Assembly (NCBI RefSeq): GCF_008065095.1 | Contig: NZ_CP042911.1 | Coordinates: 3,000,001 to 3,032,000, forward strand | From: Gemmata obscuriglobus | Lineage (GTDB): Bacteria; Planctomycetota; Planctomycetia; Gemmatales; Gemmataceae | Length of the DNA: 32,000 nucleotides | Reading direction: 5' to 3' | Shown here: positions 1-32,000 of the stretch, one piece after another | Numbering within the stretch: position 1 is the first letter of the stretch | Layout: the number at the start of each line of letters is the position of its first letter | Notes under the pieces: generated by a model | Told to the model about the DNA's origin: nothing | The model's input: the letters and a program-made list of their open reading frames with translations, nothing else | The model's database searches: none | Translations under genes and position numbers: made by a program

Positions 1-1
1 G

Positions 2-1390
2 CACCCGTTCCCAAAAATTCACCGCGCCAGAAGTCCGGTTTACCTCTTCGACCCTGCGACGACGAGCAAGGCATGCGAGTGGCCGGTGGATGCTGGCATT
101 ACCCGCTACGGCCCGTACTCGAGCCGGGGGTTCACCCCGAATCGCCCGAAGGTGTGTGTCCTGTGCCACAAGGCCAAGAAGGGGCAGGTCGAACAGTTCC
201 TCGTGAAATTCAAAGACGGTGTTGCGGCAGGTGGAGATGGCATTCAGCCGTTTGAGCAGGGGTTTCTCGACAAGTACCACTTGGGCGGGATCGACTTCGA
301 GTTCTTCGTAACCGAAAACAACTCGGCTGCAGCGTACCGCAAAGCGGCCCGAAGCGCGATCTCGAGCCTCGGGCCGGGCGGGCAGAAGTGGGACATCTGC
401 TTCGTCCAAATCGAGGAGCGATTTCGGAACCTCCCGAACGCCGAGAACCCGTACCTCATCTGCAAATCCGAGCTGTTGACGCATCAAGTTCCGGTTCAGG
501 CGTTCACCGTCGAGACGATGGAGCTGTCCACCTACTCGATTCAGTTCGCTCTGAACAACTTGTCACTCGCTTGTTACGCGAAGATGAATGGGACACCGTG
601 GCTTCTGAAATCGGATCAGCCGCTCTTGCAAGAAATGGTGGTTGGCCTCGGTAGCGCTCGGATCGGCGACTCTCGGCTCGGTTCTGGGCAGCGGGTCGTG
701 GGAATCACGACCGTCTTCACCGGCGACGGGAATTACTGCCTTTCGAACCTGTCGCGGGCCGCCTTATTTGAAACCTACCAAGAGGAGTTGCTGGACACGC
801 TGCGTCTCGCGGTGCGACAGGTGCGTACGGATACCGGGTGGCAGCGTGCTCGCCCGGTCCGACTTGTGTTTCACGCCTTCAAGCCGTTTCGGGATGCCGA
901 GATCACGGCCGTGAAGGAAGTGATGCAGGAACTCGGCGAATTTAACGCCGAGTTCGCCTTCGTCCACGTCGTTGAGGATCACCCGTACCGGTTGTTCGAT
1001 CTGAACCAGCGAGGGAAGCTGGACAAGAAGACCCGCTCGACCAAAGGCGTCCTGGGTCCCAACCGGGGGCTCTTTATGCTCCTTTCCGAGCGCGAGGTGT
1101 TGCTTACCCTCACCGGGTTCAAGGAGGTGAAGCGGCCAGAAGACGGAGTTCCGCGACCGGTCTTGCTTCGCATCCACGAAGACTCGACCTTTACCGATCC
1201 GGTCTACTTGGCGCGTCAAGTGTACGCGTTCGCCGGACACTCCTGGCAGGGCTTCTTCCCGTGCGACATGCCGGTTACGATCGAGTATTCTGCGATGATC
1301 GCAAAGCTGCTCGGGAATCTCGCTACGCTGCCGGGGTGGAACCCCGCAGCGCTGATAGGAAACATCGGCTGGACGAGGTGGTTCTTGTGA
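2..1390 (+). CDS. Prokaryotic Argonaute, MID-PIWI region with slicer-dead PIWI; probably 5'-partial (alternative: GTG start at 86)
   Basis: The reading frame is open from nt 2 with no stop before the GTG at 86, so the gene may begin left of the window. The translation has PIWI/MID hallmarks: KMNGTPWLL, MVVGLGSARI, GITTVFTGDGNY, VRLVFHAFKPF, EREVLLTLTG, PVYLARQVYAFAGHSW. Where active Agos carry GxDV and RDG, this protein reads G-L-G-S and H-A-F, so the catalytic Asp residues are absent. Confidence 0.8.
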   Translation, partial: HPFPKIHRARSPVYLFDPATTSKACEWPVDAGITRYGPYSSRGFTPNRPKVCVLCHKAKKGQVEQFLVKFKDGVAAGGDGIQPFEQGFLDKYHLGGIDFEFFVTENNSAAAYRKAARSAISSLGPGGQKWDICFVQIEERFRNLPNAENPYLICKSELLTHQVPVQAFTVETMELSTYSIQFALNNLSLACYAKMNGTPWLLKSDQPLLQEMVVGLGSARIGDSRLGSGQRVVGITTVFTGDGNYCLSNLSRAALFETYQEELLDTLRLAVRQVRTDTGWQRARPVRLVFHAFKPFRDAEITAVKEVMQELGEFNAEFAFVHVVEDHPYRLFDLNQRGKLDKKTRSTKGVLGPNRGLFMLLSEREVLLTLTGFKEVKRPEDGVPRPVLLRIHEDSTFTDPVYLARQVYAFAGHSWQGFFPCDMPVTIEYSAMIAKLLGNLATLPGWNPAALIGNIGWTRWFL

Positions 1391-2706
1391 GCACCGGCCG
1401 CGAACGACTGCTTTCAGATTCTCGGGTTGCCCTAGAGCGGCAAATCCGGACCTCGGCGAACGTCGATTTCGCCGACCGTCTGTTCGCGGCCTGGCTGCTC
1501 GGTGTCGACAAATTTCCCTTCGACGACACGGTCGAACTTCAAACGCTCGTCGTCGAACGAACCCGAAGTTACCGCCAAGTGGCGGCACTTGGCTTCGCAG
1601 CGCTGCGAATGAGCCCCTCGTGCTCATTCCGAAGTGAACTCTGTGAAGCGCTCGTCTGGCTCAGCCAGCGCCCCATGACCATCGTCAACACGATGGCCGG
1701 GTTCGTCCTCGATCCGGTGGCCCTTCTGGGGATCGCGAGCGGAATCCGTTGCTGCGGAGATGCCAAAGTGGAGGAGCTTGCGTCCAATTGGATGCTGCGC
1801 GTTCTATCAGCACGTGCGAATCTGCCGATGGTTGCTCCGTGGGAGCAGTGCCTGATTGCCGCAGTGGGTTACCGGCTGCAGTTGCCGAACGCTTCAACCG
1901 TGCCCAGCGCGCCGAATATCGCCGATTGTCGACTCGCCCTTCGGGCACGCGGGGCCTTGCCACAAACGCACGTAGCCGACAGCCGCGCGGACGAGGCACA
2001 CCTTCTCCCGCTGCTCCTCGGTGACAGCGAGGAAGAGTTGGGATTCGCGCGTTCGGTCATCCGCGCGGCAGCATTCGATGTCCTTAAAAACGGAACCGTT
2101 GCCTCGGGCGTCGTCGGTGAGCCTAACCGCATCGAAAGCCGCGCAACGGCAGAGAAAGGAGCTGGACCTGTGAAGAAGGTATTCGTGAGCTATTCGTGGG
2201 ACACGGACGAGCACCAGCAGCGGGTTCGACAGCTGGTGGACGATCTGCGCGGTTACGGGTTCAACGCGACAATGGATCTTTATGAGCCCAACCCGCCAGA
2301 GGGGCTTCCCAAATGGATGATAAAGAACATTCGCGAATCCGATTACGTCTTGATGATTATTACGGAGACCTACCGTAAACGTTGCGAGGGCGAGGAGGAG
2401 CCGGGGAAAGGGAAAGGGGTGAAATGGGAAACGGGTCTGATGATTCGCCAGATTTACCAAAACGAATTCGTGAACGGAAAATTTCTCCCCGTAGTACTGA
2501 ACAAGTCCGATGTGGCGGCGATGCCTTCGGTATTCGCGGGCGATGTTTACTTCGACGTGTCGAAGCCGACAGAGCTTGAGCGGCTCGTGCGGCTCATGTC
2601 AGATCAGCCCGAATATGTTGCACCGCCGATCGGCCGTGTGCCGGTTCTTCCGCCTCGAAACAGCAGTAACGCAACAAAAGCTGAGCCCGAAAATAACGGG
2701 GGCTAA
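1387..2706 (+). CDS. pAgo-coupled protein: uncharacterised ~250-aa N-terminal domain plus C-terminal TIR/SEFIR-like domain
   Basis: The GTG at 1387 overlaps the pAgo stop (GTGA). GAGGTG at 1375-1380 sits at good SD spacing. From about nt 2173 the protein reads KKVFVSYSWDTDEHQQRVRQLVDDLRGYGFNATMDL...IRESDYVLMIITETYRKRCEGEE..GKGVKWETGLM...FLPVVL. That is the bacterial TIR/SEFIR-type pattern, including a W-E candidate catalytic Glu. I recognise no motif in the N-terminal part. Confidence 0.7.
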   Translation: MSTGRERLLSDSRVALERQIRTSANVDFADRLFAAWLLGVDKFPFDDTVELQTLVVERTRSYRQVAALGFAALRMSPSCSFRSELCEALVWLSQRPMTIVNTMAGFVLDPVALLGIASGIRCCGDAKVEELASNWMLRVLSARANLPMVAPWEQCLIAAVGYRLQLPNASTVPSAPNIADCRLALRARGALPQTHVADSRADEAHLLPLLLGDSEEELGFARSVIRAAAFDVLKNGTVASGVVGEPNRIESRATAEKGAGPVKKVFVSYSWDTDEHQQRVRQLVDDLRGYGFNATMDLYEPNPPEGLPKWMIKNIRESDYVLMIITETYRKRCEGEEEPGKGKGVKWETGLMIRQIYQNEFVNGKFLPVVLNKSDVAAMPSVFAGDVYFDVSKPTELERLVRLMSDQPEYVAPPIGRVPVLPPRNSSNATKAEPENNGG

Positions 2707-2877
2707 CGAATCACCGTGACGGAAATCGACAGGTCCGCTCCCGCCCACGCCCGGTCACAGGTCATTGCCGTAGCGTTCTGCTGTGAGGCGAGGGCGAGGC
2801 ACGCGCAATCGCCTAGGGAAAACCCAGCGTGCGCGTGCGAGCATGAACGGACGCTGCGATGTATGCGGCTGACGCGC

Positions 2878-3783
2878 TTACCCGACTTGGTTACGCTCGC
2901 GCTTGCGTGGTTTCAGTTCGCTCACCAGCACGCCGGCAACAATGAACACCCCGCCCAAGATCCCCAGTGGCGGAAGTCGATCGCCGGCCGCGTACCCGAA
3001 CAGCCCGCCCCACACGGGCTCGGCCGCGTAAATCACGGTGGCTCGCGTCGGCGACACGTTTTTTTGCGCCCAGTTCATCGCGAGCTGAATTAGTACGCTC
3101 GCGACGCCGAGCCCGAGGGCACTCACCAGCCACCCCCACGAGACGGTGGGCAGCTCTTCCCCCGCAAGTGGCGTTGCCAACGTAGCCAAGCCACCGGCGA
3201 CGAGGAGTTGGACGACGGTGACCCGGCGGCTGTCGACCTCTGCGGCGAAGCGGCCGATGAGGATGATCTGGGCGGCAATGGCGAAAGCCCCGAGCAACGT
3301 GTACAGCTCCCCGCAGCCGAGCGCCTGCTCCCCCGTGCCCGGACCGGCGACGAACATTAATCCCGTAAACGCCAGCCCGATCCCGATCCAACTCATCAGG
3401 CGCGGGAGGCGACGCAGCACGAGCCACTGAAGCAGTGGCACCATCGGCACGTAGAGCGCGGTGATGAATGCGGACCGGCTGCTGCTAATTGTCTTGAGAC
3501 CGGCCCCCAAAAAACCGAGCCCAAAGACGATCGAGACCCCGATTGCGACGCCGGCGACAAGCTCTCGCGCGGTCAGGCCCTTGAGGGAATTGCGAAACAG
3601 CAGCAAGGCTAGCGCGCCACCCGTCAAGTACCGAACACCAACGAAGAACAGCGGGCCGCAGTGCTTCATGGCCTCGTGGATGATCGTGAAGGTCGCGCCC
3701 CAAATGATCGTGATGACAACGAGCGCCAGTTCGTGCCGGTGGCAGAAGAGCGCACCAGAAATGCAACGCGTCCCGACCGCCAT
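2878..3783 (-). CDS. EamA/DMT-superfamily transporter
   Basis: Polytopic hydrophobic protein with a two-fold EamA-like repeat (IIWGATFTIIHEAM..., ...YAAEPVWGGLFGYAAGDRL...). I chose the ATG at 3783. The 21 aa upstream in the ORF are Arg-rich junk. Confidence 0.8.
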   Translation of the reverse strand: MAVGTRCISGALFCHRHELALVVITIIWGATFTIIHEAMKHCGPLFFVGVRYLTGGALALLLFRNSLKGLTARELVAGVAIGVSIVFGLGFLGAGLKTISSSRSAFITALYVPMVPLLQWLVLRRLPRLMSWIGIGLAFTGLMFVAGPGTGEQALGCGELYTLLGAFAIAAQIILIGRFAAEVDSRRVTVVQLLVAGGLATLATPLAGEELPTVSWGWLVSALGLGVASVLIQLAMNWAQKNVSPTRATVIYAAEPVWGGLFGYAAGDRLPPLGILGGVFIVAGVLVSELKPRKRERNQVG

Positions 3784-3877
3784 GAAAAACCTTCTCCGCC
3801 GCGTGTGTGATCTTCTGGATACCAAGAAGGTGTCTGCAGCTTTCACAAAGGAACGGCAGTCACGTACCAGATGTGGT

Positions 3878-4375
3878 TCAAGCCTTCGCTTGGGTACAGT
3901 TGCCCCTCTGTCCGCACGCCCCGCATTTGGCTTTTGGTTGATCCACGGGGACCGGGCTCATCAGATGTCGCCGCTGCGCGCGGATCTTTGCCGCCGTCGC
4001 CAAGACCTCAGCCCGCAGGGCCTCCGTATTGGCCACCGTCACCCGGGAGCCGTCACCGAGGACGATCACCCCGTGAGGCGGACGTAGGCCATATTCCGCT
4101 TCGATCAGGATGAAGTACGTGCCGAGCTGAAGCCGGTGACCGTGGCTGACGCGTCGCGCCGATTTCCATTCCTCCGGAATGAGCGCATCGCCCTGCTTCA
4201 CGACGCGATCAGGCCGCCCCACCAGTCGATGCTTTGATGAAACAAGGGTGACGTTGTCCAGTGCGACTGTTTCGCCGGCCCCGAGCCCACGCACTCTTCG
4301 CCCCCAAGCCGCGAAGAGAAGCAACACGATACCGAGAAGCCCGATAGCAGCGGCGAGTAGAAACACAGGGTGCAT
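3878..4375 (-). CDS. Cas4-like PD-(D/E)XK nuclease core with N-terminal TM helix
   Basis: Motifs in order: TM helix HPVFLLAAAIGLLGIVLLLFAAW, then GRPDRVV (D), IPEEWK (ExK), QLGTYFILIE (QxxxY), and C-terminal CGACGQRGNC (Cx2Cx5C). The ATG at 4375 overlaps the stop of the upstream ORF (TGATG). Confidence 0.7.
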   Translation of the reverse strand: MHPVFLLAAAIGLLGIVLLLFAAWGRRVRGLGAGETVALDNVTLVSSKHRLVGRPDRVVKQGDALIPEEWKSARRVSHGHRLQLGTYFILIEAEYGLRPPHGVIVLGDGSRVTVANTEALRAEVLATAAKIRAQRRHLMSPVPVDQPKAKCGACGQRGNCTQAKA

Positions 4376-4632
4376 CAACCCGCTCCGCCAAGAACAAGGT
4401 AAAAGAGCGCCGCGACAATCAGCGCGATGGCGAGGAGCCAAACAGCGCGCGCCGCCGCGCGCCGAGAGGTCACTTCGAAAGCGGATCTATCCGCGTGCAG
4501 CGCTCGGCCGCTGGCAATCGCAGATTGGTTGCCGGGCTCGTCGCCGAGTGTCTCGAGCCGCCACGACTCGGGGCACCATGCCCAAGAGGCAATTTCGGAC
4601 GCCGACACGAAATCGTTACGTTCTGTGCCCAT
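4375..4632 (-). CDS. Small membrane protein carrying the N-terminal Cas4-type Cys motif (split partner of the downstream nuclease core)
   Basis: SASEIASWAWCPESWRL resembles the N-terminal Cas4/DUF83 motif that supplies the first Fe-S cysteine. It is followed by TM helix AVWLLAIALIVAALFYLVLGG. Its stop overlaps the next ATG by 1 nt. Confidence 0.5.
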   Translation of the reverse strand: MGTERNDFVSASEIASWAWCPESWRLETLGDEPGNQSAIASGRALHADRSAFEVTSRRAAARAVWLLAIALIVAALFYLVLGGAG

Positions 4633-5031
4633 TCAATCCTCAACACAATTTCTCAAGCCTGACCATTTAGAGCAGACGAAGGACCGAAGCGGAATCTCAG
4701 TTCGACCGACCTTAATAACTGCCGGCCAGCCCAAAAATTCCGTCAGCGGGTTCGGTGCAACGGTTCACACGGTTGTGTTCGACCTTTCTGCTGCTGATGC
4801 CCCGCTGTTGTGACTTTGCGACACCTTTCTTTGGTACTGCCTTTAGAGCTAACAGGGGGACCACGCCATTTGGCCGCCGGGTCCCTGGTTCGTTCCGCTT
4901 TAAAAGAAGGAGCTCGATGCGTCGATCGGTGCGCAAATCAGAAACCTGTTCATCGAGTCGCTCGGCCACTCAAAATGAGGTGGGGGACCAAGTCGCGGCT
5001 TGGCACAGCTTTACTTTCGGACGTTCACGAC

Positions 5032-5994
5032 ATGATTGCGATCCGCTATCACGAGTTCGGCCACCCGGCTGAGGCGCTCAAAGTGGAGGATGTGGACGTT
5101 CCGCACCCGGCCGCCGGTGAGGTTCTCCTACGAATGGTGGGACGGGCCATTAATCCGTCCGACCTCATTCCAGTTCGCGGCGCCTACAAGGCACGAATCT
5201 CGTTACCGCAAACCGCAGGTTACGACGGGTTCGGGGTCGTGGTGGAAGGGACACAAGCTCTAAAGGCTGGCACGCGTGTTGTTCCGATGGCTCACCTCGG
5301 GACGTGGCAAGAATACGTCGCTGTGGCCGAAGCCGAGTGCGTGCCTGTGCCCGATGAGATCCCTGATGACTACGCCTCCCAGCTCTTTATCAACCCGGTG
5401 AGCGTGTGGCTGATGGTCCGCGCACTCGGGCTCGCACCAGGCGCGGTGGTTGTGGCGAACGCTGGCGGATCGGCGGCGGTGAGGTTCCTGGCCCAACTCA
5501 CTGGCGTTTGTCAGTTCCGTTTGATCGCAATCGTTCGGCGTGCGCACCACACAGAAGAGCTGTTGCGTCTCGGTGCGCACGCAGTAATCGATTCCAGCCG
5601 CCAACCCGTAGCGCAGACGGTAATCGCTCTTACAGCGGGAGCGGGTGCCGACGCCGGTCTGGAGTGTGTCGGCGGGCGCGACGCCGTCGAACTCGCGCGC
5701 GGGCTCCGGTCGGGCGCACCGGTTGTGCAATACGGGTTGCTTTCCGGCGTTTCTCCCGACCTCGCCGCGATCGACAGCTTGGGGATTCGTGTCGAGGGAT
5801 TCTGGCTGCGGAACTGGCTCCGATCGGCCCCGGCCTCCGTTCGTACGACAGCGGCCGCTGCCGTTTTCCAGATCATCGCCGAGCACCGGTTTCGGCTGGA
5901 CGTACATGAGACGTTCGCGCTACAGGACGTTCACCGCGCGGTCCGCAAGGCAGAAACTCCGGGGCTCTGCGGGAAGGTCCTGCTCAAGAGTTAA
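5032..5994 (+). CDS. MDR-superfamily NAD(P)H-dependent oxidoreductase (quinone oxidoreductase / enoyl reductase-like)
   Basis: MIAIRYHEFGHPAEALKVEDVDVPHPAAGEVLLRMVGRAINPSDLIPVRGAY... and the C-terminal ...GKVLLKS are typical of zinc-free MDR reductases. The ATG at 5032 is preferred over the long upstream extension of the ORF. Confidence 0.75.
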   Translation: MIAIRYHEFGHPAEALKVEDVDVPHPAAGEVLLRMVGRAINPSDLIPVRGAYKARISLPQTAGYDGFGVVVEGTQALKAGTRVVPMAHLGTWQEYVAVAEAECVPVPDEIPDDYASQLFINPVSVWLMVRALGLAPGAVVVANAGGSAAVRFLAQLTGVCQFRLIAIVRRAHHTEELLRLGAHAVIDSSRQPVAQTVIALTAGAGADAGLECVGGRDAVELARGLRSGAPVVQYGLLSGVSPDLAAIDSLGIRVEGFWLRNWLRSAPASVRTTAAAAVFQIIAEHRFRLDVHETFALQDVHRAVRKAETPGLCGKVLLKS

Positions 5995-6014
5995 GCGGGC
6001 GGCATTCGAAGAAG

Positions 6015-7010
6015 TCACAGCCCTACCTTTGCTGCGACATTCTGCCTGAACAACGATCCGTCGCGAATGTACCTTCTCATGACCAGCAGCGACTTGTGTC
6101 CCGACTGGTCTTGGATATCGCGGTCGCTCGCCCCCGCTATGGCGGCCTGCGTGATGAGCCCTGCGCGAAGCGAGTGTGCGGCGTAACCCCGCGCGGTATG
6201 TCCCGCTGCGACCAAGCTGCGTTTGACGACCTCAGCCACCGTGCGGTCGGAGAGCCGCGTACCCATGACGTGCCCGTGCTTGTTTACAGAGCGAAAGAGG
6301 GGACCCTCGAGAATTGCTGCCTGATCGACCCACGCGAGCACCGCGCGCACCGGGCAGGTACCCTCGTGCTCACCGTACGGTATCCCGAGCGTCCGACCTT
6401 CCTGCACTTGGTCCGTTTTGCTCTTTCGGATCGTGACGACGAGCCCCTCGTCCGTGAGGGCCACATCAGTCGCGTCGATCCCGACAAGCTCGCTGCGCCG
6501 CATGGCGCCAGCGAACCCGAGTAGGAGGAGCGCGCGGTCGCGAACACCTAACAACCCTTGAGGCAGGTGCTCGACCATCTCGCGGATGTGCTTCGTGAGG
6601 GTGGGCTTCTTGTGATTTTGAGCAACACCTTTATCGCGCCGGATCCCTGCCCAGACCAACTTGACCTGTGCGGATTTCGTGGGCGAGTCGAAACCCGCCG
6701 TGCGGTGGGCATCGGAGATGGACATCAGGCGGCGTTGTAACGTACTCGTCTTCAATTCCTGGGAGCGGTCGGCCAAATAGTAGGCAACCGTGTCTGGCGC
6801 GGCCGGAAGCGGGGAGCGAGCGTACTTGGCGCACCAAGAGGAGAAATCCTTCCAATCCGAGCGTTGCGCGCGGCGAGTGTTCGGGGCTCTGGACTTCTCA
6901 ACGTACCTGTCGGCCTCACTGCCGATGTCTTCGAACCGCTCGGCGTGGTGTTTCGCCTCTTTCGGAGAAGAGGTTCGGGAGGCTTGCAAATTGGCTCGTT
7001 CGGGCGACAT
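6015..7010 (-). CDS. Tyrosine site-specific recombinase (Cre/XerD-like)
   Basis: N-terminal SAM-like core-binding region (TRRAQRSDWKDFSSWCAKY..PAAPDTVAYYLAD). Catalytic region with AMRRSEL (R), HSLRAG (HxxR) and GHKSLLVMRRYIR (H..Y). The start is ATG 7010 or GTG 7037. Confidence 0.85.
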   Translation of the reverse strand: MSPERANLQASRTSSPKEAKHHAERFEDIGSEADRYVEKSRAPNTRRAQRSDWKDFSSWCAKYARSPLPAAPDTVAYYLADRSQELKTSTLQRRLMSISDAHRTAGFDSPTKSAQVKLVWAGIRRDKGVAQNHKKPTLTKHIREMVEHLPQGLLGVRDRALLLLGFAGAMRRSELVGIDATDVALTDEGLVVTIRKSKTDQVQEGRTLGIPYGEHEGTCPVRAVLAWVDQAAILEGPLFRSVNKHGHVMGTRLSDRTVAEVVKRSLVAAGHTARGYAAHSLRAGLITQAAIAGASDRDIQDQSGHKSLLVMRRYIRDGSLFRQNVAAKVGL

Positions 7011-7183
7011 GGCGGGTGTAAACGTGAGCGTCAGCACTCAGTATCGCTCACAGCGGACCGGTTGCGAAACCCGAAATCGTTGCCGTCGCTGTCGCACAAC
7101 GGCTTAATGCGTTCTGGCTCAAGCAGCGCCGAGCCGCGAGCAAGGAAGGCTGGAACCAGGAGGTAACCGTTCACGTAGCTTGA

Positions 7184-7720
7184 TTAAGCTCCGTCCCCCC
7201 GAGTAGGCCTCTCGGTGCGCTGGAAGTAAGGCGGTAGTTCTCCAGCGAGTACGACATAGAGTTGGAGGAGAGAGAACGCGATCGCAGCAGCATGCCACGC
7301 GAGGGCGAATGCGGCCCCGACGAGAACATACCGTGCCCGTGACACCTCCGTCTTCTTCCCGTGATTGTTTAACTGGTAAACATCCCGTGGTGCGAAAATC
7401 CGATTCCCATCTTCGGGAACCCCGTATGGACCGGACGTCGCAGCCAGTGCAACAAAACTCAAGAGGGACAAGGCTAAAGACAACCGAACGGCCCGCCATA
7501 CCGCGACCCGCCGCGCGTTCGGGAATGGTGATGGTAGCCCTTGCTCGTTACGAGACGCGGCCTCTAGCTGCACGAGCACAAACGTGATGGCACTGGTAAC
7601 GAACGCCCCGATGGACGGCCACCAACCCGGCAACAAGCCGAACGCGATCGAGAACAAACCCACGAGGTATAGAAGCAGTGTGGTGAGAACGATGCACAGC
7701 AATGCACGGGCCATGTTCAT
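7184..7720 (-). CDS. Hypothetical membrane protein (about 4 TM helices)
   Basis: ORF with an ATG start and four hydrophobic stretches. No recognisable family. Confidence 0.55.
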   Translation of the reverse strand: MNMARALLCIVLTTLLLYLVGLFSIAFGLLPGWWPSIGAFVTSAITFVLVQLEAASRNEQGLPSPFPNARRVAVWRAVRLSLALSLLSFVALAATSGPYGVPEDGNRIFAPRDVYQLNNHGKKTEVSRARYVLVGAAFALAWHAAAIAFSLLQLYVVLAGELPPYFQRTERPTRGDGA

Positions 7721-7764
7721 TTCCGTTCGACTCGAGCTGGCACTTTTCCGGCCGTGTCAGTTCC

Positions 7765-8029
7765 TCAGGTCGAGGTGCGTGCAGGGATGATCGAGGGTGC
7801 CACCCCTCCGGTCCTGGCGGTCTGCATGGCCTCGGCCAGGAAGGCCAACACATCGCGGCCTTGTTGCCGGCAGGTCGCCACCACGGTCAGCATTCACTCG
7901 ACGAACCGGCTTCCACCGGCCGAGTCCGTCCCGAAACTCATCTTCCGCCAACATACGGCGTGCCGCAATGCCCGCTCGGCCGCATTGTTCGTCGGCTCGA
8001 CCCCTTCGACGGCAGCGAACGTGTACAGG
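7765..8029 (-). pseudogene. 3' fragment of a single-ORF IS66-family (ISBst12-like) transposase gene, with an additional in-frame TGA
   Basis: The minus-strand translation is LYTFAAVEGVEPTNNAAERALRHAVCWRKMSFGTDSAGGSRFVE*MLTVVATCRQQGRDVLAFLAEAMQTAR...ST*. This is the conserved IS66-family C-terminus. The internal TGA at 7894-7896 sits where homologues would have an Arg-type codon. The fragment continues the 5' half found at 18566-19676. The left IS end lies somewhere in 7721-7764 and is not resolved. Confidence 0.8.
8022..8029. repeat. Target-site duplication, left copy (TGTACAGG)
   Basis: Identical 8-mer at 18566-18573, directly abutting the opposite terminal inverted repeat. Confidence 0.85.
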
Positions 8030-8060
8030 GTACGCGCTCGGCGAATCACGTGCTTGACGG
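8030..8060. repeat. IRL of the IS66-type element
   Basis: GTACGCGCTCGGCGAATCACGTGCTTGACGG. Its reverse-complement partner is at 18535-18565. Confidence 0.8.
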
Positions 8061-8099
8061 GTAAGTTATGTTGGCGGCATCCGTTCCCTTCTTCGGAGG

Positions 8100-8450
8100 A
8101 TGCCCGTGTCCGACTCGTCCGCCCGGCCCCGCTACCACCCGGCCGCCGCCCGCCGCTGGGCCGACCGCCTCGAGCGCTACGCCGCCCGCCCCACGACGGT
8201 CGCCGCCTTCTGCGCCGCCGAGGGCGTGTCACCGTCCAACTTCTACCTGTGGCGGCGGAGGCTCACCGGGGCTGGTCTCGAACCGGCCGACGGCCCGGCC
8301 GTCGTGCCCATGCACGTCGCACCACCTCCTGCGCCCGCCGCCCCGATCGAGCTGGCCCTGCCGTCCGGCACGGTCGTTCGGCTCCCCGCCGACGCCGGCC
8401 CGGAACTGGTCGTGGCCATCCTGCGCGGGCTGGAGGGGCGGCCGTGCTGA
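8100..8450 (+). CDS. tnpA: IS66 Orf1 (TnpA, HTH protein)
   Basis: FCAAEGVSPSNFYLWRRRL motif. Its stop overlaps the tnpB GTG. Confidence 0.8.
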   Translation: MPVSDSSARPRYHPAAARRWADRLERYAARPTTVAAFCAAEGVSPSNFYLWRRRLTGAGLEPADGPAVVPMHVAPPPAPAAPIELALPSGTVVRLPADAGPELVVAILRGLEGRPC

Positions 8451-8806
8451 CCCTGCCCGCCACCACCAAGCTCTGGTTCGCGGCCGCCGTGGATTTGCGG
8501 CTCGGGTACGACGGGCTGGCCAACCTGGTCCGCACCCAGCTGTCCGGCGATCCGCTGAGCGGCCACCTGTTCGTGTTCACGAATCGGTCCGCGAACCGGG
8601 TCAAGGTGCTGTACTGGGGCGGCCACGGGCTGTGCCTCTGGTGCCAGCGGTTGGAGGCCGGGCGGTACCACTTCCCTGAAGCCACCGCCACCGGGATCGA
8701 ACTGACGGCGGCTCAGTTCGCCATGATCCTGGACGGCATCGACCTGTCCCGCGTCCGCCGGTTCAAGCGGTTCTCCGCCGCCCCGCCGCCACCTCGCGCT
8801 ACCTGA
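8444..8806 (+). CDS. tnpB: IS66 Orf2 (TnpB)
   Basis: GTG start. The sequence (M)LTLPATTKLWFAAAVDLRLGYDGLANLVRTQLSGDPLSGHLFVFTNRSANRVKVLYWGGHGLCLWCQRLEAGRYHFP is the conserved IS66 Orf2 pattern. Confidence 0.85.
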   Translation: MLTLPATTKLWFAAAVDLRLGYDGLANLVRTQLSGDPLSGHLFVFTNRSANRVKVLYWGGHGLCLWCQRLEAGRYHFPEATATGIELTAAQFAMILDGIDLSRVRRFKRFSAAPPPPRAT

Positions 8807-8831
8807 CGGCGGCCGCGGGGTTGAAGGGGGC

Positions 8832-10396
8832 ATGGACGCCACCACGCTCGCCCCCGATGCGCCGCTGCCGGACGACGTGCCCACGCTCCAGGCGATGGTT
8901 CGTGAGTTGCTCACCGAACTCCAGAAGCTCCGGGCCGAGAACGCCGAACTGAAGACCAAACTCGACGCCGCCCTGAAGCACCGGTTCGGCCGCCGGAGCG
9001 AACGCCGGACGCCACCGCCGGTGCCCGCCGCCCAGAAGCCACCCCGACGCGATGAGCACGGTCGCTCGCCCTTGCCCGAGCACCTCGAACGGCGGGAGGT
9101 CGTCCACGACCTGACCGCGGCCGAGAAGCTCTGCCCGTGCTGCGGCCGGCCCCGCGCGTGCATCGGAGAGTAGACGGCCGAGCAACTCGATCTCGAACCG
9201 GCCACGTTCTTCGTCCTCCGCACGGTCAAGAAGAGCTACGCCTGCCGCCACTGCGACCCGGCGGCGGTGCCGGCCGAGCAGCGCATCACGACCGCCGGTC
9301 CGGCCCAGGTCGGCCCGATCGCCAAGGGGTTGTGCGGTCCGGGGCTGCTGACCCACGCCGTCACCGCCAAGTTCGCCGACCACACGCCGGTCCATCGACT
9401 CGCCGGCCAACTGGGCCGGTCCGGGTGACGATCGCGACCTCGACGCTGGGCGACTGGCTGTTCCGGGCGTCTGAGTTGCTGACCCCGCTGTACGAGTTGA
9501 TGCACGCGCGAGTGCTCCGGTCGCGGGTGATTCATGGGGACGACACGGGCGTGAAGTTGCGGGTGCCGGGGAGCCATCGCACGGCCAAGGCGTACATCGG
9601 GGACGCCGACCACCCGTACGTCCTGTTTGACTTCACGACCGACTACACGGCCGACGGGCCGAAGCAGTTCCTCGCGGGCTACAAGGGCTACTTGCAGGCG
9701 GACGCACTGGCCCAGTACGAGGGGTTGTACGGCGAGCGCAAGGTCCAGCACGTGTGCTGCGTCGCGCACGCCCGCCGCAAGTTCGTGGCCGCACACGACA
9801 CTGGTGACGAGCGGGCGGCCCAGGCTTTGGGGTTGTTCGGCCGGTTGTACGCGATCGAGCGGGCGCTGCCACCGCTGCTGCCGCCGTCGGACGACCCGGC
9901 AGTTCGGGAACTTCGACGGCATCGCGAAGAGCAACGCCGGGCGCTGCGGGGGCGTGACGCCGAACCGGTGTGGGATGAACTGTCGAAGTGGCTGACCGAG
10001 CAGAAGCCGGGTGCGCTGCCGAAGTCGCCGCTGGGAACCGCGATCGGGTACGCCACGAACAACTGGGGGGCGTTGAAGCGATACCTCGAACAAGGCTTCC
10101 TGGCGCTGGACAACAACCTCAGCGAGAGAACGCTCCGGGCAATCGCACTCGGACGGAACAACTGGGGCGTGTTTGGCAGTGCGGGAGGCGGGCGGACGGC
10201 GGCGGTGCTGTTCTCGGTCATCGGCACGTGCAAGCATCTGGGGCTCGATCCGTTCGCGTACCTGCGGGAGGCGCTGCCGGGGGTGTTCGCGCCAGGCGAG
10301 AATCAGACGACCGAACGACTAATGGACGGGCTACCGGACCGATGGCTGTTGAATCGAACACGGGACCAAACCGCCCCGGATGCGGCCACCCGGTAA
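8832..10396 (+). pseudogene. tnpC: IS66 transposase (TnpC) disrupted by an in-frame TAG and a 1-nt deletion
   Basis: The leucine-zipper N-terminus and CPCCG zinc motif are followed by TAG at 9171-9173 (..ACIGE*TAEQLDLEP..). The frame is then lost at the G-run 9423-9425 (..LGRSG* / VTIATSTLGDW continues in the next frame). The downstream part keeps the DDE-region motifs (HGDDTGVKL, LQADALAQY, LALDNNLSERTLR). Confidence 0.85.
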
Positions 10397-10420
10397 ACCT
10401 CGGCACCTCCCACGCTTCAA

Positions 10421-10465
10421 ACCCGCCGGTCCAAGGCCGGCGGGTCGCACTCCGTGCGTAACTAC
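10421..10465. repeat. Internal, diverged IRR-like copy at the end of the IS66 core
   Basis: Alignable to 18529-18565: shared ACCCGCC.GTC.A.GG and the G.GCGTA.C tip, with indels. The match to IRL is poorer than that of the distal copy. Confidence 0.5.
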
Positions 10466-10658
10466 CTCAGGGATACGACATCCGAACAGTTCGATATTCA
10501 GCCGACCGGGCGGACACATTCTGGCGCGTCAAGCGGGAGGACAACGCCGCCAGAGCACCGGTTCCGAGAAGGACGACGACCGACGGGGCAGCCCCGGCGG
10601 GGCGTCGGCTACCATGCCGCCCCCGCCCGACCTGAAGTTGCTTCGGACCCAACTCGGT

Positions 10659-11747
10659 TTACCAGTGCGGGGCGGCCAAGGCGTTCATCAACCGGAGCGA
10701 GAACGGTCGGGCCTGCTTCGACGCACGCGCGGGCATCTTTTCCGGCGTGGGCGTGGGCGTGGGCGTGGGGGCTGGCGGAGGCGCCCCGCAGTTGCTGCTC
10801 GGCGGGGACGAAGGCGGCGGGTTCGGGCGGTTCCCGCTCGCCGTCACCAGGGTGGCCAACCCGGCCACGATCAACGCCCCGGCCGCGATCGACTGCCAGG
10901 TCAACGGCTCACCCAACAAGACGCAGCCGAGCATCATCGCGATGATGGGGATGACCCAGGTGTGCGACATGAACACCGGGGTCGGCAGGCGCTTAAGGGC
11001 GACCATGTACGCCCCGAACCCGAGGACCGAGCTGACCGCCGTCAGGTACCCCCAGGCCGCCCAAGCCGGGGCCGTCGGTGCCGGGAGCGGTTCGCCGGCG
11101 GCGGCCGCAGCGACCGCGAGCGGGATGGCGCCCGCGATCATCTGCCAGCCGATGACGGTCCACAGGGCGTCCTTGTTCACCCGGTACTTGACCGTCAGGG
11201 CACCCGCGGCGTAGCACGCGGGGCCGAGCACCAGGGCCGCGAGGTTGGTCAGGCCCGCATCGACCGTGACGCCGGCGGGCAGGACCAGCACGCCCACGCC
11301 CACCGCCCCGAGGGTCATGCCGAGCAGACCGCGGGAACTCGGCCGCCGGTGCGCGATGACGGCTTCGAGGCCGGTCACGATGATCGGCCCGAGGCCGAAG
11401 AAGAGCGACACGAGCCCGGAGCCGGCCGAGCGGGACGCCAGCGTCGCCAGCCCCGTCCCGCCGCCGCAGAGCAGCAGCCCGGCGGCCGCGAGCGGCAGGA
11501 TTTGCTGGCGGGCGGGCATCACCGGCCGGCCCAGCGCCCGCAGGACGAGGAGCACCGCGGTCCCGGCGGCCGCGAATCGCGACGCGGCCATGGTGAAGGG
11601 CGGCCAGCCGCCGTGCGGGCCAACGGCGACCCGCATCGCGAGGAACGTCGTACCGGTGATGACACACAGGGCCACGAAGCAGGCCATGCCGAGCGGGCTC
11701 AGGCGCGCCCACCACGGGGCCGCTTGAGGGCGGGAGTTGTTCGTCAT
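10659..11747 (-). CDS. EamA/DMT-superfamily transporter with Pro/Thr-rich C-terminal tail
   Basis: ATG at 11747 is preceded by GGAGGTG. The protein has ten-helix-type hydrophobicity and an EamA-like repeat. The tail reads PAPTPTPTPTPEK. Confidence 0.8.
   Translation of the reverse strand: MTNNSRPQAAPWWARLSPLGMACFVALCVITGTTFLAMRVAVGPHGGWPPFTMAASRFAAAGTAVLLVLRALGRPVMPARQQILPLAAAGLLLCGGGTGLATLASRSAGSGLVSLFFGLGPIIVTGLEAVIAHRRPSSRGLLGMTLGAVGVGVLVLPAGVTVDAGLTNLAALVLGPACYAAGALTVKYRVNKDALWTVIGWQMIAGAIPLAVAAAAAGEPLPAPTAPAWAAWGYLTAVSSVLGFGAYMVALKRLPTPVFMSHTWVIPIIAMMLGCVLLGEPLTWQSIAAGALIVAGLATLVTASGNRPNPPPSSPPSSNCGAPPPAPTPTPTPTPEKMPARASKQARPFSLRLMNALAAPHW
10744..10767. repeat. (GGCGTG)x4 tandem hexanucleotide repeat inside the transporter tail
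   Basis: Four perfect units read directly in the sequence. On the minus strand they encode the (PT)n stretch. Confidence 0.9.
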
Positions 11748-11917
11748 TGTCACCTCCGCGAGGGTAGGAACCAACCGGCTTTCGATGCTGGCCGGCTGCA
11801 CCTCTCTAACGGACTTAGTCCTCGTCGGTGTTTCAAGTATTTGCATTCAAAAACCACACGGCCTTGGCGAATGGTACGCCAAGGCCGTGTGGTTTCGTTA
11901 GGTCGAACGGGTCTGAA

Positions 11918-13150
11918 TCACTCCGCGTTCGCGTAGTACAGTGGGCGGGTGCGGTTCTTGCGCTCGTCGCGGAATCCGAACAGCTTCAGCCCGTGGTACC
12001 GCCCCTCGAGGTCGAACAGAGGCCCGTACACCAGCTCGCCGCCCTCCTTGCGCGCGACCTGCCCGTTCGAGTGCATCGGCAGCAGGTACGGGCGGGCGTA
12101 AGAGTTCGACGGGGCCAGCGCCAGTCGCGGCTCACCGGGCTTGGCGTGCACCGAAGCGCGGATGTACAGATCGGTGCCGACGGCCTCGCGCACGACCCGT
12201 TCGACCAGCCCGAGGTCGCGCACGGCGTGGTTGTTCGCGGTGTACCCGACCGAGAGGTCGGCCGCCAGGAACCACAGGTCCTCGGCGTCCTTCGCCGCGA
12301 TGCTGCCGACTTGGTGCCCGCCGACGGCCCCGAACACCTGGACGGTGTGCTCGTAGGACCAGCCGCGGGCGCGGAGGTTGACGCTCGACACCAGGCTGTC
12401 CGCCTGAGACGCCAGCTGAGCCCGGAAGTCTTCGTTGCTGTTCGCCTGCTCGCGCACGTTGACGATCTCGTCGATAACGAACTCAAACCACCGGTCGTCG
12501 AGCACGTTGCGCGGAGACGCCAGCACGACGTCGAGCGCGCCGAGGAACGCCCGCGCGTCGTCTTGCAGGGTCTCCAGGAACAGGTCGGCCTGGCGGGCGT
12601 CCAACCCCGCGTCCGCCGAGTGCAGGTGCCCGTCAGCGACGAGCACGAGCCGGGTCGGCACGTCGGTCACCTCGGTCAGAGCGTCGGCGACCCCCTGGAG
12701 CACGTTGACGGACGTCCAGTCTGCGAGGTCGGGGGTGAGCGTACGGCCCGTCTTCAGCTCGTTCCCGATCTTGACGCCGCCGGTGATCATGGCCACGGTG
12801 AACTGCTTGTGGCTCAGCATCCCGTTGATCTTGTCGAGCAACCCGGTGCGGACGCCCAGATCGTCGAACAGGGTCGCTTTCACGCTCAGCGACGCGGCCT
12901 TGAGGACGGCCAGGGCGTTCTCCGCCGGGCTCAGGTCGGGCTTGCACTTTTTCAGGAGTTCGTCCTTCCAGTGCTCGCGCCCCTGGCGCAGTTCCAGGGT
13001 GAGGGACTGCAGGGCGTCCGGGGTCAGGACCGTCATCGGCGGCGGCGGGAAGGTGCGCCCTGCCTCGATCTGTTTGCACGCCTCCGGGAGGATGGACAGC
13101 TTGTCGAGGCGGGAGGCGTCGGACAGGGCGGACCGGAAGGGCTGGGCCAT
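11918..13150 (-). CDS. Hypothetical enzyme, tentatively DIT1/PvcA-like (isonitrile synthase family)
   Basis: Soluble 410-aa ORF. TPDLADW...PTRLVLVADGHLHSADAGLD and ...LYIRASVHAKPGEPRLALAP....LLPMHSNGQV resemble the PvcA patterns (pDlgEe..., ivSDGrvF.d, iRLSIH...K..i.l...tPWH). The call rests on recalled motifs only. Confidence 0.35.
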   Translation of the reverse strand: MAQPFRSALSDASRLDKLSILPEACKQIEAGRTFPPPPMTVLTPDALQSLTLELRQGREHWKDELLKKCKPDLSPAENALAVLKAASLSVKATLFDDLGVRTGLLDKINGMLSHKQFTVAMITGGVKIGNELKTGRTLTPDLADWTSVNVLQGVADALTEVTDVPTRLVLVADGHLHSADAGLDARQADLFLETLQDDARAFLGALDVVLASPRNVLDDRWFEFVIDEIVNVREQANSNEDFRAQLASQADSLVSSVNLRARGWSYEHTVQVFGAVGGHQVGSIAAKDAEDLWFLAADLSVGYTANNHAVRDLGLVERVVREAVGTDLYIRASVHAKPGEPRLALAPSNSYARPYLLPMHSNGQVARKEGGELVYGPLFDLEGRYHGLKLFGFRDERKNRTRPLYYANAE

Positions 13151-13345
13151 GATGACACTCGCGTCGGGTGGCAGTGAGCAGCCCGACCGACCTTCGGCCG
13201 GGCTACCCCGACTACGGGCGAGCGTATTTCCGTCGTTGCAGAGATGTTGCTGTGGTTTTTTTCAATGCCGTTAACCCATGCAGAGCAATGACTTAGAGGC
13301 CATGAGAACTTATTTTTCACCGCATCACTTTTTTCGTGCAACAAC

Positions 13346-13367
13346 CGCCCGTTCAGCGCCCGTTCAG
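13346..13367. repeat. Perfect tandem 11-bp direct repeat (CGCCCGTTCAG x2) in a divergent intergenic region
   Basis: Read directly in the sequence. It lies between the divergently oriented genes 11918-13150 (-) and 13504-14247 (+). Confidence 0.9.
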
Positions 13368-13503
13368 GGGGGTAGAGGGGAAATCAGCCAGCAAGAAAAC
13401 CGTCTTGGAATTTGACTTTCGCGAAATCTTCGCTGCAAGCCGAGCAGCTTCATGTGTTCGAAGGTTGGAACTGAGAAAGCCTCACCACGAAGGAGAACAC
13501 CCC

Positions 13504-14247
13504 GTGGCTGACTCCACCGGCCCGAACCAGGTGCCGATTAACGACGCCGTTAACGCGGGGCCTGACCCGCCTGTTCCGCTCGAATCGCCCCTCCCGCCGG
13601 GCTGGACCGACCAGCCGTGCGGTTGCTCGCGCCGGTGGCACTACGCCGACGAGGAGTACCGGTGCTTCGTTTACACGCGGTACACGATCTGCTCCCCGGC
13701 GTGTACCTGCGTCCTGACCACTGAAGTGGCGCGGGGCCAAGCAACGGCGCGCCGTCTGGGCCAACAAAGCGCAGACTGCGATGCCAGCGCAGCGCTGCAC
13801 GCCTGGAAAGTCCACCTCCTCTTCACCAACCGGAACTTCGACGAGCAGCAGGGAGATGATCAATTCAGCCGGTACCTCGCTCAGATTGCCTGGAACAGTG
13901 CGCGCGAGTGGTACCGCGGCTTCTACCACACTGACACCTTGATCGGTCCGATTTTGCCGGTCTCCTTCGTCAACCCCGACGACGGCTTGGCCGCCGGCGC
14001 CGTGCCGGAACCGGCCGACCAGGACGAGCCACAACGCCAGACCGACGAGCGCATCTGGATCGAAGAGCTCGCGGAACTGATCCCGAACGAATGGGATCGC
14101 AACGTCTTCCTCGCGCGCCACAGGGACGGCCTCTCGGCCGCGGAAATCGCGCAGCAAGCGGGCTGCGCCCCGTACGCCGTTTATCAGTCGCTGTGGGGCA
14201 GTTATGCGATTCTGCACGCCCGCCTTCTTGACCAGTGCGACGGCTAA
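13504..14247 (+). CDS. Atypical ECF-like sigma-70 family protein with Cys-rich N-terminal extension
   Basis: GTG at 13504 is preceded by GAAGGAGAA. Region-2-like FSRYLAQIAWNSAREWYR. Region-4-like DRNVFLARHRDGLSAAEIAQQAGCAPYAVYQSLWGSYAILHARL. The N-terminal part contains CGCSRRWHYADEEYRCFVYTRYTICSPACTC. Confidence 0.55.
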   Translation: MADSTGPNQVPINDAVNAGPDPPVPLESPLPPGWTDQPCGCSRRWHYADEEYRCFVYTRYTICSPACTCVLTTEVARGQATARRLGQQSADCDASAALHAWKVHLLFTNRNFDEQQGDDQFSRYLAQIAWNSAREWYRGFYHTDTLIGPILPVSFVNPDDGLAAGAVPEPADQDEPQRQTDERIWIEELAELIPNEWDRNVFLARHRDGLSAAEIAQQAGCAPYAVYQSLWGSYAILHARLLDQCDG

Positions 14248-14353
14248 ACGCCAGCAAACCACCGGGCGACAGAATTCTGTCGCCCGAGTTCCCGCAGCGC
14301 GGGAGTAACAAGGTTGAAGTGACCTTGTCATCCTCGCAACAAGGAGTCATTCC

Positions 14354-15058
14354 GTGAACGACAACGAGCTGGATAGCAACGGCCGGGACTCGCCGAGCGA
14401 GCCAAAATACGAACCCAGGAACATTTCGCCCCTGCGGTACCTGTCCGTCCTCACGGGCGAATCGGAGTGGACGCCGGAGGAGCAGGACGCGATCGAACAA
14501 GACCCCGTTCTTCGGCAGAGGATCACTCGCCTGATGCTGGCGATGTACGCCCCTCTTCTGGGTCCCAAACCGACACCGCCCGATGCGAAGCCAAAGGGCC
14601 CCGTCGCCTGGCGCGAACCCAAAAAGTTCAAAGACGCTCCGTGTGAGGATGAGGTCGTGGCGGCCGGCCTCGGAGCCCACGCCGGTGCCGCGGCCGCGCC
14701 GAAAGAGGAGTTCACTTCCGCGTCTCGCGTGTGGACGGGAAAGCCGGCGTGGTCGAATCGCCCGTCCGATTGGCCTGAAGAACTGTCGGTGGTTTACGAA
14801 GTTCTTGACGGCGACCTGGAAGTCACCATCAAGGGGCTCGAGGACGTGAGCACGGCGCGTTACCAAGCGGTACTGGTCGCGGTCGGGAATCCCGCCATTC
14901 CCATCGATTCCTGGTTTCGGACGTCGAAGTTCAAGGCGCGTACGCTGCAACTCGACCAATCATCGAGAGCGGGCGCACAACAGCTGTACGTTTTTCTCGC
15001 CGAACGGCGGGGGAAGAAGACCGAGCTCGTCGCCCAGCCGATTCCCATTCGGCTCTGA
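14354..15058 (+). CDS. Hypothetical protein (no TM helix, Pro/Lys-rich linker)
   Basis: GTG start 7 nt after AAGGAG (14341-14346). Same strand as, and directly downstream of, the sigma-like gene. No recognisable domain. Confidence 0.55.
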   Translation: MNDNELDSNGRDSPSEPKYEPRNISPLRYLSVLTGESEWTPEEQDAIEQDPVLRQRITRLMLAMYAPLLGPKPTPPDAKPKGPVAWREPKKFKDAPCEDEVVAAGLGAHAGAAAAPKEEFTSASRVWTGKPAWSNRPSDWPEELSVVYEVLDGDLEVTIKGLEDVSTARYQAVLVAVGNPAIPIDSWFRTSKFKARTLQLDQSSRAGAQQLYVFLAERRGKKTELVAQPIPIRL

Positions 15059-15091
15059 TGTCGCCCGTGGCCAACAACTGGAGGAGAACTC

Positions 15092-15748
15092 ATGAACGTG
15101 CTCTCTCGCCTCGTGCTCGCGGTCGTCGCTGCGCTCTGGCTGCCTTTGGCCGCTCTGGCCGATGGAACCCAGCCGATGGCCGTCCAGGCCGGCTCCTGGA
15201 CGGTGGGCGAGAACGGCGTCAACGTCGACGCGGCGTGCTTGAAGAAGAAGTTGAAGGAGCCCACCGCCGGTACCTCGCTCAGCCTGCACGAGGGCAAGGT
15301 AGTCGTCGAGGTCCACGATGGCACCAAGTGGGTCGAGCACTCTACCCTCGCGGACGCTGTGACGAACGGTCACCTCGTGATCGAGGGAATCACGCAGGGC
15401 CGCCATCCCGACACGGGGGAAACCATCGGCCGGTTCGACGCGATCAAGATCAGGCCCGGTACTAAGCCGCTCGACGGGAATGTGCGGGTCACCTTCCGCG
15501 AACCGACGGTTTTCGGGGCCGAGGGCACGAAGGTCGCGGATTTCAAGGAAGCCGCCGGCTTGGTCGGTGACATCCAGCAGTACGCCAAGACCTTTGGCCT
15601 GCAGCCCAACGAGGCGCGGTTCATCGCCCAGCACGCCTACTGGGCTTTGGACCGGCAAGGCAAGGCGACTAAGGACGAGGTGGCGAAGCTGACGAAGATG
15701 AGCGAGGAAGAGTTCACCAAGTGGCTGATTAAGAACATGAAACCTTAA
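15092..15748 (+). CDS. Hypothetical secreted protein
   Basis: Signal-peptide-like N-terminus MNVLSRLVLAVVAALWLPLAALA/DG. It starts 33 nt after the preceding gene. Confidence 0.6.
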   Translation: MNVLSRLVLAVVAALWLPLAALADGTQPMAVQAGSWTVGENGVNVDAACLKKKLKEPTAGTSLSLHEGKVVVEVHDGTKWVEHSTLADAVTNGHLVIEGITQGRHPDTGETIGRFDAIKIRPGTKPLDGNVRVTFREPTVFGAEGTKVADFKEAAGLVGDIQQYAKTFGLQPNEARFIAQHAYWALDRQGKATKDEVAKLTKMSEEEFTKWLIKNMKP

Positions 15749-15792
15749 CGGTTGCGTCAGCGACTCCGTCAAGTGCGAATAAAATCTACGTC

Positions 15793-15825
15793 GCCGGGGT
15801 TCGAGGACCATCCTCGAGCCCCGGC
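15793..15825 (+). terminator. Strong GC hairpin (14-bp stem, 5-nt loop) between the secreted-protein gene and the CHAT gene; possible terminator or attenuator
   Basis: GCCGGGGTTCGAGG-accat-CCTCGAGCCCCGGC with a single G.U pair. There is no clear U-tract after it. Confidence 0.35.
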
Positions 15826-15894
15826 TTGCGACTTGAAAGCCTTTCAACTTGCTGTTCCTGGGCAGGTGCCTAGGTGCCTGGAGCCGGCTCAAAG

Positions 15895-18507
15895 ATGAAC
15901 TCGCACACCGACTCGCCGAACCAATCGGGTGAGAGTCACGAGGAAACCGACCAGTCGGCGCCTGACGAGGTCAGTACTCCGCCGTTTACTTTGCAACTTC
16001 GGCTCGCGCGGCAGGCACTCGCGAACAATAATCCAGAGGCCGCGCTCTGTTTCCTCTATCCGGTGTTTGGCCTCAAACCTCACTCGTTTCACCTCCGGCG
16101 TCCGTTCCTCCCGTCCCCATCCAACTTCTCGTCGAAGATCACGGAGGTTGTGCCGGAAGCCAGCGCACTTTTGTTGGTGGCGGCAGCGCAGACCGGCCAG
16201 ATTCGTGATGCCCTTGCGGTCGCGATGGCGGCAAACGGGCTGGTGCAGACCGTCAACGGCAACCACAAGGTCTTTTCGAGTGCGAGTGACTGGCTCGAGG
16301 TTTTGGAGAAAGTAAGCGACCTTAACCTGCAACGGGGAACCGCGGCTCGGCTTGCTCGCTGGGCGCGAGAAGGGGTTCGCGTTCTTCGCGAACTTAGCGG
16401 GGCTGAATTGATTGAGGACGTCGTCGGTCGGGACACTTTGAACGAGTGGTTCGAACAACCGCATCTCTTGATCGATCAACCTGCCAACGCCGAGGCACTC
16501 GCCGAATACTTGGCGGGCGAGCCGGTAACAGACCGGGAGATCGCCACGCTCGACATCGACGCCTTCATGCACGCGATTGAGCATCGTGATGGCTCTATCC
16601 CCGAAGGTGCGGTCGCCATCGCAATTGGACTGGCTCACGGCCTCAAAGCCCGCTCGTCTGAGGCACAGATTCCGGCGTTCATCAAGGGCGTGTTCGGCAA
16701 GGCCGTTACCGGCTCTTTCCTCGCGGAGCTCGAACGTCGGCGCGTTCAACCGGAACGCGCCGTGGAACTCGCGCTCTTCGCCCTCGAACACGACCAGGGG
16801 CTGACCGACGCGGGCCGGGCCGAGTTAACCGGGCGAGTGGTCGAACGTCTGGCCCAGCTTCCGCCGACTGCCCGCAAGTACCGCGAGCGGTTGCTCGGCC
16901 AGGCCGTTGAGTGGGCGCTCACGAACCAGGCCAGCGGGCATAGTCGGGAGAACTGGCCTGTGGTCGTGCTGTGCTTGGACCGCTTCCCCGGACCGCCCGC
17001 GCCGCGCGAGGCGTCCCCCGTCGTTGAGCTCGAGCGGGGTTCGGCTCCTATTACCGGACCAACGGACGAGGTCGGGGCGGACGTCTTGGCGGCTGGCGAA
17101 TCGGACGGGGCGCCCGGCCTGACGGTTTCGGCGGCCGGGGAAGAGGAACCGAGGGCCGTGGGCGCCTTTTCGTACGACGAGCTGAGCTCGGCCGCCCTGG
17201 AAGCTGAGCGTGCGGACGAGACGCTTCCGCGCCGCGGTGCGCTCGAGAACACGCCCCGGCTGCCAGGCGATGGCCACCGCACTCTGGGCGAAGTGGTTGA
17301 CCAAAGTGACCCTCGCCTCGCCTCGCTGCTCGGCCGCTATCCCGGTGACCCGGAGCGACCCGTCGTCTTGCTCGGTTTTCAGCCCGTCGGCCAACGCCTG
17401 CTCGTCTACACCGTCGAAGCGTCGGAAGGGAACCCACTTCGCTGGCGAGCGCGAGCTCTTGATGGCGCCGTGGACACGATCCAACGCGCCGTCGAAACCT
17501 TCGACGGCTCAATCGCGCGGGCCTGGCAGGATCATAAGCGCGCCGAGGTGCCCGACCGGAGCCGCGCGCTGGCCGACTCACTGCTCCACGAACTCGGCGC
17601 GCATCTCGCCGAGGTTGATGACCTGCTCAGCGCGGCGGTGTCCGACCTGTTGGCCGCCCACGATCCCGAGCCCAACATCCTGCTCACCGCCGCCGGCGCG
17701 GCCCAAGCCCTCCCGCTTGATTTGTTGACCGTCCGGTTGGCCGGCGGTTCGGAGCGGCCGCTCGTGCACTGCGGGAGCACCGTTCGTTGGACACCGGGGC
17801 TGGTGCTTCAGGAGCGAATGGACACCACCGGCAGGCGGTCGGGTGAGGGGACCGGCCGCTCGCTGGGGTGGCTCGCGTACCTGCCCGAACACGACCCAAA
17901 CGGTCGGTTCGGCGGCTTCTTCAGAGAGAAGGAGGTCGAGAGCGAAAAGGATCGCTGGTCGCCCGGGGCGAAGTTCCTCCAGCGAACGAAGGGCCGTGGG
18001 TGCCAAGGGACGCAGGCGACCGCAGGGAATCTGCGGTCGTATTCGGCTGGTCAGTTCAGCGACCTTCTCGTGTTGGCCCACGGCTGCTGGGACCGAGGCG
18101 CGGTCGTGCTTTGGGATGAGTTGGTGGATTCCCTTGGGGCGGCCCAGTTGGACACGTTGTTCCTGGTCTCGTGCACGATAGGCCGACTCGGGTGGTCAGG
18201 TGCTGACGAGCCGATCAGTCACAGCTTGTTGTCCAACATTCTCGAGCAGGGGTCGGTCTCGCACCTGCTAGCCTTCCGCCACACGATTCCCGATACACCG
18301 GCGGTAAAGTTCGCTCTCCGAGTGCGCGAAGATACGGGTCGCGATCTGGCGCTCGCGCGGAGCGAGTTGTTAAAGTCTTGGTTCCCAAATGGGAGCGCGG
18401 CAACGAATGTTTGCCACCAACACCAAGTGAACACAGGTGATGCGTTCGAACGTTTCGTTGGTGCGGTCTCGATTGCGTACTCGGCAAAACTGGAACCGGT
18501 CCGGTGA
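15895..18507 (+). CDS. Large CHAT-domain (caspase-like) protease with ~560-aa helical N-terminal region
   Basis: The C-terminal ~300 aa show the CHAT pattern: ILLTAAGAAQALPLDLL, the His in LLVLAHGCW (codon 18079-18081) and the Cys in LFLVSCTIG (codon 18172-18174), then GSVSHLLAFRHTIPD. ATG at 15895, with an alternative GTG at 15874. Confidence 0.75.
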   Translation: MNSHTDSPNQSGESHEETDQSAPDEVSTPPFTLQLRLARQALANNNPEAALCFLYPVFGLKPHSFHLRRPFLPSPSNFSSKITEVVPEASALLLVAAAQTGQIRDALAVAMAANGLVQTVNGNHKVFSSASDWLEVLEKVSDLNLQRGTAARLARWAREGVRVLRELSGAELIEDVVGRDTLNEWFEQPHLLIDQPANAEALAEYLAGEPVTDREIATLDIDAFMHAIEHRDGSIPEGAVAIAIGLAHGLKARSSEAQIPAFIKGVFGKAVTGSFLAELERRRVQPERAVELALFALEHDQGLTDAGRAELTGRVVERLAQLPPTARKYRERLLGQAVEWALTNQASGHSRENWPVVVLCLDRFPGPPAPREASPVVELERGSAPITGPTDEVGADVLAAGESDGAPGLTVSAAGEEEPRAVGAFSYDELSSAALEAERADETLPRRGALENTPRLPGDGHRTLGEVVDQSDPRLASLLGRYPGDPERPVVLLGFQPVGQRLLVYTVEASEGNPLRWRARALDGAVDTIQRAVETFDGSIARAWQDHKRAEVPDRSRALADSLLHELGAHLAEVDDLLSAAVSDLLAAHDPEPNILLTAAGAAQALPLDLLTVRLAGGSERPLVHCGSTVRWTPGLVLQERMDTTGRRSGEGTGRSLGWLAYLPEHDPNGRFGGFFREKEVESEKDRWSPGAKFLQRTKGRGCQGTQATAGNLRSYSAGQFSDLLVLAHGCWDRGAVVLWDELVDSLGAAQLDTLFLVSCTIGRLGWSGADEPISHSLLSNILEQGSVSHLLAFRHTIPDTPAVKFALRVREDTGRDLALARSELLKSWFPNGSAATNVCHQHQVNTGDAFERFVGAVSIAYSAKLEPVR

Positions 18508-18534
18508 GGCCCATTCGCTGGTGAAGGTACCCGC

Positions 18535-18565
18535 CCGTCGAGGGTGTGATTCACCGGGCGCGTAC
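18535..18565. repeat. Distal IRR of the IS66-type transposition unit
   Basis: CCGTCGAGGGTGTGATTCACCGGGCGCGTAC. Its reverse complement matches IRL at 25 of 31 positions. It is followed immediately by the TSD copy. Confidence 0.8.
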
Positions 18566-18573
18566 TGTACAGG
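18566..18573. repeat. Target-site duplication, right copy (TGTACAGG)
   Basis: Identical to 8022-8029. Confidence 0.85.
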
Positions 18574-19676
18574 GCCGGTTCGACGGCCATCAACTCGCGG
18601 CACACGCCCGCCGTGATCGCGCACGCGCCTTCAGCCCCTCGCTTGAGGAAGCCCCGCACCCCGGCCCGGAGCCACCCGAGGTAGGTCTGTCGGAACCCGC
18701 GCCGCGTCAGCGTCCCGTCCCGCACCCGCTTCCACTGGTCGAGCAGGATGTCGGCGTAGGTCAACAGGTCCTCGCCGACCCCCGACCCGCCGTTCCCCCG
18801 GTCGATCATGGCCTGGAAGTCTCGTCGGAGGTGCGCCCAGCAGACTTGGCGCTCGCACACAGGGAGGTGGTCGTAGGCCGAGTATCGGTCCGTGGTCAGC
18901 ACTCCGGGATGGCCCGCGATCAACTCGCCCAGCACCTTCCGGGCACGGGACAGGCGGACCAGGAACACGGTCACGCGGGCGGTCACCGCGGCCCACAGCC
19001 AGCCCCGCTTGCGCCCCTCCGGCCACCCGGTCTCGTCCACGTTCGCGGGCTTCCCAACGACGTAGGCACGGGCCTCCTCAACGACCGGCCCCAAGGCGAC
19101 CGCGGCCTTCCGCTGGAGGCCGCATACGGCGGCCGGGCTGATCGGTACCCCGGACAGGTCCTGGCACAGCCGCGCGACGCCCCGCTTGCCGATCCGGTAC
19201 GCCCCGCTGAGGAGCGCGCACACCGCCTGGACCCGCGGCCCGTACCCGCCTCGGGCATCACCCGGTAGGGGCGGGCGGTTGATACGCCCGCAGTTCGGGC
19301 ACGCGAGCCGGTGCCGACGATATTCGGTCACCTGCGGGCAAACCGGCGGTAACTCGATGATCTGGTGGCGGAGCGGTTGCGCATCACCCCCGGAGAGCGC
19401 GTGTGCGCACCGGTCACAGGTGCTCGGCCGCAACTCGATGACGTTGTCCGCGGGCAGGTCGGAACGGGAGTGCTTAGGGTGCCCCGGCTGGCCGCCCTTG
19501 CGCCTGCTGGATGGGGCCTTCGGCGGGGCGGCCTTGACGTGCGGCGGGTCGGACGACGGGGGCTTTGAGGAGTTCGTCGAGTTCTGCCCGAGCCGGGCTT
19601 CGAGGTAACGGATGTATGCCTGCACCGCCGGGGGAAGCGCGTCGAAGACCTCAGGTGGTAGCGTTGGAGATGCCAT
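18566..19676 (-). pseudogene. 5' fragment of the same single-ORF IS66-family (ISBst12-like) transposase gene
   Basis: MASPTLPPEVFDALPPAVQAYIRYLEARL..NSSKPPSSDPP..RRKGGQPGHPKH..CDRCAHAL..ACPNCGR..ANVDETGW..LTTDRYSAY..VCWAHLRRDF..CRELMAVEPALY, where homology stops at the insertion point. The rest of the 498-aa track ORF is read-through into the IRR and the antisense strand of the CHAT gene. The right IS end is approximately 19700-19730 and is not resolved. Confidence 0.8.
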
Positions 19677-19750
19677 GCCGCAGAAGGAATACGGAGCAAG
19701 ACTCACAGCGGCCACAACCGTGAACGCCTACACCAGGAGATAAATAGCTG

Positions 19751-20033
19751 AGACTTTAGTACTACTCCGTTACTTCGCCACAACTAATTAAATTGTCGCG
19801 ATTTATGGCGATCTACACCTACAGGTCCGTGCCCCCGCAATGGGTTCAAATCCCAGCGATTCTGGCTAGTCCGTTCACGAGAGCAGCAAACATTCCGCCG
19901 TGGCAGTGAGCATTCCATTTGACTCAAGTCCAGATCCTACAAGATGTTCCGTCAAGGTGCATTCCGGAGGGGTGTGCATAACACGTTGTAAAACAAGCAG
20001 TTGCGGCGAGGTAACGGAGTAGTATTAGAGGCT
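19751..20033. repeat. IR-bounded ~280-bp non-coding element (MITE-like)
   Basis: Terminal inverted repeats: 19757-19779 TAGTACTACTCCGTTACTTCGCC and 20005-20028 GGCGAGGTAACGGAGTAGTATTAG. They share a 14-bp perfect core (TACTACTCCGTTAC) with 2-3 mismatches overall. The interior is visibly AT-richer than its surroundings and has no ORF. Confidence 0.5.
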
Positions 20034-20074
20034 CTGAGGGGCCGGCAATGCACGCCGCCGGCACCTGGAATTGC

Positions 20075-21475
20075 CTAGCGGATTACCCTGGCCACCGCAT
20101 CCAGTGCCTCTTCTGGTACGAAGAGACGATCCGTCTCTGGCAAGGGCTGGGAAAGTGTTCTGAAGCTGTCATCGTCCCGAATAGGGGCCGCCCCTCCTGA
20201 GTCATCTACAAAATAACCCCATTCGCTCGGCGCCTTCGATAACAATGAAAACTTCGGGTGGTCCCGGACGAGATAAGATTCTGGCTCCTTGAAGCCACTA
20301 TCGATAAGCGCCTTGTTGATCTTCGGATACGCCTCGGGTGATTTCAGAAAACTACTAATCTGTTCAGAAGATCGCGGAACAGATTTGAATAAGGTGCGGG
20401 TTCGTATCCTCTTGGCGAGATCGACCACGATGGGATCCGCTCCATCAGCCTGAGCCACAATTTCGACAAGCACGTGCAAGGCGAAGTCATCAGCGGACAA
20501 CAGGGCTTGAAGTGTCACCACTTTGCCGGCGACCATGTCCATCAAAGGCCCAACGATTCGGTCGCGAGAGAAAGCCGCGAATTGTCCGTCGCGCACGACG
20601 GTTTTTAAGCGGCGCAGAAAGAGCGCCACCATCCCCTCCGCCGCCCTGACGGTGCGGTGGTAGTACACGGCTTCGTACATGGCACGTCGTGCCACCAAAA
20701 AATGCTCGACCACGCGTCTCGATTTGGCCCGATCGAATCCCACGACAAGTGTCTTTTCGTTTGTTGTCCCCAGTGCGCACGTCGAGATCAACCGACTGAG
20801 GTCATATCCCCCAAACGTAACGCCGCACTGCTGGCTGTCACGGCGAAGGAAATCGCTGCGGTCGACGTCGATATCGCTATCCAGTAGTCGCGGCAGGTAG
20901 GGCAGGTGATACTCGCCAAGCAAAAATGCACCGATCCGTTCAGCCATCCCGCGCTCGTAAGATTCGAGCATTTGGTGCAGTTCGCCCTCGGGCCAAGCGA
21001 GCAGAGCCTGTCCCACGAGAACGTGCCACTTCAGCCTGCGCCCTCCCACGGCGCCTGCTGCGGCTGGAAGCCCGAGCCCCTGTCTCCAATTACCCTCGTC
21101 GTAGTCCTCACCAATGATCTCGCGCTCCCATGCGTGCGAGAGGGGCCCGTGCCCGAGGTCGTGAAACAGCGCCGCGAGTGCGAAGTCCCTGATCGCCACC
21201 TCGTCGGGGAGCAGAAACGGTGTGATCGAGTCGCGCCCTACTTCTTGAATGTGCCTGCCAAAGAGTACCGCGAGGTAGGCAGCGCCGATTGAATGAACGA
21301 GTCGAGAGTGCTCGCCGCCGGGGAACACTAGATGCACAAGCCCGAGCTGGCGGATGTGGCGGAGCCTCTGAATTTCGCGGGTACGAAGCACCTCCACGAT
21401 GAGCGTCTCCATGCCCCTAAATTCCATGAGGCCGTGGACACTGTCTTGGATACGCCTTACACGACTCGACCGCAT
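20075..21475 (-). CDS. SAMHD1-like HD-domain phosphohydrolase (dNTP triphosphohydrolase-like, COG1078 type)
   Basis: IQDSVHGLMEF...REIQRLRHIRQLGL..FPGGEHSRLVHSIGAAYLA...ALFHDLGHGPLSH...LDSDIDVDRSDFLRRDSQQCGV. The H..HD..D metal ligands are all present. Confidence 0.8.
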   Translation of the reverse strand: MRSSRVRRIQDSVHGLMEFRGMETLIVEVLRTREIQRLRHIRQLGLVHLVFPGGEHSRLVHSIGAAYLAVLFGRHIQEVGRDSITPFLLPDEVAIRDFALAALFHDLGHGPLSHAWEREIIGEDYDEGNWRQGLGLPAAAGAVGGRRLKWHVLVGQALLAWPEGELHQMLESYERGMAERIGAFLLGEYHLPYLPRLLDSDIDVDRSDFLRRDSQQCGVTFGGYDLSRLISTCALGTTNEKTLVVGFDRAKSRRVVEHFLVARRAMYEAVYYHRTVRAAEGMVALFLRRLKTVVRDGQFAAFSRDRIVGPLMDMVAGKVVTLQALLSADDFALHVLVEIVAQADGADPIVVDLAKRIRTRTLFKSVPRSSEQISSFLKSPEAYPKINKALIDSGFKEPESYLVRDHPKFSLLSKAPSEWGYFVDDSGGAAPIRDDDSFRTLSQPLPETDRLFVPEEALDAVARVIR

Positions 21476-21478
21476 AGC

Positions 21479-22807
21479 TCACCCCAGCAATTCAATAAGC
21501 GCATCGATCTCGGATTCTCTGCCTCGGGCCGCCCTAGAGAATGTCCGTAACTGCCTTAGCCGTTCTCTGAGGCGCTGCTTACTCGCCGCCGGCATTCTGA
21601 GCACTGCGTTGGTGCGCGGCAGGTGCTGCAAGAGCTGTTCGAGTTCCGTCTCGATCGCCACGCTCCCGCTACCGATCCCGGACAAAAAGGCGCCCAACTT
21701 CTGACCACACAGATGAACGAGTTCCTTCGCGGTCGCTCGCCTTTCTGGAGCGGCTACCAGCGCCCGCGCCAAGACCGCCCGAAGAGGGTCTGGCACCGAG
21801 TCCAGCCTGACGCGTTGCTCCCACTGGGTGCGCATCCGGTCTCGGATTTTTCCCTCGAATGCTTTTCTCTCAGCGGGGGTCGATGTGCGTGGAACTCTCT
21901 CATTGTCGTCGATGAAGAGAAAACTCCCAGTCACCGCCTTGTACACCGTTGCCCCTAGCGCCCAGACATCGAACTTTCTGGGCTCTGAGGGGTAGGGGCC
22001 GTCTTCAAAAAGTTCCGGCGCGCGCGTGCGAAGACTGCCGGTGACCGACAGTTCGTGTGTGAAATCGCAGGACGTGCGGCAGATGCCGAAATCAAGCAGA
22101 ATGTACGAACCGTCCTTCTGCCCGATGTTGTCCGGCTTGATGTCCCCGTGAACGAGTGCCAGTTCGCCGTGCAGGTACGCTATGGCCTGGGCGATGTCGT
22201 ACAAAAGGTTCGCGGCCTCGTGGGTGCCATTGGCACGCCAGGCGTCATTGAGGGCGAAGGGTAGCTTTTCTTCAACGAGAAACTTGTCGCCTTTGACGTT
22301 CTGCAGCGGATGTGTGGCGATGATGTTCGGGTGGCGCATCGCGAGCGGGTGCGACTGAAGTTCTCGGTCTAGAATGAGCTCCTGCTGGGTGCGGTTCCCG
22401 AGTAACCGTTTGAGTACAACTTCGCGCTGCGCCTGCTTCCACTTCGCGTGGTAGACCCTCTTTTGGCTCCCCGTTCGAGACATCGCGGAGATAATCGTGA
22501 ACCCTTCGGGTGGAATGAGGTTGATGCAATCAATGACGGCATCAGGATCGTTTTGGTGCGCGCGGATGAATTTAACAATAAAATTACAATCAATCGGAGA
22601 CTGAGGACCGTTGCTGAGCTGCTCAATGAGTTTGCTCAAAAGGCTCGCTGCATTCTCATCCGTCCAGGGATGATCGAGAGCGGTAGCCATCGCCGCCCAA
22701 TCTTCATCTGACAGTTTTGCGAGAGGATGAAACGTATCGTCAATCCTCGCACTCTCGTCGAGAAGCGATTCGAGTACTGATTTGGTTTTTTCCCCCAGGC
22801 CAGCCAT
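21479..22807 (-). CDS. Ser/Thr protein kinase with ~100-aa unknown N-terminal region and helical C-terminal tail
   Basis: EVVLKRL (Lys), LVHGDIKPDN (catalytic loop), LLDFGICR (DFG), LRTRAPELF (APE). There is no classical Gly-rich loop. I chose ATG 22807 because the 150-aa upstream extension of the track ORF runs into the IS. The stop is 3 nt from the HD gene ATG. Confidence 0.8.
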   Translation of the reverse strand: MAGLGEKTKSVLESLLDESARIDDTFHPLAKLSDEDWAAMATALDHPWTDENAASLLSKLIEQLSNGPQSPIDCNFIVKFIRAHQNDPDAVIDCINLIPPEGFTIISAMSRTGSQKRVYHAKWKQAQREVVLKRLLGNRTQQELILDRELQSHPLAMRHPNIIATHPLQNVKGDKFLVEEKLPFALNDAWRANGTHEAANLLYDIAQAIAYLHGELALVHGDIKPDNIGQKDGSYILLDFGICRTSCDFTHELSVTGSLRTRAPELFEDGPYPSEPRKFDVWALGATVYKAVTGSFLFIDDNERVPRTSTPAERKAFEGKIRDRMRTQWEQRVRLDSVPDPLRAVLARALVAAPERRATAKELVHLCGQKLGAFLSGIGSGSVAIETELEQLLQHLPRTNAVLRMPAASKQRLRERLRQLRTFSRAARGRESEIDALIELLG

Positions 22808-22853
22808 TTTATGCTGCCCTGTGGTGAAGCTGCTACGTTGGTTGCTGCCAGTC

Positions 22854-22862
22854 GTCACGAGA
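22854..22862. repeat. Target-site duplication, left copy (GTCACGAGA)
   Basis: Identical 9-mer at 24596-24604, each abutting a terminal IR. Confidence 0.85.
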
Positions 22863-24595
22863 GAGGTCACGCCACGGTTTGCAGTAGGCCTTGCGGTCCT
22901 CGGGGCACGGGATAGGAAAAGCGCGGGGCGATTTCGCCGCAACTCTCGTGCGGGGCGAGTCATGAGCACACCGCGTTTCACGGCCGAGGAACTCGACCGC
23001 CTTCGAGCACTGGCGGCGGAGTGGGGCAAAATCGTTTCCAAGCGGGCGTTCGGGGACGACGGGCCGGGATTGGACGTGGACTTCCGGACGATGGAGCAGA
23101 TCGCCACCGCGGCGGCACAAGGGCTCACCGAAGGTGCCCTCCAGCAGATGCTCCACCAGCAGGCCCGGAAGGTGCCCGAACAGGTTCCGTGTCCGGTGTG
23201 TGGCGAGCCGTGCCCGACCCGACCACACACCCGCACCCTGGCGGCCCAAGGGGCCACGGTTCAACAGGCCGAACGGATCGCCCATTGTCCCGCCTGCCGG
23301 CGGGACTTTTTCCCCCCTGCGGCTGGCCCTCGGGCTGGATGAGCACGGGTACAGTTCCTCGGTCGTTCAACGCATCGTCACGGCCGCCGCCCGGTTCTCC
23401 TCGTTCCGGGATGCCGCCGAGGCGGTGCGGATGACCGGGGTCACGATCAGCGACAACCAGGTGCGCCGACTGGCTCACGAGGTCGGGCACGAGTTGATCG
23501 CGCGGCGCGATCGGAAGGCGGTCGAGCACCGGCGCCGCCAGTTAGAGCCGCGGACCGCGGTGGTGCCCGTGGCCGTGGTGGTCGAGGTCGATGGGGGGCG
23601 CATCCGCACCCGCGCCGCGGGCGCCGGCCCGGGTGTTCACGAGGCCCAGAACAAGGAGGACAAGGTGGCGTGCCTGGCCACCCTGAGTGGCCCCACGTTC
23701 GCCACGGACCCGTGCCCCGAGCCGCCCGAGTCGTTCCGCTGCCCGCGCCGGGTGCGGCGCCTGGTGCAGCAGATGAAGGGCCCGGCGGGCGAGGTCGCGC
23801 CCCCGGAAACCGTGGACGAATCGACGCCCCCGGTGCCGGCCGGGGAACCCGAAGGGGCCGAGCGGTGGTCCCCGACGCGGTTGGTGCGGACGTGCGTGGC
23901 GAGCCTGGAGGGGAGTACCGCGTTCGGCCCGATGATGGCCGCCGAGGCCCAGGAGCGGCGCTTCTATGAGGCCCCGCGTCGGGCGTTCGTAGCCGACGGT
24001 CAGGCGTACAACTGGACCATCTGGCGCGGGTACTTTGGTGCGTTCGAGCCGATCGTGGATTTCCTGCACGCGGTGTGTTACGTGTTCTCGTCGGCCGCGG
24101 CCGTGAGCCCCGATGAGGCGTCGGGTTGGTCCCAATACGTGGCCTGGATGCGCGCGTGCTGGCAGGGTCGCGTTGGAGAAGTGCTCACCGAACTGGATCA
24201 GTGGCAGGCGCGGCTGGGTGAGCCCCCACCGGGTGAGGCGGCGACGGCCGAGGAGCGCCGGGACCCGCGCCGGGTGGTGGCGCACGCGCGGACCTACTTG
24301 GGGAACAATCGGGATCGCATGGCGTACCCGCGATACCGGCGCAACGGGCTACCGACGACGAGTAGCTTGGTCGAGTCACTGGTGGGCGAGATCAACGCCC
24401 GGGTGAAGAGCACACAGAAGCATTGGACCCGGCCCGACGGTGCCGAATCGATCCTGCAACTGCGGGCCGCCGTGCTGAGCCAAGACGACCGGCTCCCACG
24501 GTTCTTCGCCGAACGGCCGGGCTCCTCGTTCCGCAAACGAGATACACTCTGCCACAAATCAGAGGGTGCCACAGCACAAACCGTGGCGTGACCTC
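22863..24595 (+). mobile_element. ISKra4-like insertion sequence (1733 bp)
   Basis: Perfect 19-bp terminal IRs: GAGGTCACGCCACGGTTTG at 22863-22881 and its reverse complement at 24577-24595. A 9-bp TSD flanks them. There is a single transposase gene whose stop codon lies inside the IRR. Confidence 0.85.
22962..24591 (+). pseudogene. ISKra4-family transposase, frameshifted in a T5C6 homopolymer tract
   Basis: N-terminal part: ..CPVCGEPC..HCPACRRDFFPP. The protein continues in the +1 frame as LRLALGLDEHGYS.., and one fewer C at 23312-17 would fuse the two parts. Downstream motifs: VVEVDGGRIRTR, FVADGQAYNWTIW, IVDFLHAVCYV, YLGNNRDRMAYPRYRRNGLPTTSSLVESLVGEINARVK. Confidence 0.75.
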
Positions 24596-24604
24596 GTCAC
24601 GAGA
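24596..24604. repeat. Target-site duplication, right copy (GTCACGAGA)
   Basis: Identical to 22854-22862. Confidence 0.85.
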
Positions 24605-24863
24605 GCGGGCGCATCGTCAGCCATGTCTGCCCCCTGCGGGGAATTCGCGGGTTAACCCGATTCTGATGATTGTATCGATGGCTGAAAGCATCAGAAATGT
24701 GGCCACACGTACAGTATCACTGTGTGTGTGGCCCCTTCGTTGCCGTGCATCCGTGCGTCGCGCACTGTTTACTAAACACGAAATTGCTCCCAAACGAACG
24801 TTGCAACCTGCGTGGCCTCACCCAGAGGCGAGGTGACGCAGACGCGAACGCACTCGGCGAGAC

Positions 24864-25164
24864 TCACTCGACTGTCCACAGAATGACTGAGTCCTTGTCC
24901 TTCACGTATATGCGGTTCCCGATCGCGATCGGGTACGCGTACGTCGCGCTCGCCCCCACCTTATAACTCGCGAGTTTCTTGAACTCCTTGTCACTCGGCT
25001 CGAACACGGTGAGCTGTCCGTTGGGCGGAAGCGCGAGCAGCACCGCACCGGCGTCGACGATGTTGCCTTACCCGCGTCCACCGGGGAGTGGCTCGGTCCA
25101 GGAGGTTTTGCCCGTTTCGGAACTCACGCAAAAGAGGGCGTCCGACGAGGTGAGCCCGAAGCCA
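24864..25164 (-). pseudogene. 3' remnant of a PQQ-like beta-propeller gene (5'-truncated, in-frame TAA)
   Basis: The minus-strand translation is ..DGFGLTSSDALFCVSSETGKTSWTEPLPGGRG*GNIVDAGAVLLALPPNGQLTVFEPSDKEFKKLASYKVGASATYAYPIAIGNRIYVKDKDSVILWTVE*. Its architecture parallels the C-terminus of the intact propeller at 28835-30157. The TAA is at 25068-25070. Confidence 0.6.
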
Positions 25165-25568
25165 TCAACCCGCGCACGATCGCAACGCTCGGCGAAATCG
25201 GGGTCCAGATCGAGCCGACGGGAAAGCACGCGCCGCGCGGGAAGAAAGGGGCCGCGAACCCCGTCTACAGCGTGAGGTGGGGCAAGGGGCTCAAGACCCG
25301 GGAGTTCTCGAAGGTGTACTCCGATCCGCACAACCCGCAGCGCGATTGCGCCGCGATCCTCGTGTGTAGTGAGGCCGACACGGCGTGCCCGAAGGTGACC
25401 GGCGCCGCTGCCCGCATTCCGCTCCCGTACCTCGATCCAAAGCTGTTCGACGGTGCACCGTTCGAGTCCGCAAAGTACGCCGAGCGGCGCGACGACATCG
25501 GCCGCCTGATGCTCAGCGTGTTCATGCAGCTGCGAAGGCACTTGGAGGTGGGATCCGGCGGAAAATGA
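25152..25568 (+). pseudogene. 3' remnant of a low-molecular-weight phosphatase / ArsC-like gene lacking the CX5R P-loop
   Basis: In-frame translation: EPEAINPRTIATLAEIGVQIEPTGK...AAILVCSEADTACPKVTGAAARIPLPYLDP...AKYAERRDDIGRLMLSVF. No N-terminal CxxxxxR segment or start codon precedes it. Confidence 0.5.
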
Positions 25569-25755
25569 GTTCTCGCTTTGGGTTGGCCCCGTTCATCTCA
25601 TTTGTCAGCCAACAACGCACATCCTTCGACCACCGGCTACCTTCCAACGCCCCGTCATCCGCACCTCGCGCCGGAAGCCCCTACGAACCGATTCTTTTTC
25701 AACCCGCATTGCCCCCGCTTCGGCCGAGCCGTGGAATAAAAGCAGCCGAGTACTA

Positions 25756-25786
25756 TTGACACGAATACACGACTTCGTGTATTCGT
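25756..25786 (+). promoter_or_regulatory. Putative ars promoter -35 (TTGACA) overlapping a perfect 12-2-12 palindromic operator
   Basis: TTGACA at 25756-25761. ACGAATACACGA-CT-TCGTGTATTCGT at 25761-25786. It ends 17 nt upstream of the arsR ATG, which has the RBS GGGAGAG. Confidence 0.7.
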
Positions 25787-25803
25787 TAATCAGGGAGAGC
25801 GCG

Positions 25804-26226
25804 ATGAGCACCAAGAAGACCGCAAAAGTTCCGGAGCCGAAGGCTGACGAGTGCTGCGACACCCGACCGGAGCTGAAGGACCGGCCGCTGTTGTCGTTCG
25901 TCGAGGCGGTCAAGGTGATGGCGCTTTTTAAGGTGCTCGCCAACGACACCCGGCTCCGGCTCTTGCACCACATCGTGCGGAGCGGAGAGGCGACGGTGAC
26001 GGACCTGGCGAAGACGCTCGGCATGAAGCCGCAAGCGGTTTCGAACCAGCTCACGCGGCTCTCGGATACGGGCATGATCCTGTCGCGCCGCGACGGGAAC
26101 AACGTGTACTACCGGGTCGTGAACGTGTGCGTGGGACCGCTCCTGGATCTGGCCCTCTGTTTGATGGAAGACCCGGGAGCGAACTGCGCGGTGGAGAAGG
26201 ATAACGATGAGCAAGACGATAACTGA
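25804..26226 (+). CDS. arsR: ArsR/SmtB-family metalloregulator
   Basis: Winged-helix core [64 protein letters not shown]. It is the first gene of the ars cluster. Confidence 0.85.
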
Positions 26227-27067
26227 TGCGGTACGGGACAAATACGCGGCGGTCGCAGCAAGCGACTTGAGCGGGACGCACAGTGGTGTCCACGCCGTGG
26301 CCGAGGCGTTCGGGTATTCGGCCGAGGAGCTCGCGAGCATCCCGGCGCAAGCCAACATGGGGCTGTCCTGCGGCAACCCGACCGCGACAGCGAACCTGCG
26401 CCCGGGTGAGGTCGTTGTTGATCTCGGCTCCGGCGGCGGGCTCGACGTGTTCCTCGCTTCGAAGAAGGTCGGGCCGACCGGGCGTGCGATCGGGATCGAC
26501 ATGACCCCGGAGATGGTCGCGCGTGCGACCACTAACGCGCAGCGACAGGGCTTTTCGAACGTCGAGTTTCACCTGTCAACGATCAACCAGATGCCGCTCG
26601 ACAGCGACTCGGCCGACTGCGTCATCTCGAACTGTGTGATCAACCTGGTTCCGGACAAGGCGGCCGTGTTCCGCGAAATCTTTCGAGTCCTCAAGCCCGG
26701 CGGGCGCGTGGCGATCTCGGACATCGCCCTGAAAAAACAACTGCCGCCCGAGGTCGGAAACGATCTGATGGCGTACATCGGGTGCGTGGCGGGGGCCATT
26801 CCGGTTGAGGAGTACGAGAGCGGTCTCAAAGCGGCCGGGTTCTCTACCGTTCAGATCGTGGACACGAAAAAAGACCTGAACGCGTACGCGAAGGTGGAAG
26901 GGCAGGCGGCGTGCTGCTCCCCGGCGATGGACGAGGCGACGTCGTCCTGCTGCACCCCGCAGGCCCAGGGCACGGCGAGTGTGCACGGCGGCCTCTCGCA
27001 CCTCACCGCCAAGTACGACATTAACGAGTTCGCAGCCAGCGTTCAGGTGTACGCGGTCAAGTCGTAG
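26207..27067 (+). CDS. arsM: Arsenite S-adenosylmethionine methyltransferase
   Basis: [20 protein letters not shown] (SAM motif I), [44 protein letters not shown]. It overlaps arsR by 20 nt. Confidence 0.85.
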
Positions 27068-27172
27068 CGGTACTCGCGCCATCGAATCACTGTGGTCCGC
27101 ACGAACACGTGCCCGTGTGGCGCGATAGGAGCGTGCGCGCGAAACCAAGCATATTTTCAGGGAGACAGACAC

Positions 27173-27598
27173 ATGGGTGAGGGGAAGAAGCGGGTGCTGT
27201 TCGTCTGCGTGGAGAACGCCAACCGGAGCCAGATGGCGGAAGCGTTCGCGCGGATCCACGGCGGCGACGCTGTGGAAGCGTTCTCGGCGGGGAGCCGCCC
27301 TTCGGGGAAGGTGAACCCGCGCGCGATCCAGTTCATGAAAGAGCGCGGGTACGATCTCGCCGCGCACGGCTCAAAGGCGCTCGACGAGTTCAACGGACGG
27401 GCCATTGATGTGGCCGTGACGATGGGCTGCGGGGACGCGTGCCCCTTGGTCCTGGCTGACCGGCGCGAGGAGTGGCAGATCCCGGACCCGAAGGAGCTCC
27501 CAGATGACGAGTTCCGCAACATCCGCGACCTCATCGAGGGCAAGGTCAAAACGATGCTCGAGGCGCTCGGTGTGCCGATAAAGGGAGGTGCGGCATGA
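27173..27598 (+). CDS. arsC: Arsenate reductase, low-molecular-weight phosphatase family
   Basis: P-loop VLFVCVENANRSQMAE (CX5R), SAGSRPSGKVNPRAIQFMKERGYDL, VTMGCGDACP. ATG at 27173. The stop overlaps the acr3 ATG (ATGA). Confidence 0.8.
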   Translation: MGEGKKRVLFVCVENANRSQMAEAFARIHGGDAVEAFSAGSRPSGKVNPRAIQFMKERGYDLAAHGSKALDEFNGRAIDVAVTMGCGDACPLVLADRREEWQIPDPKELPDDEFRNIRDLIEGKVKTMLEALGVPIKGGAA

Positions 27599-28689
27599 GC
27601 GCAAGTGCGACACAGACGCCGCCCGAGACGGCGGCCCCGAAACGGATGAGCGTTTTCGAACGGTACCTGACGGTGTGGGTCGCGCTCTGCATGGCGCTCG
27701 GCGTGGCTATTGGGCGAACGCTCCCGGGGGCCACGCACGCGCTTCGCGGCCTCGAGTTCGGCTCCGGCAGCCCGATCAATGTGCCCATCGCACTGCTCAT
27801 CTGGTTGATGATCGTGCCGATGATGATGAAGATCGATTTCGCGGCCGTCGCGGGCGTCACCCGCCGCCCAAAGGGGCTCGCGGTAACACTGCTCGTGAAC
27901 TGGCTGGTCAAGCCGTTCGGCATGTTCGCGCTCGGGTGGGTGTTCTTCCAGGGCCTGTTCTTGCCGCTCATCGGAGATGAACTCGCGCGGCAGTACACGG
28001 CGGGCGTGGTCATCCTCGCGGCCGCCCCGTGCACGGCGATGGTGTTCGTGTGGAGCTACCTCACCGACGGGGACCCGGCGTACACGCTCGTGCAGGTCGC
28101 GGTCAACGACCTCATCATGCTGGTGCTGTTCGCGCCGATCGTGGGCTTCCTGGTCGGTGTTGCTGGGCTCGCGGTCCCCTTTAACGTCATCCTGCTCTCG
28201 GTGGGCGTGTTCATCGTTGTGCCGCTGACCGTTGGGGTGCTGCTTCGCACGGTGCTCGTACGTGCAAAAGGACGGCACTGGTTCGAGCACGGCTTTTTGC
28301 CGAGGTTCCAGCCGGCCGCGATCGGTGCGCTGCTCGGAACGCTCGTGCTCATCTTCGCGTTCCAGGCGGACAACATCCTGTCGAACCCGCTGCACGTCGC
28401 GCTCATCGCGGTCCCGATCCTGATCCAGGTCTACTTCAACGCTTCGCTGACCTTTGGGCTGATGTGGCTCGTGCGGGTGCCCCACAACGTTGCGGCACCG
28501 GGGGCTCTCATCGGGTCGAGTAACTTCTTCGAGCTGGCCGTGGCCACCGCGATCGCCTTGTACGGCCCCGAATCGGGAGCCGCGCTTGCGACCGTCGTGG
28601 GCGTACTGGTGGAAGTGCCGGTGATGCTCAACGTGTGTGCGATGTGCAACCGGAGCCGCAGCTGGTTCGATTCGAGAAGTATCGCCTGA
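27595..28689 (+). CDS. acr3: ACR3-family arsenite efflux permease
   Basis: MSVFERYLTVWVALCMALGVAIG..., LIWLMIVPMMMKIDF, ILAAAPCTAMVFVWSYLT, SNFFELAVA. These are classic ACR3 motifs. Confidence 0.9.
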   Translation: MSASATQTPPETAAPKRMSVFERYLTVWVALCMALGVAIGRTLPGATHALRGLEFGSGSPINVPIALLIWLMIVPMMMKIDFAAVAGVTRRPKGLAVTLLVNWLVKPFGMFALGWVFFQGLFLPLIGDELARQYTAGVVILAAAPCTAMVFVWSYLTDGDPAYTLVQVAVNDLIMLVLFAPIVGFLVGVAGLAVPFNVILLSVGVFIVVPLTVGVLLRTVLVRAKGRHWFEHGFLPRFQPAAIGALLGTLVLIFAFQADNILSNPLHVALIAVPILIQVYFNASLTFGLMWLVRVPHNVAAPGALIGSSNFFELAVATAIALYGPESGAALATVVGVLVEVPVMLNVCAMCNRSRSWFDSRSIA

Positions 28690-28834
28690 CAACTATTCGA
28701 GAAACGACGGCTGCGACGGAAATCGACGTCTCGCCCGAGGCGCAGATTTCACCGCGACTCGCTAACAATAAGCTCTGACCCCGTCCGGCGCGAGCGGCCA
28801 AGGTGCTCCCGTCGAACCCGTCACGGAGATCGCA

Positions 28835-30157
28835 ATGAATCTGCGCACCCTGTTCGTCGCGGCGTCCGCTGCGCTCGGCACCGCCTCACTCGCGAGCGGC
28901 GACGACTGGCCCCAGTGGATGGGACCCAAGCGCGACAACGTGTGGCGCGAAACGGGCATCCTCGAGAAGTTCCCAGCGGGCGGGCCGAAGGTCGTTTGGC
29001 GCGCTCCCGTCGCCGCCGGGTACAGCGGCCCGGCCGTCGCGAACGGCAAGGTGTACGTTACCGACCGCGAACTCGCGAAGGGGGCCGCGAACCCGGCCGA
29101 CCCGTTCGACACGGAGAAAAAGGTCGCCAGCACCGAGCGGGTGCTGTGCCTCGACGAAAAGACCGGCAAGGAACTGTGGAAACACGAGTACCCGTGTGCG
29201 TACCAGATCAGCTACCCCGCCGGTCCCCGGTGCACGCCGCTGGTGAGCGACGGGAAGGTGTACGCGCTCGGCGCGATGGGCGACCTCCGCTGTCTCGAAG
29301 CAGACTCCGGCAAGCTCGTGTGGCAGGTCGACTTCAAAGAGGCATACAAGGCCAAGCCCGCGATCTGGGGCTACGCCGCGCACCCGATCCTCGACGGCAA
29401 GAAGCTGATCACGGTGGTGGGCGGTGAGGGCGCCCACGTCGTCGCGTTCGACAAGGACACGGGTAAGGAACTGTGGAAGGCCGGCGACGACAAAGAGATC
29501 GGGTACGCCCCGCCGCTGATCACCGAGGCCGCCGGTGTGCGGCAGATGATCGTTGCGGCGCCCAAGTCCGTTTACGCGGTCGACCCGGACACCGGCAAAC
29601 AGTTGTGGACCACGCCGTACAACGCGACCAGCACCTCCATCATCATGACCCCGGTGCGAAGCGGCGAGTACGTGTACGTGGGCGGCTACTCGACCAAAAA
29701 CCTGATGCTCGAGTTGAACGCGGACAAGCCCGGCGTCGAGGTGCTGTTCAAAGACAAGAAGGGCTCGGGGCTCTCGCCGGTGAACGTGCAGCCGTTCGTG
29801 CAGGACGGCATCATCTACGGGCACGACGAGGGCGGGGCGCTCAGGGCCGTTGAAATTCCCAGTGGGAAGCGCCTCTGGGACTCCCCCGGTCCGCTCGCCG
29901 GTGACCCCAAGGGGTCCGACACGTCGTTCATCGTGAAGAACGGCGACCGATTCTTCTTCTTCAACGAGAGTGGGGAGTTGGTGATCGGGAAGCTCACCGC
30001 AAAAGAGTACGAAGAAGTTGACCGCGCAAAGGTGATCGAGCAAACCGGTGCCGCGTTCGGTCGCAAGGTCGTCTGGTGTGCCCCGGCCTATGCCGACAAG
30101 AAGATGTTCGTCCGCAACGATAAGGAAATCATCTGCGTGGACCTCGCGGCGAAATAG
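28835..30157 (+). CDS. Secreted PQQ-like (BamB-type) beta-propeller repeat protein
   Basis: Signal peptide MNLRTLFVAASAALGTASLASG, then DDWPQWMGPKRDN and repeated G.VY..d..G.L.CLd..tGK.lW units. Confidence 0.8.
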   Translation: MNLRTLFVAASAALGTASLASGDDWPQWMGPKRDNVWRETGILEKFPAGGPKVVWRAPVAAGYSGPAVANGKVYVTDRELAKGAANPADPFDTEKKVASTERVLCLDEKTGKELWKHEYPCAYQISYPAGPRCTPLVSDGKVYALGAMGDLRCLEADSGKLVWQVDFKEAYKAKPAIWGYAAHPILDGKKLITVVGGEGAHVVAFDKDTGKELWKAGDDKEIGYAPPLITEAAGVRQMIVAAPKSVYAVDPDTGKQLWTTPYNATSTSIIMTPVRSGEYVYVGGYSTKNLMLELNADKPGVEVLFKDKKGSGLSPVNVQPFVQDGIIYGHDEGGALRAVEIPSGKRLWDSPGPLAGDPKGSDTSFIVKNGDRFFFFNESGELVIGKLTAKEYEEVDRAKVIEQTGAAFGRKVVWCAPAYADKKMFVRNDKEIICVDLAAK

Positions 30158-30197
30158 TTTCGGCCGCGCTCGTGGAGCTACTGAGAATGTCGAACGG

Positions 30198-30225
30198 CGG
30201 GCGGGCATCGAGCCCGCCCGTTTTT
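30198..30225 (+). terminator. Rho-independent terminator
   Basis: CGGGCGGGC-atcga-GCCCGCCCG (9-bp perfect GC stem) followed by TTTTT, 40 nt after the propeller stop. Confidence 0.85.
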
Positions 30226-30293
30226 AATTGACCAGCGGACGCGCTGACCTTTTCGAAGCTCGGCACGGAATGAAGTCTCGCATGTTAAGCGAG

Positions 30294-31002
<709 letters not shown>

Positions 31003-31090
31003 ATAAGTAGCGGTTATACAAAATGCAACACATTTCGCTACACGACCCCGGCCGATCCGCAGCGCTGAGGCCTCTAGGGCCACCACTTTT

Positions 31091-31123
31091 TAACCTCCGA
31101 TAATAGATGCTTATCGGAGGTTA
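31091..31123. other. Perfect 13-bp stem / 7-nt loop hairpin in an AT-richer intergenic region
   Basis: TAACCTCCGATAA-tagatgc-TTATCGGAGGTTA. The T-run precedes rather than follows it on the plus strand, and an A-run follows it on the minus strand. Confidence 0.6.
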
Positions 31124-31214
31124 GGGGACTTCGAGCGACTCTTAAGCTCGAAAAAGCAGTGTCATTTAAAAGGGATGGTTACGCGAATCGAAACAAACGC
31201 CGTTCCATTTTTAG

Positions 31215-32000
31215 TCATGAAATCGTCGTTTCGGTCAACGTTTCTACTCGTACCGACGTGACATTTTTGATTGGCGTGTACAGATCTGCTTCCACATTTT
31301 CCGTCAGTAGGGTTACGACGAGACTGTATTGCGCCTTCTGAAGCAGCCGCCCGAGATGGGCCCGTTCGCGCCACCAGCCCGTCACTGGATAAATGGCTAT
31401 CGAGCCACACGCGGCGAGTTCGGCCGCTGAGCCTTCCCACCAATCACTGTGAACCGAACCGTGGGTTCGGCCCTTGTCGCCGACGACCCAGTTGCGCGTT
31501 TCCGACTGCGACTTCGGCCTCACCTTCTCGTCTTCCCACTGTGTCTTCGAAATGCGCTGTTTGAATTCCGCAACGCTCTCGAGTGGCCGAATGACGTCAA
31601 AGCGTAACCCGTGTGATGCGTACCGGTGATTGGCTCCCCACCCGACACTGCCCGGGCTCGGCTCCACAAAATAAGACAATGTCACGCGCATGGTAACGGG
31701 CACTTCCCCGAGCTTTTCCAGCTCTTCTCGCGGCCACGGCAGCGCGTGAAGGTGCATCTCGTTTGTCGCGGGCTTCTTCTTCTCCGAATCGAACTTAAAC
31801 GGCTGAAGTGCCCCTTCGTGTATCAGCGTGGCGCAATTTTTCAGACTGTACACCGCCCGGTCGAGGTCCGGAACGCCGTACCCGTAGCAGCGAAGACATC
31901 TTTGGACGTTGGCCTTGTTTTCGAGGCCGAAGCGCCCGGTCATCGCACGGGTCCATTGGGCCGAGTGAACCAACAGGGCGCGGACGGTTTCGGGGCGCAG
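31215..32000 (-). CDS. S8-family (subtilisin-like) serine peptidase, C-terminal part; 5' end outside the window
   Basis: The frame is open to the right edge (LRPETVRALLVHSAQWTRAM...). The ETxRALLVHSAxWT segment and the following RVTLSYFVEPSPG / RYASHGLRFDV region match, from memory, the C-terminal module of bacterial S8 peptidases that usually sit next to an AAA ATPase. Confidence 0.5.
   Translation of the reverse strand: MRPETVRALLVHSAQWTRAMTGRFGLENKANVQRCLRCYGYGVPDLDRAVYSLKNCATLIHEGALQPFKFDSEKKKPATNEMHLHALPWPREELEKLGEVPVTMRVTLSYFVEPSPGSVGWGANHRYASHGLRFDVIRPLESVAEFKQRISKTQWEDEKVRPKSQSETRNWVVGDKGRTHGSVHSDWWEGSAAELAACGSIAIYPVTGWWRERAHLGRLLQKAQYSLVVTLLTENVEADLYTPIKNVTSVRVETLTETTIS

Follow-up and report, generated by a model that had tools for sequence, protein, structure and literature searches.

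A predicted slicer-dead long-B Argonaute coupled to a SEFIR effector in Gemmata obscuriglobus: a probable domain-swapped BPAN-type module

Introduction

What an Argonaute that appears to have lost its slicer residues does in the cell, and through which partner it acts, is the question raised by a gene pair at the left end of the window, the 32,000-nucleotide stretch of Gemmata obscuriglobus DNA analysed here. An initial annotation of this locus proposed an Argonaute-guided abortive-infection module with a TIR-type effector, and stressed that its gene and domain order was opposite to that of SPARTA. The latter framing is misleading, as a pAgo upstream and an effector downstream is the normal order of long-B operons (Song 2023). 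A closer model is the BPAN system of E. coli, where the N-domain of the nuclease effector, bAgaN, docks on the target-bound Argonaute through a protruding loop. The locus has probably also left an earlier trace in the literature, since a bioinformatic study recorded in one sentence the replacement of a nuclease by a SEFIR domain in the G. obscuriglobus protein GobsU_24486 (Makarova 2009). In this work, we have examined the nature of the Argonaute, the two domains of its partner, the integrity of the pair and its relation to the characterised systems.

Results

The Argonaute frame (2..1390, forward strand) is open from the window edge and runs for 462 codons to a TGA at 1388-1390. It corresponds to about two-thirds of a long-B pAgo gene, counted from its 3' end, and covers the end of L2, MID and PIWI, as judged from profile and structure-sequence matches. 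It matches Pfam Piwi (5.5e-11) and, at model positions 289-724 of 724, the PADLOC long-B model pAgo_II PDLC02379 (2.4e-191), on which it scores much higher than on the other pAgo models. Among PDB sequences the best match is EcAgo (23wq, 2.7e-112), followed by RsAgo (5e-87) and, more weakly, by AfAgo (1e-13) and AaAgo (0.008). The full-length relatives measure 772-870 aa, can be aligned to EcAgo residues 4-731 and possess N and PAZ* regions. Following the long-B criteria of Ryazansky 2018, and with a placement taken from match scores and not from a tree, the window Argonaute is assigned to the long-B pAgos, the option that the initial annotation had kept in view, and not to the short ones.

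The motifs VVGLGSA and VFHAFKPF, from which the loss of the catalytic Asp residues had been read, both lie within this frame. When the protein is aligned on the published tetrad positions of EcAgo (G492/E532/Q568/D700), the PIWI tetrad becomes G217 (650-652), E257 (770-772), A292 (875-877) and A431 (1292-1294, all forward strand), with E257 as the retained glutamate finger. The window protein thus lacks three of the four catalytic residues, and the loss noted at first sight holds: to judge from this alignment, the Argonaute is slicer-dead. The YK-type MID pocket for the 5'-phosphate of the guide is complete in the same alignment, as Y151 (452-454), K155 (464-466), Q166 (497-499) and K194 (581-583, forward strand) correspond to EcAgo Y426/K430/Q441/K469 (PMC13535254), and the C-terminal WFL is preserved.

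The partner gene starts with a GTG at 1387, which overlaps the Argonaute TGA (1388-1390) by 4 bp as GTGA (1387-1390), behind a GAGGTG at 1375-1380 on the forward strand, just as had been described for the junction. The pairing extends well beyond this genome: the pAgo lies upstream of the SEFIR partner in all nine related loci examined, those with names being Planctomycetota, and the (A/G)TGA overlap of 4 bp is found in every one of them, so that the synteny on which the proposal depended is borne out. The conservation of the GAGGTGG stretch is not creditable to a Shine-Dalgarno role alone, because it also codes for the conserved Argonaute C-terminus (T/S)RWFL. At the related loci the conserved unit consists of two genes, and we saw no third conserved gene that might act as a downstream effector. 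We also considered, as a possible third component, a Cas4-like gene 1.2 kb downstream. It was discarded because it is encoded on the opposite strand after an EamA transporter gene, its sequence falls in two frames and the Zavarzinella locus has no such gene. The surroundings hold an AbiE toxin-antitoxin pair, an integrase and IS elements, which suggests a defence or mobile island. A search of a plasmid database returned only SEFIR proteins that stand alone, none of them a full-length partner.

The partner gene (1387..2706, forward strand) codes for 439 aa and matches exactly WP_010044795.1, a 'SEFIR domain protein' of G. obscuriglobus, which makes it probable that the partner is GobsU_24486 itself. 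Pfam, PADLOC and Foldseek agree on a SEFIR domain at residues 261-405 (2167..2601, forward strand). Residues 263-400 match Pfam SEFIR (2.6e-14) and TIR_2 (5.5e-13), the PADLOC bSEFIR model is matched at 1.5e-47, and the best structural matches are, in this order, the bacterial SEFIR 5y8e, Act1 and then TIR domains; the TIR/SEFIR-like C-terminus first proposed is thus upheld. No DpnII-MboI nuclease domain was matched in the window partner. Two acidic residues stand out, D297 (2275-2277) and E348 in the GKGKGVKWE loop (2428-2430, forward strand), which are conserved in all the prokaryotic SEFIRs aligned. On grounds of conservation, E348 is the putative catalytic glutamate, and the alignment to BcSEFIR suggests that D297 is equivalent to the published D40.

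These residues bear on whether the domain would act as an enzyme. The architecture could be as described here and the SEFIR domain still not deplete NAD+, serving instead as an oligomerisation scaffold, producing a signalling nucleotide for a separate effector or acting on another substrate. Eukaryotic SEFIR domains of the IL-17R/Act1 kind are indeed non-enzymatic adaptors, the defence-abolishing bSEFIR mutation D40A (preprint) sits at a SEFIR-SEFIR interface and not at a proven active site, and the putative active-site loop of the window protein is poorly modelled (pLDDT <50 at residues 336-351). However, bacterial SEFIR has been reported as a defence domain that depletes NAD+, with ADPR and nicotinamide as products, the window domain fits the bSEFIR model closely, the glutamate conserved in every prokaryotic SEFIR aligned is replaced by Ile in the human Act1 adaptor, and the two-gene unit offers no further conserved gene for a signal to act upon. 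A non-enzymatic or otherwise directed SEFIR is, in our opinion, unlikely, and NAD+ depletion is the output that we retain as predicted.

For the N-terminal region of the partner no motif had been recognised, which agrees with the failure of its ~250 aa to match any Pfam entry; a relationship has nevertheless emerged from wider profiles. The partner matches the PADLOC Aga_Helical-REase models PDLC02411 (7e-91) and PDLC02404 (1e-21, N-terminal part only). A profile search with the N-domain found it in 244 clusters, and a REase domain of the DpnII-MboI type is present in 64 of the 98 family members scanned. The profile of this wide family reaches EcbAgaN (PDB 23wq) at 4e-71, and an N-domain-only profile reaches EcbAgaN residues 74-194 at 4e-7. 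When phmmer or a profile of the SEFIR-type proteins only was used, SEFIR structures alone were returned, and hhalign gave a weak match between the SEFIR-type N-domain and EcbAgaN (E 0.024). The link is therefore significant only through the wider family, and the homology is transitive. With this reservation, the all-alpha domain at residues 1-240 (1387..2106, forward strand) can be identified by its profiles as the Argonaute-docking N-domain of bAgaN.

The AF2 model of this domain is confident (pLDDT 88.9), and none of the PDB chains retrieved with it by Foldseek scored below E 0.09, the library reaching to April 2026 and 23wq not being among the matches. This search also bears on the proposal of a SPARTA-like system, in which a short pAgo would have its genes and domains in a changed order and the N-domain of the partner would be a plain or divergent APAZ. 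The fold of the effector is TIR-like, and SPARTA TIR-APAZ chains do appear as weak Foldseek matches of the partner, at ranks 22, 32 and 33, but these span only ~150 residues of the TIR-like domain; the all-alpha N-domain taken alone retrieves no APAZ or SPARTA chain, and no APAZ-type PADLOC match was obtained. Moreover, the Argonaute fits long-B models and structures far better than the other PADLOC pAgo models, and the length of its relatives, with their N and PAZ* regions, is that of a long pAgo. We give this proposal practically no credence, and a bAgaN-type N-domain behind a long-B Argonaute is the reading followed below.

Alignment and AF2 models predict a protruding hairpin loop at R95-G105 (RPMTIVNTMAG, 1669..1701, forward strand), with short strands at 97-98 and 101-102, which aligns at equal length and position with the EcbAgaN loop Q81-R90. 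The latter inserts between MID and PIWI of EcAgo (PMC13535254). In the family alignment R95, P96, A104, F106 and D109 are invariant around the loop. Among the EcAgo residues that contact EcbAgaN, Y318, R321 and F323 are kept in the window Argonaute and four of the seven are changed (S524N, R552D, N554G, D559R), as are all three residues of the EcAgo dimer interface (D400P, R552D, H726W). Thus, the 8:8 geometry need not hold for the window pair. A low-confidence linker at approximately residues 241-260 (2107..2166, forward strand; pLDDT <50 at 238-260), gapped and poorly conserved in the alignment, joins the N-domain to the SEFIR domain.

The initial annotation had suggested extending the contig leftwards in search of N, L1 and PAZ-like domains. 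The Argonaute frame continues there for just 261 nt and then meets an IS of 1069 bp, which splits the pAgo gene at about codon 230, in the PAZ* region. Removal of the element in silico with a 5-bp CCAAC duplication yields an intact 777-aa ORF, gap-free and 88% identical to a relative of 786 aa; a 4-bp CTAG duplication had also been tried as the target site, and excision on that basis left the frame unrestored. The expected single-gene N-L1-PAZ*-L2-MID-PIWI protein is consequently present by ancestry and, in the present genome, split by the IS, a new finding of this work. The copy was probably inactivated recently, and the pAgo-effector module of G. obscuriglobus is probably not functional as it stands.

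That the system still works in this organism would require either that the L2-MID-PIWI fragment, 518 aa long in the annotation, behaves as a pseudo-short pAgo together with the effector, or that the N-L1-PAZ* and MID-PIWI fragments rejoin as a split Argonaute. Neither fragment shows any other frameshift or stop codon, the repaired ORF fits its relative closely, the effector gene is undamaged and keeps all the family-invariant residues, the EcAgo-effector contacts as described fall in MID and PIWI, and a functional natural split Argonaute, AfAgo with an N-L1-L2 protein, has been reported (PMC10954474). Nevertheless, the absence of further decay is equally consistent with a recent insertion, and the same split is seen in no other intact relative. 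The fragments lie 1.07 kb apart, with a transposase gene in the opposite orientation between them, and the insertion deprives the downstream fragment of its native promoter and start. We regard continued activity in G. obscuriglobus as improbable, and the functional proposal made below for the pair is addressed to its intact copies.

The N-domain is not restricted to nucleases and SEFIR. Downstream of long pAgos, effectors of four other types (CAP12-type TIR, PNP, patatin and CHAT) carry it as well, and a long pAgo adjoined the variant in all five loci checked, which cover these four types. These fusions to non-nuclease effectors are new to this study and contradict a statement of 2026 that the bAgaN N-domain is nuclease-specific. 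The neighbour-joining tree of the N-domains is too star-like to count the replacements of nuclease by SEFIR.

Discussion

The results presented here make it probable that the partner is a bAgaN-family effector with SEFIR in place of the PD-(D/E)XK nuclease, and that the pair is a domain-swapped module of the BPAN type leading to guide-dependent NAD+ depletion. In intact copies, such as those of Zavarzinella formosa or of a Tundrisphaera plasmid, the slicer-dead pAgo would load 5'-phosphorylated small RNA guides and bind complementary invader DNA. The auto-inhibited effector would be recruited only after target binding, through the loop of its N-domain, bringing SEFIR domains together in a higher-order assembly; NAD+ hydrolysis would then be switched on, and the cell would arrest or die, as in abortive infection.

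The likeness to BPAN (EcBPAN, PDB 23wq; Song 2023, Liu 2026) extends from the two-gene operon, with a slicer-dead long-B pAgo upstream, to the docking N-domain of the downstream partner and its loop, and EcAgo is the closest structure to the window Argonaute. The two differ in that the BPAN partner ends in a PD-(D/E)XK nuclease and the window partner in SEFIR, for which reason NAD+ depletion is predicted here instead of the collateral DNA degradation of BPAN, and in that the Ago-Ago contact residues of EcAgo are not kept. The closest functional analogue of this output is BPAS, in which a long-B pAgo is likewise associated with a NADase effector, bAgaS; the fold of the latter is, however, Sir2, and the bAgaN N-domain is absent from it (Liu 2026).

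RsAgo of Rhodobacter sphaeroides, an Argonaute studied mostly alone, belongs to the same clade as the window protein and shares its degenerate GxG and FHA PIWI motifs and its RWFL C-terminus, whereas the gene downstream of RsAgo codes for a predicted nuclease. SPARTA has in common with the window pair an Argonaute-triggered effector of the STIR superfamily, for which NADase activity dependent on oligomerisation would be expected, but its short pAgo, APAZ adaptor, N-terminal TIR and upstream effector gene are all foreign to the pair. Finally, the single-gene bSEFIR system (Millman 2022) contains a closely related SEFIR domain with the GKGxGVxWE loop, Asp and Glu; its SEFIR is N-terminal, followed by a C-terminal region of its own, and acts with no Argonaute, in contrast to the window SEFIR, which follows an Argonaute adaptor, fills residues 261-405 of the 439 and is encoded in a two-gene operon.

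PADLOC already detects the window pair, under a misleading 'REase' name. The arrangement had been presented as one not known to be characterised, which stands as far as experiments are concerned, no characterisation of any SEFIR-type copy being found in the literature searched and neither Gemmata nor SEFIR being mentioned in the supplementary files of Song 2023; as an observation, the swap had its precedent in the 2009 record. The significance of the pair is tempered by that record, by its detection with PADLOC and by the disruption of the window copy.

From a broader point of view, the variety of domains attached to the bAgaN N-domain inclines us, with some reserve, to regard it as a general, swappable adaptor of long-B systems and the functional counterpart of the APAZ of short pAgo systems, which may link target-bound pAgos with six or more effector chemistries (PD-(D/E)XK nuclease, SEFIR, CAP12-type TIR, PNP-family nucleosidase, patatin phospholipase and CHAT protease) by one mechanism of docking and oligomerisation. 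If so, the SEFIR pair examined here would be one example from that family, and a testable question follows: can a single module that docks on Argonaute switch on effectors of unrelated chemistry by inducing them to oligomerise? As TIR-like NADases generally require assembly for their activity, SEFIR would be a good test case.

A long-B Argonaute and its overlapping partner

The Argonaute frame (2..1390, plus strand) is open at the left window edge and ends in a TGA stop at 1388-1390. It matches the Pfam family Piwi (5.5e-11) and, over positions 289-724 of 724, the PADLOC model pAgo_II PDLC02379 (2.4e-191); its best PDB matches are EcAgo (23wq, 2.7e-112) and RsAgo (about 5e-87), with AfAgo and AaAgo far behind. 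Together with the length of its relatives, these matches bear out the suggestion of the initial annotation that this is a long-B rather than a short pAgo. The peptide strings quoted there were all found in the window sequence, and the PIWI domain is slicer-dead as proposed: the DEDX tetrad equivalents, G492, E532, Q568 and D700 in EcAgo (EcBPAN paper), correspond in the family alignment to G217, E257, A292 and A431, leaving the glutamate finger E257 as sole survivor. The MID 5'-phosphate pocket is kept (Y151, K155, Q166 and K194, equivalent to EcAgo Y426, K430, Q441 and K469), as is the C-terminal WFL.

The partner gene (1387-2706, plus strand) starts at GTG 1387, in a GTGA overlap with the Argonaute stop, six bases after an SD-like GAGGTG (1375-1380). 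The signals on which co-translation had been proposed are therefore present, but GAGGTGG also encodes the conserved Argonaute C-terminus RWFL, so that ribosome binding and coding constraint are inseparable in its conservation. At 9/9 loci the pAgo lies upstream and shares four bases, (A/G)TGA, with the start of the partner gene. Argonautes from the related loci cover the pAgo_II model over its full length and align with EcAgo residues 4-731; they measure 772-870 aa in all nine loci but one, a truncated protein of 375 aa on contig L002. Full-length partner homologues number about 23 at 90% clustering, and every named genome among them belongs to the Planctomycetota (Zavarzinella formosa, Gemmataceae MAGs, a Candidatus Kuenenia MAG and Tundrisphaera plasmid pTA3_3). 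This 52-kb plasmid of Tundrisphaera sp. TA3 carries two pAgo/SEFIR-partner pairs with identical match statistics (L007, L008).

Domains of the partner protein

Residues 263-400 of the partner match the Pfam families SEFIR (2.6e-14) and TIR_2 (5.5e-13), PADLOC bSEFIR matches at 1.5e-47, and Foldseek ranks for the C-terminus the bacterial SEFIR 5y8e first, then Act1, then TIR domains, all in agreement with the TIR/SEFIR-like fold originally recognized. Conserved in the family are D297 and a GKGKGVKWE loop; the glutamate of this loop (E348) is kept in all prokaryotic SEFIRs aligned and is Ile in the adaptor Act1.

The N-terminal region, previously described as having no recognized motif, does match known models: the PADLOC 'Aga_Helical-REase' model PDLC02411 matches the whole partner (7e-91), and PDLC02404 residues 10-236 alone (1e-21). 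When the first 240 residues of nine family members were built into a profile and run against 1.84 billion representative proteins, 244 clusters were retrieved; 4-5 of these hold the full-length partner homologues. Aga_Helical-REase models were matched by 98/98 longer family members, and a Pfam scan placed a REase_DpnII-MboI domain in 64 of these. The profile of this set aligns with residues 74-389 of EcbAgaN (23wq), the nuclease partner of EcAgo, at 4e-71, and the N-domain-only profile with residues 74-194 at 4e-7 in a PDB-sized search; compared directly, the SEFIR-type N-domain matches EcbAgaN weakly (E 0.024), in the same register as the wider-profile alignments. [quoted passage not shown] Profiles, loop and fold model together identify the partner as a bAgaN-family protein with a SEFIR domain in the nuclease's place.

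The N-domain model is all-alpha (pLDDT 88.9, pTM 0.89) and gave no significant match in a PDB fold search. An APAZ identity, raised initially as a check, was rejected, since the model has no APAZ match. PDLC02411 positions 2-377 of 378 align to window 1387-2703 despite a SEFIR C-terminus and no restriction endonuclease, so that an automated pipeline would give the effector a wrong name.

Relation to known systems and proposed mechanism

The gene order had been read as opposite to that of SPARTA (short pAgo with TIR-APAZ). An upstream pAgo is, however, the standard layout of long-B operons (Song 2023), and we reject an inverted SPARTA in favour of such an operon, with a bAgaN-type N-domain. The partners listed in Song 2023 are nuclease, Sir2, membrane and VirE proteins; SEFIR and TIR are absent among them. 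Makarova et al. 2009 linked the PTH_0722 family (helical N-domain plus PD-(D/E)XK nuclease) to full-size pAgos and mentioned a SEFIR swap in a partner of this type, Gemmata obscuriglobus GobsU_24486; the window partner matches WP_010044795.1 of Gemmata obscuriglobus exactly, so that it is probably the gene recorded there. The claim of an uncharacterized arrangement thus holds in part: the swap was already noted in 2009, but no experimental work on long-B pAgos paired with SEFIR or TIR effectors was found in the literature searched. BPAN has the same upstream long-B pAgo and helical N-domain, and the window module differs by a SEFIR domain for the nuclease; by its domain composition, the pair joins a long-B pAgo to a SEFIR-type effector and counts as a domain-swap variant of BPAN.

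In EcBPAN, RNA-guided EcAgo first binds target DNA and only then recruits the auto-inhibited EcbAgaN dimer via the N-domain loop; the result is an 8:8 complex whose C-terminal domains oligomerize and become active. SEFIR has been reported as a defence domain depleting NAD+. From the guide pocket, the docking loop, this SEFIR activity and the EcBPAN template we infer every step beyond domain identity: guide and target would trigger pAgo-effector assembly, assembly would switch on NAD+ hydrolysis by SEFIR, and hydrolysis would lead to abortive infection. Three of seven EcAgo contact residues are kept in the window Argonaute (Y318, R321, F323); the other contacts are changed, as are all three residues of the Ago-Ago dimer interface, so the stoichiometry of the complex may depart from that of EcBPAN.

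Insertion in the Argonaute gene and genomic surroundings

Annotation of the Piwi gene covers only 518 aa in each of the two G. obscuriglobus assemblies, and a DDE transposase gene lies immediately upstream on the opposite strand. With intact relatives as tblastn queries, the missing N-terminal 230 residues were located 1.07 kb upstream, in frame. An N-terminal Argonaute part does precede the MID domain, as leftward extension was meant to establish, but the gene is interrupted by an IS of 1069 bp that encodes a DDE_5/DDE_Tnp_1 transposase (L015:5286-6354 in CP025958.1, or window -1328 to -260, outside the window). At its termini the element carries inverted repeats TAGGACTTACG(T/C)AGTTG, and there is a 5-bp direct duplication, CCAAC. 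Its right end stops 261 nt before the window begins, and by EcAgo domain limits the insertion is in the PAZ* region. In-silico removal of the IS and one CCAAC copy yields a 777-aa ORF, 88% identical and gap-free to a Gemmataceae Argonaute. Both pAgo fragments are without further damage, which suggests a recent insertion. The fragments may still function as a split or pseudo-short Argonaute; the system as it stands in this strain is probably inactive. On metagenomic contig L002 (758-3989), a second case of a disrupted pAgo with the effector retained, the 375-aa pAgo precedes SEFIR partner P0023 and IS91-family (Y2_Tnp) genes adjoin; on a different contig, the pAgo ahead of a protein identical to P0023 is intact (773 aa).

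An AbiEii/AbiEi toxin-antitoxin (abortive infection) pair (L015:2372-3880) precedes the split pAgo start by about 0.7 kb, consistent with a defence island. A Cas4-like PD-(D/E)XK nuclease gene (window 3878-4632, minus strand) is apparently split across two frames, ORF 4375-4632 covering Cas4d model positions 3-67 and ORF 3878-4441 positions 55-182; a frameshift in a pseudogene or an error of sequencing may account for this, and the gene is not conserved beside the pAgo/SEFIR pair in Zavarzinella. The spans 6015-7037 (minus), 7754-10396 (plus) and 18219-19715 (minus) hold a tyrosine recombinase and two or more IS66-family elements (TnpB_IS66 and DDE_Tnp_IS66), and GC is higher at 8000-13000 (about 70%) than near the pAgo pair (about 60%); taken together, these features suggest a mobile element or island as the setting. 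At 20075-23257 (minus) an HD-domain protein adjoins a 592-aa Ser/Thr protein kinase, whose kinase domain matches PADLOC mad6 and PD-T4-6, which may reflect the generic kinase fold only.

Wider use of the N-terminal domain

The partner-type N-domain is also fused to CAP12-type TIR, PNP_UDP_1, patatin, CHAT and DUF2272 domains and to a combination of nuclease, EAD1 and trypsin; among the 150 representatives listed, about 26 have other C-termini without assignment. One protein, P0106, combines the helical, REase, EAD1 and trypsin domains in 810 aa, and at L017:4001-6532 a CAP12-type TIR variant is followed by a separate CAP12-PCTIR_TIR gene. Each PNP, patatin, TIR and CHAT variant looked up has a long pAgo directly upstream: over the visible parts, PNP-linked Argonautes are 51-54% and the patatin-linked one 44% identical to that of the window, and the TIR and CHAT variants follow Piwi proteins of 779 aa and 783 aa, respectively. 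These varied fusions, with a long pAgo upstream of the variants looked up, suggest that the N-domain serves as a modular adaptor of long-B systems.

Follow-up and report, generated by a model that had tools for sequence, protein, structure and literature searches.

Elements of the IS66 family make 8-bp duplications. Transporter insertion sequences (tIS), in which passenger genes lie downstream of the DDE transposase gene, have been described for this family (bioRxiv 10.1101/2021.05.26.445724; PMC12888890). Examples of such tIS66 elements are ISPa75 carrying fosZ, ISPsp18, ISPa120, ISPa128 and ISPsy43, and ISPa75 is 2,996 bp long with one passenger gene (PMC12888890). The family also includes the ISBst12 group, which consists of single-ORF elements such as ISDge4 (PMC12898284).

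Analysis of a 32-kb stretch of DNA from Gemmata obscuriglobus (hereafter the window) revealed two IS66-family elements nested one within the other in a low-GC genomic island. A 10.5-kb IS66-family element with six passenger genes (the insert) interrupts the transposase gene of a smaller IS66-family element (the recipient). An earlier sequence-only reading of the same DNA had proposed the nesting of one insertion sequence in another, and our analysis confirmed this and refined it to IS66 within IS66, since the insert likewise belongs to the family. Both nested elements are of already known kinds, and the footprint is real and clean. The footprint had also been called datable; this description did not hold, as the sequence yields the order of events alone, namely recipient first and insert second.

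Footprint of the 10.5-kb insertion

The insert is 10,536 bp long, with GTACGCGC as its first letters at 8030 and GCGCGTAC as its last at 18565. It is flanked by the inner target-site duplication TGTACAGG, a perfect 8-bp repeat present at 8022-8029 (left copy) and 18566-18573 (right copy). This 8-mer occurs exactly twice in the window against an expectation of 0.21, and none of 100 shuffles contained two or more copies. Both terminal repeats of the insert begin with GTACGCGC. Compared in inverted orientation over 8030-8061 and 18534-18565, they agree at 26 of 32 positions and are unlike at the other six; the match of 25 in 31 positions noticed earlier is correct and extends by one position. A 20-nt degenerate repeat pattern found the two ends of the insert only, where 0.01 matches were expected. 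The left terminal repeat, GTACGCGCTCGGCGAATCACGTGCTTGACGGG, occupies 8030-8061 on the plus strand and was identified by the repeat search, by the profile of 5' ends of canonical relatives (to which 8030-8123 fits with E = 9e-22) and by comparison with the relative L014, whose left repeat is almost identical. The right terminal repeat occupies 18534-18565 on the minus strand, where it reads GTACGCGCCCGGTGAATCACACCCTCGACGGG; it was identified by the repeat search and the end profiles, and aligns to the 3'-end profile at positions 145-164 (envelope from 18526) and to the 5'-end profile at positions 1-38.

In-silico excision of 8030-18573 gave ...EPALYTFAAVEGVEPTNNAAERALR..., which is invariant across five intact relatives. 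The deletion restored the codons GCC CTG TAC ACG TTC, as had been claimed, together with a 455-codon minus-strand frame running from 19676 down to 7765. Across the junction the rejoined recipient frame reads ...CRELMAVEPALYTFAAVEGVEPTNNAAERALR..., and in the alignment residues E366-A373 are invariant and gap-free in five intact relatives of the recipient. A different junction sequence in an intact relative had been named as possible counter-evidence; the five relatives agree with the rejoined frame. The insertion target CCTGTACA is also present in the DNA of the relatives of the recipient, and TGTACAGG agrees with the target preference of the clade of the insert (T/A at position 3 and A at position 6). 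Thus the six sequence items from which the sequence-only reading started were all found in place, and its view that one transposable element lies inside an IS66-family transposase gene with a perfect 8-bp duplication, and that the repeats and the duplication set the boundaries of the 10.5-kb insert, is upheld by the sequence.

The probability that an assembly chimera or a chance resemblance explains this structure is practically nil. For a chimeric join at 8030 or 18565, a possibility raised earlier, 80-nt probes spanning each junction of the insert were compared with independent assemblies. The left junction probe was found verbatim in CP025958.1 and in a Logan contig from SRR5887501, and the right junction probe in CP025958.1, in the ABGO draft and in a Logan contig from SRR5887367; identical junctions therefore occur in a complete genome, in a separate draft and in Logan contigs from separate read sets. 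Chance is opposed by the expectations given above for the TGTACAGG 8-mer (0.21) and for the repeat pattern (0.01). Both possibilities are refuted by the 8-mer statistics, the repeat-pattern statistics and the junction probes.

The recipient element

Judged by its gene content and ends, the recipient is a single-ORF IS66 element of the ISBst12 group that resembles ISGob2. It spans 7163-19731, with the insert inside, and is 2,025 bp long. The recipient had been taken to be about 1.5 kb in size; this estimate was too small, as the interval 7765-19676 is only the transposase reading frame of the recipient and not the whole element, which has its ends at 7163 and 19731 and a duplication of its own. 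The perfect 8-bp outer duplication ACCAGGAG, made by the recipient, is present at 7155-7162 (left copy, adjoining the recipient end at 7163) and 19732-19739 (right copy), and these are its only two copies in the window. The ends carry short GTA-type terminal repeats. Downstream of the transposase the repeat is GTAACCGTTCACGT (7163-7176, plus strand), which matches GTARVCGTTCACGG with one mismatch; this end pattern was taken from the closest intact relative, present as six identical copies (L007-L012). Upstream of the transposase the repeat is GTAGGCGTTCACGG (19718-19731, minus strand), which fits the end pattern of the relatives without a mismatch. The distance from the upstream end to the ATG is 55 nt, compared with 48 nt in the relatives.

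The transposase gene of the recipient lies on the minus strand in two parts. The 5' part (18574-19676, codons 1-368) encodes the DUF6444, zf-IS66 and DDE_Tnp_IS66 domains and, by reconstruction, the 3' part (7765-8029) holds codons 369-455 and the stop. Seven codons are lost near the N-terminus. The separate in-frame TGA reported at 7894-7896 is present and stands at a position where aligned relatives have a conserved Arg. There is no tnpA or tnpB, and the only other ORF within the ends is an unrelated passenger ORF for a hydrophobic protein of 178 aa (7184-7720, minus strand), for which no Pfam, NCBIfam or PADLOC match was found; L007-L012 have another passenger, Imm32, at this position. The recipient is thus like the ISBst12 group in its single DDE_Tnp_IS66 transposase without tnpA and tnpB, its short GTA-initial repeats and its 8-bp duplication, and unlike ISBst12 or ISGob2-like elements in its extra 178-aa passenger, its seven lost codons, its TGA and its interruption.

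The nearest intact relative of the recipient is 84% identical and comes from another genome. Protein P0089, which is 72% identical to the recipient transposase, is named 'ISGob2' by a source. An intact copy of the recipient was looked for in the same genome and was not found. The ORF at 23134-24591 was considered as such a copy and rejected, as it encodes an unrelated ISKra4-like transposase. A search of 19800-19870 for a tRNA or attachment-site remnant gave no tRNA and no meaningful Rfam match.

Transposition module and cargo of the insert

The insert can be assigned to the canonical three-ORF tnpA-tnpB-tnpC type of the IS66 family because it combines these three genes with IS66-type ends (5'-GTA terminal repeats) and an 8-bp duplication. 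Its IS66 module extends from 8030 to about 10462 (2.47 kb) and is colinear with canonical relatives of 2.48-2.53 kb, with 84.7% DNA identity. TnpA, TnpB and TnpC all match IS66 family models (NCBIfam/Pfam), with NCBIfam scores above the cutoff. The tnpA gene (8100-8450, plus strand) encodes an IS66 accessory protein of 116 aa that is apparently intact; it scores 52.7 bits against NCBIfam NF047593 (IS66 TnpA; cutoff 28) and aligns over its full length with the TnpA of L014. The tnpB gene (8444-8806, plus strand) overlaps the end of tnpA by 7 nt and encodes IS66 Orf2, a 120-aa protein that is also apparently intact, matches Pfam PF05717 TnpB_IS66 with E = 7.5e-32 and aligns over its full length with the TnpB of L014. 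The tnpC gene (8832-10396, plus strand), which encodes the IS66 DDE transposase, is a pseudogene. It matches the Pfam models LZ_Tnp_IS66 and DDE_Tnp_IS66 (PF03050; E = 2.5e-64 for the latter) and scores 247 bits against NCBIfam NF033517 (cutoff 180). Mapping by tblastn against the intact relative P0126 revealed three lesions, namely a TAG stop in place of Gln115 (9171-9173), the loss of one nucleotide near 9425, which shifts the frame, and an in-frame deletion of 12 nt near 9592 by which HLWT is lost. With these lesions the tnpC of the insert is dead, and the activity of the insert is therefore unreadable from its sequence.

The region after tnpC (10397-10462, plus strand) was delimited by the 3'-end profile and alignment; it contains a conserved hairpin (10422-10444), and the colinearity of the insert with the canonical relatives stops within it. 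The profile of canonical 3' ends comprises 164 positions, of which positions 2-117 are matched by the segment 10340-10454 with E = 5e-14. The cargo block, about 8.07 kb, follows at 10463-18533 (each boundary within about 10 nt, from the profiles and the alignment) and lies between the post-tnpC hairpin and the right-repeat core. It contains no transposase, terminal repeats or duplication of its own, and its ends share no direct or inverted repeat of at least 9 nt and no duplication. The GC content is 0.654 in the cargo block and 0.70 in the IS66 module; the flanks of the 10.5-kb insert have a GC content of 0.61-0.62. The GC content of the cargo is intermediate between that of the IS module and that of the island, which is compatible with local acquisition.

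Six passenger ORFs unrelated to transposition occur in 10463-18533, none of them a resistance gene, and PADLOC gave no match for any cargo protein. The ORF at 10659-11846 (minus strand) encodes an EamA-family (drug/metabolite) transporter (Pfam EamA, E = 1.4e-23) that falls below the cutoff of the NCBIfam YedA-like model. The ORF at 11918-13150 (minus strand) encodes a 410-aa protein with no assigned function; its similarity to Pfam DIT1_PvcA is weak and sub-threshold (E = 0.002), a sequence search of solved structures gave no match, a metagenome scan found no relatives, and a genome-collection scan gave no match and also missed the source genome itself. The ORF at 13336-14247 (plus strand) encodes an ECF-type sigma-70-like protein of 303 aa, called as 247 aa in public assemblies, which matches NCBIfam TIGR02937 sigma70-ECF below the cutoff (E = 1e-8) and Pfam Sigma70_r4_2 weakly. 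The next two ORFs, both on the plus strand, encode a 234-aa protein (14354-15058) and a 218-aa protein with a hydrophobic N-terminus (15092-15748), neither with a family match in Pfam, PADLOC or NCBIfam.

The last ORF (15895-18507, plus strand) encodes an 870-aa protein which is a near-orphan. A word-based search returned the self-match alone, and an exhaustive search through 1.84 billion representatives added three others. Alignment of the protein with these relatives revealed conserved AHGC and LVSC motifs; no Pfam match was found for the relatives, and a sequence search of solved structures with an 877-aa cargo protein was empty. The top structural matches of its structure model are TPR-CHAT/Csx29 and separase, with TM scores of only 0.19-0.25, and these matches are a mere hint because the model is of low confidence (pLDDT 54). 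We tentatively suggest that the C-terminal half may be a CHAT/separase-like (caspase-fold) protease.

Relatives of the insert and origin of the cargo-bearing unit

The insert, as read from its gene order and ends, has the known layout of tIS66 elements. Like these, it has one tnpA-tnpB-tnpC module, passengers that follow the DDE gene and stay within the right repeat, IS66-type ends, and a target-site duplication around the whole unit. It differs from them in its planctomycete host, in its ends (GTACGC compared with GTAAGC or GTAACC) and in being a single, decayed copy, and from ISPa75 in its size and content (10,536 bp with six passenger ORFs against 2,996 bp with one gene). A tIS has a single transposition module, and no second IS66 module is present in the insert; it is also mobile as a whole unit, with copies at different sites, and such copies were found for the relatives L052/L065 and not for the insert. 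A compound (composite) transposon was considered and rejected, as the far end is a repeat core of about 32-40 nt with no second insertion sequence.

Canonical relatives of 2.48-2.53 kb (L014, L016, L020-L023, L028, L035-L048 and others) were found in Gemmataceae and other Planctomycetota genomes and metagenomes. They share with the insert the left repeat, the post-tnpC hairpin, the right-repeat core, the 8-bp duplications and the target preference, and their TnpC proteins are 82-85% identical to that of the insert. Unlike the insert, they have no cargo, and only 87-158 nt separate the tnpC stop from the outer end of their right repeat, compared with 8,169 nt in the insert. In other members of the same IS66 clade, too, passenger DNA stands between tnpC and a right repeat far downstream; their cargo is unrelated to that of the insert. 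L052 and L065 (5.56 kb) have the split 3' end that the insert has; they are 99.8-99.9% identical and occupy two loci with different duplications, therefore such units move whole. L049 (12.3 kb), L062 and L064 have a duplicated 3' end and, unlike the insert, keep a defective near repeat, which represents another route to cargo. The 8-bp duplications are perfect or match at 7 of 8 positions in L049, L052, L064 and L065, those of L049 and L064 being perfect. This small survey of sequences thus shows that cargo capture next to the right end recurs in the clade of the insert, and that it takes two routes, one giving a split end and the other a duplicated end. The 10.5-kb unit is among the largest cargo-bearing elements in the sample.

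The insert probably entered the recipient as one unit, a 10.5-kb IS66-derived transporter insertion sequence. Movement as a unit is what we infer, because in the data searched the 10.5-kb unit turned up only once: the check for further copies that the sequence-only reading had proposed gave one locus, the sole result of exact look-ups with the 410-aa cargo protein and with TnpB, and a scan of a metagenome collection gave no match for the cargo-repeat junction. The footprints suggest the following course. The 2,025-bp recipient came in first, upstream of an integrase gene, and made the ACCAGGAG duplication, as its own footprint shows. The 10,536-bp unit would then have entered the transposase gene of the recipient at CCTGTACA (codons Ala-Leu-Tyr-Thr), leaving the inner footprint. 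In this step TnpC, with TnpA and TnpB, would recognise the two GTACGCGC... terminal repeats, and cuts staggered by 8 bp, followed by repair, would give the TGTACAGG duplication. The cargo of about 8.07 kb would occupy the sole place that spares all transposition functions of the 2.47-kb insertion sequence. Decay in place of both elements followed, visible as the stop, frameshift and 12-nt deletion in tnpC and as the TGA and interruption in the recipient, and neither element is now mobile unless served in trans.

The 3' end of the module is cleanly split: profile positions 2-117 precede the cargo, and positions 145-164 align after it, within a repeat that extends over about 129-164. The insert contains no duplicated IS sequence, and the similarity between the module and downstream DNA is the repeat alone. 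A complementary split of this kind is expected under either order of events, and so it also suits a history in which a plain 2.47-kb IS66 element inserted first and the 8-kb block entered later by illegitimate recombination, with no movement as a unit. The finding of a single copy of the 10.5-kb unit and the GC content of the cargo, which is nearer to that of the island than the GC content of the IS module is, point the same way. However, the 8-kb block, which lacks ends, a duplication and a recombinase of its own, would have had to hit by a random insertion the stretch of roughly 70 nt between the tnpC stop and the repeat core, about 3% of the insertion sequence, a position that is expected under unit transposition because only such captures stay mobile. 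As L052 and L065 moreover show a like layout moving as a unit, later entry of the cargo is distinctly unlikely.

Loss of the own right repeat by an internal deletion, followed by use of a solitary right repeat of another copy 8 kb downstream and mobilisation of the DNA between, we regard as highly improbable. Such skipping of the right end has parallels in L049, L062 and L064, which have a near-complete, defective near repeat and a second, farther repeat, and GCGTAAC at 10456-10462 resembles the GCGTTAC tip in L014. In the insert, however, no portion of the 3' end occurs twice: the near part ends at position 117, the far part supplies the remaining core, and the repeat is the only similarity of the IS module to downstream DNA. 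It is unlikely that two deletions arose independently with endpoints that complement each other exactly. A match of only 7 nt carries little weight, and a pattern search for a near right repeat in 10400-10500 with up to 3 mismatches found none. Entry of the transporter insertion sequence as one unit is therefore the reading that we prefer.

This study provides base-exact boundaries for two mobile elements and corrects the annotation of the G. obscuriglobus island, where public gene calls fuse or truncate genes of both nested elements. The nested pair leaves the knowledge of IS66 transposition unchanged. Its insert, large and with six passenger genes, joins the few IS66 elements listed so far as carrying passengers, and the findings are of use to curators of insertion sequences and to studies of orphan-gene acquisition in planctomycete genomes. 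A wider role of the Gemmataceae IS66 clade as a habitual shuttle, repeatedly capturing blocks of 1.4 to about 10 kb at one right-end site, is conceivable but unlikely. If it were true, the 10.5-kb unit would move a lineage-restricted module, consisting of an ECF-like sigma factor, a possible CHAT-type protease, an exporter and orphan proteins, around planctomycete genomes.

Nested insertion footprints in the window

The region bears a genuine double footprint, unusually clean, in which an IS66-type transporter IS (tIS, passenger-carrying) lies within an ISBst12-type IS66 element, each with a perfect 8-bp duplication. As claimed in the sequence-only reading, TGTACAGG flanks the 10,536-bp insert (8030-18565) on both sides, at 8022-8029 and 18566-18573, and this octamer has just these two sites in the 32 kb (0.21 expected). 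The insert begins with GTACGCGC at 8030 and ends with GCGCGTAC at 18565. The earlier count of 25 of 31 matching inverted-repeat positions was reproduced and becomes 26 of 32 for 8030-8061 against 18534-18565; a 20-nt degenerate repeat pattern matches at the two insert ends alone (0.01 expected). Removal of 8030-18573 in silico restores the reported frame, which comprises 455 minus-strand codons from 19676 down to 7765 across ...CRELMAVEPALYTFAAVEGVEPTNNAAERALR... and contains one in-frame TGA (7894-7896), likewise already noticed, in place of an arginine conserved in the alignment with five intact relatives. These relatives (73-85% identity) align over the junction without gaps, with E366 to A373 invariant, and their DNA has the same CCTGTACA target.

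A chimeric join at either junction is excluded, since 80-nt probes spanning both junctions were found verbatim in independent assemblies. Over 21 kb, loci fetched from CP025958.1 (4.997-5.018 Mb) and the draft contig ABGO01000027 show 100% identity to the window. The core of the sequence-only reading stands, and it is corrected on the family of the insert, on the size, passenger and duplication of the recipient, and on dating: the footprint was called datable, but the events can be ordered, not dated.

Recipient element and its neighbourhood

The transposase of the recipient, the smaller element split by the insert, contains DUF6444, zf-IS66 and DDE_Tnp_IS66 domains, and tnpA and tnpB are absent from the element. 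Single-ORF IS66 elements without tnpA and tnpB represent the ISBst12 type (PMC12898284), and the recipient is of this type. Its nearest intact relative, the transposase P0001 (84% identity), occurs as six identical copies in one 9.24-Mb genome; no closer intact copy was found anywhere searched. Alignment of the six P0001-bearing copies gave the ends GTAGACGTTCACGG ... CCGTGAACGGTTAC, which are matched exactly at 19718-19731, on the transposase-upstream side, and with one mismatch at 7163-7176, on the other side. The octamer ACCAGGAG, found just twice in the window, abuts both ends; the recipient therefore spans 7163-19731 and measures 2,025 bp once the insert is subtracted, not ~1.5 kb as first proposed, with this perfect duplication of its own and a passenger ORF (7184-7720, 178 aa). 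The passenger has no family match and occupies the place of the Imm32 gene in relatives. An Imm32 (PF15566) passenger ORF is present in all six copies of the closest relative (L007-L012, loci on ERZ26867449 contig_1); five of these copies show a 9-bp instead of an 8-bp duplication.

Just beyond the recipient's end, a 36-nt inverted-repeat pair (19750-19785 and 19999-20034, 86% match, arms containing GTAACGGAGTAGTA) surrounds 213 nt and looks like a small non-autonomous, MITE-like element; searches there gave neither a tRNA nor an Rfam match. At 23134-24591 (+), where GC rises to 72%, a 485-aa ISKra4-family-like transposase ORF (NCBIfam NF033572, below cutoff at E = 7e-40) represents the window's third mobile element. 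The flanks (1-7100 and 20075-23257, GC ~0.61) look like a defence or integration island, with a tyrosine integrase at 6015-7037 (-), an HD-domain protein adjoining a Ser/Thr kinase with PD-T4-6/mad6-like PADLOC matches, and Cas4 and TIR/SEFIR genes further left in public gene calls.

IS66 module and cargo of the insert

The sequence-only reading correctly placed an IS inside an IS66-family transposase gene, and the insert itself can now also be assigned to IS66. A classic IS66 module makes up its left 2.4 kb, with tnpA (8100-8450; NF047593, above cutoff), tnpB (8444-8806; PF05717, E = 7.5e-32) and tnpC (8832-10396; PF03050, E = 2.5e-64; NF033517, above cutoff). In tnpC, alignment with the intact relative P0126 shows a TAG stop codon at 9171-9173, the loss of 1 nt near 9425 and a 12-nt deletion taking out HLWT; both TnpA and TnpB appear to be intact. 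Three independent Logan contigs (L003, L004 and L006) all stop at ~8939-8960, in the 5' part of tnpC, which may reflect a coverage drop or a repeat in common with diverged copies. GC averages 63.5% in the window; it reaches ~70% in transposase-bearing stretches, against ~61% in the flanks.

Gemmataceae and other Planctomycetota contain many relatives whose TnpC is 82-85% identical. Those canonical relatives that were represented by several copies or with both flanks measure 2,478-2,529 bp, with the left repeat GTACGCGC(C/T)CGGCG(A/G)ATCACGT, a conserved hairpin 3' of tnpC followed by the right-repeat core GTGATTCGCCGGG..GT(T/A)AC, an end 87-158 nt past the tnpC stop and a perfect 8-bp duplication. 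The clade prefers targets with T/A at position 3 and A at position 6, to which TGTACAGG conforms.

In a 3'-end profile built from the final 160 nt in each of thirteen canonical relatives, positions 2-117 match 10340-10454 (E = 5e-14) and positions 145-164 match 18546-18565 (envelope from 18526), the right repeat as a whole corresponding to positions ~129-164. No duplicated IS sequence was found within the insert, the module and downstream DNA being similar only in the repeat itself; the ~8.07 kb of cargo (10463-18533) therefore sits exactly between the hairpin (10422-10444) and the right-repeat core. The two halves joined give a 2,467-bp IS, and the relative at locus L014 measures 2,494 bp (84.7% identity). 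The insert shares its layout with tIS of the IS66 family, whose passengers lie downstream of the DDE gene (bioRxiv 10.1101/2021.05.26.445724; PMC12888890).

The cargo encodes a predicted EamA-family exporter, an ECF-type sigma-like protein below family cutoffs, two small proteins without family matches, and a 410-aa protein with a sub-threshold DIT1_PvcA match only and no detectable relatives in solved structures or genome-collection and metagenome scans. An 870-aa near-orphan retrieved itself alone in a word-based search and three other representatives among 1.84 billion in an exhaustive one. AHGC and LVSC motifs are conserved in its C-terminal half, and its low-confidence model (pLDDT 54) has TPR-CHAT/Csx29 and separase as top structures at TM of only 0.19-0.25; a plausible but tentative assignment is a caspase-fold protease. 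None of the cargo proteins matched known defence-system models.

Movement of the insert and cargo capture in its clade

Scanning of 77 loci, fetched via TnpC, for repeats and duplications revealed cargo-bearing relatives. L052 (5,560 bp) and L065, in which a further 1.5 kb interrupts tnpC of the same element, share the split-end layout of the insert (profile positions 2-108 and 101-164) and are 99.8-99.9% identical at two loci with different duplications. Their 3.1-kb cargo (L052, 11695-14919 (-); likewise L065) is a single long convergent ORF, an unusual fusion of Cas4-like, RNase_H_2 and IS66 DDE domains. In L049, L062 and L064, where cargo is carried by a route other than the split end, the near repeat is defective though almost complete, and a second repeat lies far away. 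The IS66 relative L049 (9196-21488, Singulisphaera MAG) spans 12.3 kb and has the perfect duplication CCAGCACG; its cargo includes two fasciclin proteins, an NmrA/DUF2867 protein, an SRPBCC protein, a cytidine deaminase and a photolyase-related protein. At the far end of L049, ~97 nt of an IS 3' end are repeated (80% identity), which suggests that the cargo was captured between two distinct IS copies.

Because no second copy of the 10.5-kb unit was found by exact-protein look-ups or in genome-collection and metagenome scans, we infer its movement as one unit, which is probable given the cargo position, the lack of independent cargo mobility and the cargo-bearing relatives. Arrival of the cargo after the IS66 insertion is unlikely: a late, unrelated 8-kb insertion would need to fall within the ~70 nt of permissive sequence in a 2.47-kb IS, ~3% of its length, whereas under unit transposition this is the position expected to survive. 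Neither terminal repeats, a flanking duplication nor a mobility gene was found in the cargo, which shows no sign of moving independently, and L052 and L065 repeat its split-end layout at two loci. An origin of the cargo-bearing form by end-skipping is less likely still. Transposition of the whole 10.5 kb as one unit remains the favoured reading. Both element types are already described; modestly new are the cargo size and the evidence of repeated cargo capture by the insert's clade.

Follow-up and report, generated by a model that had tools for sequence, protein, structure and literature searches.

An unusually large passenger-carrying IS66-family element in Gemmata obscuriglobus

How did six genes come to lie between the transposition genes of an IS66-family element and its outer right end? 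This question is raised by a locus of Gemmata obscuriglobus which we analysed within a window of 32,000 nucleotides, the whole stretch of DNA considered here. The original prediction described an IS66 core ending in a diverged right repeat of its own, which the transposase had skipped in favour of a better, solitary repeat about 8 kb further on. Our comparison with related elements corrects this anatomy to a single IS66 with cargo in its right subterminal region and no surrogate end. We propose that it was loaded by one insertion and that an ISGob2-like IS then most likely received the loaded 10,536-bp unit by transposition, a reading to which we assign a probability of about 0.62.

Boundaries and transposition genes

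The 10,536-bp unit is bounded by a 32-nt inverted repeat (IR) whose arms, IRL (8030-8061, plus strand) and IRR (18534-18565), are 81% complementary, and it is flanked by the 8-bp direct repeat TGTACAGG, which directly adjoins both arms (8022-8029 and 18566-18573). A scan of the window for the 20-nt IR core pattern gave exactly two matches, where 0.01 would be expected by chance. The repeats begin with GTAC (5'-GTA type) and the target duplication measures 8 bp, both of which characterize the IS66 family. The tip of IRL can be aligned with the left tips found in about 25 canonical copies of the metagenome-assembled genome (MAG) CAVYEC01. Tips vary among relatives, and the octamer GTACGCGC common to IRL and IRR is consistent with the two being cognate ends. 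It had been predicted that the distal repeat alone is paired with the target-site duplication (TSD), and this was borne out, since TGTACAGG abuts IRL and the arm at 18534-18565.

The host of the insertion is an ISGob2-like IS66-family transposase gene on the minus strand. Its 3' part lies at 7783-8029 and contains an in-frame TGA at 7894-7896, and the 5' part of the outer IS lies at 18566-19731, with the IS tip at 19731 and the start of the transposase ORF within 19676-19715. Removing 8030-18573 in silico resulted in a continuous IS66-family transposase ORF, in which the Pfam DDE_Tnp_IS66 match spans the junction (residues 158-420) and with which five homologs align gap-free through the junction. 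Moreover, an uninterrupted related IS (L154, 87% nucleotide identity) holds TGTACAGG once, at the exact insertion point, where the window holds it twice. The locus lies in an island prone to recombination, together with an integrase, further ISs and defence genes; tRNA genes and Rfam families were not found within the window.

Inside the left end three genes on the plus strand follow the three-ORF type of IS66. The first, tnpA (8100-8450), encodes the 116-aa accessory HTH protein (NCBIfam NF047593 at 52.7 bits, cut-off 28; the Pfam HTH_Tnp_1 match is weak). The GTG start of tnpB at 8444 overlaps the tnpA stop; this gene (8444-8806) encodes the 120-aa IS66 Orf2 protein (PF05717, E 7e-32; NF033819 at 98.8 bits, cut-off 50), whose exact sequence is recorded in G. 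obscuriglobus and was found by exact-protein look-up at this locus only. The DDE transposase gene tnpC (8832-10396) is a pseudogene with matches to LZ_Tnp_IS66 (PF13007, leucine zipper) and DDE_Tnp_IS66 (PF03050; E 2.5e-64). Five relatives, when aligned with it, have CAG where tnpC has an in-frame TAG at 9171-9173. Frame analysis and this alignment also revealed that 1 bp is deleted after 9424. Judged by these lesions, a nonsense mutation plus a frameshift, tnpC is dead, and the element is now immobile unless transposase comes in trans.

The right end of the IS66

The stretch at 10421-10465 had been counted as a third, diverged copy of the terminal repeat. It lies largely in the subterminal non-coding region of the IS (10397-10458, plus strand), over which blastn homology to canonical copies extends up to 10458, and comprises a conserved hairpin at 10422-10444 (CCCGCCGG-TCCAAGG-CCGGCGGG). 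This hairpin is kept among the relatives with some compensatory changes, and in canonical elements it is placed between the tnpC stop and IRR. The conserved IR core GTGATTCGCCGGG...TAC is absent from 10421-10465, and the best local alignments of this stretch to IRL or IRR are equalled by 87% and 5% of random window tiles, respectively; over 10400-10480 there is neither an IR core nor IR similarity above chance. By sequence comparison, 10421-10465 is thus the conserved subterminal hairpin plus 14 nt and not a terminal repeat, which leaves two copies of the repeat instead of the three predicted. A conserved subterminal hairpin can evidently pass for a decayed IR in annotation.

We compared the right end with about 130 related IS66 loci from genomes and metagenomes; G. 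obscuriglobus itself was not among the genomes returned by the genome scan. Canonical copies of this clade in MAGs of Gemmataceae and Planctomycetota are about 2.49 kb long, including the roughly 25 near-identical copies in CAVYEC01 (e.g. L015-L031), most of which had matching 8-bp flanks where checked (L015 did not). They share the IR core and the 8-bp TSD length with the window element and are 78-85% identical to it over IRL, tnpA, tnpB, tnpC and the hairpin. In these relatives the tnpC stop is followed by the hairpin and then by 53-54 bp to the tip, so that the IS ends there and not at the proximal sequence that had been taken for an IS end, whereas the window element carries 8,069 bp in this place. 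The first 14 bp of the hairpin-to-tip stretch end at 10458 and the last 38 bp, including IRR, are found at 18528-18565 (minus strand), where the canonical right end continues. Joined, they give 52 bp as against 53-54 bp; nothing is duplicated and no more than 2 bp are lacking. Homology that stops at 10458 and resumes at 18528 without duplication is what a simple insertion into one IS leaves behind. Based on this alignment, the locus is best described as a single two-ended IS66 that a simple insertion of 8,069 bp has interrupted about 38 bp short of the right tip. The distal homology comprises these last 38 bp only and begins 20 nt past the stop of the 877-aa gene, in good agreement with the predicted length of about 37 bp just past the CHAT gene and with the predicted lack of a second IS copy at this site.

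Some apparent counterparts were rejected. L012, a candidate 12-kb loaded element, has its IRR, normal though slightly degenerate, directly behind tnpC, and the distant IRR is part of another copy. L046 and L058, considered as cargo carriers, are deleted or hybrid ISs instead. Mapping of nested-IS630 junctions onto canonical right ends gave a noisy picture.

The passenger genes

The cargo block (10459-18527), whose breakpoints follow from the comparison of right ends, begins 62 bp past the tnpC stop and ends 38 bp short of the tip. TACC is present at both junctions (10463-10466 and 18528-18531) and may reflect microhomology or chance. No terminal inverted or direct repeats of the block were detected above shuffled controls, and the junctions carry no mechanism-specific signature. 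The six ORFs of the cargo occupy 10659-18507, and none encodes a transposase or recombinase according to Pfam and NCBIfam profiles; PADLOC defence families likewise gave no match for any cargo protein.

The first two genes lie on the minus strand. Gene 1 (10659-11846) encodes an EamA/DMT-family exporter (PF00892, E 1.4e-23; a YedA-like match is below cut-off) that is unrelated to the EamA gene nearby at 2878-3846. Gene 2 (11918-13150) encodes a 410-aa protein that is distantly PvcA/DIT1-like (weak PF05141 match, E 0.002) and has about ten homologs, some with PF05141; its exact sequence was found at this locus only. One of these homologs adjoins a 52%-identical homolog of gene 1 (L067). In another context (L063) a sigma factor and a large protein neighbour the 410-aa homolog in a gene order analogous to that of the window, and these two have no detectable homology to the sigma and 877-aa proteins described here. 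No IS66 genes are annotated on either contig.

The remaining genes are on the plus strand. Gene 3 (13504-14247, possibly starting at 13336) encodes an ECF-type sigma-70-like protein (TIGR02937, E 6e-9, below cut-off; Sigma70_r4_2, E 0.0026). The products of gene 4 (14354-15058; 234 aa) and gene 5 (15092-15748; 218 aa, with a hydrophobic N-terminus) match no Pfam or NCBIfam family. Gene 6 (15874-18507) encodes the 877-aa protein, annotated as 870 aa; the 870-aa version is recorded in G. obscuriglobus only, and the ORF as read here has no exact record in protein look-ups. It matched no Pfam profile even at E values up to 10, including CHAT, and no NCBIfam profile. An AF2 model (pLDDT 71) gave Csx29 TPR-CHAT and separase as best Foldseek matches (E 3e-9 to 1e-5, TMq about 0.5), and the LAHG...LVSC motifs are conserved in all three homologs that were found among 1.84 billion representative proteins. 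The model, of moderate confidence, thus predicts a C-terminal CHAT/separase-like caspase fold with a His...Cys dyad. The protein is nearly an orphan, and a metagenome scan returned no relatives of its CHAT-like C-terminus.

For the sigma/CHAT-like module as a whole, horizontal spread had been suggested, and we found no evidence for it: the 877-aa protein has only these three homologs, and exact-protein look-ups placed the cargo at one locus, known from assemblies of G. obscuriglobus alone. L062, which stems from a different run, is the same strain (99.97% identity). The same cargo was sought in the approximately 130 related IS66 loci and is carried by none.

Loaded relatives and the history of the element

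Transporter IS66 elements (tIS66) have been catalogued in Pseudomonas, among them ISPa75 (fosZ), ISPsp18, ISPa128, ISPa120, ISPre3, ISPpu30 and ISPsy43 (PMC12888890). Similar to these, the element in our planctomycete has tnpA, tnpB and tnpC followed by passenger DNA between the DDE transposase gene and IRR, IRs that begin with GTA and an 8-bp TSD. Since six genes without a transposition function lie within cognate IS66 ends and a TSD brackets the whole loaded unit, the predicted transporter-IS architecture was right. The tIS66 elements measure 2.9-4.9 kb with one passenger product listed for each (PMC12888890, Table S5), whereas here 8.07 kb with six ORFs make up an element of 10.5 kb; in line with the prediction, the cargo is unusually large for IS66. 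ISPa75 occurs with ten different TSDs (PMC12888890), whereas the window element, with its dead tnpC, was found as a single copy at one locus across G. obscuriglobus assemblies. The element belongs to a known type of cargo-carrying IS and is unusually large for it, and it establishes no new transposition mechanism. Nevertheless, it documents passenger-carrying IS66 elements in Planctomycetota and raises their known upper size, previously below 5 kb with a single listed passenger, to 10.5 kb with six genes.

Extra DNA of 1.2-2.6 kb in the tnpC-IRR interval was found in 9 of the 73 metagenomic relatives screened from the same clade (about 12%). A clean TSD was identified in only one of them, L145 (contig Ga0126377_10026088), a 4,554-bp loaded IS66 with a perfect 8-bp duplication (CGTTTACT) that belongs to the closest relatives (84% TnpC identity). 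In L095, L098, L106 and L110, for which both flanks were available, there were no matching 8-bp flanks, which could be due to chimeric assembly across the repeat; no usable left flank or IRL was available for L100, L111 and L127, and the tips of L119 are uncertain. L145 carries an ECF sigma/FGE-sulfatase gene, so that ECF sigma-family genes occur after tnpC in both L145 and the window element. In both, the proximal copy is cut short of the expected tip position, in L145 by about 40-46 bp. Distal to its cargo, L145 retains 236 bp from the right end of another, diverged IS copy (about 80% identical), so that about 190 bp are present twice, whereas the window element has no duplication. As L145 is loaded and has its own TSD, IS66 elements loaded in the tnpC-IRR interval do transpose as units; its different route of loading means that there is no single capture route across the clade.

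In the history that we favour, the 8.07-kb six-gene block would have entered an intact IS66 by a single insertion between the subterminal hairpin and the terminal 38 bp, at a site that spares both IS ends and all three tnp genes. As the cargo has no end repeats and just the 4-bp TACC at its junctions, we infer illegitimate or microhomology-mediated joining. With IRL and the displaced cognate IRR as its substrates, the IS66 transposase would then have moved the whole unit and duplicated TGTACAGG, and the nonsense mutation and frameshift in tnpC would represent later decay. We infer that the cargo was captured before the last transposition. Because tnpC is dead and one cargo-bearing copy was found, joint movement of cargo and IS is likely, and no more than that. 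It is also possible that a plain 2.47-kb IS66 made the TSD in the ISGob2-like IS and that the block was inserted later, in which case the cargo was never moved by the IS66 transposase. The structural data are the same for both orders of events and nothing in the sequence decides between them; moreover, the element is single-copy with a dead tnpC, lies in the recombination-prone island described above, and exact-protein look-ups revealed no second insertion with a different TSD. However, a random insertion would have to strike a 2.5-kb IS within a 9-Mb genome and, within it, the interval of about 100 bp (about 4% of the IS) in which an insertion spares the transposition functions and in which the cargo indeed lies. 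Only later selection of the loaded element by transposition would lead one to expect such a placement, which matches that of the known tIS66 elements and of the loaded relatives, one with its own TSD.

The use of an alternative right end, likened to ISEcp1 or to a one-sided composite, is refuted at this locus by comparison with the canonical copies and keeps hardly any probability. A GC-rich palindromic stretch does lie at the expected distance past tnpC, and in L119 a distal IRR seems to be combined with a degenerate IRR-like sequence at the proximal site, so that such a route is conceivable within the family. At our locus, however, the proximal site lacks the IR core, resembles the IR at chance level only and is the hairpin kept in all relatives, while the distal 38 bp take up the canonical sequence at the very point where homology on the proximal side stops. 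With ISEcp1- or IS1247-type elements the window element shares neighbouring genes between the left IS end and a remoter right end; however, ISEcp1 keeps its native IRR beside the IS and uses a weak surrogate end, whereas no proximal IRR, intact or decayed, separates the IS body from the mobilised DNA here and the breakpoints are complementary. A composite transposon has two IS copies, as opposed to 38 bp of IS66 homology at the far side. An origin from cargo between two IS66 copies, of which the left would have been trimmed by its last 38 bp and the right reduced to them, is very unlikely, even though L145 shows such a history in its 236-bp remnant and entrapment by two different IS66 elements has been proposed for ISPa75 (PMC12888890). 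It needs two independent deletions that are complementary within 2 bp and leave neither overlap nor gap, a coincidence of about 1 in 500, and the distal homology is just 38 bp with GTACGCGC at both tips.

Apart from the single loaded IS66 that we favour here, a broader idea concerns the clade. The tnpC-IRR interval 3' of the hairpin, about 38-46 bp from the tip, might, although we consider it unlikely, be a preferred 'cargo bay' whose breakpoint is defined and which is filled by a specific mechanism of capture or end replacement. If true, the IS66 clade of Planctomycetota would serve as vehicles for multi-gene regulatory modules.

Ends of the element and the interrupted outer IS

The window matches CP025958.1 (about 4.997-5.018 Mb) and the draft contig ABGO01000027 with 100% sequence identity. 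The arms of its IS66 element (8030-18565) form an inverted repeat of 32 nt with 81% complementarity (8030-8061 and 18534-18565), and its 20-nt core pattern was found at two sites in the 32 kb and no more, where 0.01 occurrences would be expected by chance. TGTACAGG directly adjoins both arms. The repeat pair described in the original prediction is real. Both tips of the element read GTACGCGC, and tips vary among relatives. We showed that the ends are cognate-looking and that the target-site duplication (TSD) brackets the whole unit.

In silico removal of 8030-18573 restored a minus-strand transposase of the IS66 family (425 aa) with the domains DUF6444, zf-IS66 and DDE_Tnp_IS66, the last of which is unbroken through the junction. 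The junction (...EPALY/TFAAVEG...) was aligned gap-free in five homologs with 73-86% identity, one of them named ISGob2 by its source. In a tblastn search with the protein P0016, residues 1-378 matched one side and residues 376-453 the other, the 3-residue overlap being the duplicated target. At the nucleotide level, the empty site of an uninterrupted relative reads ...GGCGAACG TGTACAGG GCCGGCTC... and contains the octamer once. The reference for this site comprises four identical 1,906-bp copies in ERZ26867449 with 87% identity to the outer IS. Because the octamer is single in this related IS, the 10,536 bp must have inserted here, inside another IS, and the 8-bp TSD is genuine. The predicted cargo-bearing IS66 unit thus exists, as TSD, empty site and restored outer transposase demonstrate.

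ISGob2-like and with a single ORF, the outer IS belongs to the IS66 family and spans 19731 to about 7783 on the minus strand, its interrupted parts being located at 7783-8029 and 18566-19731. It is decayed and contains an in-frame TGA at 7894-7896. Each of the ERZ26867449 copies (L151-L154) carries a 104-aa Imm32-like ORF after the transposase, and this IS is another passenger-bearing IS66-family element; its 3' part with the Imm32-like ORF has no counterpart in the window.

Transposition genes and the subterminal hairpin

The genes of the IS66 element were identified from the ORF listing and family scans. They comprise tnpA (8100-8450; NF047593, above cut-off), tnpB (8444-8806; PF05717, E 7e-32) and tnpC (8832-10396; LZ_Tnp_IS66 and DDE_Tnp_IS66, E 2.5e-64). 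Alignment with five relatives revealed two lesions in tnpC, a CAG codon changed to TAG at 9171-9173 and the loss of 1 bp after 9424, and because of these the element is no longer autonomous. An exact-product look-up found the TnpB and TnpC products recorded only at this G. obscuriglobus locus. Logan short-read contigs of the locus stop, mutually overlapping, at 8939-8960 within tnpC (L002 and L061), and L062 ends at 8939; the other end of L061 lies at 19203 within the outer IS. The contig ends at 8939-8960 hint that the genome contains related repeats at other sites, or that coverage drops in this stretch of about 70% GC.

With the repaired TnpC as query we retrieved 56 related loci from species-representative genomes and 80 from a metagenome scan. 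The canonical 2.49-kb element was defined from the long-read MAG CAVYEC01, which contains about 25 near-identical copies; among those checked, most are flanked by an 8-bp match of their own, with L015 as an exception. It starts with the IRL GTAACGCCCCGGCGGATCAC..., followed by tnpA, tnpB and tnpC, and after the tnpC stop come about 25 bp, a hairpin, 53-54 bp and the tip ...ACGTGATTCGCCGGGGCGTTAC. In blastn, homology of the window to the canonical copies runs from 8026-8039 through 10458. Therefore, the segment 10421-10465, for which a diverged third terminal repeat had been claimed, corresponds to the subterminal hairpin (10422-10444) and the 14 nt that follow it. This GC-rich hairpin keeps its position 25-30 bp 3' of the tnpC stop across relatives differing by 20-30% (L003-L150), and compensatory changes were found in three of seven pairs. 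Candidate roles are a terminator or a site for the transposase or a host factor.

The invariant IR core is absent from 10421-10465, and the best local alignment of this segment to IRL or IRR is equalled by 87% or 5% of random window tiles, respectively. Moreover, 18528-18565 supplies the terminal block that is missing here: once 10458 is joined to 18528, the hairpin-to-tip distance is 52 bp compared with the canonical 53-54 bp, with zero duplication. Because the segment lacks the core and resembles the repeats only at chance level, and because the terminal block lies at the distal site, sequence comparison shows two ends instead of three. Both belong to one IS66 element, which is split by a simple insertion of 8,069 bp at a point about 38 bp short of the right tip. 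The third repeat thus turned out to be the conserved hairpin.

Cargo acquisition and loaded relatives

The original prediction further held that the transposase had used a distal, alternative right end. This central point of its mechanism is wrong, because the element has no such end. The model is disfavoured, as is an origin of the loaded element from two IS copies, since the breakpoints are complementary and a proximal IRR does not exist. We infer that the cargo would have been acquired first and that the loaded IS66 element would then have transposed into the ISGob2-like IS. This order rests on a positional argument: the insertion lies in the only stretch (about 100 bp) of the 2.47-kb IS where neither the tnp genes nor either IR is damaged, a placement to be expected if successful transposition later acted as a filter on the loaded element. 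A random insertion into the IS would have only an about 4% chance of hitting this stretch, which speaks against loading in situ, where the cargo inserted after the IS66 element had landed. We regard such loading as rather unlikely, but it keeps substantial weight because a second copy of the loaded element was not found. The only sequence common to both cargo junctions is TACC (10463-10466 and 18528-18531), and a search of the cargo block for terminal repeats, inverted or direct, gave nothing beyond the level of shuffled controls.

Transporter IS are by definition IS derivatives with passenger genes (PMC9330008). For Pseudomonas, 7 of the 25 IS66 entries in ISfinder are 'tIS66' of 2,876-4,875 bp with one passenger product listed each (PMC12888890). 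The layout is common to both, whereas the window element measures 10.5 kb and has six ORFs; it is an unusually large tIS66, decayed and found as a single copy.

In 73 metagenomic relatives we also measured how far the IRR core lies from tnpC. The core was located at most 260 bp from the tnpC end in 58 relatives and not within this distance in 13 (IRR 1.26-2.6 kb downstream in nine, no clear distal IRR in four), while two contigs were too short to tell. Six of the nine loaded relatives contain a nested IS630-family IS (L095, L100, L106, L110, L111 and L119), and their similar proximal junction sequence in several cases points to a single ancient composite lineage with continued spread. In L119, a degenerate IRR-like sequence is apparently located proximal to the nested IS. 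Other loads are an ISAzo13 IS (L127), a HAD hydrolase with a 249-aa ORF (L098) and a 591-aa ECF sigma/FGE-sulfatase fusion gene (L145, 235-4788). L145, with 84% TnpC identity one of the closest relatives, comprises 4,554 bp and has a perfect 8-bp TSD, CGTTTACT; loaded elements of this clade therefore do transpose as units. Distal to its cargo lies a 236-bp right-end fragment of a second, about 80% identical IS copy, so that a stretch of about 190 bp from the right end of the IS stands, in diverged form, on either side of the cargo. This duplication indicates that the L145 cargo was captured between two different IS66 copies and fits the two-IS 'entrapment' idea (PMC12888890). The window element has no such duplication, and thus the two histories differ.

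Cargo proteins and the flanking island

The cargo encodes an EamA exporter (10659-11846, minus strand), a 410-aa protein distantly similar to PvcA/DIT1 (11918-13150, minus strand), an ECF-type sigma-like protein (13504-14247; TIGR02937 E 6e-9, below cut-off), two proteins without family match (14354-15058 and 15092-15748) and an 877-aa protein (15874-18507), whose gene lies downstream of the sigma gene and the two orphan ORFs. The 877-aa protein, predicted to be a CHAT protein, had zero Pfam or NCBIfam matches and only three homologs detected among 1.84 billion representative proteins. Its C-terminal 398 aa, modelled with AF2 (pLDDT 71), matched the Csx29 TPR-CHAT and separase at E 3e-9, and the LAHG and LVSC motifs (His/Cys) are conserved. 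The CHAT label is therefore retained as 'CHAT-like' at the level of the predicted fold only.

For the 410-aa protein about 10 homologs with up to 50% identity were found. One adjoins an EamA gene product of 52% identity (L067), and another (L063) is oriented divergently to genes for an ECF sigma factor, a 291-aa product and a TPR protein; no IS66 genes are annotated on these two contigs. Based on such homologs and contexts, the cargo has the appearance of planctomycete-type chromosomal modules that were captured. We found no evidence of the cargo spreading horizontally, as had been proposed for the sigma/CHAT module.

A low-GC island (0.56-0.62) is headed, at 86-2706, by a class II prokaryotic Argonaute (PADLOC pAgo_II, E 2e-186) followed by an Aga helical-REase/bSEFIR-TIR partner (E 1e-90). 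It also contains a Cas4-like gene and, on the minus strand, a tyrosine integrase (6015-7037), an HD-domain protein (20075-21475) and a Ser/Thr kinase (21479-23257). An inverted repeat pair of 36 nt with 86% complementarity (19750-19785 and 19999-20034) lies some 20 bp beyond the outer IS tip and encloses 213 bp. This pair had no tRNA or Rfam match, occurs only here within the window and may be a MITE-like remnant.

Follow-up and report, generated by a model that had tools for sequence, protein, structure and literature searches.

A very rare planctomycete gene module pairing a CHAT/separase-type protease candidate with a divergent sigma-factor-like gene

Four genes on the Gemmata obscuriglobus chromosome constitute a very rare, planctomycete-restricted gene module in which an 870-aa candidate cysteine protease of the CHAT/separase type (p870) is encoded together with a sigma-like protein and two small proteins, p234 and p218 (Table 1). 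We give a probability of roughly 40% to the reading that this is a CRISPR-less protease and sigma module working as a proteolysis-gated sigma switch, by analogy with Csx29-Csx30-CASP-sigma, CalpL-CalpT-CalpS, and DdvA-DdvS. In such a switch, the helical N-terminal domain of p870 would sense a protein or other ligand, sensing would turn on the CHAT domain, and cleavage of a partner would alter how active the sigma-like protein is, and with it transcription; the best candidate partner is p234, encoded right after the sigma gene. The protease activity of p870, its substrate, its link to the sigma-like protein, the role of p218, and a function in defense or stress are all inferred. The initial annotation of the window (the whole 32,000-nt stretch analyzed), which had proposed a related scheme, was confirmed in part as to what it observed and supported in part as to how it interpreted it.

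Table 1. Positions, within the window, of the cluster genes, their predicted parts, and the flanking IS66-family genes
Feature	Position	Strand	Remarks
Sigma-like protein, 247 aa, GobsT_25740	13504-14247	+	Gemmata obscuriglobus chromosome
p234, 234 aa, family unassigned, GobsT_25750	14354-15058	+	
p218, 218 aa, secreted/periplasmic by prediction, GobsT_25760	15092-15748	+	
p218 signal-peptide-like segment	15092-15163	+	…PLAALA/DG
p870, 870 aa, helical-repeat + CHAT-like, GobsT_25770	15895-18507	+	
p870 all-helical TPR-like N-terminal region	15982-16983	+	about aa 30-363; predicted model
p870 acidic/Pro/Gly-rich linker, low confidence	16984-17295	+	about aa 364-467; predicted model
p870 C-terminal CHAT/separase-like caspase-fold module	17296-18504	+	about aa 468-870; predicted model
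His729 codon, putative catalytic (…LLVLAHGC…)	18079-18081	+	predicted β-strand end, Gly next
Cys760 codon, putative catalytic (…LFLVSCTIG…)	18172-18174	+	end of next predicted β-strand
IS66-family genes, left	7754-10396	+	integrase further left
IS66-family gene, right	18219-19715	-	truncated, model positions 1-312 of 387

All four co-directional ORFs described in the initial annotation are present, and the public G. obscuriglobus annotation calls the identical four genes. Each ORF is intact and preceded by a Shine-Dalgarno-like sequence, and GC3 lies between 0.74 and 0.85 across the cluster.

Searches with p870 against Pfam, NCBIfam, PADLOC, and PDB sequences gave no CHAT match, and comparison of the p870 family with PF12770 and PDB sequences returned nothing even at E ≤ 10. 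A template-free AF2 (AlphaFold) model of the C-terminal 402 aa, of low confidence (pLDDT 61.9; TM-score about 0.3), had Csx29 as its top Foldseek match in the PDB (8eex_B, E = 1.9e-7; 7zoq_A, 8d9f_A, and 7y9x_B), with the separases 9hn0_B, 5fc2_B, 5mz6, and 5u1t also top-ranked. For the full-length model, likewise of low confidence (pLDDT 50.7; TM-score 0.16), Csx29 came first again, followed by DdvA (8rw5, E = 0.02) and TPR proteins, which the helical domain resembles at low confidence. The CHAT domain assigned from the sequence escaped the profiles and is supported through fold comparison of a low-confidence model, and the long helical N-terminal region was recovered as TPR-like; the latter is conserved in the homologue from a second genome (locus L004, below) and partly in homologue P0002.

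The LAHG and VSC motifs singled out at the outset correspond to His729 and Cys760. His729 is kept as A/V-H-G in P0001, P0002, P0004, and the L004 homologue, and the V-S-C of Cys760 is kept in the same four and in L006 once its reading frame is extended; every relative spanning either position retains the residue there. Conservation of the dyad in alignment, named beforehand as a test of the proposal, is thus observed. In its predicted fold, with a strand-end His-Gly and then a strand-end Cys, p870 resembles CHAT/separase/caspase-hemoglobinase proteases (PF12770, clan CD), and it shares with separase and Csx29 a helical repeat region N-terminal to the protease module. However, the family is too divergent for detection by sequence, its His and Cys are only 31 residues apart, and its known membership comes to about five in roughly 15 billion proteins. 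Within the limits of a low-confidence model, these data support p870 as a candidate cysteine protease of the CHAT/separase type, its His/Cys dyad intact and conserved behind a helical N-terminal region. Since the dyad is strictly conserved, p870 would be expected to have real protease activity.

Homologues of p870 numbered only three in 1.84e9 representatives, plus that of L004, a locus in a planctomycete metagenome-assembled genome (MAG). There, homologues of p234 (E = 9e-6), p218 (E = 9e-26), and p870 (E = 7.5e-47) occur in identical order, separated by 39 and 34 bp. Synteny outside the G. obscuriglobus locus, likewise named beforehand as a test, is therefore observed, at 27 to 40% protein identity between two distant genomes, although with two genomic contexts only, the statistics are minimal. 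The ORF directly upstream of the L004 trio matches ECF sigma models (E = 2.4e-4 to 0.03); it is frameshifted, region 4 is not detectable in it, and it shows no mutual similarity to the G. obscuriglobus sigma-like ORF. The L004 copy of the cluster has four frame changes in all. An independent peat metagenome contig, L005, is 99.6% identical to L004 and repairs the first of these; by this comparison, one or more of the L004 frameshifts are errors of assembly, and the L004 p870 homologue is probably intact.

An extremely narrow distribution, a position among IS remnants, and the four L004 frame changes are what one might expect of evolutionary debris, that is, of decaying orphan ORFs, with no coherent function, within a plastic island. 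We consider this very unlikely, given the intact G. obscuriglobus ORFs with their ribosome-binding sequences and coding-type GC3, the gene order and protein sequence shared by distant genomes, the conserved catalytic residues, and the frameshift mended by L005.

The sigma-like protein has a Cys-rich N-terminal extension, with 7 Cys in residues 39 to 91, followed by a segment resembling sigma-2.2-2.4 of ECF factors and by a sigma-4 helix-turn-helix; a Cys-rich segment occupies the place of region 2.1/2.2. NCBIfam TIGR02937 matched it from region 2 to region 4 (E = 1e-8, 35 bits against a cutoff of 42.9, model positions 26 to 155 of 165). TIGR02989, a Rhodopirellula/Verrucomicrobium ECF family, also matched (E = 2e-7), and Pfam Sigma70_r4_2 scored 18 bits, under its cutoff of 25.7 (E = 0.002). 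Region 2 had no Pfam match, and PDB ECF/SigF chains gave weak sigma-4 alignments only (E ≥ 0.26). Of the two regions that the initial annotation recognized in 13504-14247, region 4 is thus detected below threshold and region 2 through the sub-cutoff TIGR02937 match. RefSeq labels the product "sigma-70 family RNA polymerase sigma factor," and the gene has a GTG start with AAGGAG 8 nt 5' of it. From sequence, with all scores below curated thresholds, GobsT_25740 is likely a highly divergent ECF-type sigma-factor-like protein.

A 106-nt spacer between this gene and that of p234 contains three stable hairpins in a row (14261-14328, + strand), among them the perfect palindrome CGGGCGACAGAATTCTGTCGCCCG at 14263-14286. 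The predicted fold of 14248-14353 has a minimum free energy of -42.5 kcal/mol (z = -4.5), equaled by none of 200 shuffles. No T-tract occurs in the hairpin spacer, and a consensus terminator scan of the + strand found nothing over background. It is possible that the hairpins act as an attenuator, terminator, or operator, so that the sigma gene is uncoupled from the three genes that follow it; such a separation counts against the sigma switch.

In p234, a short N-terminal part that looks helical is joined by a low-complexity linker rich in Pro, Lys, and Ala to a conserved C-terminal domain of ~100 aa; residues 138 to 234 are 27% identical to the syntenic L004 ORF product (pairwise E = 3e-7). 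Its maximum Kyte-Doolittle 19-mer is 0.87, with no transmembrane (TM)-like segment, in agreement with its earlier description as soluble; we take p234 to be a small cytoplasmic protein whose linker is flexible. Searches against Pfam, NCBIfam, PADLOC, PHROGs, and the PDB found no match, and no anti-sigma domain was detected in p234 or p870 with Pfam and NCBIfam. Anti-sigma domains usually lie at the N terminus. The conserved part of p234 is C-terminal, contrary to this position, which, together with the dissimilarity of the sigma ORFs at the two loci, argues against the switch. We nevertheless regard p234 as a candidate anti-sigma factor or protease substrate.

Alone in the cluster, p218 has a strongly hydrophobic N-terminal segment (KD 2.15); no TM-like segments were found in the other three proteins, and no signal peptide was found in p870. 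It is 35 to 38% identical over its full length to the L004 (6962-7648) and L005 homologues, which keep the signal peptide with its ALAD motif, consistent with the secretion predicted in the initial annotation; the motif TGETIGR is also conserved. No match was obtained in Pfam, NCBIfam, PADLOC, PHROGs, or the PDB. Because its signal peptide is conserved, a cytoplasmic protease would be poorly placed to cleave p218, and the export of this protein is left unexplained by a switch confined to the cytoplasm.

The conserved signal peptide points to an extracytoplasmic output, and Planctomycetes have very many ECF sigma factors, which usually control neighboring genes. Conceivably, then, the cluster is an envelope or secretion module, in which an ordinary divergent ECF sigma factor governs a small regulon including p218, with no Craspase-type switch, and the CHAT-like protein is a scaffold or a processing enzyme unrelated to sigma control; the missing anti-sigma domain would fit. 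This appears rather unlikely to us, since the strict conservation of the dyad speaks for proteolysis, p870 lacks any signal peptide or TM segment by which it could reach exported proteins, and the co-occurrence of the four rare genes suggests a unit of their own.

The sigma switch draws on the top-ranked Csx29 and separase matches of two independent models, on the ECF-like ORF upstream of the trio at both loci, on the defense-type neighborhood described below, and on known systems. The parts of type III-E systems work in the cytoplasm, in contrast to p218 with its signal peptide. Like the cluster, the Craspase arm (Csx29-Csx30-Csx31-CASP-sigma/RpoE; PMC10028731) places a helical-repeat and CHAT protease next to the gene of an ECF-like sigma and a pair of small proteins; its protease is the best structural match of the p870 model, a His/Cys dyad is present in p870, and planctomycetes, too, include a host of type III-E systems (Ca. 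Scalindua brodae). However, the cluster is without Cas7-11, a CRISPR array, or cas1, has no counterpart of the Craspase activator (target-RNA binding by Cas7-11), and p870 has no sequence similarity to Csx29. Csx30, with a cleavage site at aa 427 to 429 and an effector domain up to aa 545 (PMC10028731), is over twice as large as p234. Neither p234 nor p218 matched any PDB chain, including Csx30 (8EEY), or any anti-sigma family; with Csx30 as the member compared, the claim of the same parts list as Csx30/Csx31 is not supported.

CalpL-CalpT-CalpS is a type III CRISPR Lon-SAVED protease, anti-sigma, and ECF sigma system, in which signal-activated CalpL cleaves a small anti-sigma-like partner encoded beside the ECF sigma gene. 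Its logic is that proposed for the cluster, but CalpL is of the Lon class rather than the caspase fold, is activated by cyclic oligoadenylate via its SAVED domain, and is CRISPR associated; it is cited as the CRISPR-T/Lon example (PMC10028731). Control of ECF sigma factors by CHAT or other proteases is documented (PMC10028731, PMC11506125). In Myxococcus xanthus DdvS-DdvA, an ECF sigma factor is paired with a TM anti-sigma that has a periplasmic TPR-CHAT domain (PMC11506125; PDB 8RW5), and protease-gated sigma release has been proposed. As in the cluster, the TPR-CHAT protein stands outside any CRISPR effector complex, and DdvA is among the matches of the full-length p870 model. DdvA differs in its N-terminal zinc-binding anti-sigma domain, single TM helix, and periplasmic CHAT domain, none of which p870, predicted to be cytoplasmic, possesses, and the cluster has two extra small proteins between its sigma and CHAT genes.

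The G. obscuriglobus neighborhood is a variable island with defense-type genes, including a class II pAgo with an Aga/bSEFIR partner, an HD protein with a Ser/Thr kinase, and an integrase. CHAT or caspase-like proteases beside small effector proteins are a known defense design. An abortive-infection-type effector module, in which p234 and/or p218 is a toxic or membrane-active partner that the CHAT-like protease switches on or sets free, as in bacterial gasdermin/caspase-like protease pairs, with the sigma-like gene as expression driver or mere neighbor, would suit this context, the conserved p234-p218-p870 core with its very short spacers, and the structured spacer that sets the sigma gene apart. 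We rate it as somewhat unlikely: the cluster proteins match no defense model, p234 and p218 have no Pfam or PADLOC match (gasdermin models included), the L004 flanks are housekeeping genes, exported p218 would not meet a cytoplasmic protease, and an ECF-like ORF lies upstream at both known loci.

No CRISPR array, Cas7-11, cas1, tRNA, or Rfam match was found in the window, as the initial annotation had stated for the first two. The same annotation took the cluster to be IS-borne. Cargo of an IS66 composite transposon, and a direct counterpart of the type III-E Csx29/Csx30/Csx31/RpoE arm, might be suggested by IS66-family genes on both sides, the integrase, the lower GC of the module (0.64, against 0.70 in the neighboring EamA and 410-aa genes), and the resemblance of p870 to Csx29. 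This combination is largely refuted and highly improbable: the two transposases are unrelated, sharing one 49-aa patch at 39% identity, no terminal or long repeats common to both were found, no IS lies near the L004 cluster, and p234 and secreted p218 are dissimilar to Csx30. The cluster is neither part of a CRISPR system nor transposon cargo. The right IS66 copy is a C-terminally truncated remnant, the ORF tail of which reads antisense into the p870 gene.

All four co-directional open reading frames (ORFs) of the initial annotation are present on the plus strand, at the coordinates listed in the table. They encode a 247-aa sigma-like protein followed by products of 234, 218 and 870 aa (p234, p218 and p870), to which we refer collectively as the module. 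Each ORF is preceded by a Shine-Dalgarno-like sequence, and the same four genes are called in public annotations. Their GC3 values of 0.74-0.85, as against GC2 values of 0.42-0.49, are what real genes in a GC-rich genome should show. p870 is identical to GobsT_25770 (CP025958.1, about 4.99-5.01 Mb).

The spacer between the sigma-like gene and the p234 gene contains three tandem hairpins (14261-14328, plus strand; MFE -42.5 kcal/mol, z -4.5). The hairpin region includes a perfect palindrome with a 10-bp stem around an AATT loop and is devoid of a T-tract. This element may separate the sigma-like gene transcriptionally from the three genes that follow; a terminator, an attenuator, an operator and an RNA stabiliser are all candidates for its identity. 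A scan for consensus promoters and terminators returned nothing exceeding the shuffled background, and the ECF-type promoter motif GAAC-N15-18-CGT had no match in the intergenic regions of the cluster, either here or in L004, a locus with a syntenic module in a second planctomycete genome, which is a metagenome-assembled genome (MAG).

Coordinates of the module genes and of neighbouring features in the G. obscuriglobus window and in locus L004
Feature	Locus	Position (nt)	Strand	Remarks
Class II pAgo fragment	Window	86-1390	+	PADLOC E = 2e-186, model positions 309-724 of 724 only
Aga helical-REase partner	Window	1261-2706	+	E = 1e-90; C-terminal TIR/SEFIR domain (bSEFIR); adjoins pAgo
Tyrosine integrase	Window	6015-7037		
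Left IS66 element, TnpB	Window	7754-8806		
Left IS66 element, transposase	Window	8832-10396		
Sigma-like protein	Window	13504-14247	+	247 aa
p234	Window	14354-15058	+	234 aa
p218	Window	15092-15748	+	218 aa
p870	Window	15895-18507	+	870 aa; longest ORF, from GTG at 15874, gives 877 aa
Right IS66 transposase remnant	Window	18219-19715	-	Matches the profile up to model position 312 of 387, about nt 18585
HD-domain protein and Ser/Thr kinase pair	Window	20075-22963	-	3 nt apart
Arsenic-resistance-type operon	Window	25.0-28.7 kb		Right of island; MarR/ArsR-like regulator, SAM methyltransferase, low-molecular-weight phosphatase/arsenate reductase, ACR3/SBF transporter
Weak ECF-like ORF	L004	5229-5954		Immediately upstream of p234-like gene; NF009165 E = 2.4e-4, TIGR02989 E = 4e-3, TIGR02937 E = 0.03
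p234-like	L004	6596-6919		E = 9e-6
p218-like	L004	6962-7648		35% identity, E = 9e-26
p870-like	L004	7683-10501		E = 7.5e-47; N-terminal helical domain included, 26% identity over 256 aa

The initial annotation assigned to p870 a C-terminal CHAT domain with an intact His/Cys dyad behind a long helical region. At the level of sequence profiles this assignment fails: PF12770 (CHAT) found no match, even at E <= 10, in p870, in its C-terminal 370 aa or in its database relatives P0002, P0003 and P0004. No Pfam, NCBIfam, PADLOC or PHROGs model matched p870, and neither phmmer nor hmmsearch against the PDB, with p870 or with its family profile, gave a sequence match. The predicted fold and the putative catalytic residues, on the other hand, agree with the assignment. 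When the C-terminal 402 residues were modelled with AlphaFold2 without templates, from a 4-sequence alignment (pLDDT 61.9), the first 18 Foldseek matches in the PDB (E = 1.9e-7 to 5e-4, probability 0.96-1.0) are Csx29/TPR-CHAT chains of Craspase complexes, separases (human, Chaetomium, C. elegans and yeast) and three ciliary central-pair chains (7n6g_1N, 7sqc_R1 and 7sqc_R0). With a full-length model (pLDDT 50.7), Csx29 again took rank 1, followed by matches to the Myxococcus xanthus protein DdvA and to many TPR proteins, the latter for the all-helical N-terminal third. Both models are of low confidence, with pLDDT of 62 and 51 and TM-scores of about 0.3 and 0.16, and the N-terminal 290 aa, modelled from a single sequence, are unreliable; the earlier picture of a helical region in front of a CHAT domain is upheld to that extent.

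In the model, His729 (LLVLAHGC) lies at the end of one β-strand and Cys760 (LFLVSCT) at the end of the next, a placement that corresponds to the caspase-hemoglobinase arrangement. The dyad is also conserved in the alignment: His-Gly is kept in all four family sequences that cover the position, and Cys760 in all five, one of which is the extended reading frame of locus L006. Based on this fold-level evidence, and with the low confidence of the models and the missing Pfam match taken into account, we consider it very probable that p870 is CHAT-like; judged from the models, it belongs to a CHAT-like family beyond the reach of sequence profiles.

An exhaustive phmmer search of 1.84e9 representatives revealed only three relatives of p870, all on contigs of <=2.4 kb without usable context: P0002 (644 aa, 39% identity over residues 393-841), P0003 (a fragment) and P0004 (214 aa, E = 8e-4). 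Scanning 185,579 species genomes with a degenerate pattern yielded one further member, in L004 (CAVVXK010000002.1), and the family totals about five sequences in two genomic contexts. A word-indexed homology search with p870 recovered p870 alone, and a profile search recovered P0004 alone. When the sigma-like protein, p234 and p218 were concatenated, a genome scan detected no relatives in a collection in which the source locus itself is apparently masked. A phage or plasmid origin found no support: tblastn against plasmids with the sigma-like protein, p234 and p218, and scans of viral contigs with p870 and p218 profiles, all came back empty.

The concern that these genes might never be syntenic outside this locus is answered by L004, in which the order p234-p218-p870 is preserved with spacers of only 39 and 34 bp; the cluster is conserved, on n = 2 loci. 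The ECF-like ORF upstream of the L004 trio bears a canonical-looking EDLVQE region 2.2 motif. It is frameshifted, its region 4 is undetectable, and pairwise comparison with the sigma-like protein of the window detected no similarity. Gene decay is a rival explanation to be weighed here, as the L004 protease gene is itself spread over four frames. In L005, an independent contig from a peat metagenome (1,042 bp, 99.6% identical), one extra G is present at the first of these frame changes and restores the frame; L004 position 7946 corresponds to L005 position 1021, and the MAG contig (MFD04540.bin.1.38) is short of one G in a GG run. At least the first protease frameshift is therefore an assembly error, and the remaining frame changes in the MAG locus may be assembly errors too. 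In G. obscuriglobus, the C-terminus of p870 can be aligned with its homologues right up to where these stop, and the p870 gene is thus intact.

The sigma-like protein had been described as having recognisable regions 2 and 4, a description that holds in part. Sigma70_r4_2 (Pfam) matched below threshold (E = 0.002, 18 bits versus a cutoff of 25.7), and TIGR02937 (NCBIfam), in an alignment covering positions 26-155 of its 165, reached a significant E-value (1e-8; 35 bits versus a cutoff of 42.9), but Sigma70_r2 (Pfam) found no match and region 2 is not seen in Pfam. The Rhodopirellula/Verrucomicrobium ECF subfamily model TIGR02989 matched at E = 2e-7. Although such E-values are significant, the curated thresholds for ECF (group IV) sigma-70 factors were not reached. 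Comparisons with the PDB gave sigma-4/HTH alignments, all of them non-significant, and the RefSeq entry carries the name sigma-70 family sigma factor. The first 90 residues, which stand in place of regions 2.1/2.2, are unusually rich in Cys (CGC…C…C…C.C), with C39, C41, C54, C63, C67, C69 and C91 accompanied by nearby His and Trp (residues 39-91; window 13504-13780). It is tempting to speculate that this extension equips the sigma-like protein with a metal or redox sensor. From its sequence, we regard the 247-aa protein as sigma-like and not as an established ECF member.

No protein family, defence model or phage family matched p234 or p218. Among the four products, p218 alone starts with a strongly hydrophobic segment (KD 2.15); because its homologue keeps both this hydrophobic N-terminus and the …ALA|D motif, p218 is predicted to carry a signal peptide and to be exported, in line with its initial description as secreted. 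p234 begins with a short N-terminal part, which a low-complexity Pro/Lys/Ala linker joins to a C-terminal domain of ~100 aa; it has no TM segment, and its conservation is confined to the C-terminal domain (27% identity, E = 3e-7). Gasdermin-like, anti-sigma and Csx30-like identities found no sequence-level support for either protein. In the type III-E CRISPR system (Craspase), Csx30 blocks CASP-sigma until it is cleaved by Csx29 (PMC10028731). The proposal that the two small proteins are counterparts of Csx30 and Csx31 was not borne out for Csx30: in a comparison by sequence only, both differ from Csx30 (PDB 8EEY; PMC10028731) in size and have no PDB sequence match at E <= 10. The signal peptide of p218 argues against its equivalence with Csx31, another component of that signalling arm.

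Whereas the type III-E arm is accompanied by Cas7-11 (gRAMP) and a CRISPR array, the module has neither in the 32-kb window, as had been noted at the outset; the window contains no CRISPR-like repeat array, Rfam match (CRISPR families included), tRNA or cas-like ORF, and PADLOC detected nothing in the cluster proteins. By fold, p870 resembles Csx29 most closely, yet the two have ~10% identity and no sequence-level relationship. By analogy, the module would work much as the type III-E arm does, yet it is not a member of that system. A second precedent is DdvA, a TPR-CHAT anti-sigma factor proposed to free the ECF sigma factor DdvS through autoproteolysis (PMC11506125). DdvA has an N-terminal (zinc) anti-sigma domain, a single TM helix and a periplasmic TPR-CHAT domain, an architecture that p870 fails to show: it has no anti-sigma profile match, no KD 19-mer above 1.6 and no signal peptide.

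Our main reading, to which we give a probability of roughly 40%, is that the module is a protease-gated sigma switch, with every mechanistic step inferred from precedents. The helical N-terminal domain of p870 would sense a ligand and thereby activate the putative His729/Cys760 site; active p870 would cleave the linker-containing p234, encoded directly after the sigma-like gene; and this cleavage would alter the activity of the sigma-like protein. The observed basis consists entirely of anatomy, fold similarity, dyad conservation and synteny. The export of p218, the C-terminal conservation of p234, the dissimilarity of the two sigma-like ORFs and the three-hairpin spacer all fit the switch poorly, and two rivals have to be weighed at this point. 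In one, the genes form a protease-activated effector module; in the other, an ordinary ECF regulon happens to lie beside an unrelated protease. We consider it rather unlikely that the module is a free-standing, CRISPR-independent "mini-Craspase arm," in which cytoplasmic p870 would sense a trigger by its own N-terminal domain, cleave p234 and switch the Cys-rich divergent ECF-like sigma factor, with secreted p218 as a further output or input. Such an arm would represent an undescribed family of protease-gated transcription switches, possibly related in evolution to the type III-E signalling arm in Planctomycetes or ancestral to it.

Protease-gated sigma switches (DegS/RseA, CalpL-T-S, Csx29-Csx30-CASP-sigma and DdvA-DdvS) are a recurrent route from a molecular danger signal to transcription, and CalpL-CalpT-CalpS follows the same logic. 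To our knowledge, triggers for the CHAT version are known solely where a CRISPR effector supplies them. A CHAT/sigma module without a CRISPR partner would need to sense its trigger itself and could reveal native TPR-CHAT ligands, while the module would supply a compact, programmable protease-to-transcription relay. What is new here is a CRISPR-less module of a putative cytoplasmic helical-repeat-CHAT protease with a divergent sigma-like partner, in a family of about five sequences that illustrates caspase-fold diversity overlooked by Pfam-based annotation. Its importance is limited by this extreme rarity, in two contexts, and by the inferential nature of all functional statements.

The initial annotation had the module carried as transposon cargo. 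Two IS66 copies do lie on either side of it, but they are unrelated (39% identity over 49 aa, nothing more) and have no long direct or inverted repeats in common, so that they do not make the pair of related elements, alike at their ends, that a composite transposon would have. In addition, the right copy is truncated and no IS elements are present near the L004 cluster; a composite transposon was rejected on these grounds, and the combined transposon and Csx30/Csx31 framing, as a rival reading, is largely refuted. The open frame of the right IS66 copy runs 121 further codons antisense over the 3' end of the protease gene, giving a misleading 498-aa ORF. Also located between the IS copies are an EamA transporter gene and the gene for a 410-aa protein, both with GC of 0.70 and GC3 of >0.9, versus 0.64 and 0.74-0.85 for the module. 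The 410-aa gene (11918-13150, minus strand; GC3 0.93) is divergent to the sigma-like gene, is not next to the module in L004, and its product has a sub-threshold match to DIT1_PvcA (isocyanide/dityrosine synthesis, E = 0.002).

The region is a plastic island with defence-type genes (table) and further transposases. The pAgo gene is truncated, frameshifted or running off the window. The HD protein (466 aa) contains HD_assoc_2 and is weakly dGTPase-like, the best PADLOC matches of the Ser/Thr kinase are the mad6 and PD-T4-6 kinases, and the two may be a defence pair. Guilt by association weakly suggests a conflict or stress role for the module, which the L004 context does not reinforce; the L004 flanks encode radical-SAM/HemN-like, PutA-like, CCA-adding/poly(A) polymerase and oxidoreductase proteins. 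Directly downstream of the L004 module (10866-11800, plus strand), and absent from the G. obscuriglobus locus, are genes for two paralogous small secreted Cys-rich proteins, both of which end in …QNGTLD.SSVRFTI….

Follow-up and report, generated by a model that had tools for sequence, protein, structure and literature searches.

It is established that both humans and bacteria counter viruses by depleting nucleotides, the former with SAMHD1 and the latter with dGTPases, dCTP deaminases and Clover. In humans, CDK controls SAMHD1 by phosphorylating T592. To our knowledge, the mechanism that keeps a bacterial dNTPase inactive before infection is understood for Clover alone. The defensive dGTPases of Tal et al. 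2022 ('dGTPase' in PADLOC) are reportedly single genes. Clover consists of a dGTPase effector, CloA, and a nucleotidyltransferase, CloB, and balances defence against self-toxicity; the catalytic dyad of CloA is H/E, and the enzyme is under the control of dTTP and of the p3diT that CloB makes (PMC12265719). Single-gene defence kinases have also been reviewed, and the same 2026 review considers that SAMHD1-like proteins with a role in defence may remain unidentified in bacteria (PMC13276650).

The locus described here lies in a 32,000-nucleotide stretch of Gemmata obscuriglobus DNA (the window) and holds two adjacent reverse-strand genes, one for a Ser/Thr kinase (main body at 21479-22862) and one for an HD-domain protein (20075-21475), which together are probably an undescribed kinase-controlled antiviral system. 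The first-pass annotation knew of no named system of this composition; no model for it exists in PADLOC 2.0, and our literature search, which covered mainly non-subscription papers, found no description of a defence pair made of a kinase and an HD or SAMHD1-like protein. The 3-nt spacing reported between the two genes is exact: only the letters GCT stand between the kinase stop codon TGA (21481-21479) and the HD gene ATG at 21475. The GC content of the operon is 0.55-0.61, against 0.62-0.72 in its surroundings. Beyond the HD gene, the IS remnant and the MITE-like element of the first-pass annotation are both in place. The former is an IS66-family transposase ORF (18219-19715, reverse strand; NCBIfam transpos_IS66, 1.5e-62; Pfam DDE_Tnp_IS66, zf-IS66 and DUF6444) that covers only positions 1-312 of the 387 of the transpos_IS66 model and is probably degenerate at its C-terminus. 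The latter is a 285-bp element (19750-20034), 40 nt 3' of the HD stop codon, with 36-nt imperfect terminal inverted repeats whose arms are 86% complementary; it occurs once in the window and its mobility is putative. Elsewhere the window carries a class II pAgo with an associated effector (1-2706), an integrase and IS66 copies. Between 19700 and 25000, a scan for sigma-70 promoters found no site and terminator-like sites did not exceed the shuffled expectation, both of which are uninformative results for a planctomycete.

The HD gene is intact and encodes 466 residues with the Pfam domains HD and HD_assoc_2, the latter forming the C-terminal lobe (PF19276; 32.4 bits, cut-off 23.1). Against the PDB, phmmer retrieved EF1143 of Enterococcus faecalis at 2e-30 and SAMHD1 at about 1e-18, and a profile search retrieved them at 3.6e-45 and about 1e-30. 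The AF2 model of the protein (pLDDT 86.4) was aligned by Foldseek with EF1143 (4lrl, 2o6i and 3irh) over its full length, at TM 0.73-0.81 and about 470-480 aligned columns, and with SAMHD1 at TM about 0.6-0.67. All 20 family members compared have the metal ligands H61, H105-D106 and D205; H114, H151, R58, R263 and Y271 are likewise invariant in the family alignment, and H109 is at least 90% conserved. By alignment, and in human numbering, the ligands are the equivalents of SAMHD1 H167, H206-D207 and D311, and H109, H114 and H151 those of H210, H215 and H233; R263, Y271 and R58 likewise pair with R366, Y374 and R164. At the allosteric site, Q36, R39 and D225 (equivalents of SAMHD1 Q142, R145 and D330) are conserved, the position of D137 is occupied by R31, and the equivalent of R372 is not conserved. 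Two insertions, at about 121-140 and 421-440, are specific to the HD clade paired with the kinase. S231, invariant in that clade only, may be a candidate phospho-acceptor, a lead at most. The dNTPase activity of the protein is predicted from homology. The other refuting case named in the first-pass annotation, that the HD protein groups with housekeeping dGTPases at a fixed chromosomal position, does not hold: the family model of the Dgt type, TIGR01353, is not matched (19.3 bits, cut-off 152.35), and the locus is not fixed. The PADLOC dGTPase model PDLC02374 matches the HD motif only (E=0.002, 15.5 bits), and PHROGs returned for the pair generic HD and kinase families alone.

The upstream gene encodes, by sequence, a Hanks-type (eukaryotic-like) Ser/Thr kinase, with a Pkinase domain (PF00069) at residues 113-365 (8e-26; 91.4 bits, cut-off 31.7). 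Among 46 sequences, K133, E149, H220-G-D222, N227, D239FG and P264-E265 show no substitution and A263 is at least 90% conserved; K224 is present and the segment TGSLRTRAPE is invariant across the family alignment. The glycine-rich loop GxGxxG is absent from the whole family, its place being taken by an invariant G113-S-Q-K116-x-V118 with a single glycine. The first-pass annotation had read the same motifs (Lys, HGD, DFG and APE) and the missing loop in the kinase, and the complete H..HD..D ligands with SAMHD1 motifs in the HD protein; both readings stand, and as judged from these residues the catalytic machinery is intact in the two proteins alike. The AF2 model of the kinase (pLDDT 89.8) has a six-helix N-terminal domain (1-96), the kinase core and C-terminal helices (384-441). 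Its top Foldseek matches are the kinase domains of Aurora, PAK and CaMKII, which align with the core alone; for the N- and C-terminal helical regions Foldseek gave no alignment. A search with the N-terminal 100 residues among 1.84 billion representative proteins found family members and their fragments only, with no second architecture. The PADLOC models PD-T4-6 and Mad6 match the kinase at 1e-21 to 1e-26, spanning only its core, and automatic annotation could label it PD-T4-6 in error.

In Gemmata the kinase gene is interrupted. The ISKra4-like element that the first-pass annotation had taken for a mere flank of the pair is inserted in the kinase coding sequence after codon 10. This 1733-bp IS (22863-24595, forward strand; NCBIfam transpos_ISKra4, 6.9e-40) has a GC content of 0.72, against 0.55-0.61 for the operon. 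Its ends are perfect inverted repeats of 19 nt (22863-22881 and 24577-24595), found nowhere else in the window, and two overlapping frames (22782-23342 and 23134-24591) share the coding of its transposase. It is bordered by a 9-bp target-site duplication, GTCACGAGA, with copies at 22854-22862 and 24596-24604. On its near side lie native kinase codons 11-467, ending at the stop codon, and on its far side the displaced codons 1-10 (MADDAPALVT; 24596-24624, reverse strand, ATG at 24624-24622), with the native upstream region beyond. In-silico excision of the IS with one copy of the duplication yields a 467-aa kinase ORF that begins MADDAPALVTTGSNQRSSFTTGQHKMAGLGEK and has a single, terminal stop, whereas excision with 8 or 10 bp instead of 9 leaves 21 or 8 stops. 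The restored ORF is collinear with the closest homologue, P0122 (467 aa, beginning MADEESATVVAVGNRRGKLSSGQHKIAGLGEK). The true kinase start is therefore the ATG at 24624-24622 and the native protein has 467 aa; because excision restores this collinear frame, the ATG at 22807 is native codon 26. That ATG, which aligns to an Ile in P0122, was rejected as the native start, and so was the deposited one (ATG 22963), which lies within the IS. The deposited 494-aa 'hypothetical protein' is thus IS sequence fused to the kinase gene minus its first ten codons, and these data correct the annotation of the Gemmata obscuriglobus locus. The insertion parts both genes from the native promoter and from the kinase start codon, and since it interrupts the kinase gene, the Gemmata copy is probably crippled.

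The pair is nonetheless a conserved unit across many phyla. A scan covered 185,579 species, with one genome for each, and all 18 loci of close HD relatives kept from it (42-53% identity) had a kinase homologue directly upstream on the same strand, ending at the HD start and full length, with N- and C-terminal regions included (30-45% identity). The 62 distant HD relatives (31-38% identity), mostly from Myxococcota-type MAGs, were without the kinase. In the reverse direction, the HD gene lay directly downstream of 17 of the 18 assessable close kinase relatives in metagenomes; in the exception, L098, the kinase is retained, its C-terminus is replaced and there is no HD gene. At the 17 genome loci with both ORFs delimited, the kinase stop and the HD start either overlap or lie no more than about 20 nt apart. 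Over 24 pairs, the pairwise identity matrices of the two proteins correlate with r=0.85, a value reached in 0 of 2000 Mantel permutations, and mean identity among pairs is 53% for the HD protein and 47% for the kinase. The tightly coupled two-gene module proposed in the first-pass annotation is borne out by this recurrence and co-diversification, and the refuting case it had named, a pairing unique to one genome, clearly does not apply.

Among the hosts, by record title, are Acidobacteriota, Planctomycetota, Longimicrobium, Saccharimonadales, Caldithrix, Bacteroidetes, Pseudomonadota, Solirubrobacterales, Fimbriimonadaceae and archaeal MAGs. The neighbours of the pair differ at every locus, and the annotated neighbourhoods contain neither a conserved third gene nor a conserved nucleotidyltransferase beside it; the pair is accessory and horizontally transferred. 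As a raw count, about five of the eight Pfam-annotated neighbourhoods adjoin CBASS, restriction-modification, AAA+/S8 protease, helicase/ArdC or mobile-element genes, and three are of housekeeping appearance. One neighbourhood has CBASS (patatin and SMODS), an integrase and a methylase; another Vsr, a HinfI endonuclease and a C5 methylase; another HNH genes, a methylase and HATPase_c_3; another an AAA+ protein with an S8 protease, a DCD-family protein, MT-A70 and an integrase; and another ArdC-N, a 1615-aa SNF2/ResIII helicase, RepL and ParA. Among 123 neighbouring ORFs, PADLOC matched PsyrT, DndB, DpdF, PbeA and type II methylases; the majority of the large neighbours had no PADLOC match, and the commonest Pfam families were metabolic. 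The association with defence islands is moderate and not universal. Since a scan of IMG/VR with the HD profile gave 48 pattern matches and no relatives, the pair is not evidently phage-borne. Searches of plasmid and phage collections found no DNA match to it, and the protein matches there were EF1143-like genes, 25-30% identical and without the kinase clade.

The best reading of the pair, to which we give an even chance, is a defence by kinase-regulated dNTP depletion. The mobile operon carries, upstream, the gene for a dedicated Hanks-type Ser/Thr kinase and, downstream and translationally coupled, that for a dNTP triphosphohydrolase of the SAMHD1/EF1143 clade as predicted from homology; the HD enzyme would be the effector, depleting dNTPs against phage or mobile elements, and the kinase its switch. 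Infection could be sensed through the extra domains of the kinase, leading to phosphorylation of the HD protein, or alternatively the kinase could restrain the HD protein until infection. We infer the defence role; adjacency and the analogy with SAMHD1 suggest that the kinase gates the HD protein, putatively by a phosphorylation that could either activate or inhibit it. Phage or host proteins could equally be targets of the kinase. Because the pair comes with no phosphatase of its own, a switch that can be reversed would depend on a host enzyme. The more specific proposal, that the antiviral action of a SAMHD1-clade dNTPase is turned on or off by a eukaryotic-like Ser/Thr kinase encoded in the same operon, with the family-specific helical domains of the kinase as infection sensor, is a tentative one that we rate somewhat below an even chance.

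Several other explanations could be offered for the same genes. Ser/Thr kinases are numerous in Gemmata and its relatives and ISs abound at the locus, so that an abundant planctomycete kinase could have come to lie by chance beside an HD gene between mobile elements; this is refuted, and its probability is close to nil, by the presence of the same kinase family, terminal regions included, upstream at all 18 genome loci and on further metagenome contigs, and by the co-diversification of the two proteins. A physiological role in place of immunity, in which the kinase would relay growth state or stress to a dNTPase that keeps dNTPs low while cells are not replicating, has parallels in SAMHD1 with CDK in eukaryotes and in Dgt in Caulobacter. 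The hosts are, in addition, mostly slow-growing taxa of soil and peat with many Ser/Thr kinases, a number of contexts have a housekeeping appearance, and the neighbours are mostly not defence genes. A cell-cycle role is documented for one bacterial dNTPase (PMC12186491). However, a core regulator would be expected at a stable locus with vertical inheritance, and the pair has a patchy cross-phylum distribution, a GC content atypical of its host and no fixed chromosomal position; restriction-modification, CBASS and integrase genes are frequent neighbours, and copies are disrupted by an IS (Gemmata) or truncated (L098). Apparent frameshifts or truncations at L011, L014 and L018 were not scored as decay, because these are MAG assemblies with possible indel errors. 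We consider control of the dNTP pool unlikely.

The kinase could also be itself an effector or toxin of the abortive-infection type, like Stk2 and PD-T4-6, acting on host or phage proteins, while the HD protein would be a second and independent effector, a partner of the antitoxin kind or an accessory that is substrate-independent. The PD-T4-6 and Mad6 matches, the single-gene defence kinases already reviewed (PMC13276650) and the kinase that L098 keeps without an HD gene favour this, but the matches concern the generic core alone (NCBIfam MAD6 35.5 bits, cut-off 460; PglW 23.5 bits, cut-off 990), the HD gene is missing only where the kinase has lost its C-terminus, and the HD protein, with its catalytic set fully kept and an identity higher than that of the kinase, does not resemble a passive partner; such a role seems to us distinctly unlikely. 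It is slightly less probable still that the substrate of the HD protein is not a dNTP but an NTP, a signalling nucleotide, nucleic acid or the like, in a kinase-linked signalling or nuclease system. The chemistry of the HD superfamily is diverse (PMC8177086), and the two clade insertions and altered allosteric residues, such as R31, fit that idea, whereas the invariant equivalents of the SAMHD1 metal ligands, catalytic histidines and R164, R366 and Y374, and a fold that superposes in its entirety on the dNTPase EF1143, argue against it.

Compared with the tetrameric, allosteric dNTP triphosphohydrolases EF1143 and SAMHD1, the HD protein shares the metal-ligand and catalytic residues and the full-length fold; it differs from SAMHD1 in having no SAM domain, two clade insertions and an Arg for the guanine-reading D137. 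Also unlike SAMHD1, it has a kinase encoded in its own operon, from a family so far found only with this HD clade, and neither EF1143 nor the distant unpaired HD clade has such a partner. With Clover the pair would have in common, by inference, a two-gene design of dNTPase effector and dedicated regulatory enzyme, but the partner there is a Pol-beta-type nucleotidyltransferase and here a Pkinase-domain protein, joined to an HD protein of the SAMHD1/EF1143 clade. The dGTPases of Tal et al. 2022 resemble it in their predicted depletion of deoxynucleotides in infection and in having some copies near restriction-modification systems, but differ in being single genes whose PADLOC model barely reaches the HD protein. 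Stk2, PD-T4-6, Mad6 of MADS and PglW of BREX share the Hanks-type core and kinase signalling in phage defence; they have no HD dNTPase partner, and the terminal domains of the present kinase are specific to its family.

If the proposed function is true, the pair would be a new two-gene immune system and a prokaryotic precedent, possibly an evolutionary antecedent, of the phospho-regulation of SAMHD1. Its HD enzyme would be a bacterial one for which, in contrast to the defensive dGTPases known so far, a direct alignment to SAMHD1 exists, and its control of a dNTPase by a protein kinase would echo the control of SAMHD1 by CDK. It would also be compact and testable, since it has only two genes, its catalytic mutants are clear and dNTPs can be measured as the read-out.

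The downstream gene of the pair (20075-21475, minus strand, ATG at 21475) encodes a 466-aa protein, 100% identical to GobsT_25780, which carries the Pfam domains HD and HD_assoc_2 and is predicted by homology to be a dNTP triphosphohydrolase. It aligns directly with Enterococcus EF1143 (phmmer 2e-30; profile search 3.6e-45) and with human SAMHD1 (phmmer ~1e-18; profile search ~1e-30), and its AlphaFold model (pLDDT 86.4, pTM 0.86) superposes full-length on EF1143 (TM 0.73-0.81) and matches SAMHD1 at TM ~0.6-0.67, which places it in the SAMHD1/EF1143 family by both sequence and fold. Across an alignment of 20 family members, H61, H105-D106 and D205, the four metal ligands, are invariant, as are the catalytic or substrate residues H114, H151, R58, R263 and Y271, and H109 is at least 90% conserved. 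In SAMHD1 they align with H167, H206-D207 and D311 for the ligands and H215, H233, R164, R366, Y374 and H210 for the others. A Dgt-type dGTPase is ruled out by the scores (TIGR01353 19 bits vs a cut-off of 152; PADLOC dGTPase E=0.002) and the neighbours vary among loci; the protein does not group with housekeeping enzymes of that type at a fixed chromosomal position, the outcome that would have spoken against the first-pass annotation.

The upstream product, 100% identical to C1280_20555, is by its motifs a Hanks-type kinase whose glycine-rich loop is degenerate. Pkinase matches residues 113-365 (8e-26; numbering from the ATG at 22807), and K133, E149, H220-G-D222, K224, N227 and D239-F-G are invariant among 46 homologues, in which the T-G-S-L-R-T-R-A-P-E segment is mostly invariant with its other positions at least 90% conserved; throughout the family G-S-Q-K-x-V takes the place of the glycine-rich loop. 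In the model (pLDDT 89.8, pTM 0.80) a canonical kinase core is preceded by an N-terminal domain of six helices (1-96) and followed by further helices at the C-terminus (384-441). A structure search with this model found solved structures resembling the core only, not the helical regions, and the N-terminal domain was not found outside its own family among 1.84 billion representative proteins. On the minus strand the kinase stop TGA (21481-21479) is followed by 'gct' and the HD ATG at 21475, and the two genes are tightly coupled, probably in translation. The genes, motifs and 3-nt spacing described in the first-pass annotation are borne out by Pfam, the family alignments and this TGA-gct-ATG junction.

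When an HD profile was scanned against one genome per species (185,579 species), all 18 close HD relatives (42-53% identity) had a full-length kinase homologue upstream, on the same strand and ending at the HD start; these kinases are 30-45% identical to ours, N- and C-terminal regions included. In each of the 17 loci that allowed both ORFs to be delimited, the distance between kinase stop and HD start is at most ~20 nt, or the two overlap. None of the 62 more distant HD relatives retained (31-38% identity, mostly Myxococcota-type MAGs) has a kinase partner; these loci, L019-L080, form a separate SAMHD1-like clade of ~420-460 aa that lacks two insertions distinguishing the paired clade, at ~121-140 (invariant W130, L134 and G135) and ~421-440 (invariant A429). 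In the reverse direction, 20 close kinase relatives were collected from metagenome contigs: 17 have an HD gene directly downstream, three end at a contig edge, and one, L098, remains. This kinase family was found almost only beside the HD gene. Kinase and HD identities, compared pairwise as matrices over 24 distinct pairs, correlate (r=0.85; none of 2000 Mantel permutations attained this value), and the two proteins have co-diversified. Chance juxtaposition is thereby excluded for practical purposes, and the pair is a real module, as had been proposed. S231, invariant in the paired clade and located on the helix bearing the SAMHD1 allosteric-site residues D330 and R333, is a candidate phospho-site, as a lead and nothing more.

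L098 (1386-6947), the sole close kinase homologue without an HD gene, has its C-terminus replaced after ~residue 410 and neighbours a ThiF (E1-like) protein, a Prok-E2_E protein and an HTH and M78 (ImmA/IrrE) pair; the N-terminal region of the ThiF protein is JAB-like by eye, with no Pfam match. This arrangement suggests cassette replacement within an island.

In the Gemmata obscuriglobus window an ISKra4-like IS interrupts the kinase gene. Its perfect 19-nt terminal inverted repeats (22863-22881 and 24577-24595), which occur nowhere else in the window, are flanked by a 9-bp direct target duplication, GTCACGAGA (22854-22862 and 24596-24604), and on the far side, directly abutting the IS end, the minus strand reads ATG GCT GAC GAT GCG CCC GCT CTC GTG AC. 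Excision in silico of the IS and one duplication copy yields a single 467-aa ORF (MADDAPALVTTGSNQRSSFTTGQHKMAGLGEK...); control excisions with 8 bp or 10 bp give 21 and 8 stop codons. Because the ORF is restored and its N-terminus is collinear with that of P0122, the closest homologue (74% identity, likewise 467 aa, MADEESATVVAVGNRRGKLSSGQHKIAGLGEK...), we place the native start at 24624-24622. The start formerly assigned, ATG 22807, is incorrect, being codon 26 and an Ile in P0122, and the deposited 494-aa start falls within the IS. The operon is thus severed from the promoter and the translation start native to it; apart from this, the two ORFs are intact, consistent with a recent insertion. 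Of the mobile elements earlier described as bracketing the pair, an IS66-family transposase ORF (18219-19715) and a 285-bp MITE-like element (19750-20034; 36-nt imperfect terminal inverted repeats, GC ~0.5, one copy in the window) do lie on one side; the ISKra4-like IS lies inside the kinase gene. Two overlapping frames (22782-23342 and 23134-24591) share the transposase of this IS, through either frameshift mutation or programmed frameshifting, and the NCBIfam ISKra4 model matches the second frame only from model position 100 on. Directly beyond the displaced 5' end, translations indicate an apparent arsenic-resistance cluster (25756-28689) with a small HTH regulator, a SAM-dependent methyltransferase, a low-molecular-weight phosphatase-type arsenate reductase and an ACR3-like permease.

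As labelled in the records, hosts of the pair include Acidobacteriota (Bryobacteraceae, Terracidiphilus, Holophagales, Thermoanaerobaculia, Ca. Angelobacter), Planctomycetota (Gemmata, Tepidisphaeraceae, Phycisphaerae, Scalindua), Longimicrobium, Saccharimonadales, Caldithrix, Bacteroidetes, Pseudomonadota, Solirubrobacterales, Fimbriimonadaceae and archaeal MAGs. There is no conserved third gene, neighbours vary from locus to locus, and in the window the operon has a GC of 0.55-0.61 vs 0.62-0.72 in its surroundings; the pair is a real, conserved, accessory module. Defence or mobile-element genes adjoin it in five of eight Pfam-annotated contexts: patatin and SMODS (CBASS) with an integrase and a methylase; Vsr, HinfI endonuclease and a C5 methylase; HNH genes, a methylase and HATPase_c_3; an AAA+ protein with an S8 protease, a DCD-family protein, MT-A70 and an integrase; and ArdC-N, a 1615-aa SNF2/ResIII helicase, RepL and ParA. 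In the flanks of 25 further loci, which comprise 123 ORFs, PADLOC matched PsyrT, DndB, DpdF, PbeA and type II methylases; for ten large neighbour proteins its matches were weak or absent.

Elsewhere in the window, 17 kb from the pair, lies a defence system of known type (1-2706). It consists of a class II pAgo, of which the C-terminal 434 aa are present (PADLOC pAgo_II 2.2e-186, model positions 309-724) and whose gene extends past the window start since the match begins at model position 309, and an associated 481-aa effector (1261-2706), its start overlapped by pAgo, with Aga_Helical-REase (1e-90) and a C-terminal bSEFIR/TIR domain. A phage-integrase-family gene (6015-7037, minus strand), IS66 Orf2 (TnpB; 7754-8806) and an IS66 DDE transposase (9137-10396), together with the IS66 remnant, point to a recombination-prone genomic island. 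Pfam and PADLOC gave no match for ORFs 10380-11936, 11828-13177, 13336-14247, 14354-15058, 15092-15748 and 15874-18507; the last (877 aa), also without a PHROGs match, shows in its C-terminal part an H...C pattern reminiscent, by eye, of CHAT-like proteases.

Effectors that deplete dNTPs are toxic and require a switch, and SAMHD1 is controlled by CDK phosphorylation. Bacteria and humans alike are proven to counter viruses by depleting dNTPs (Tal et al.; Clover, PMC12265719), and the switch of Clover is its nucleotidyltransferase partner (PMC12265719). The simplest model, in which we place about half our confidence, is that the HD enzyme would act as a dNTP-depleting effector, controlled through phosphorylation, activating or restraining, by a kinase whose family-specific helical domains would sense infection. 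We infer that the kinase gates the HD enzyme because it is the only conserved partner, retains its catalytic residues, is coupled to and co-diversified with the HD gene and occurs almost only beside it; the operon contains no phosphatase gene. The kinase-gated dNTP-depletion module of the first-pass annotation holds in part, as a module, with gating as its conjectural side.

Housekeeping-like surroundings make up the other three of the eight annotated contexts and the commonest neighbour Pfam families are metabolic; the defence-island signal is real and moderate, and a defence role for the pair is plausible. The strongest competing reading, which we consider unlikely, is that the pair serves dNTP homeostasis in normal physiology and not immunity. 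That the kinase itself is an abortive-infection effector is less likely again, and a non-dNTP substrate for that enzyme, given its likeness to EF1143 and SAMHD1, seems slightly more doubtful still.

The HD protein belongs neither to the defensive Dgt-type dGTPases nor to Clover, and the likeness of PD-T4-6, Mad6 and PglW to the kinase is confined to the kinase core, with scores far under the family cut-offs, although automated tools might mislabel it as PD-T4-6. In line with the first suggestion, no named two-gene system was found to match the pair: PADLOC 2.0 has no model for it, and we found no published description in the literature covered, which was incomplete, so that an earlier description is possible. 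A January 2026 review points out that bacteria may harbour SAMHD1-like defence proteins still to be recognised (PMC13276650); what is new here would be a nucleotide-depletion system that joins a protein-kinase regulator to a true SAMHD1-clade effector.
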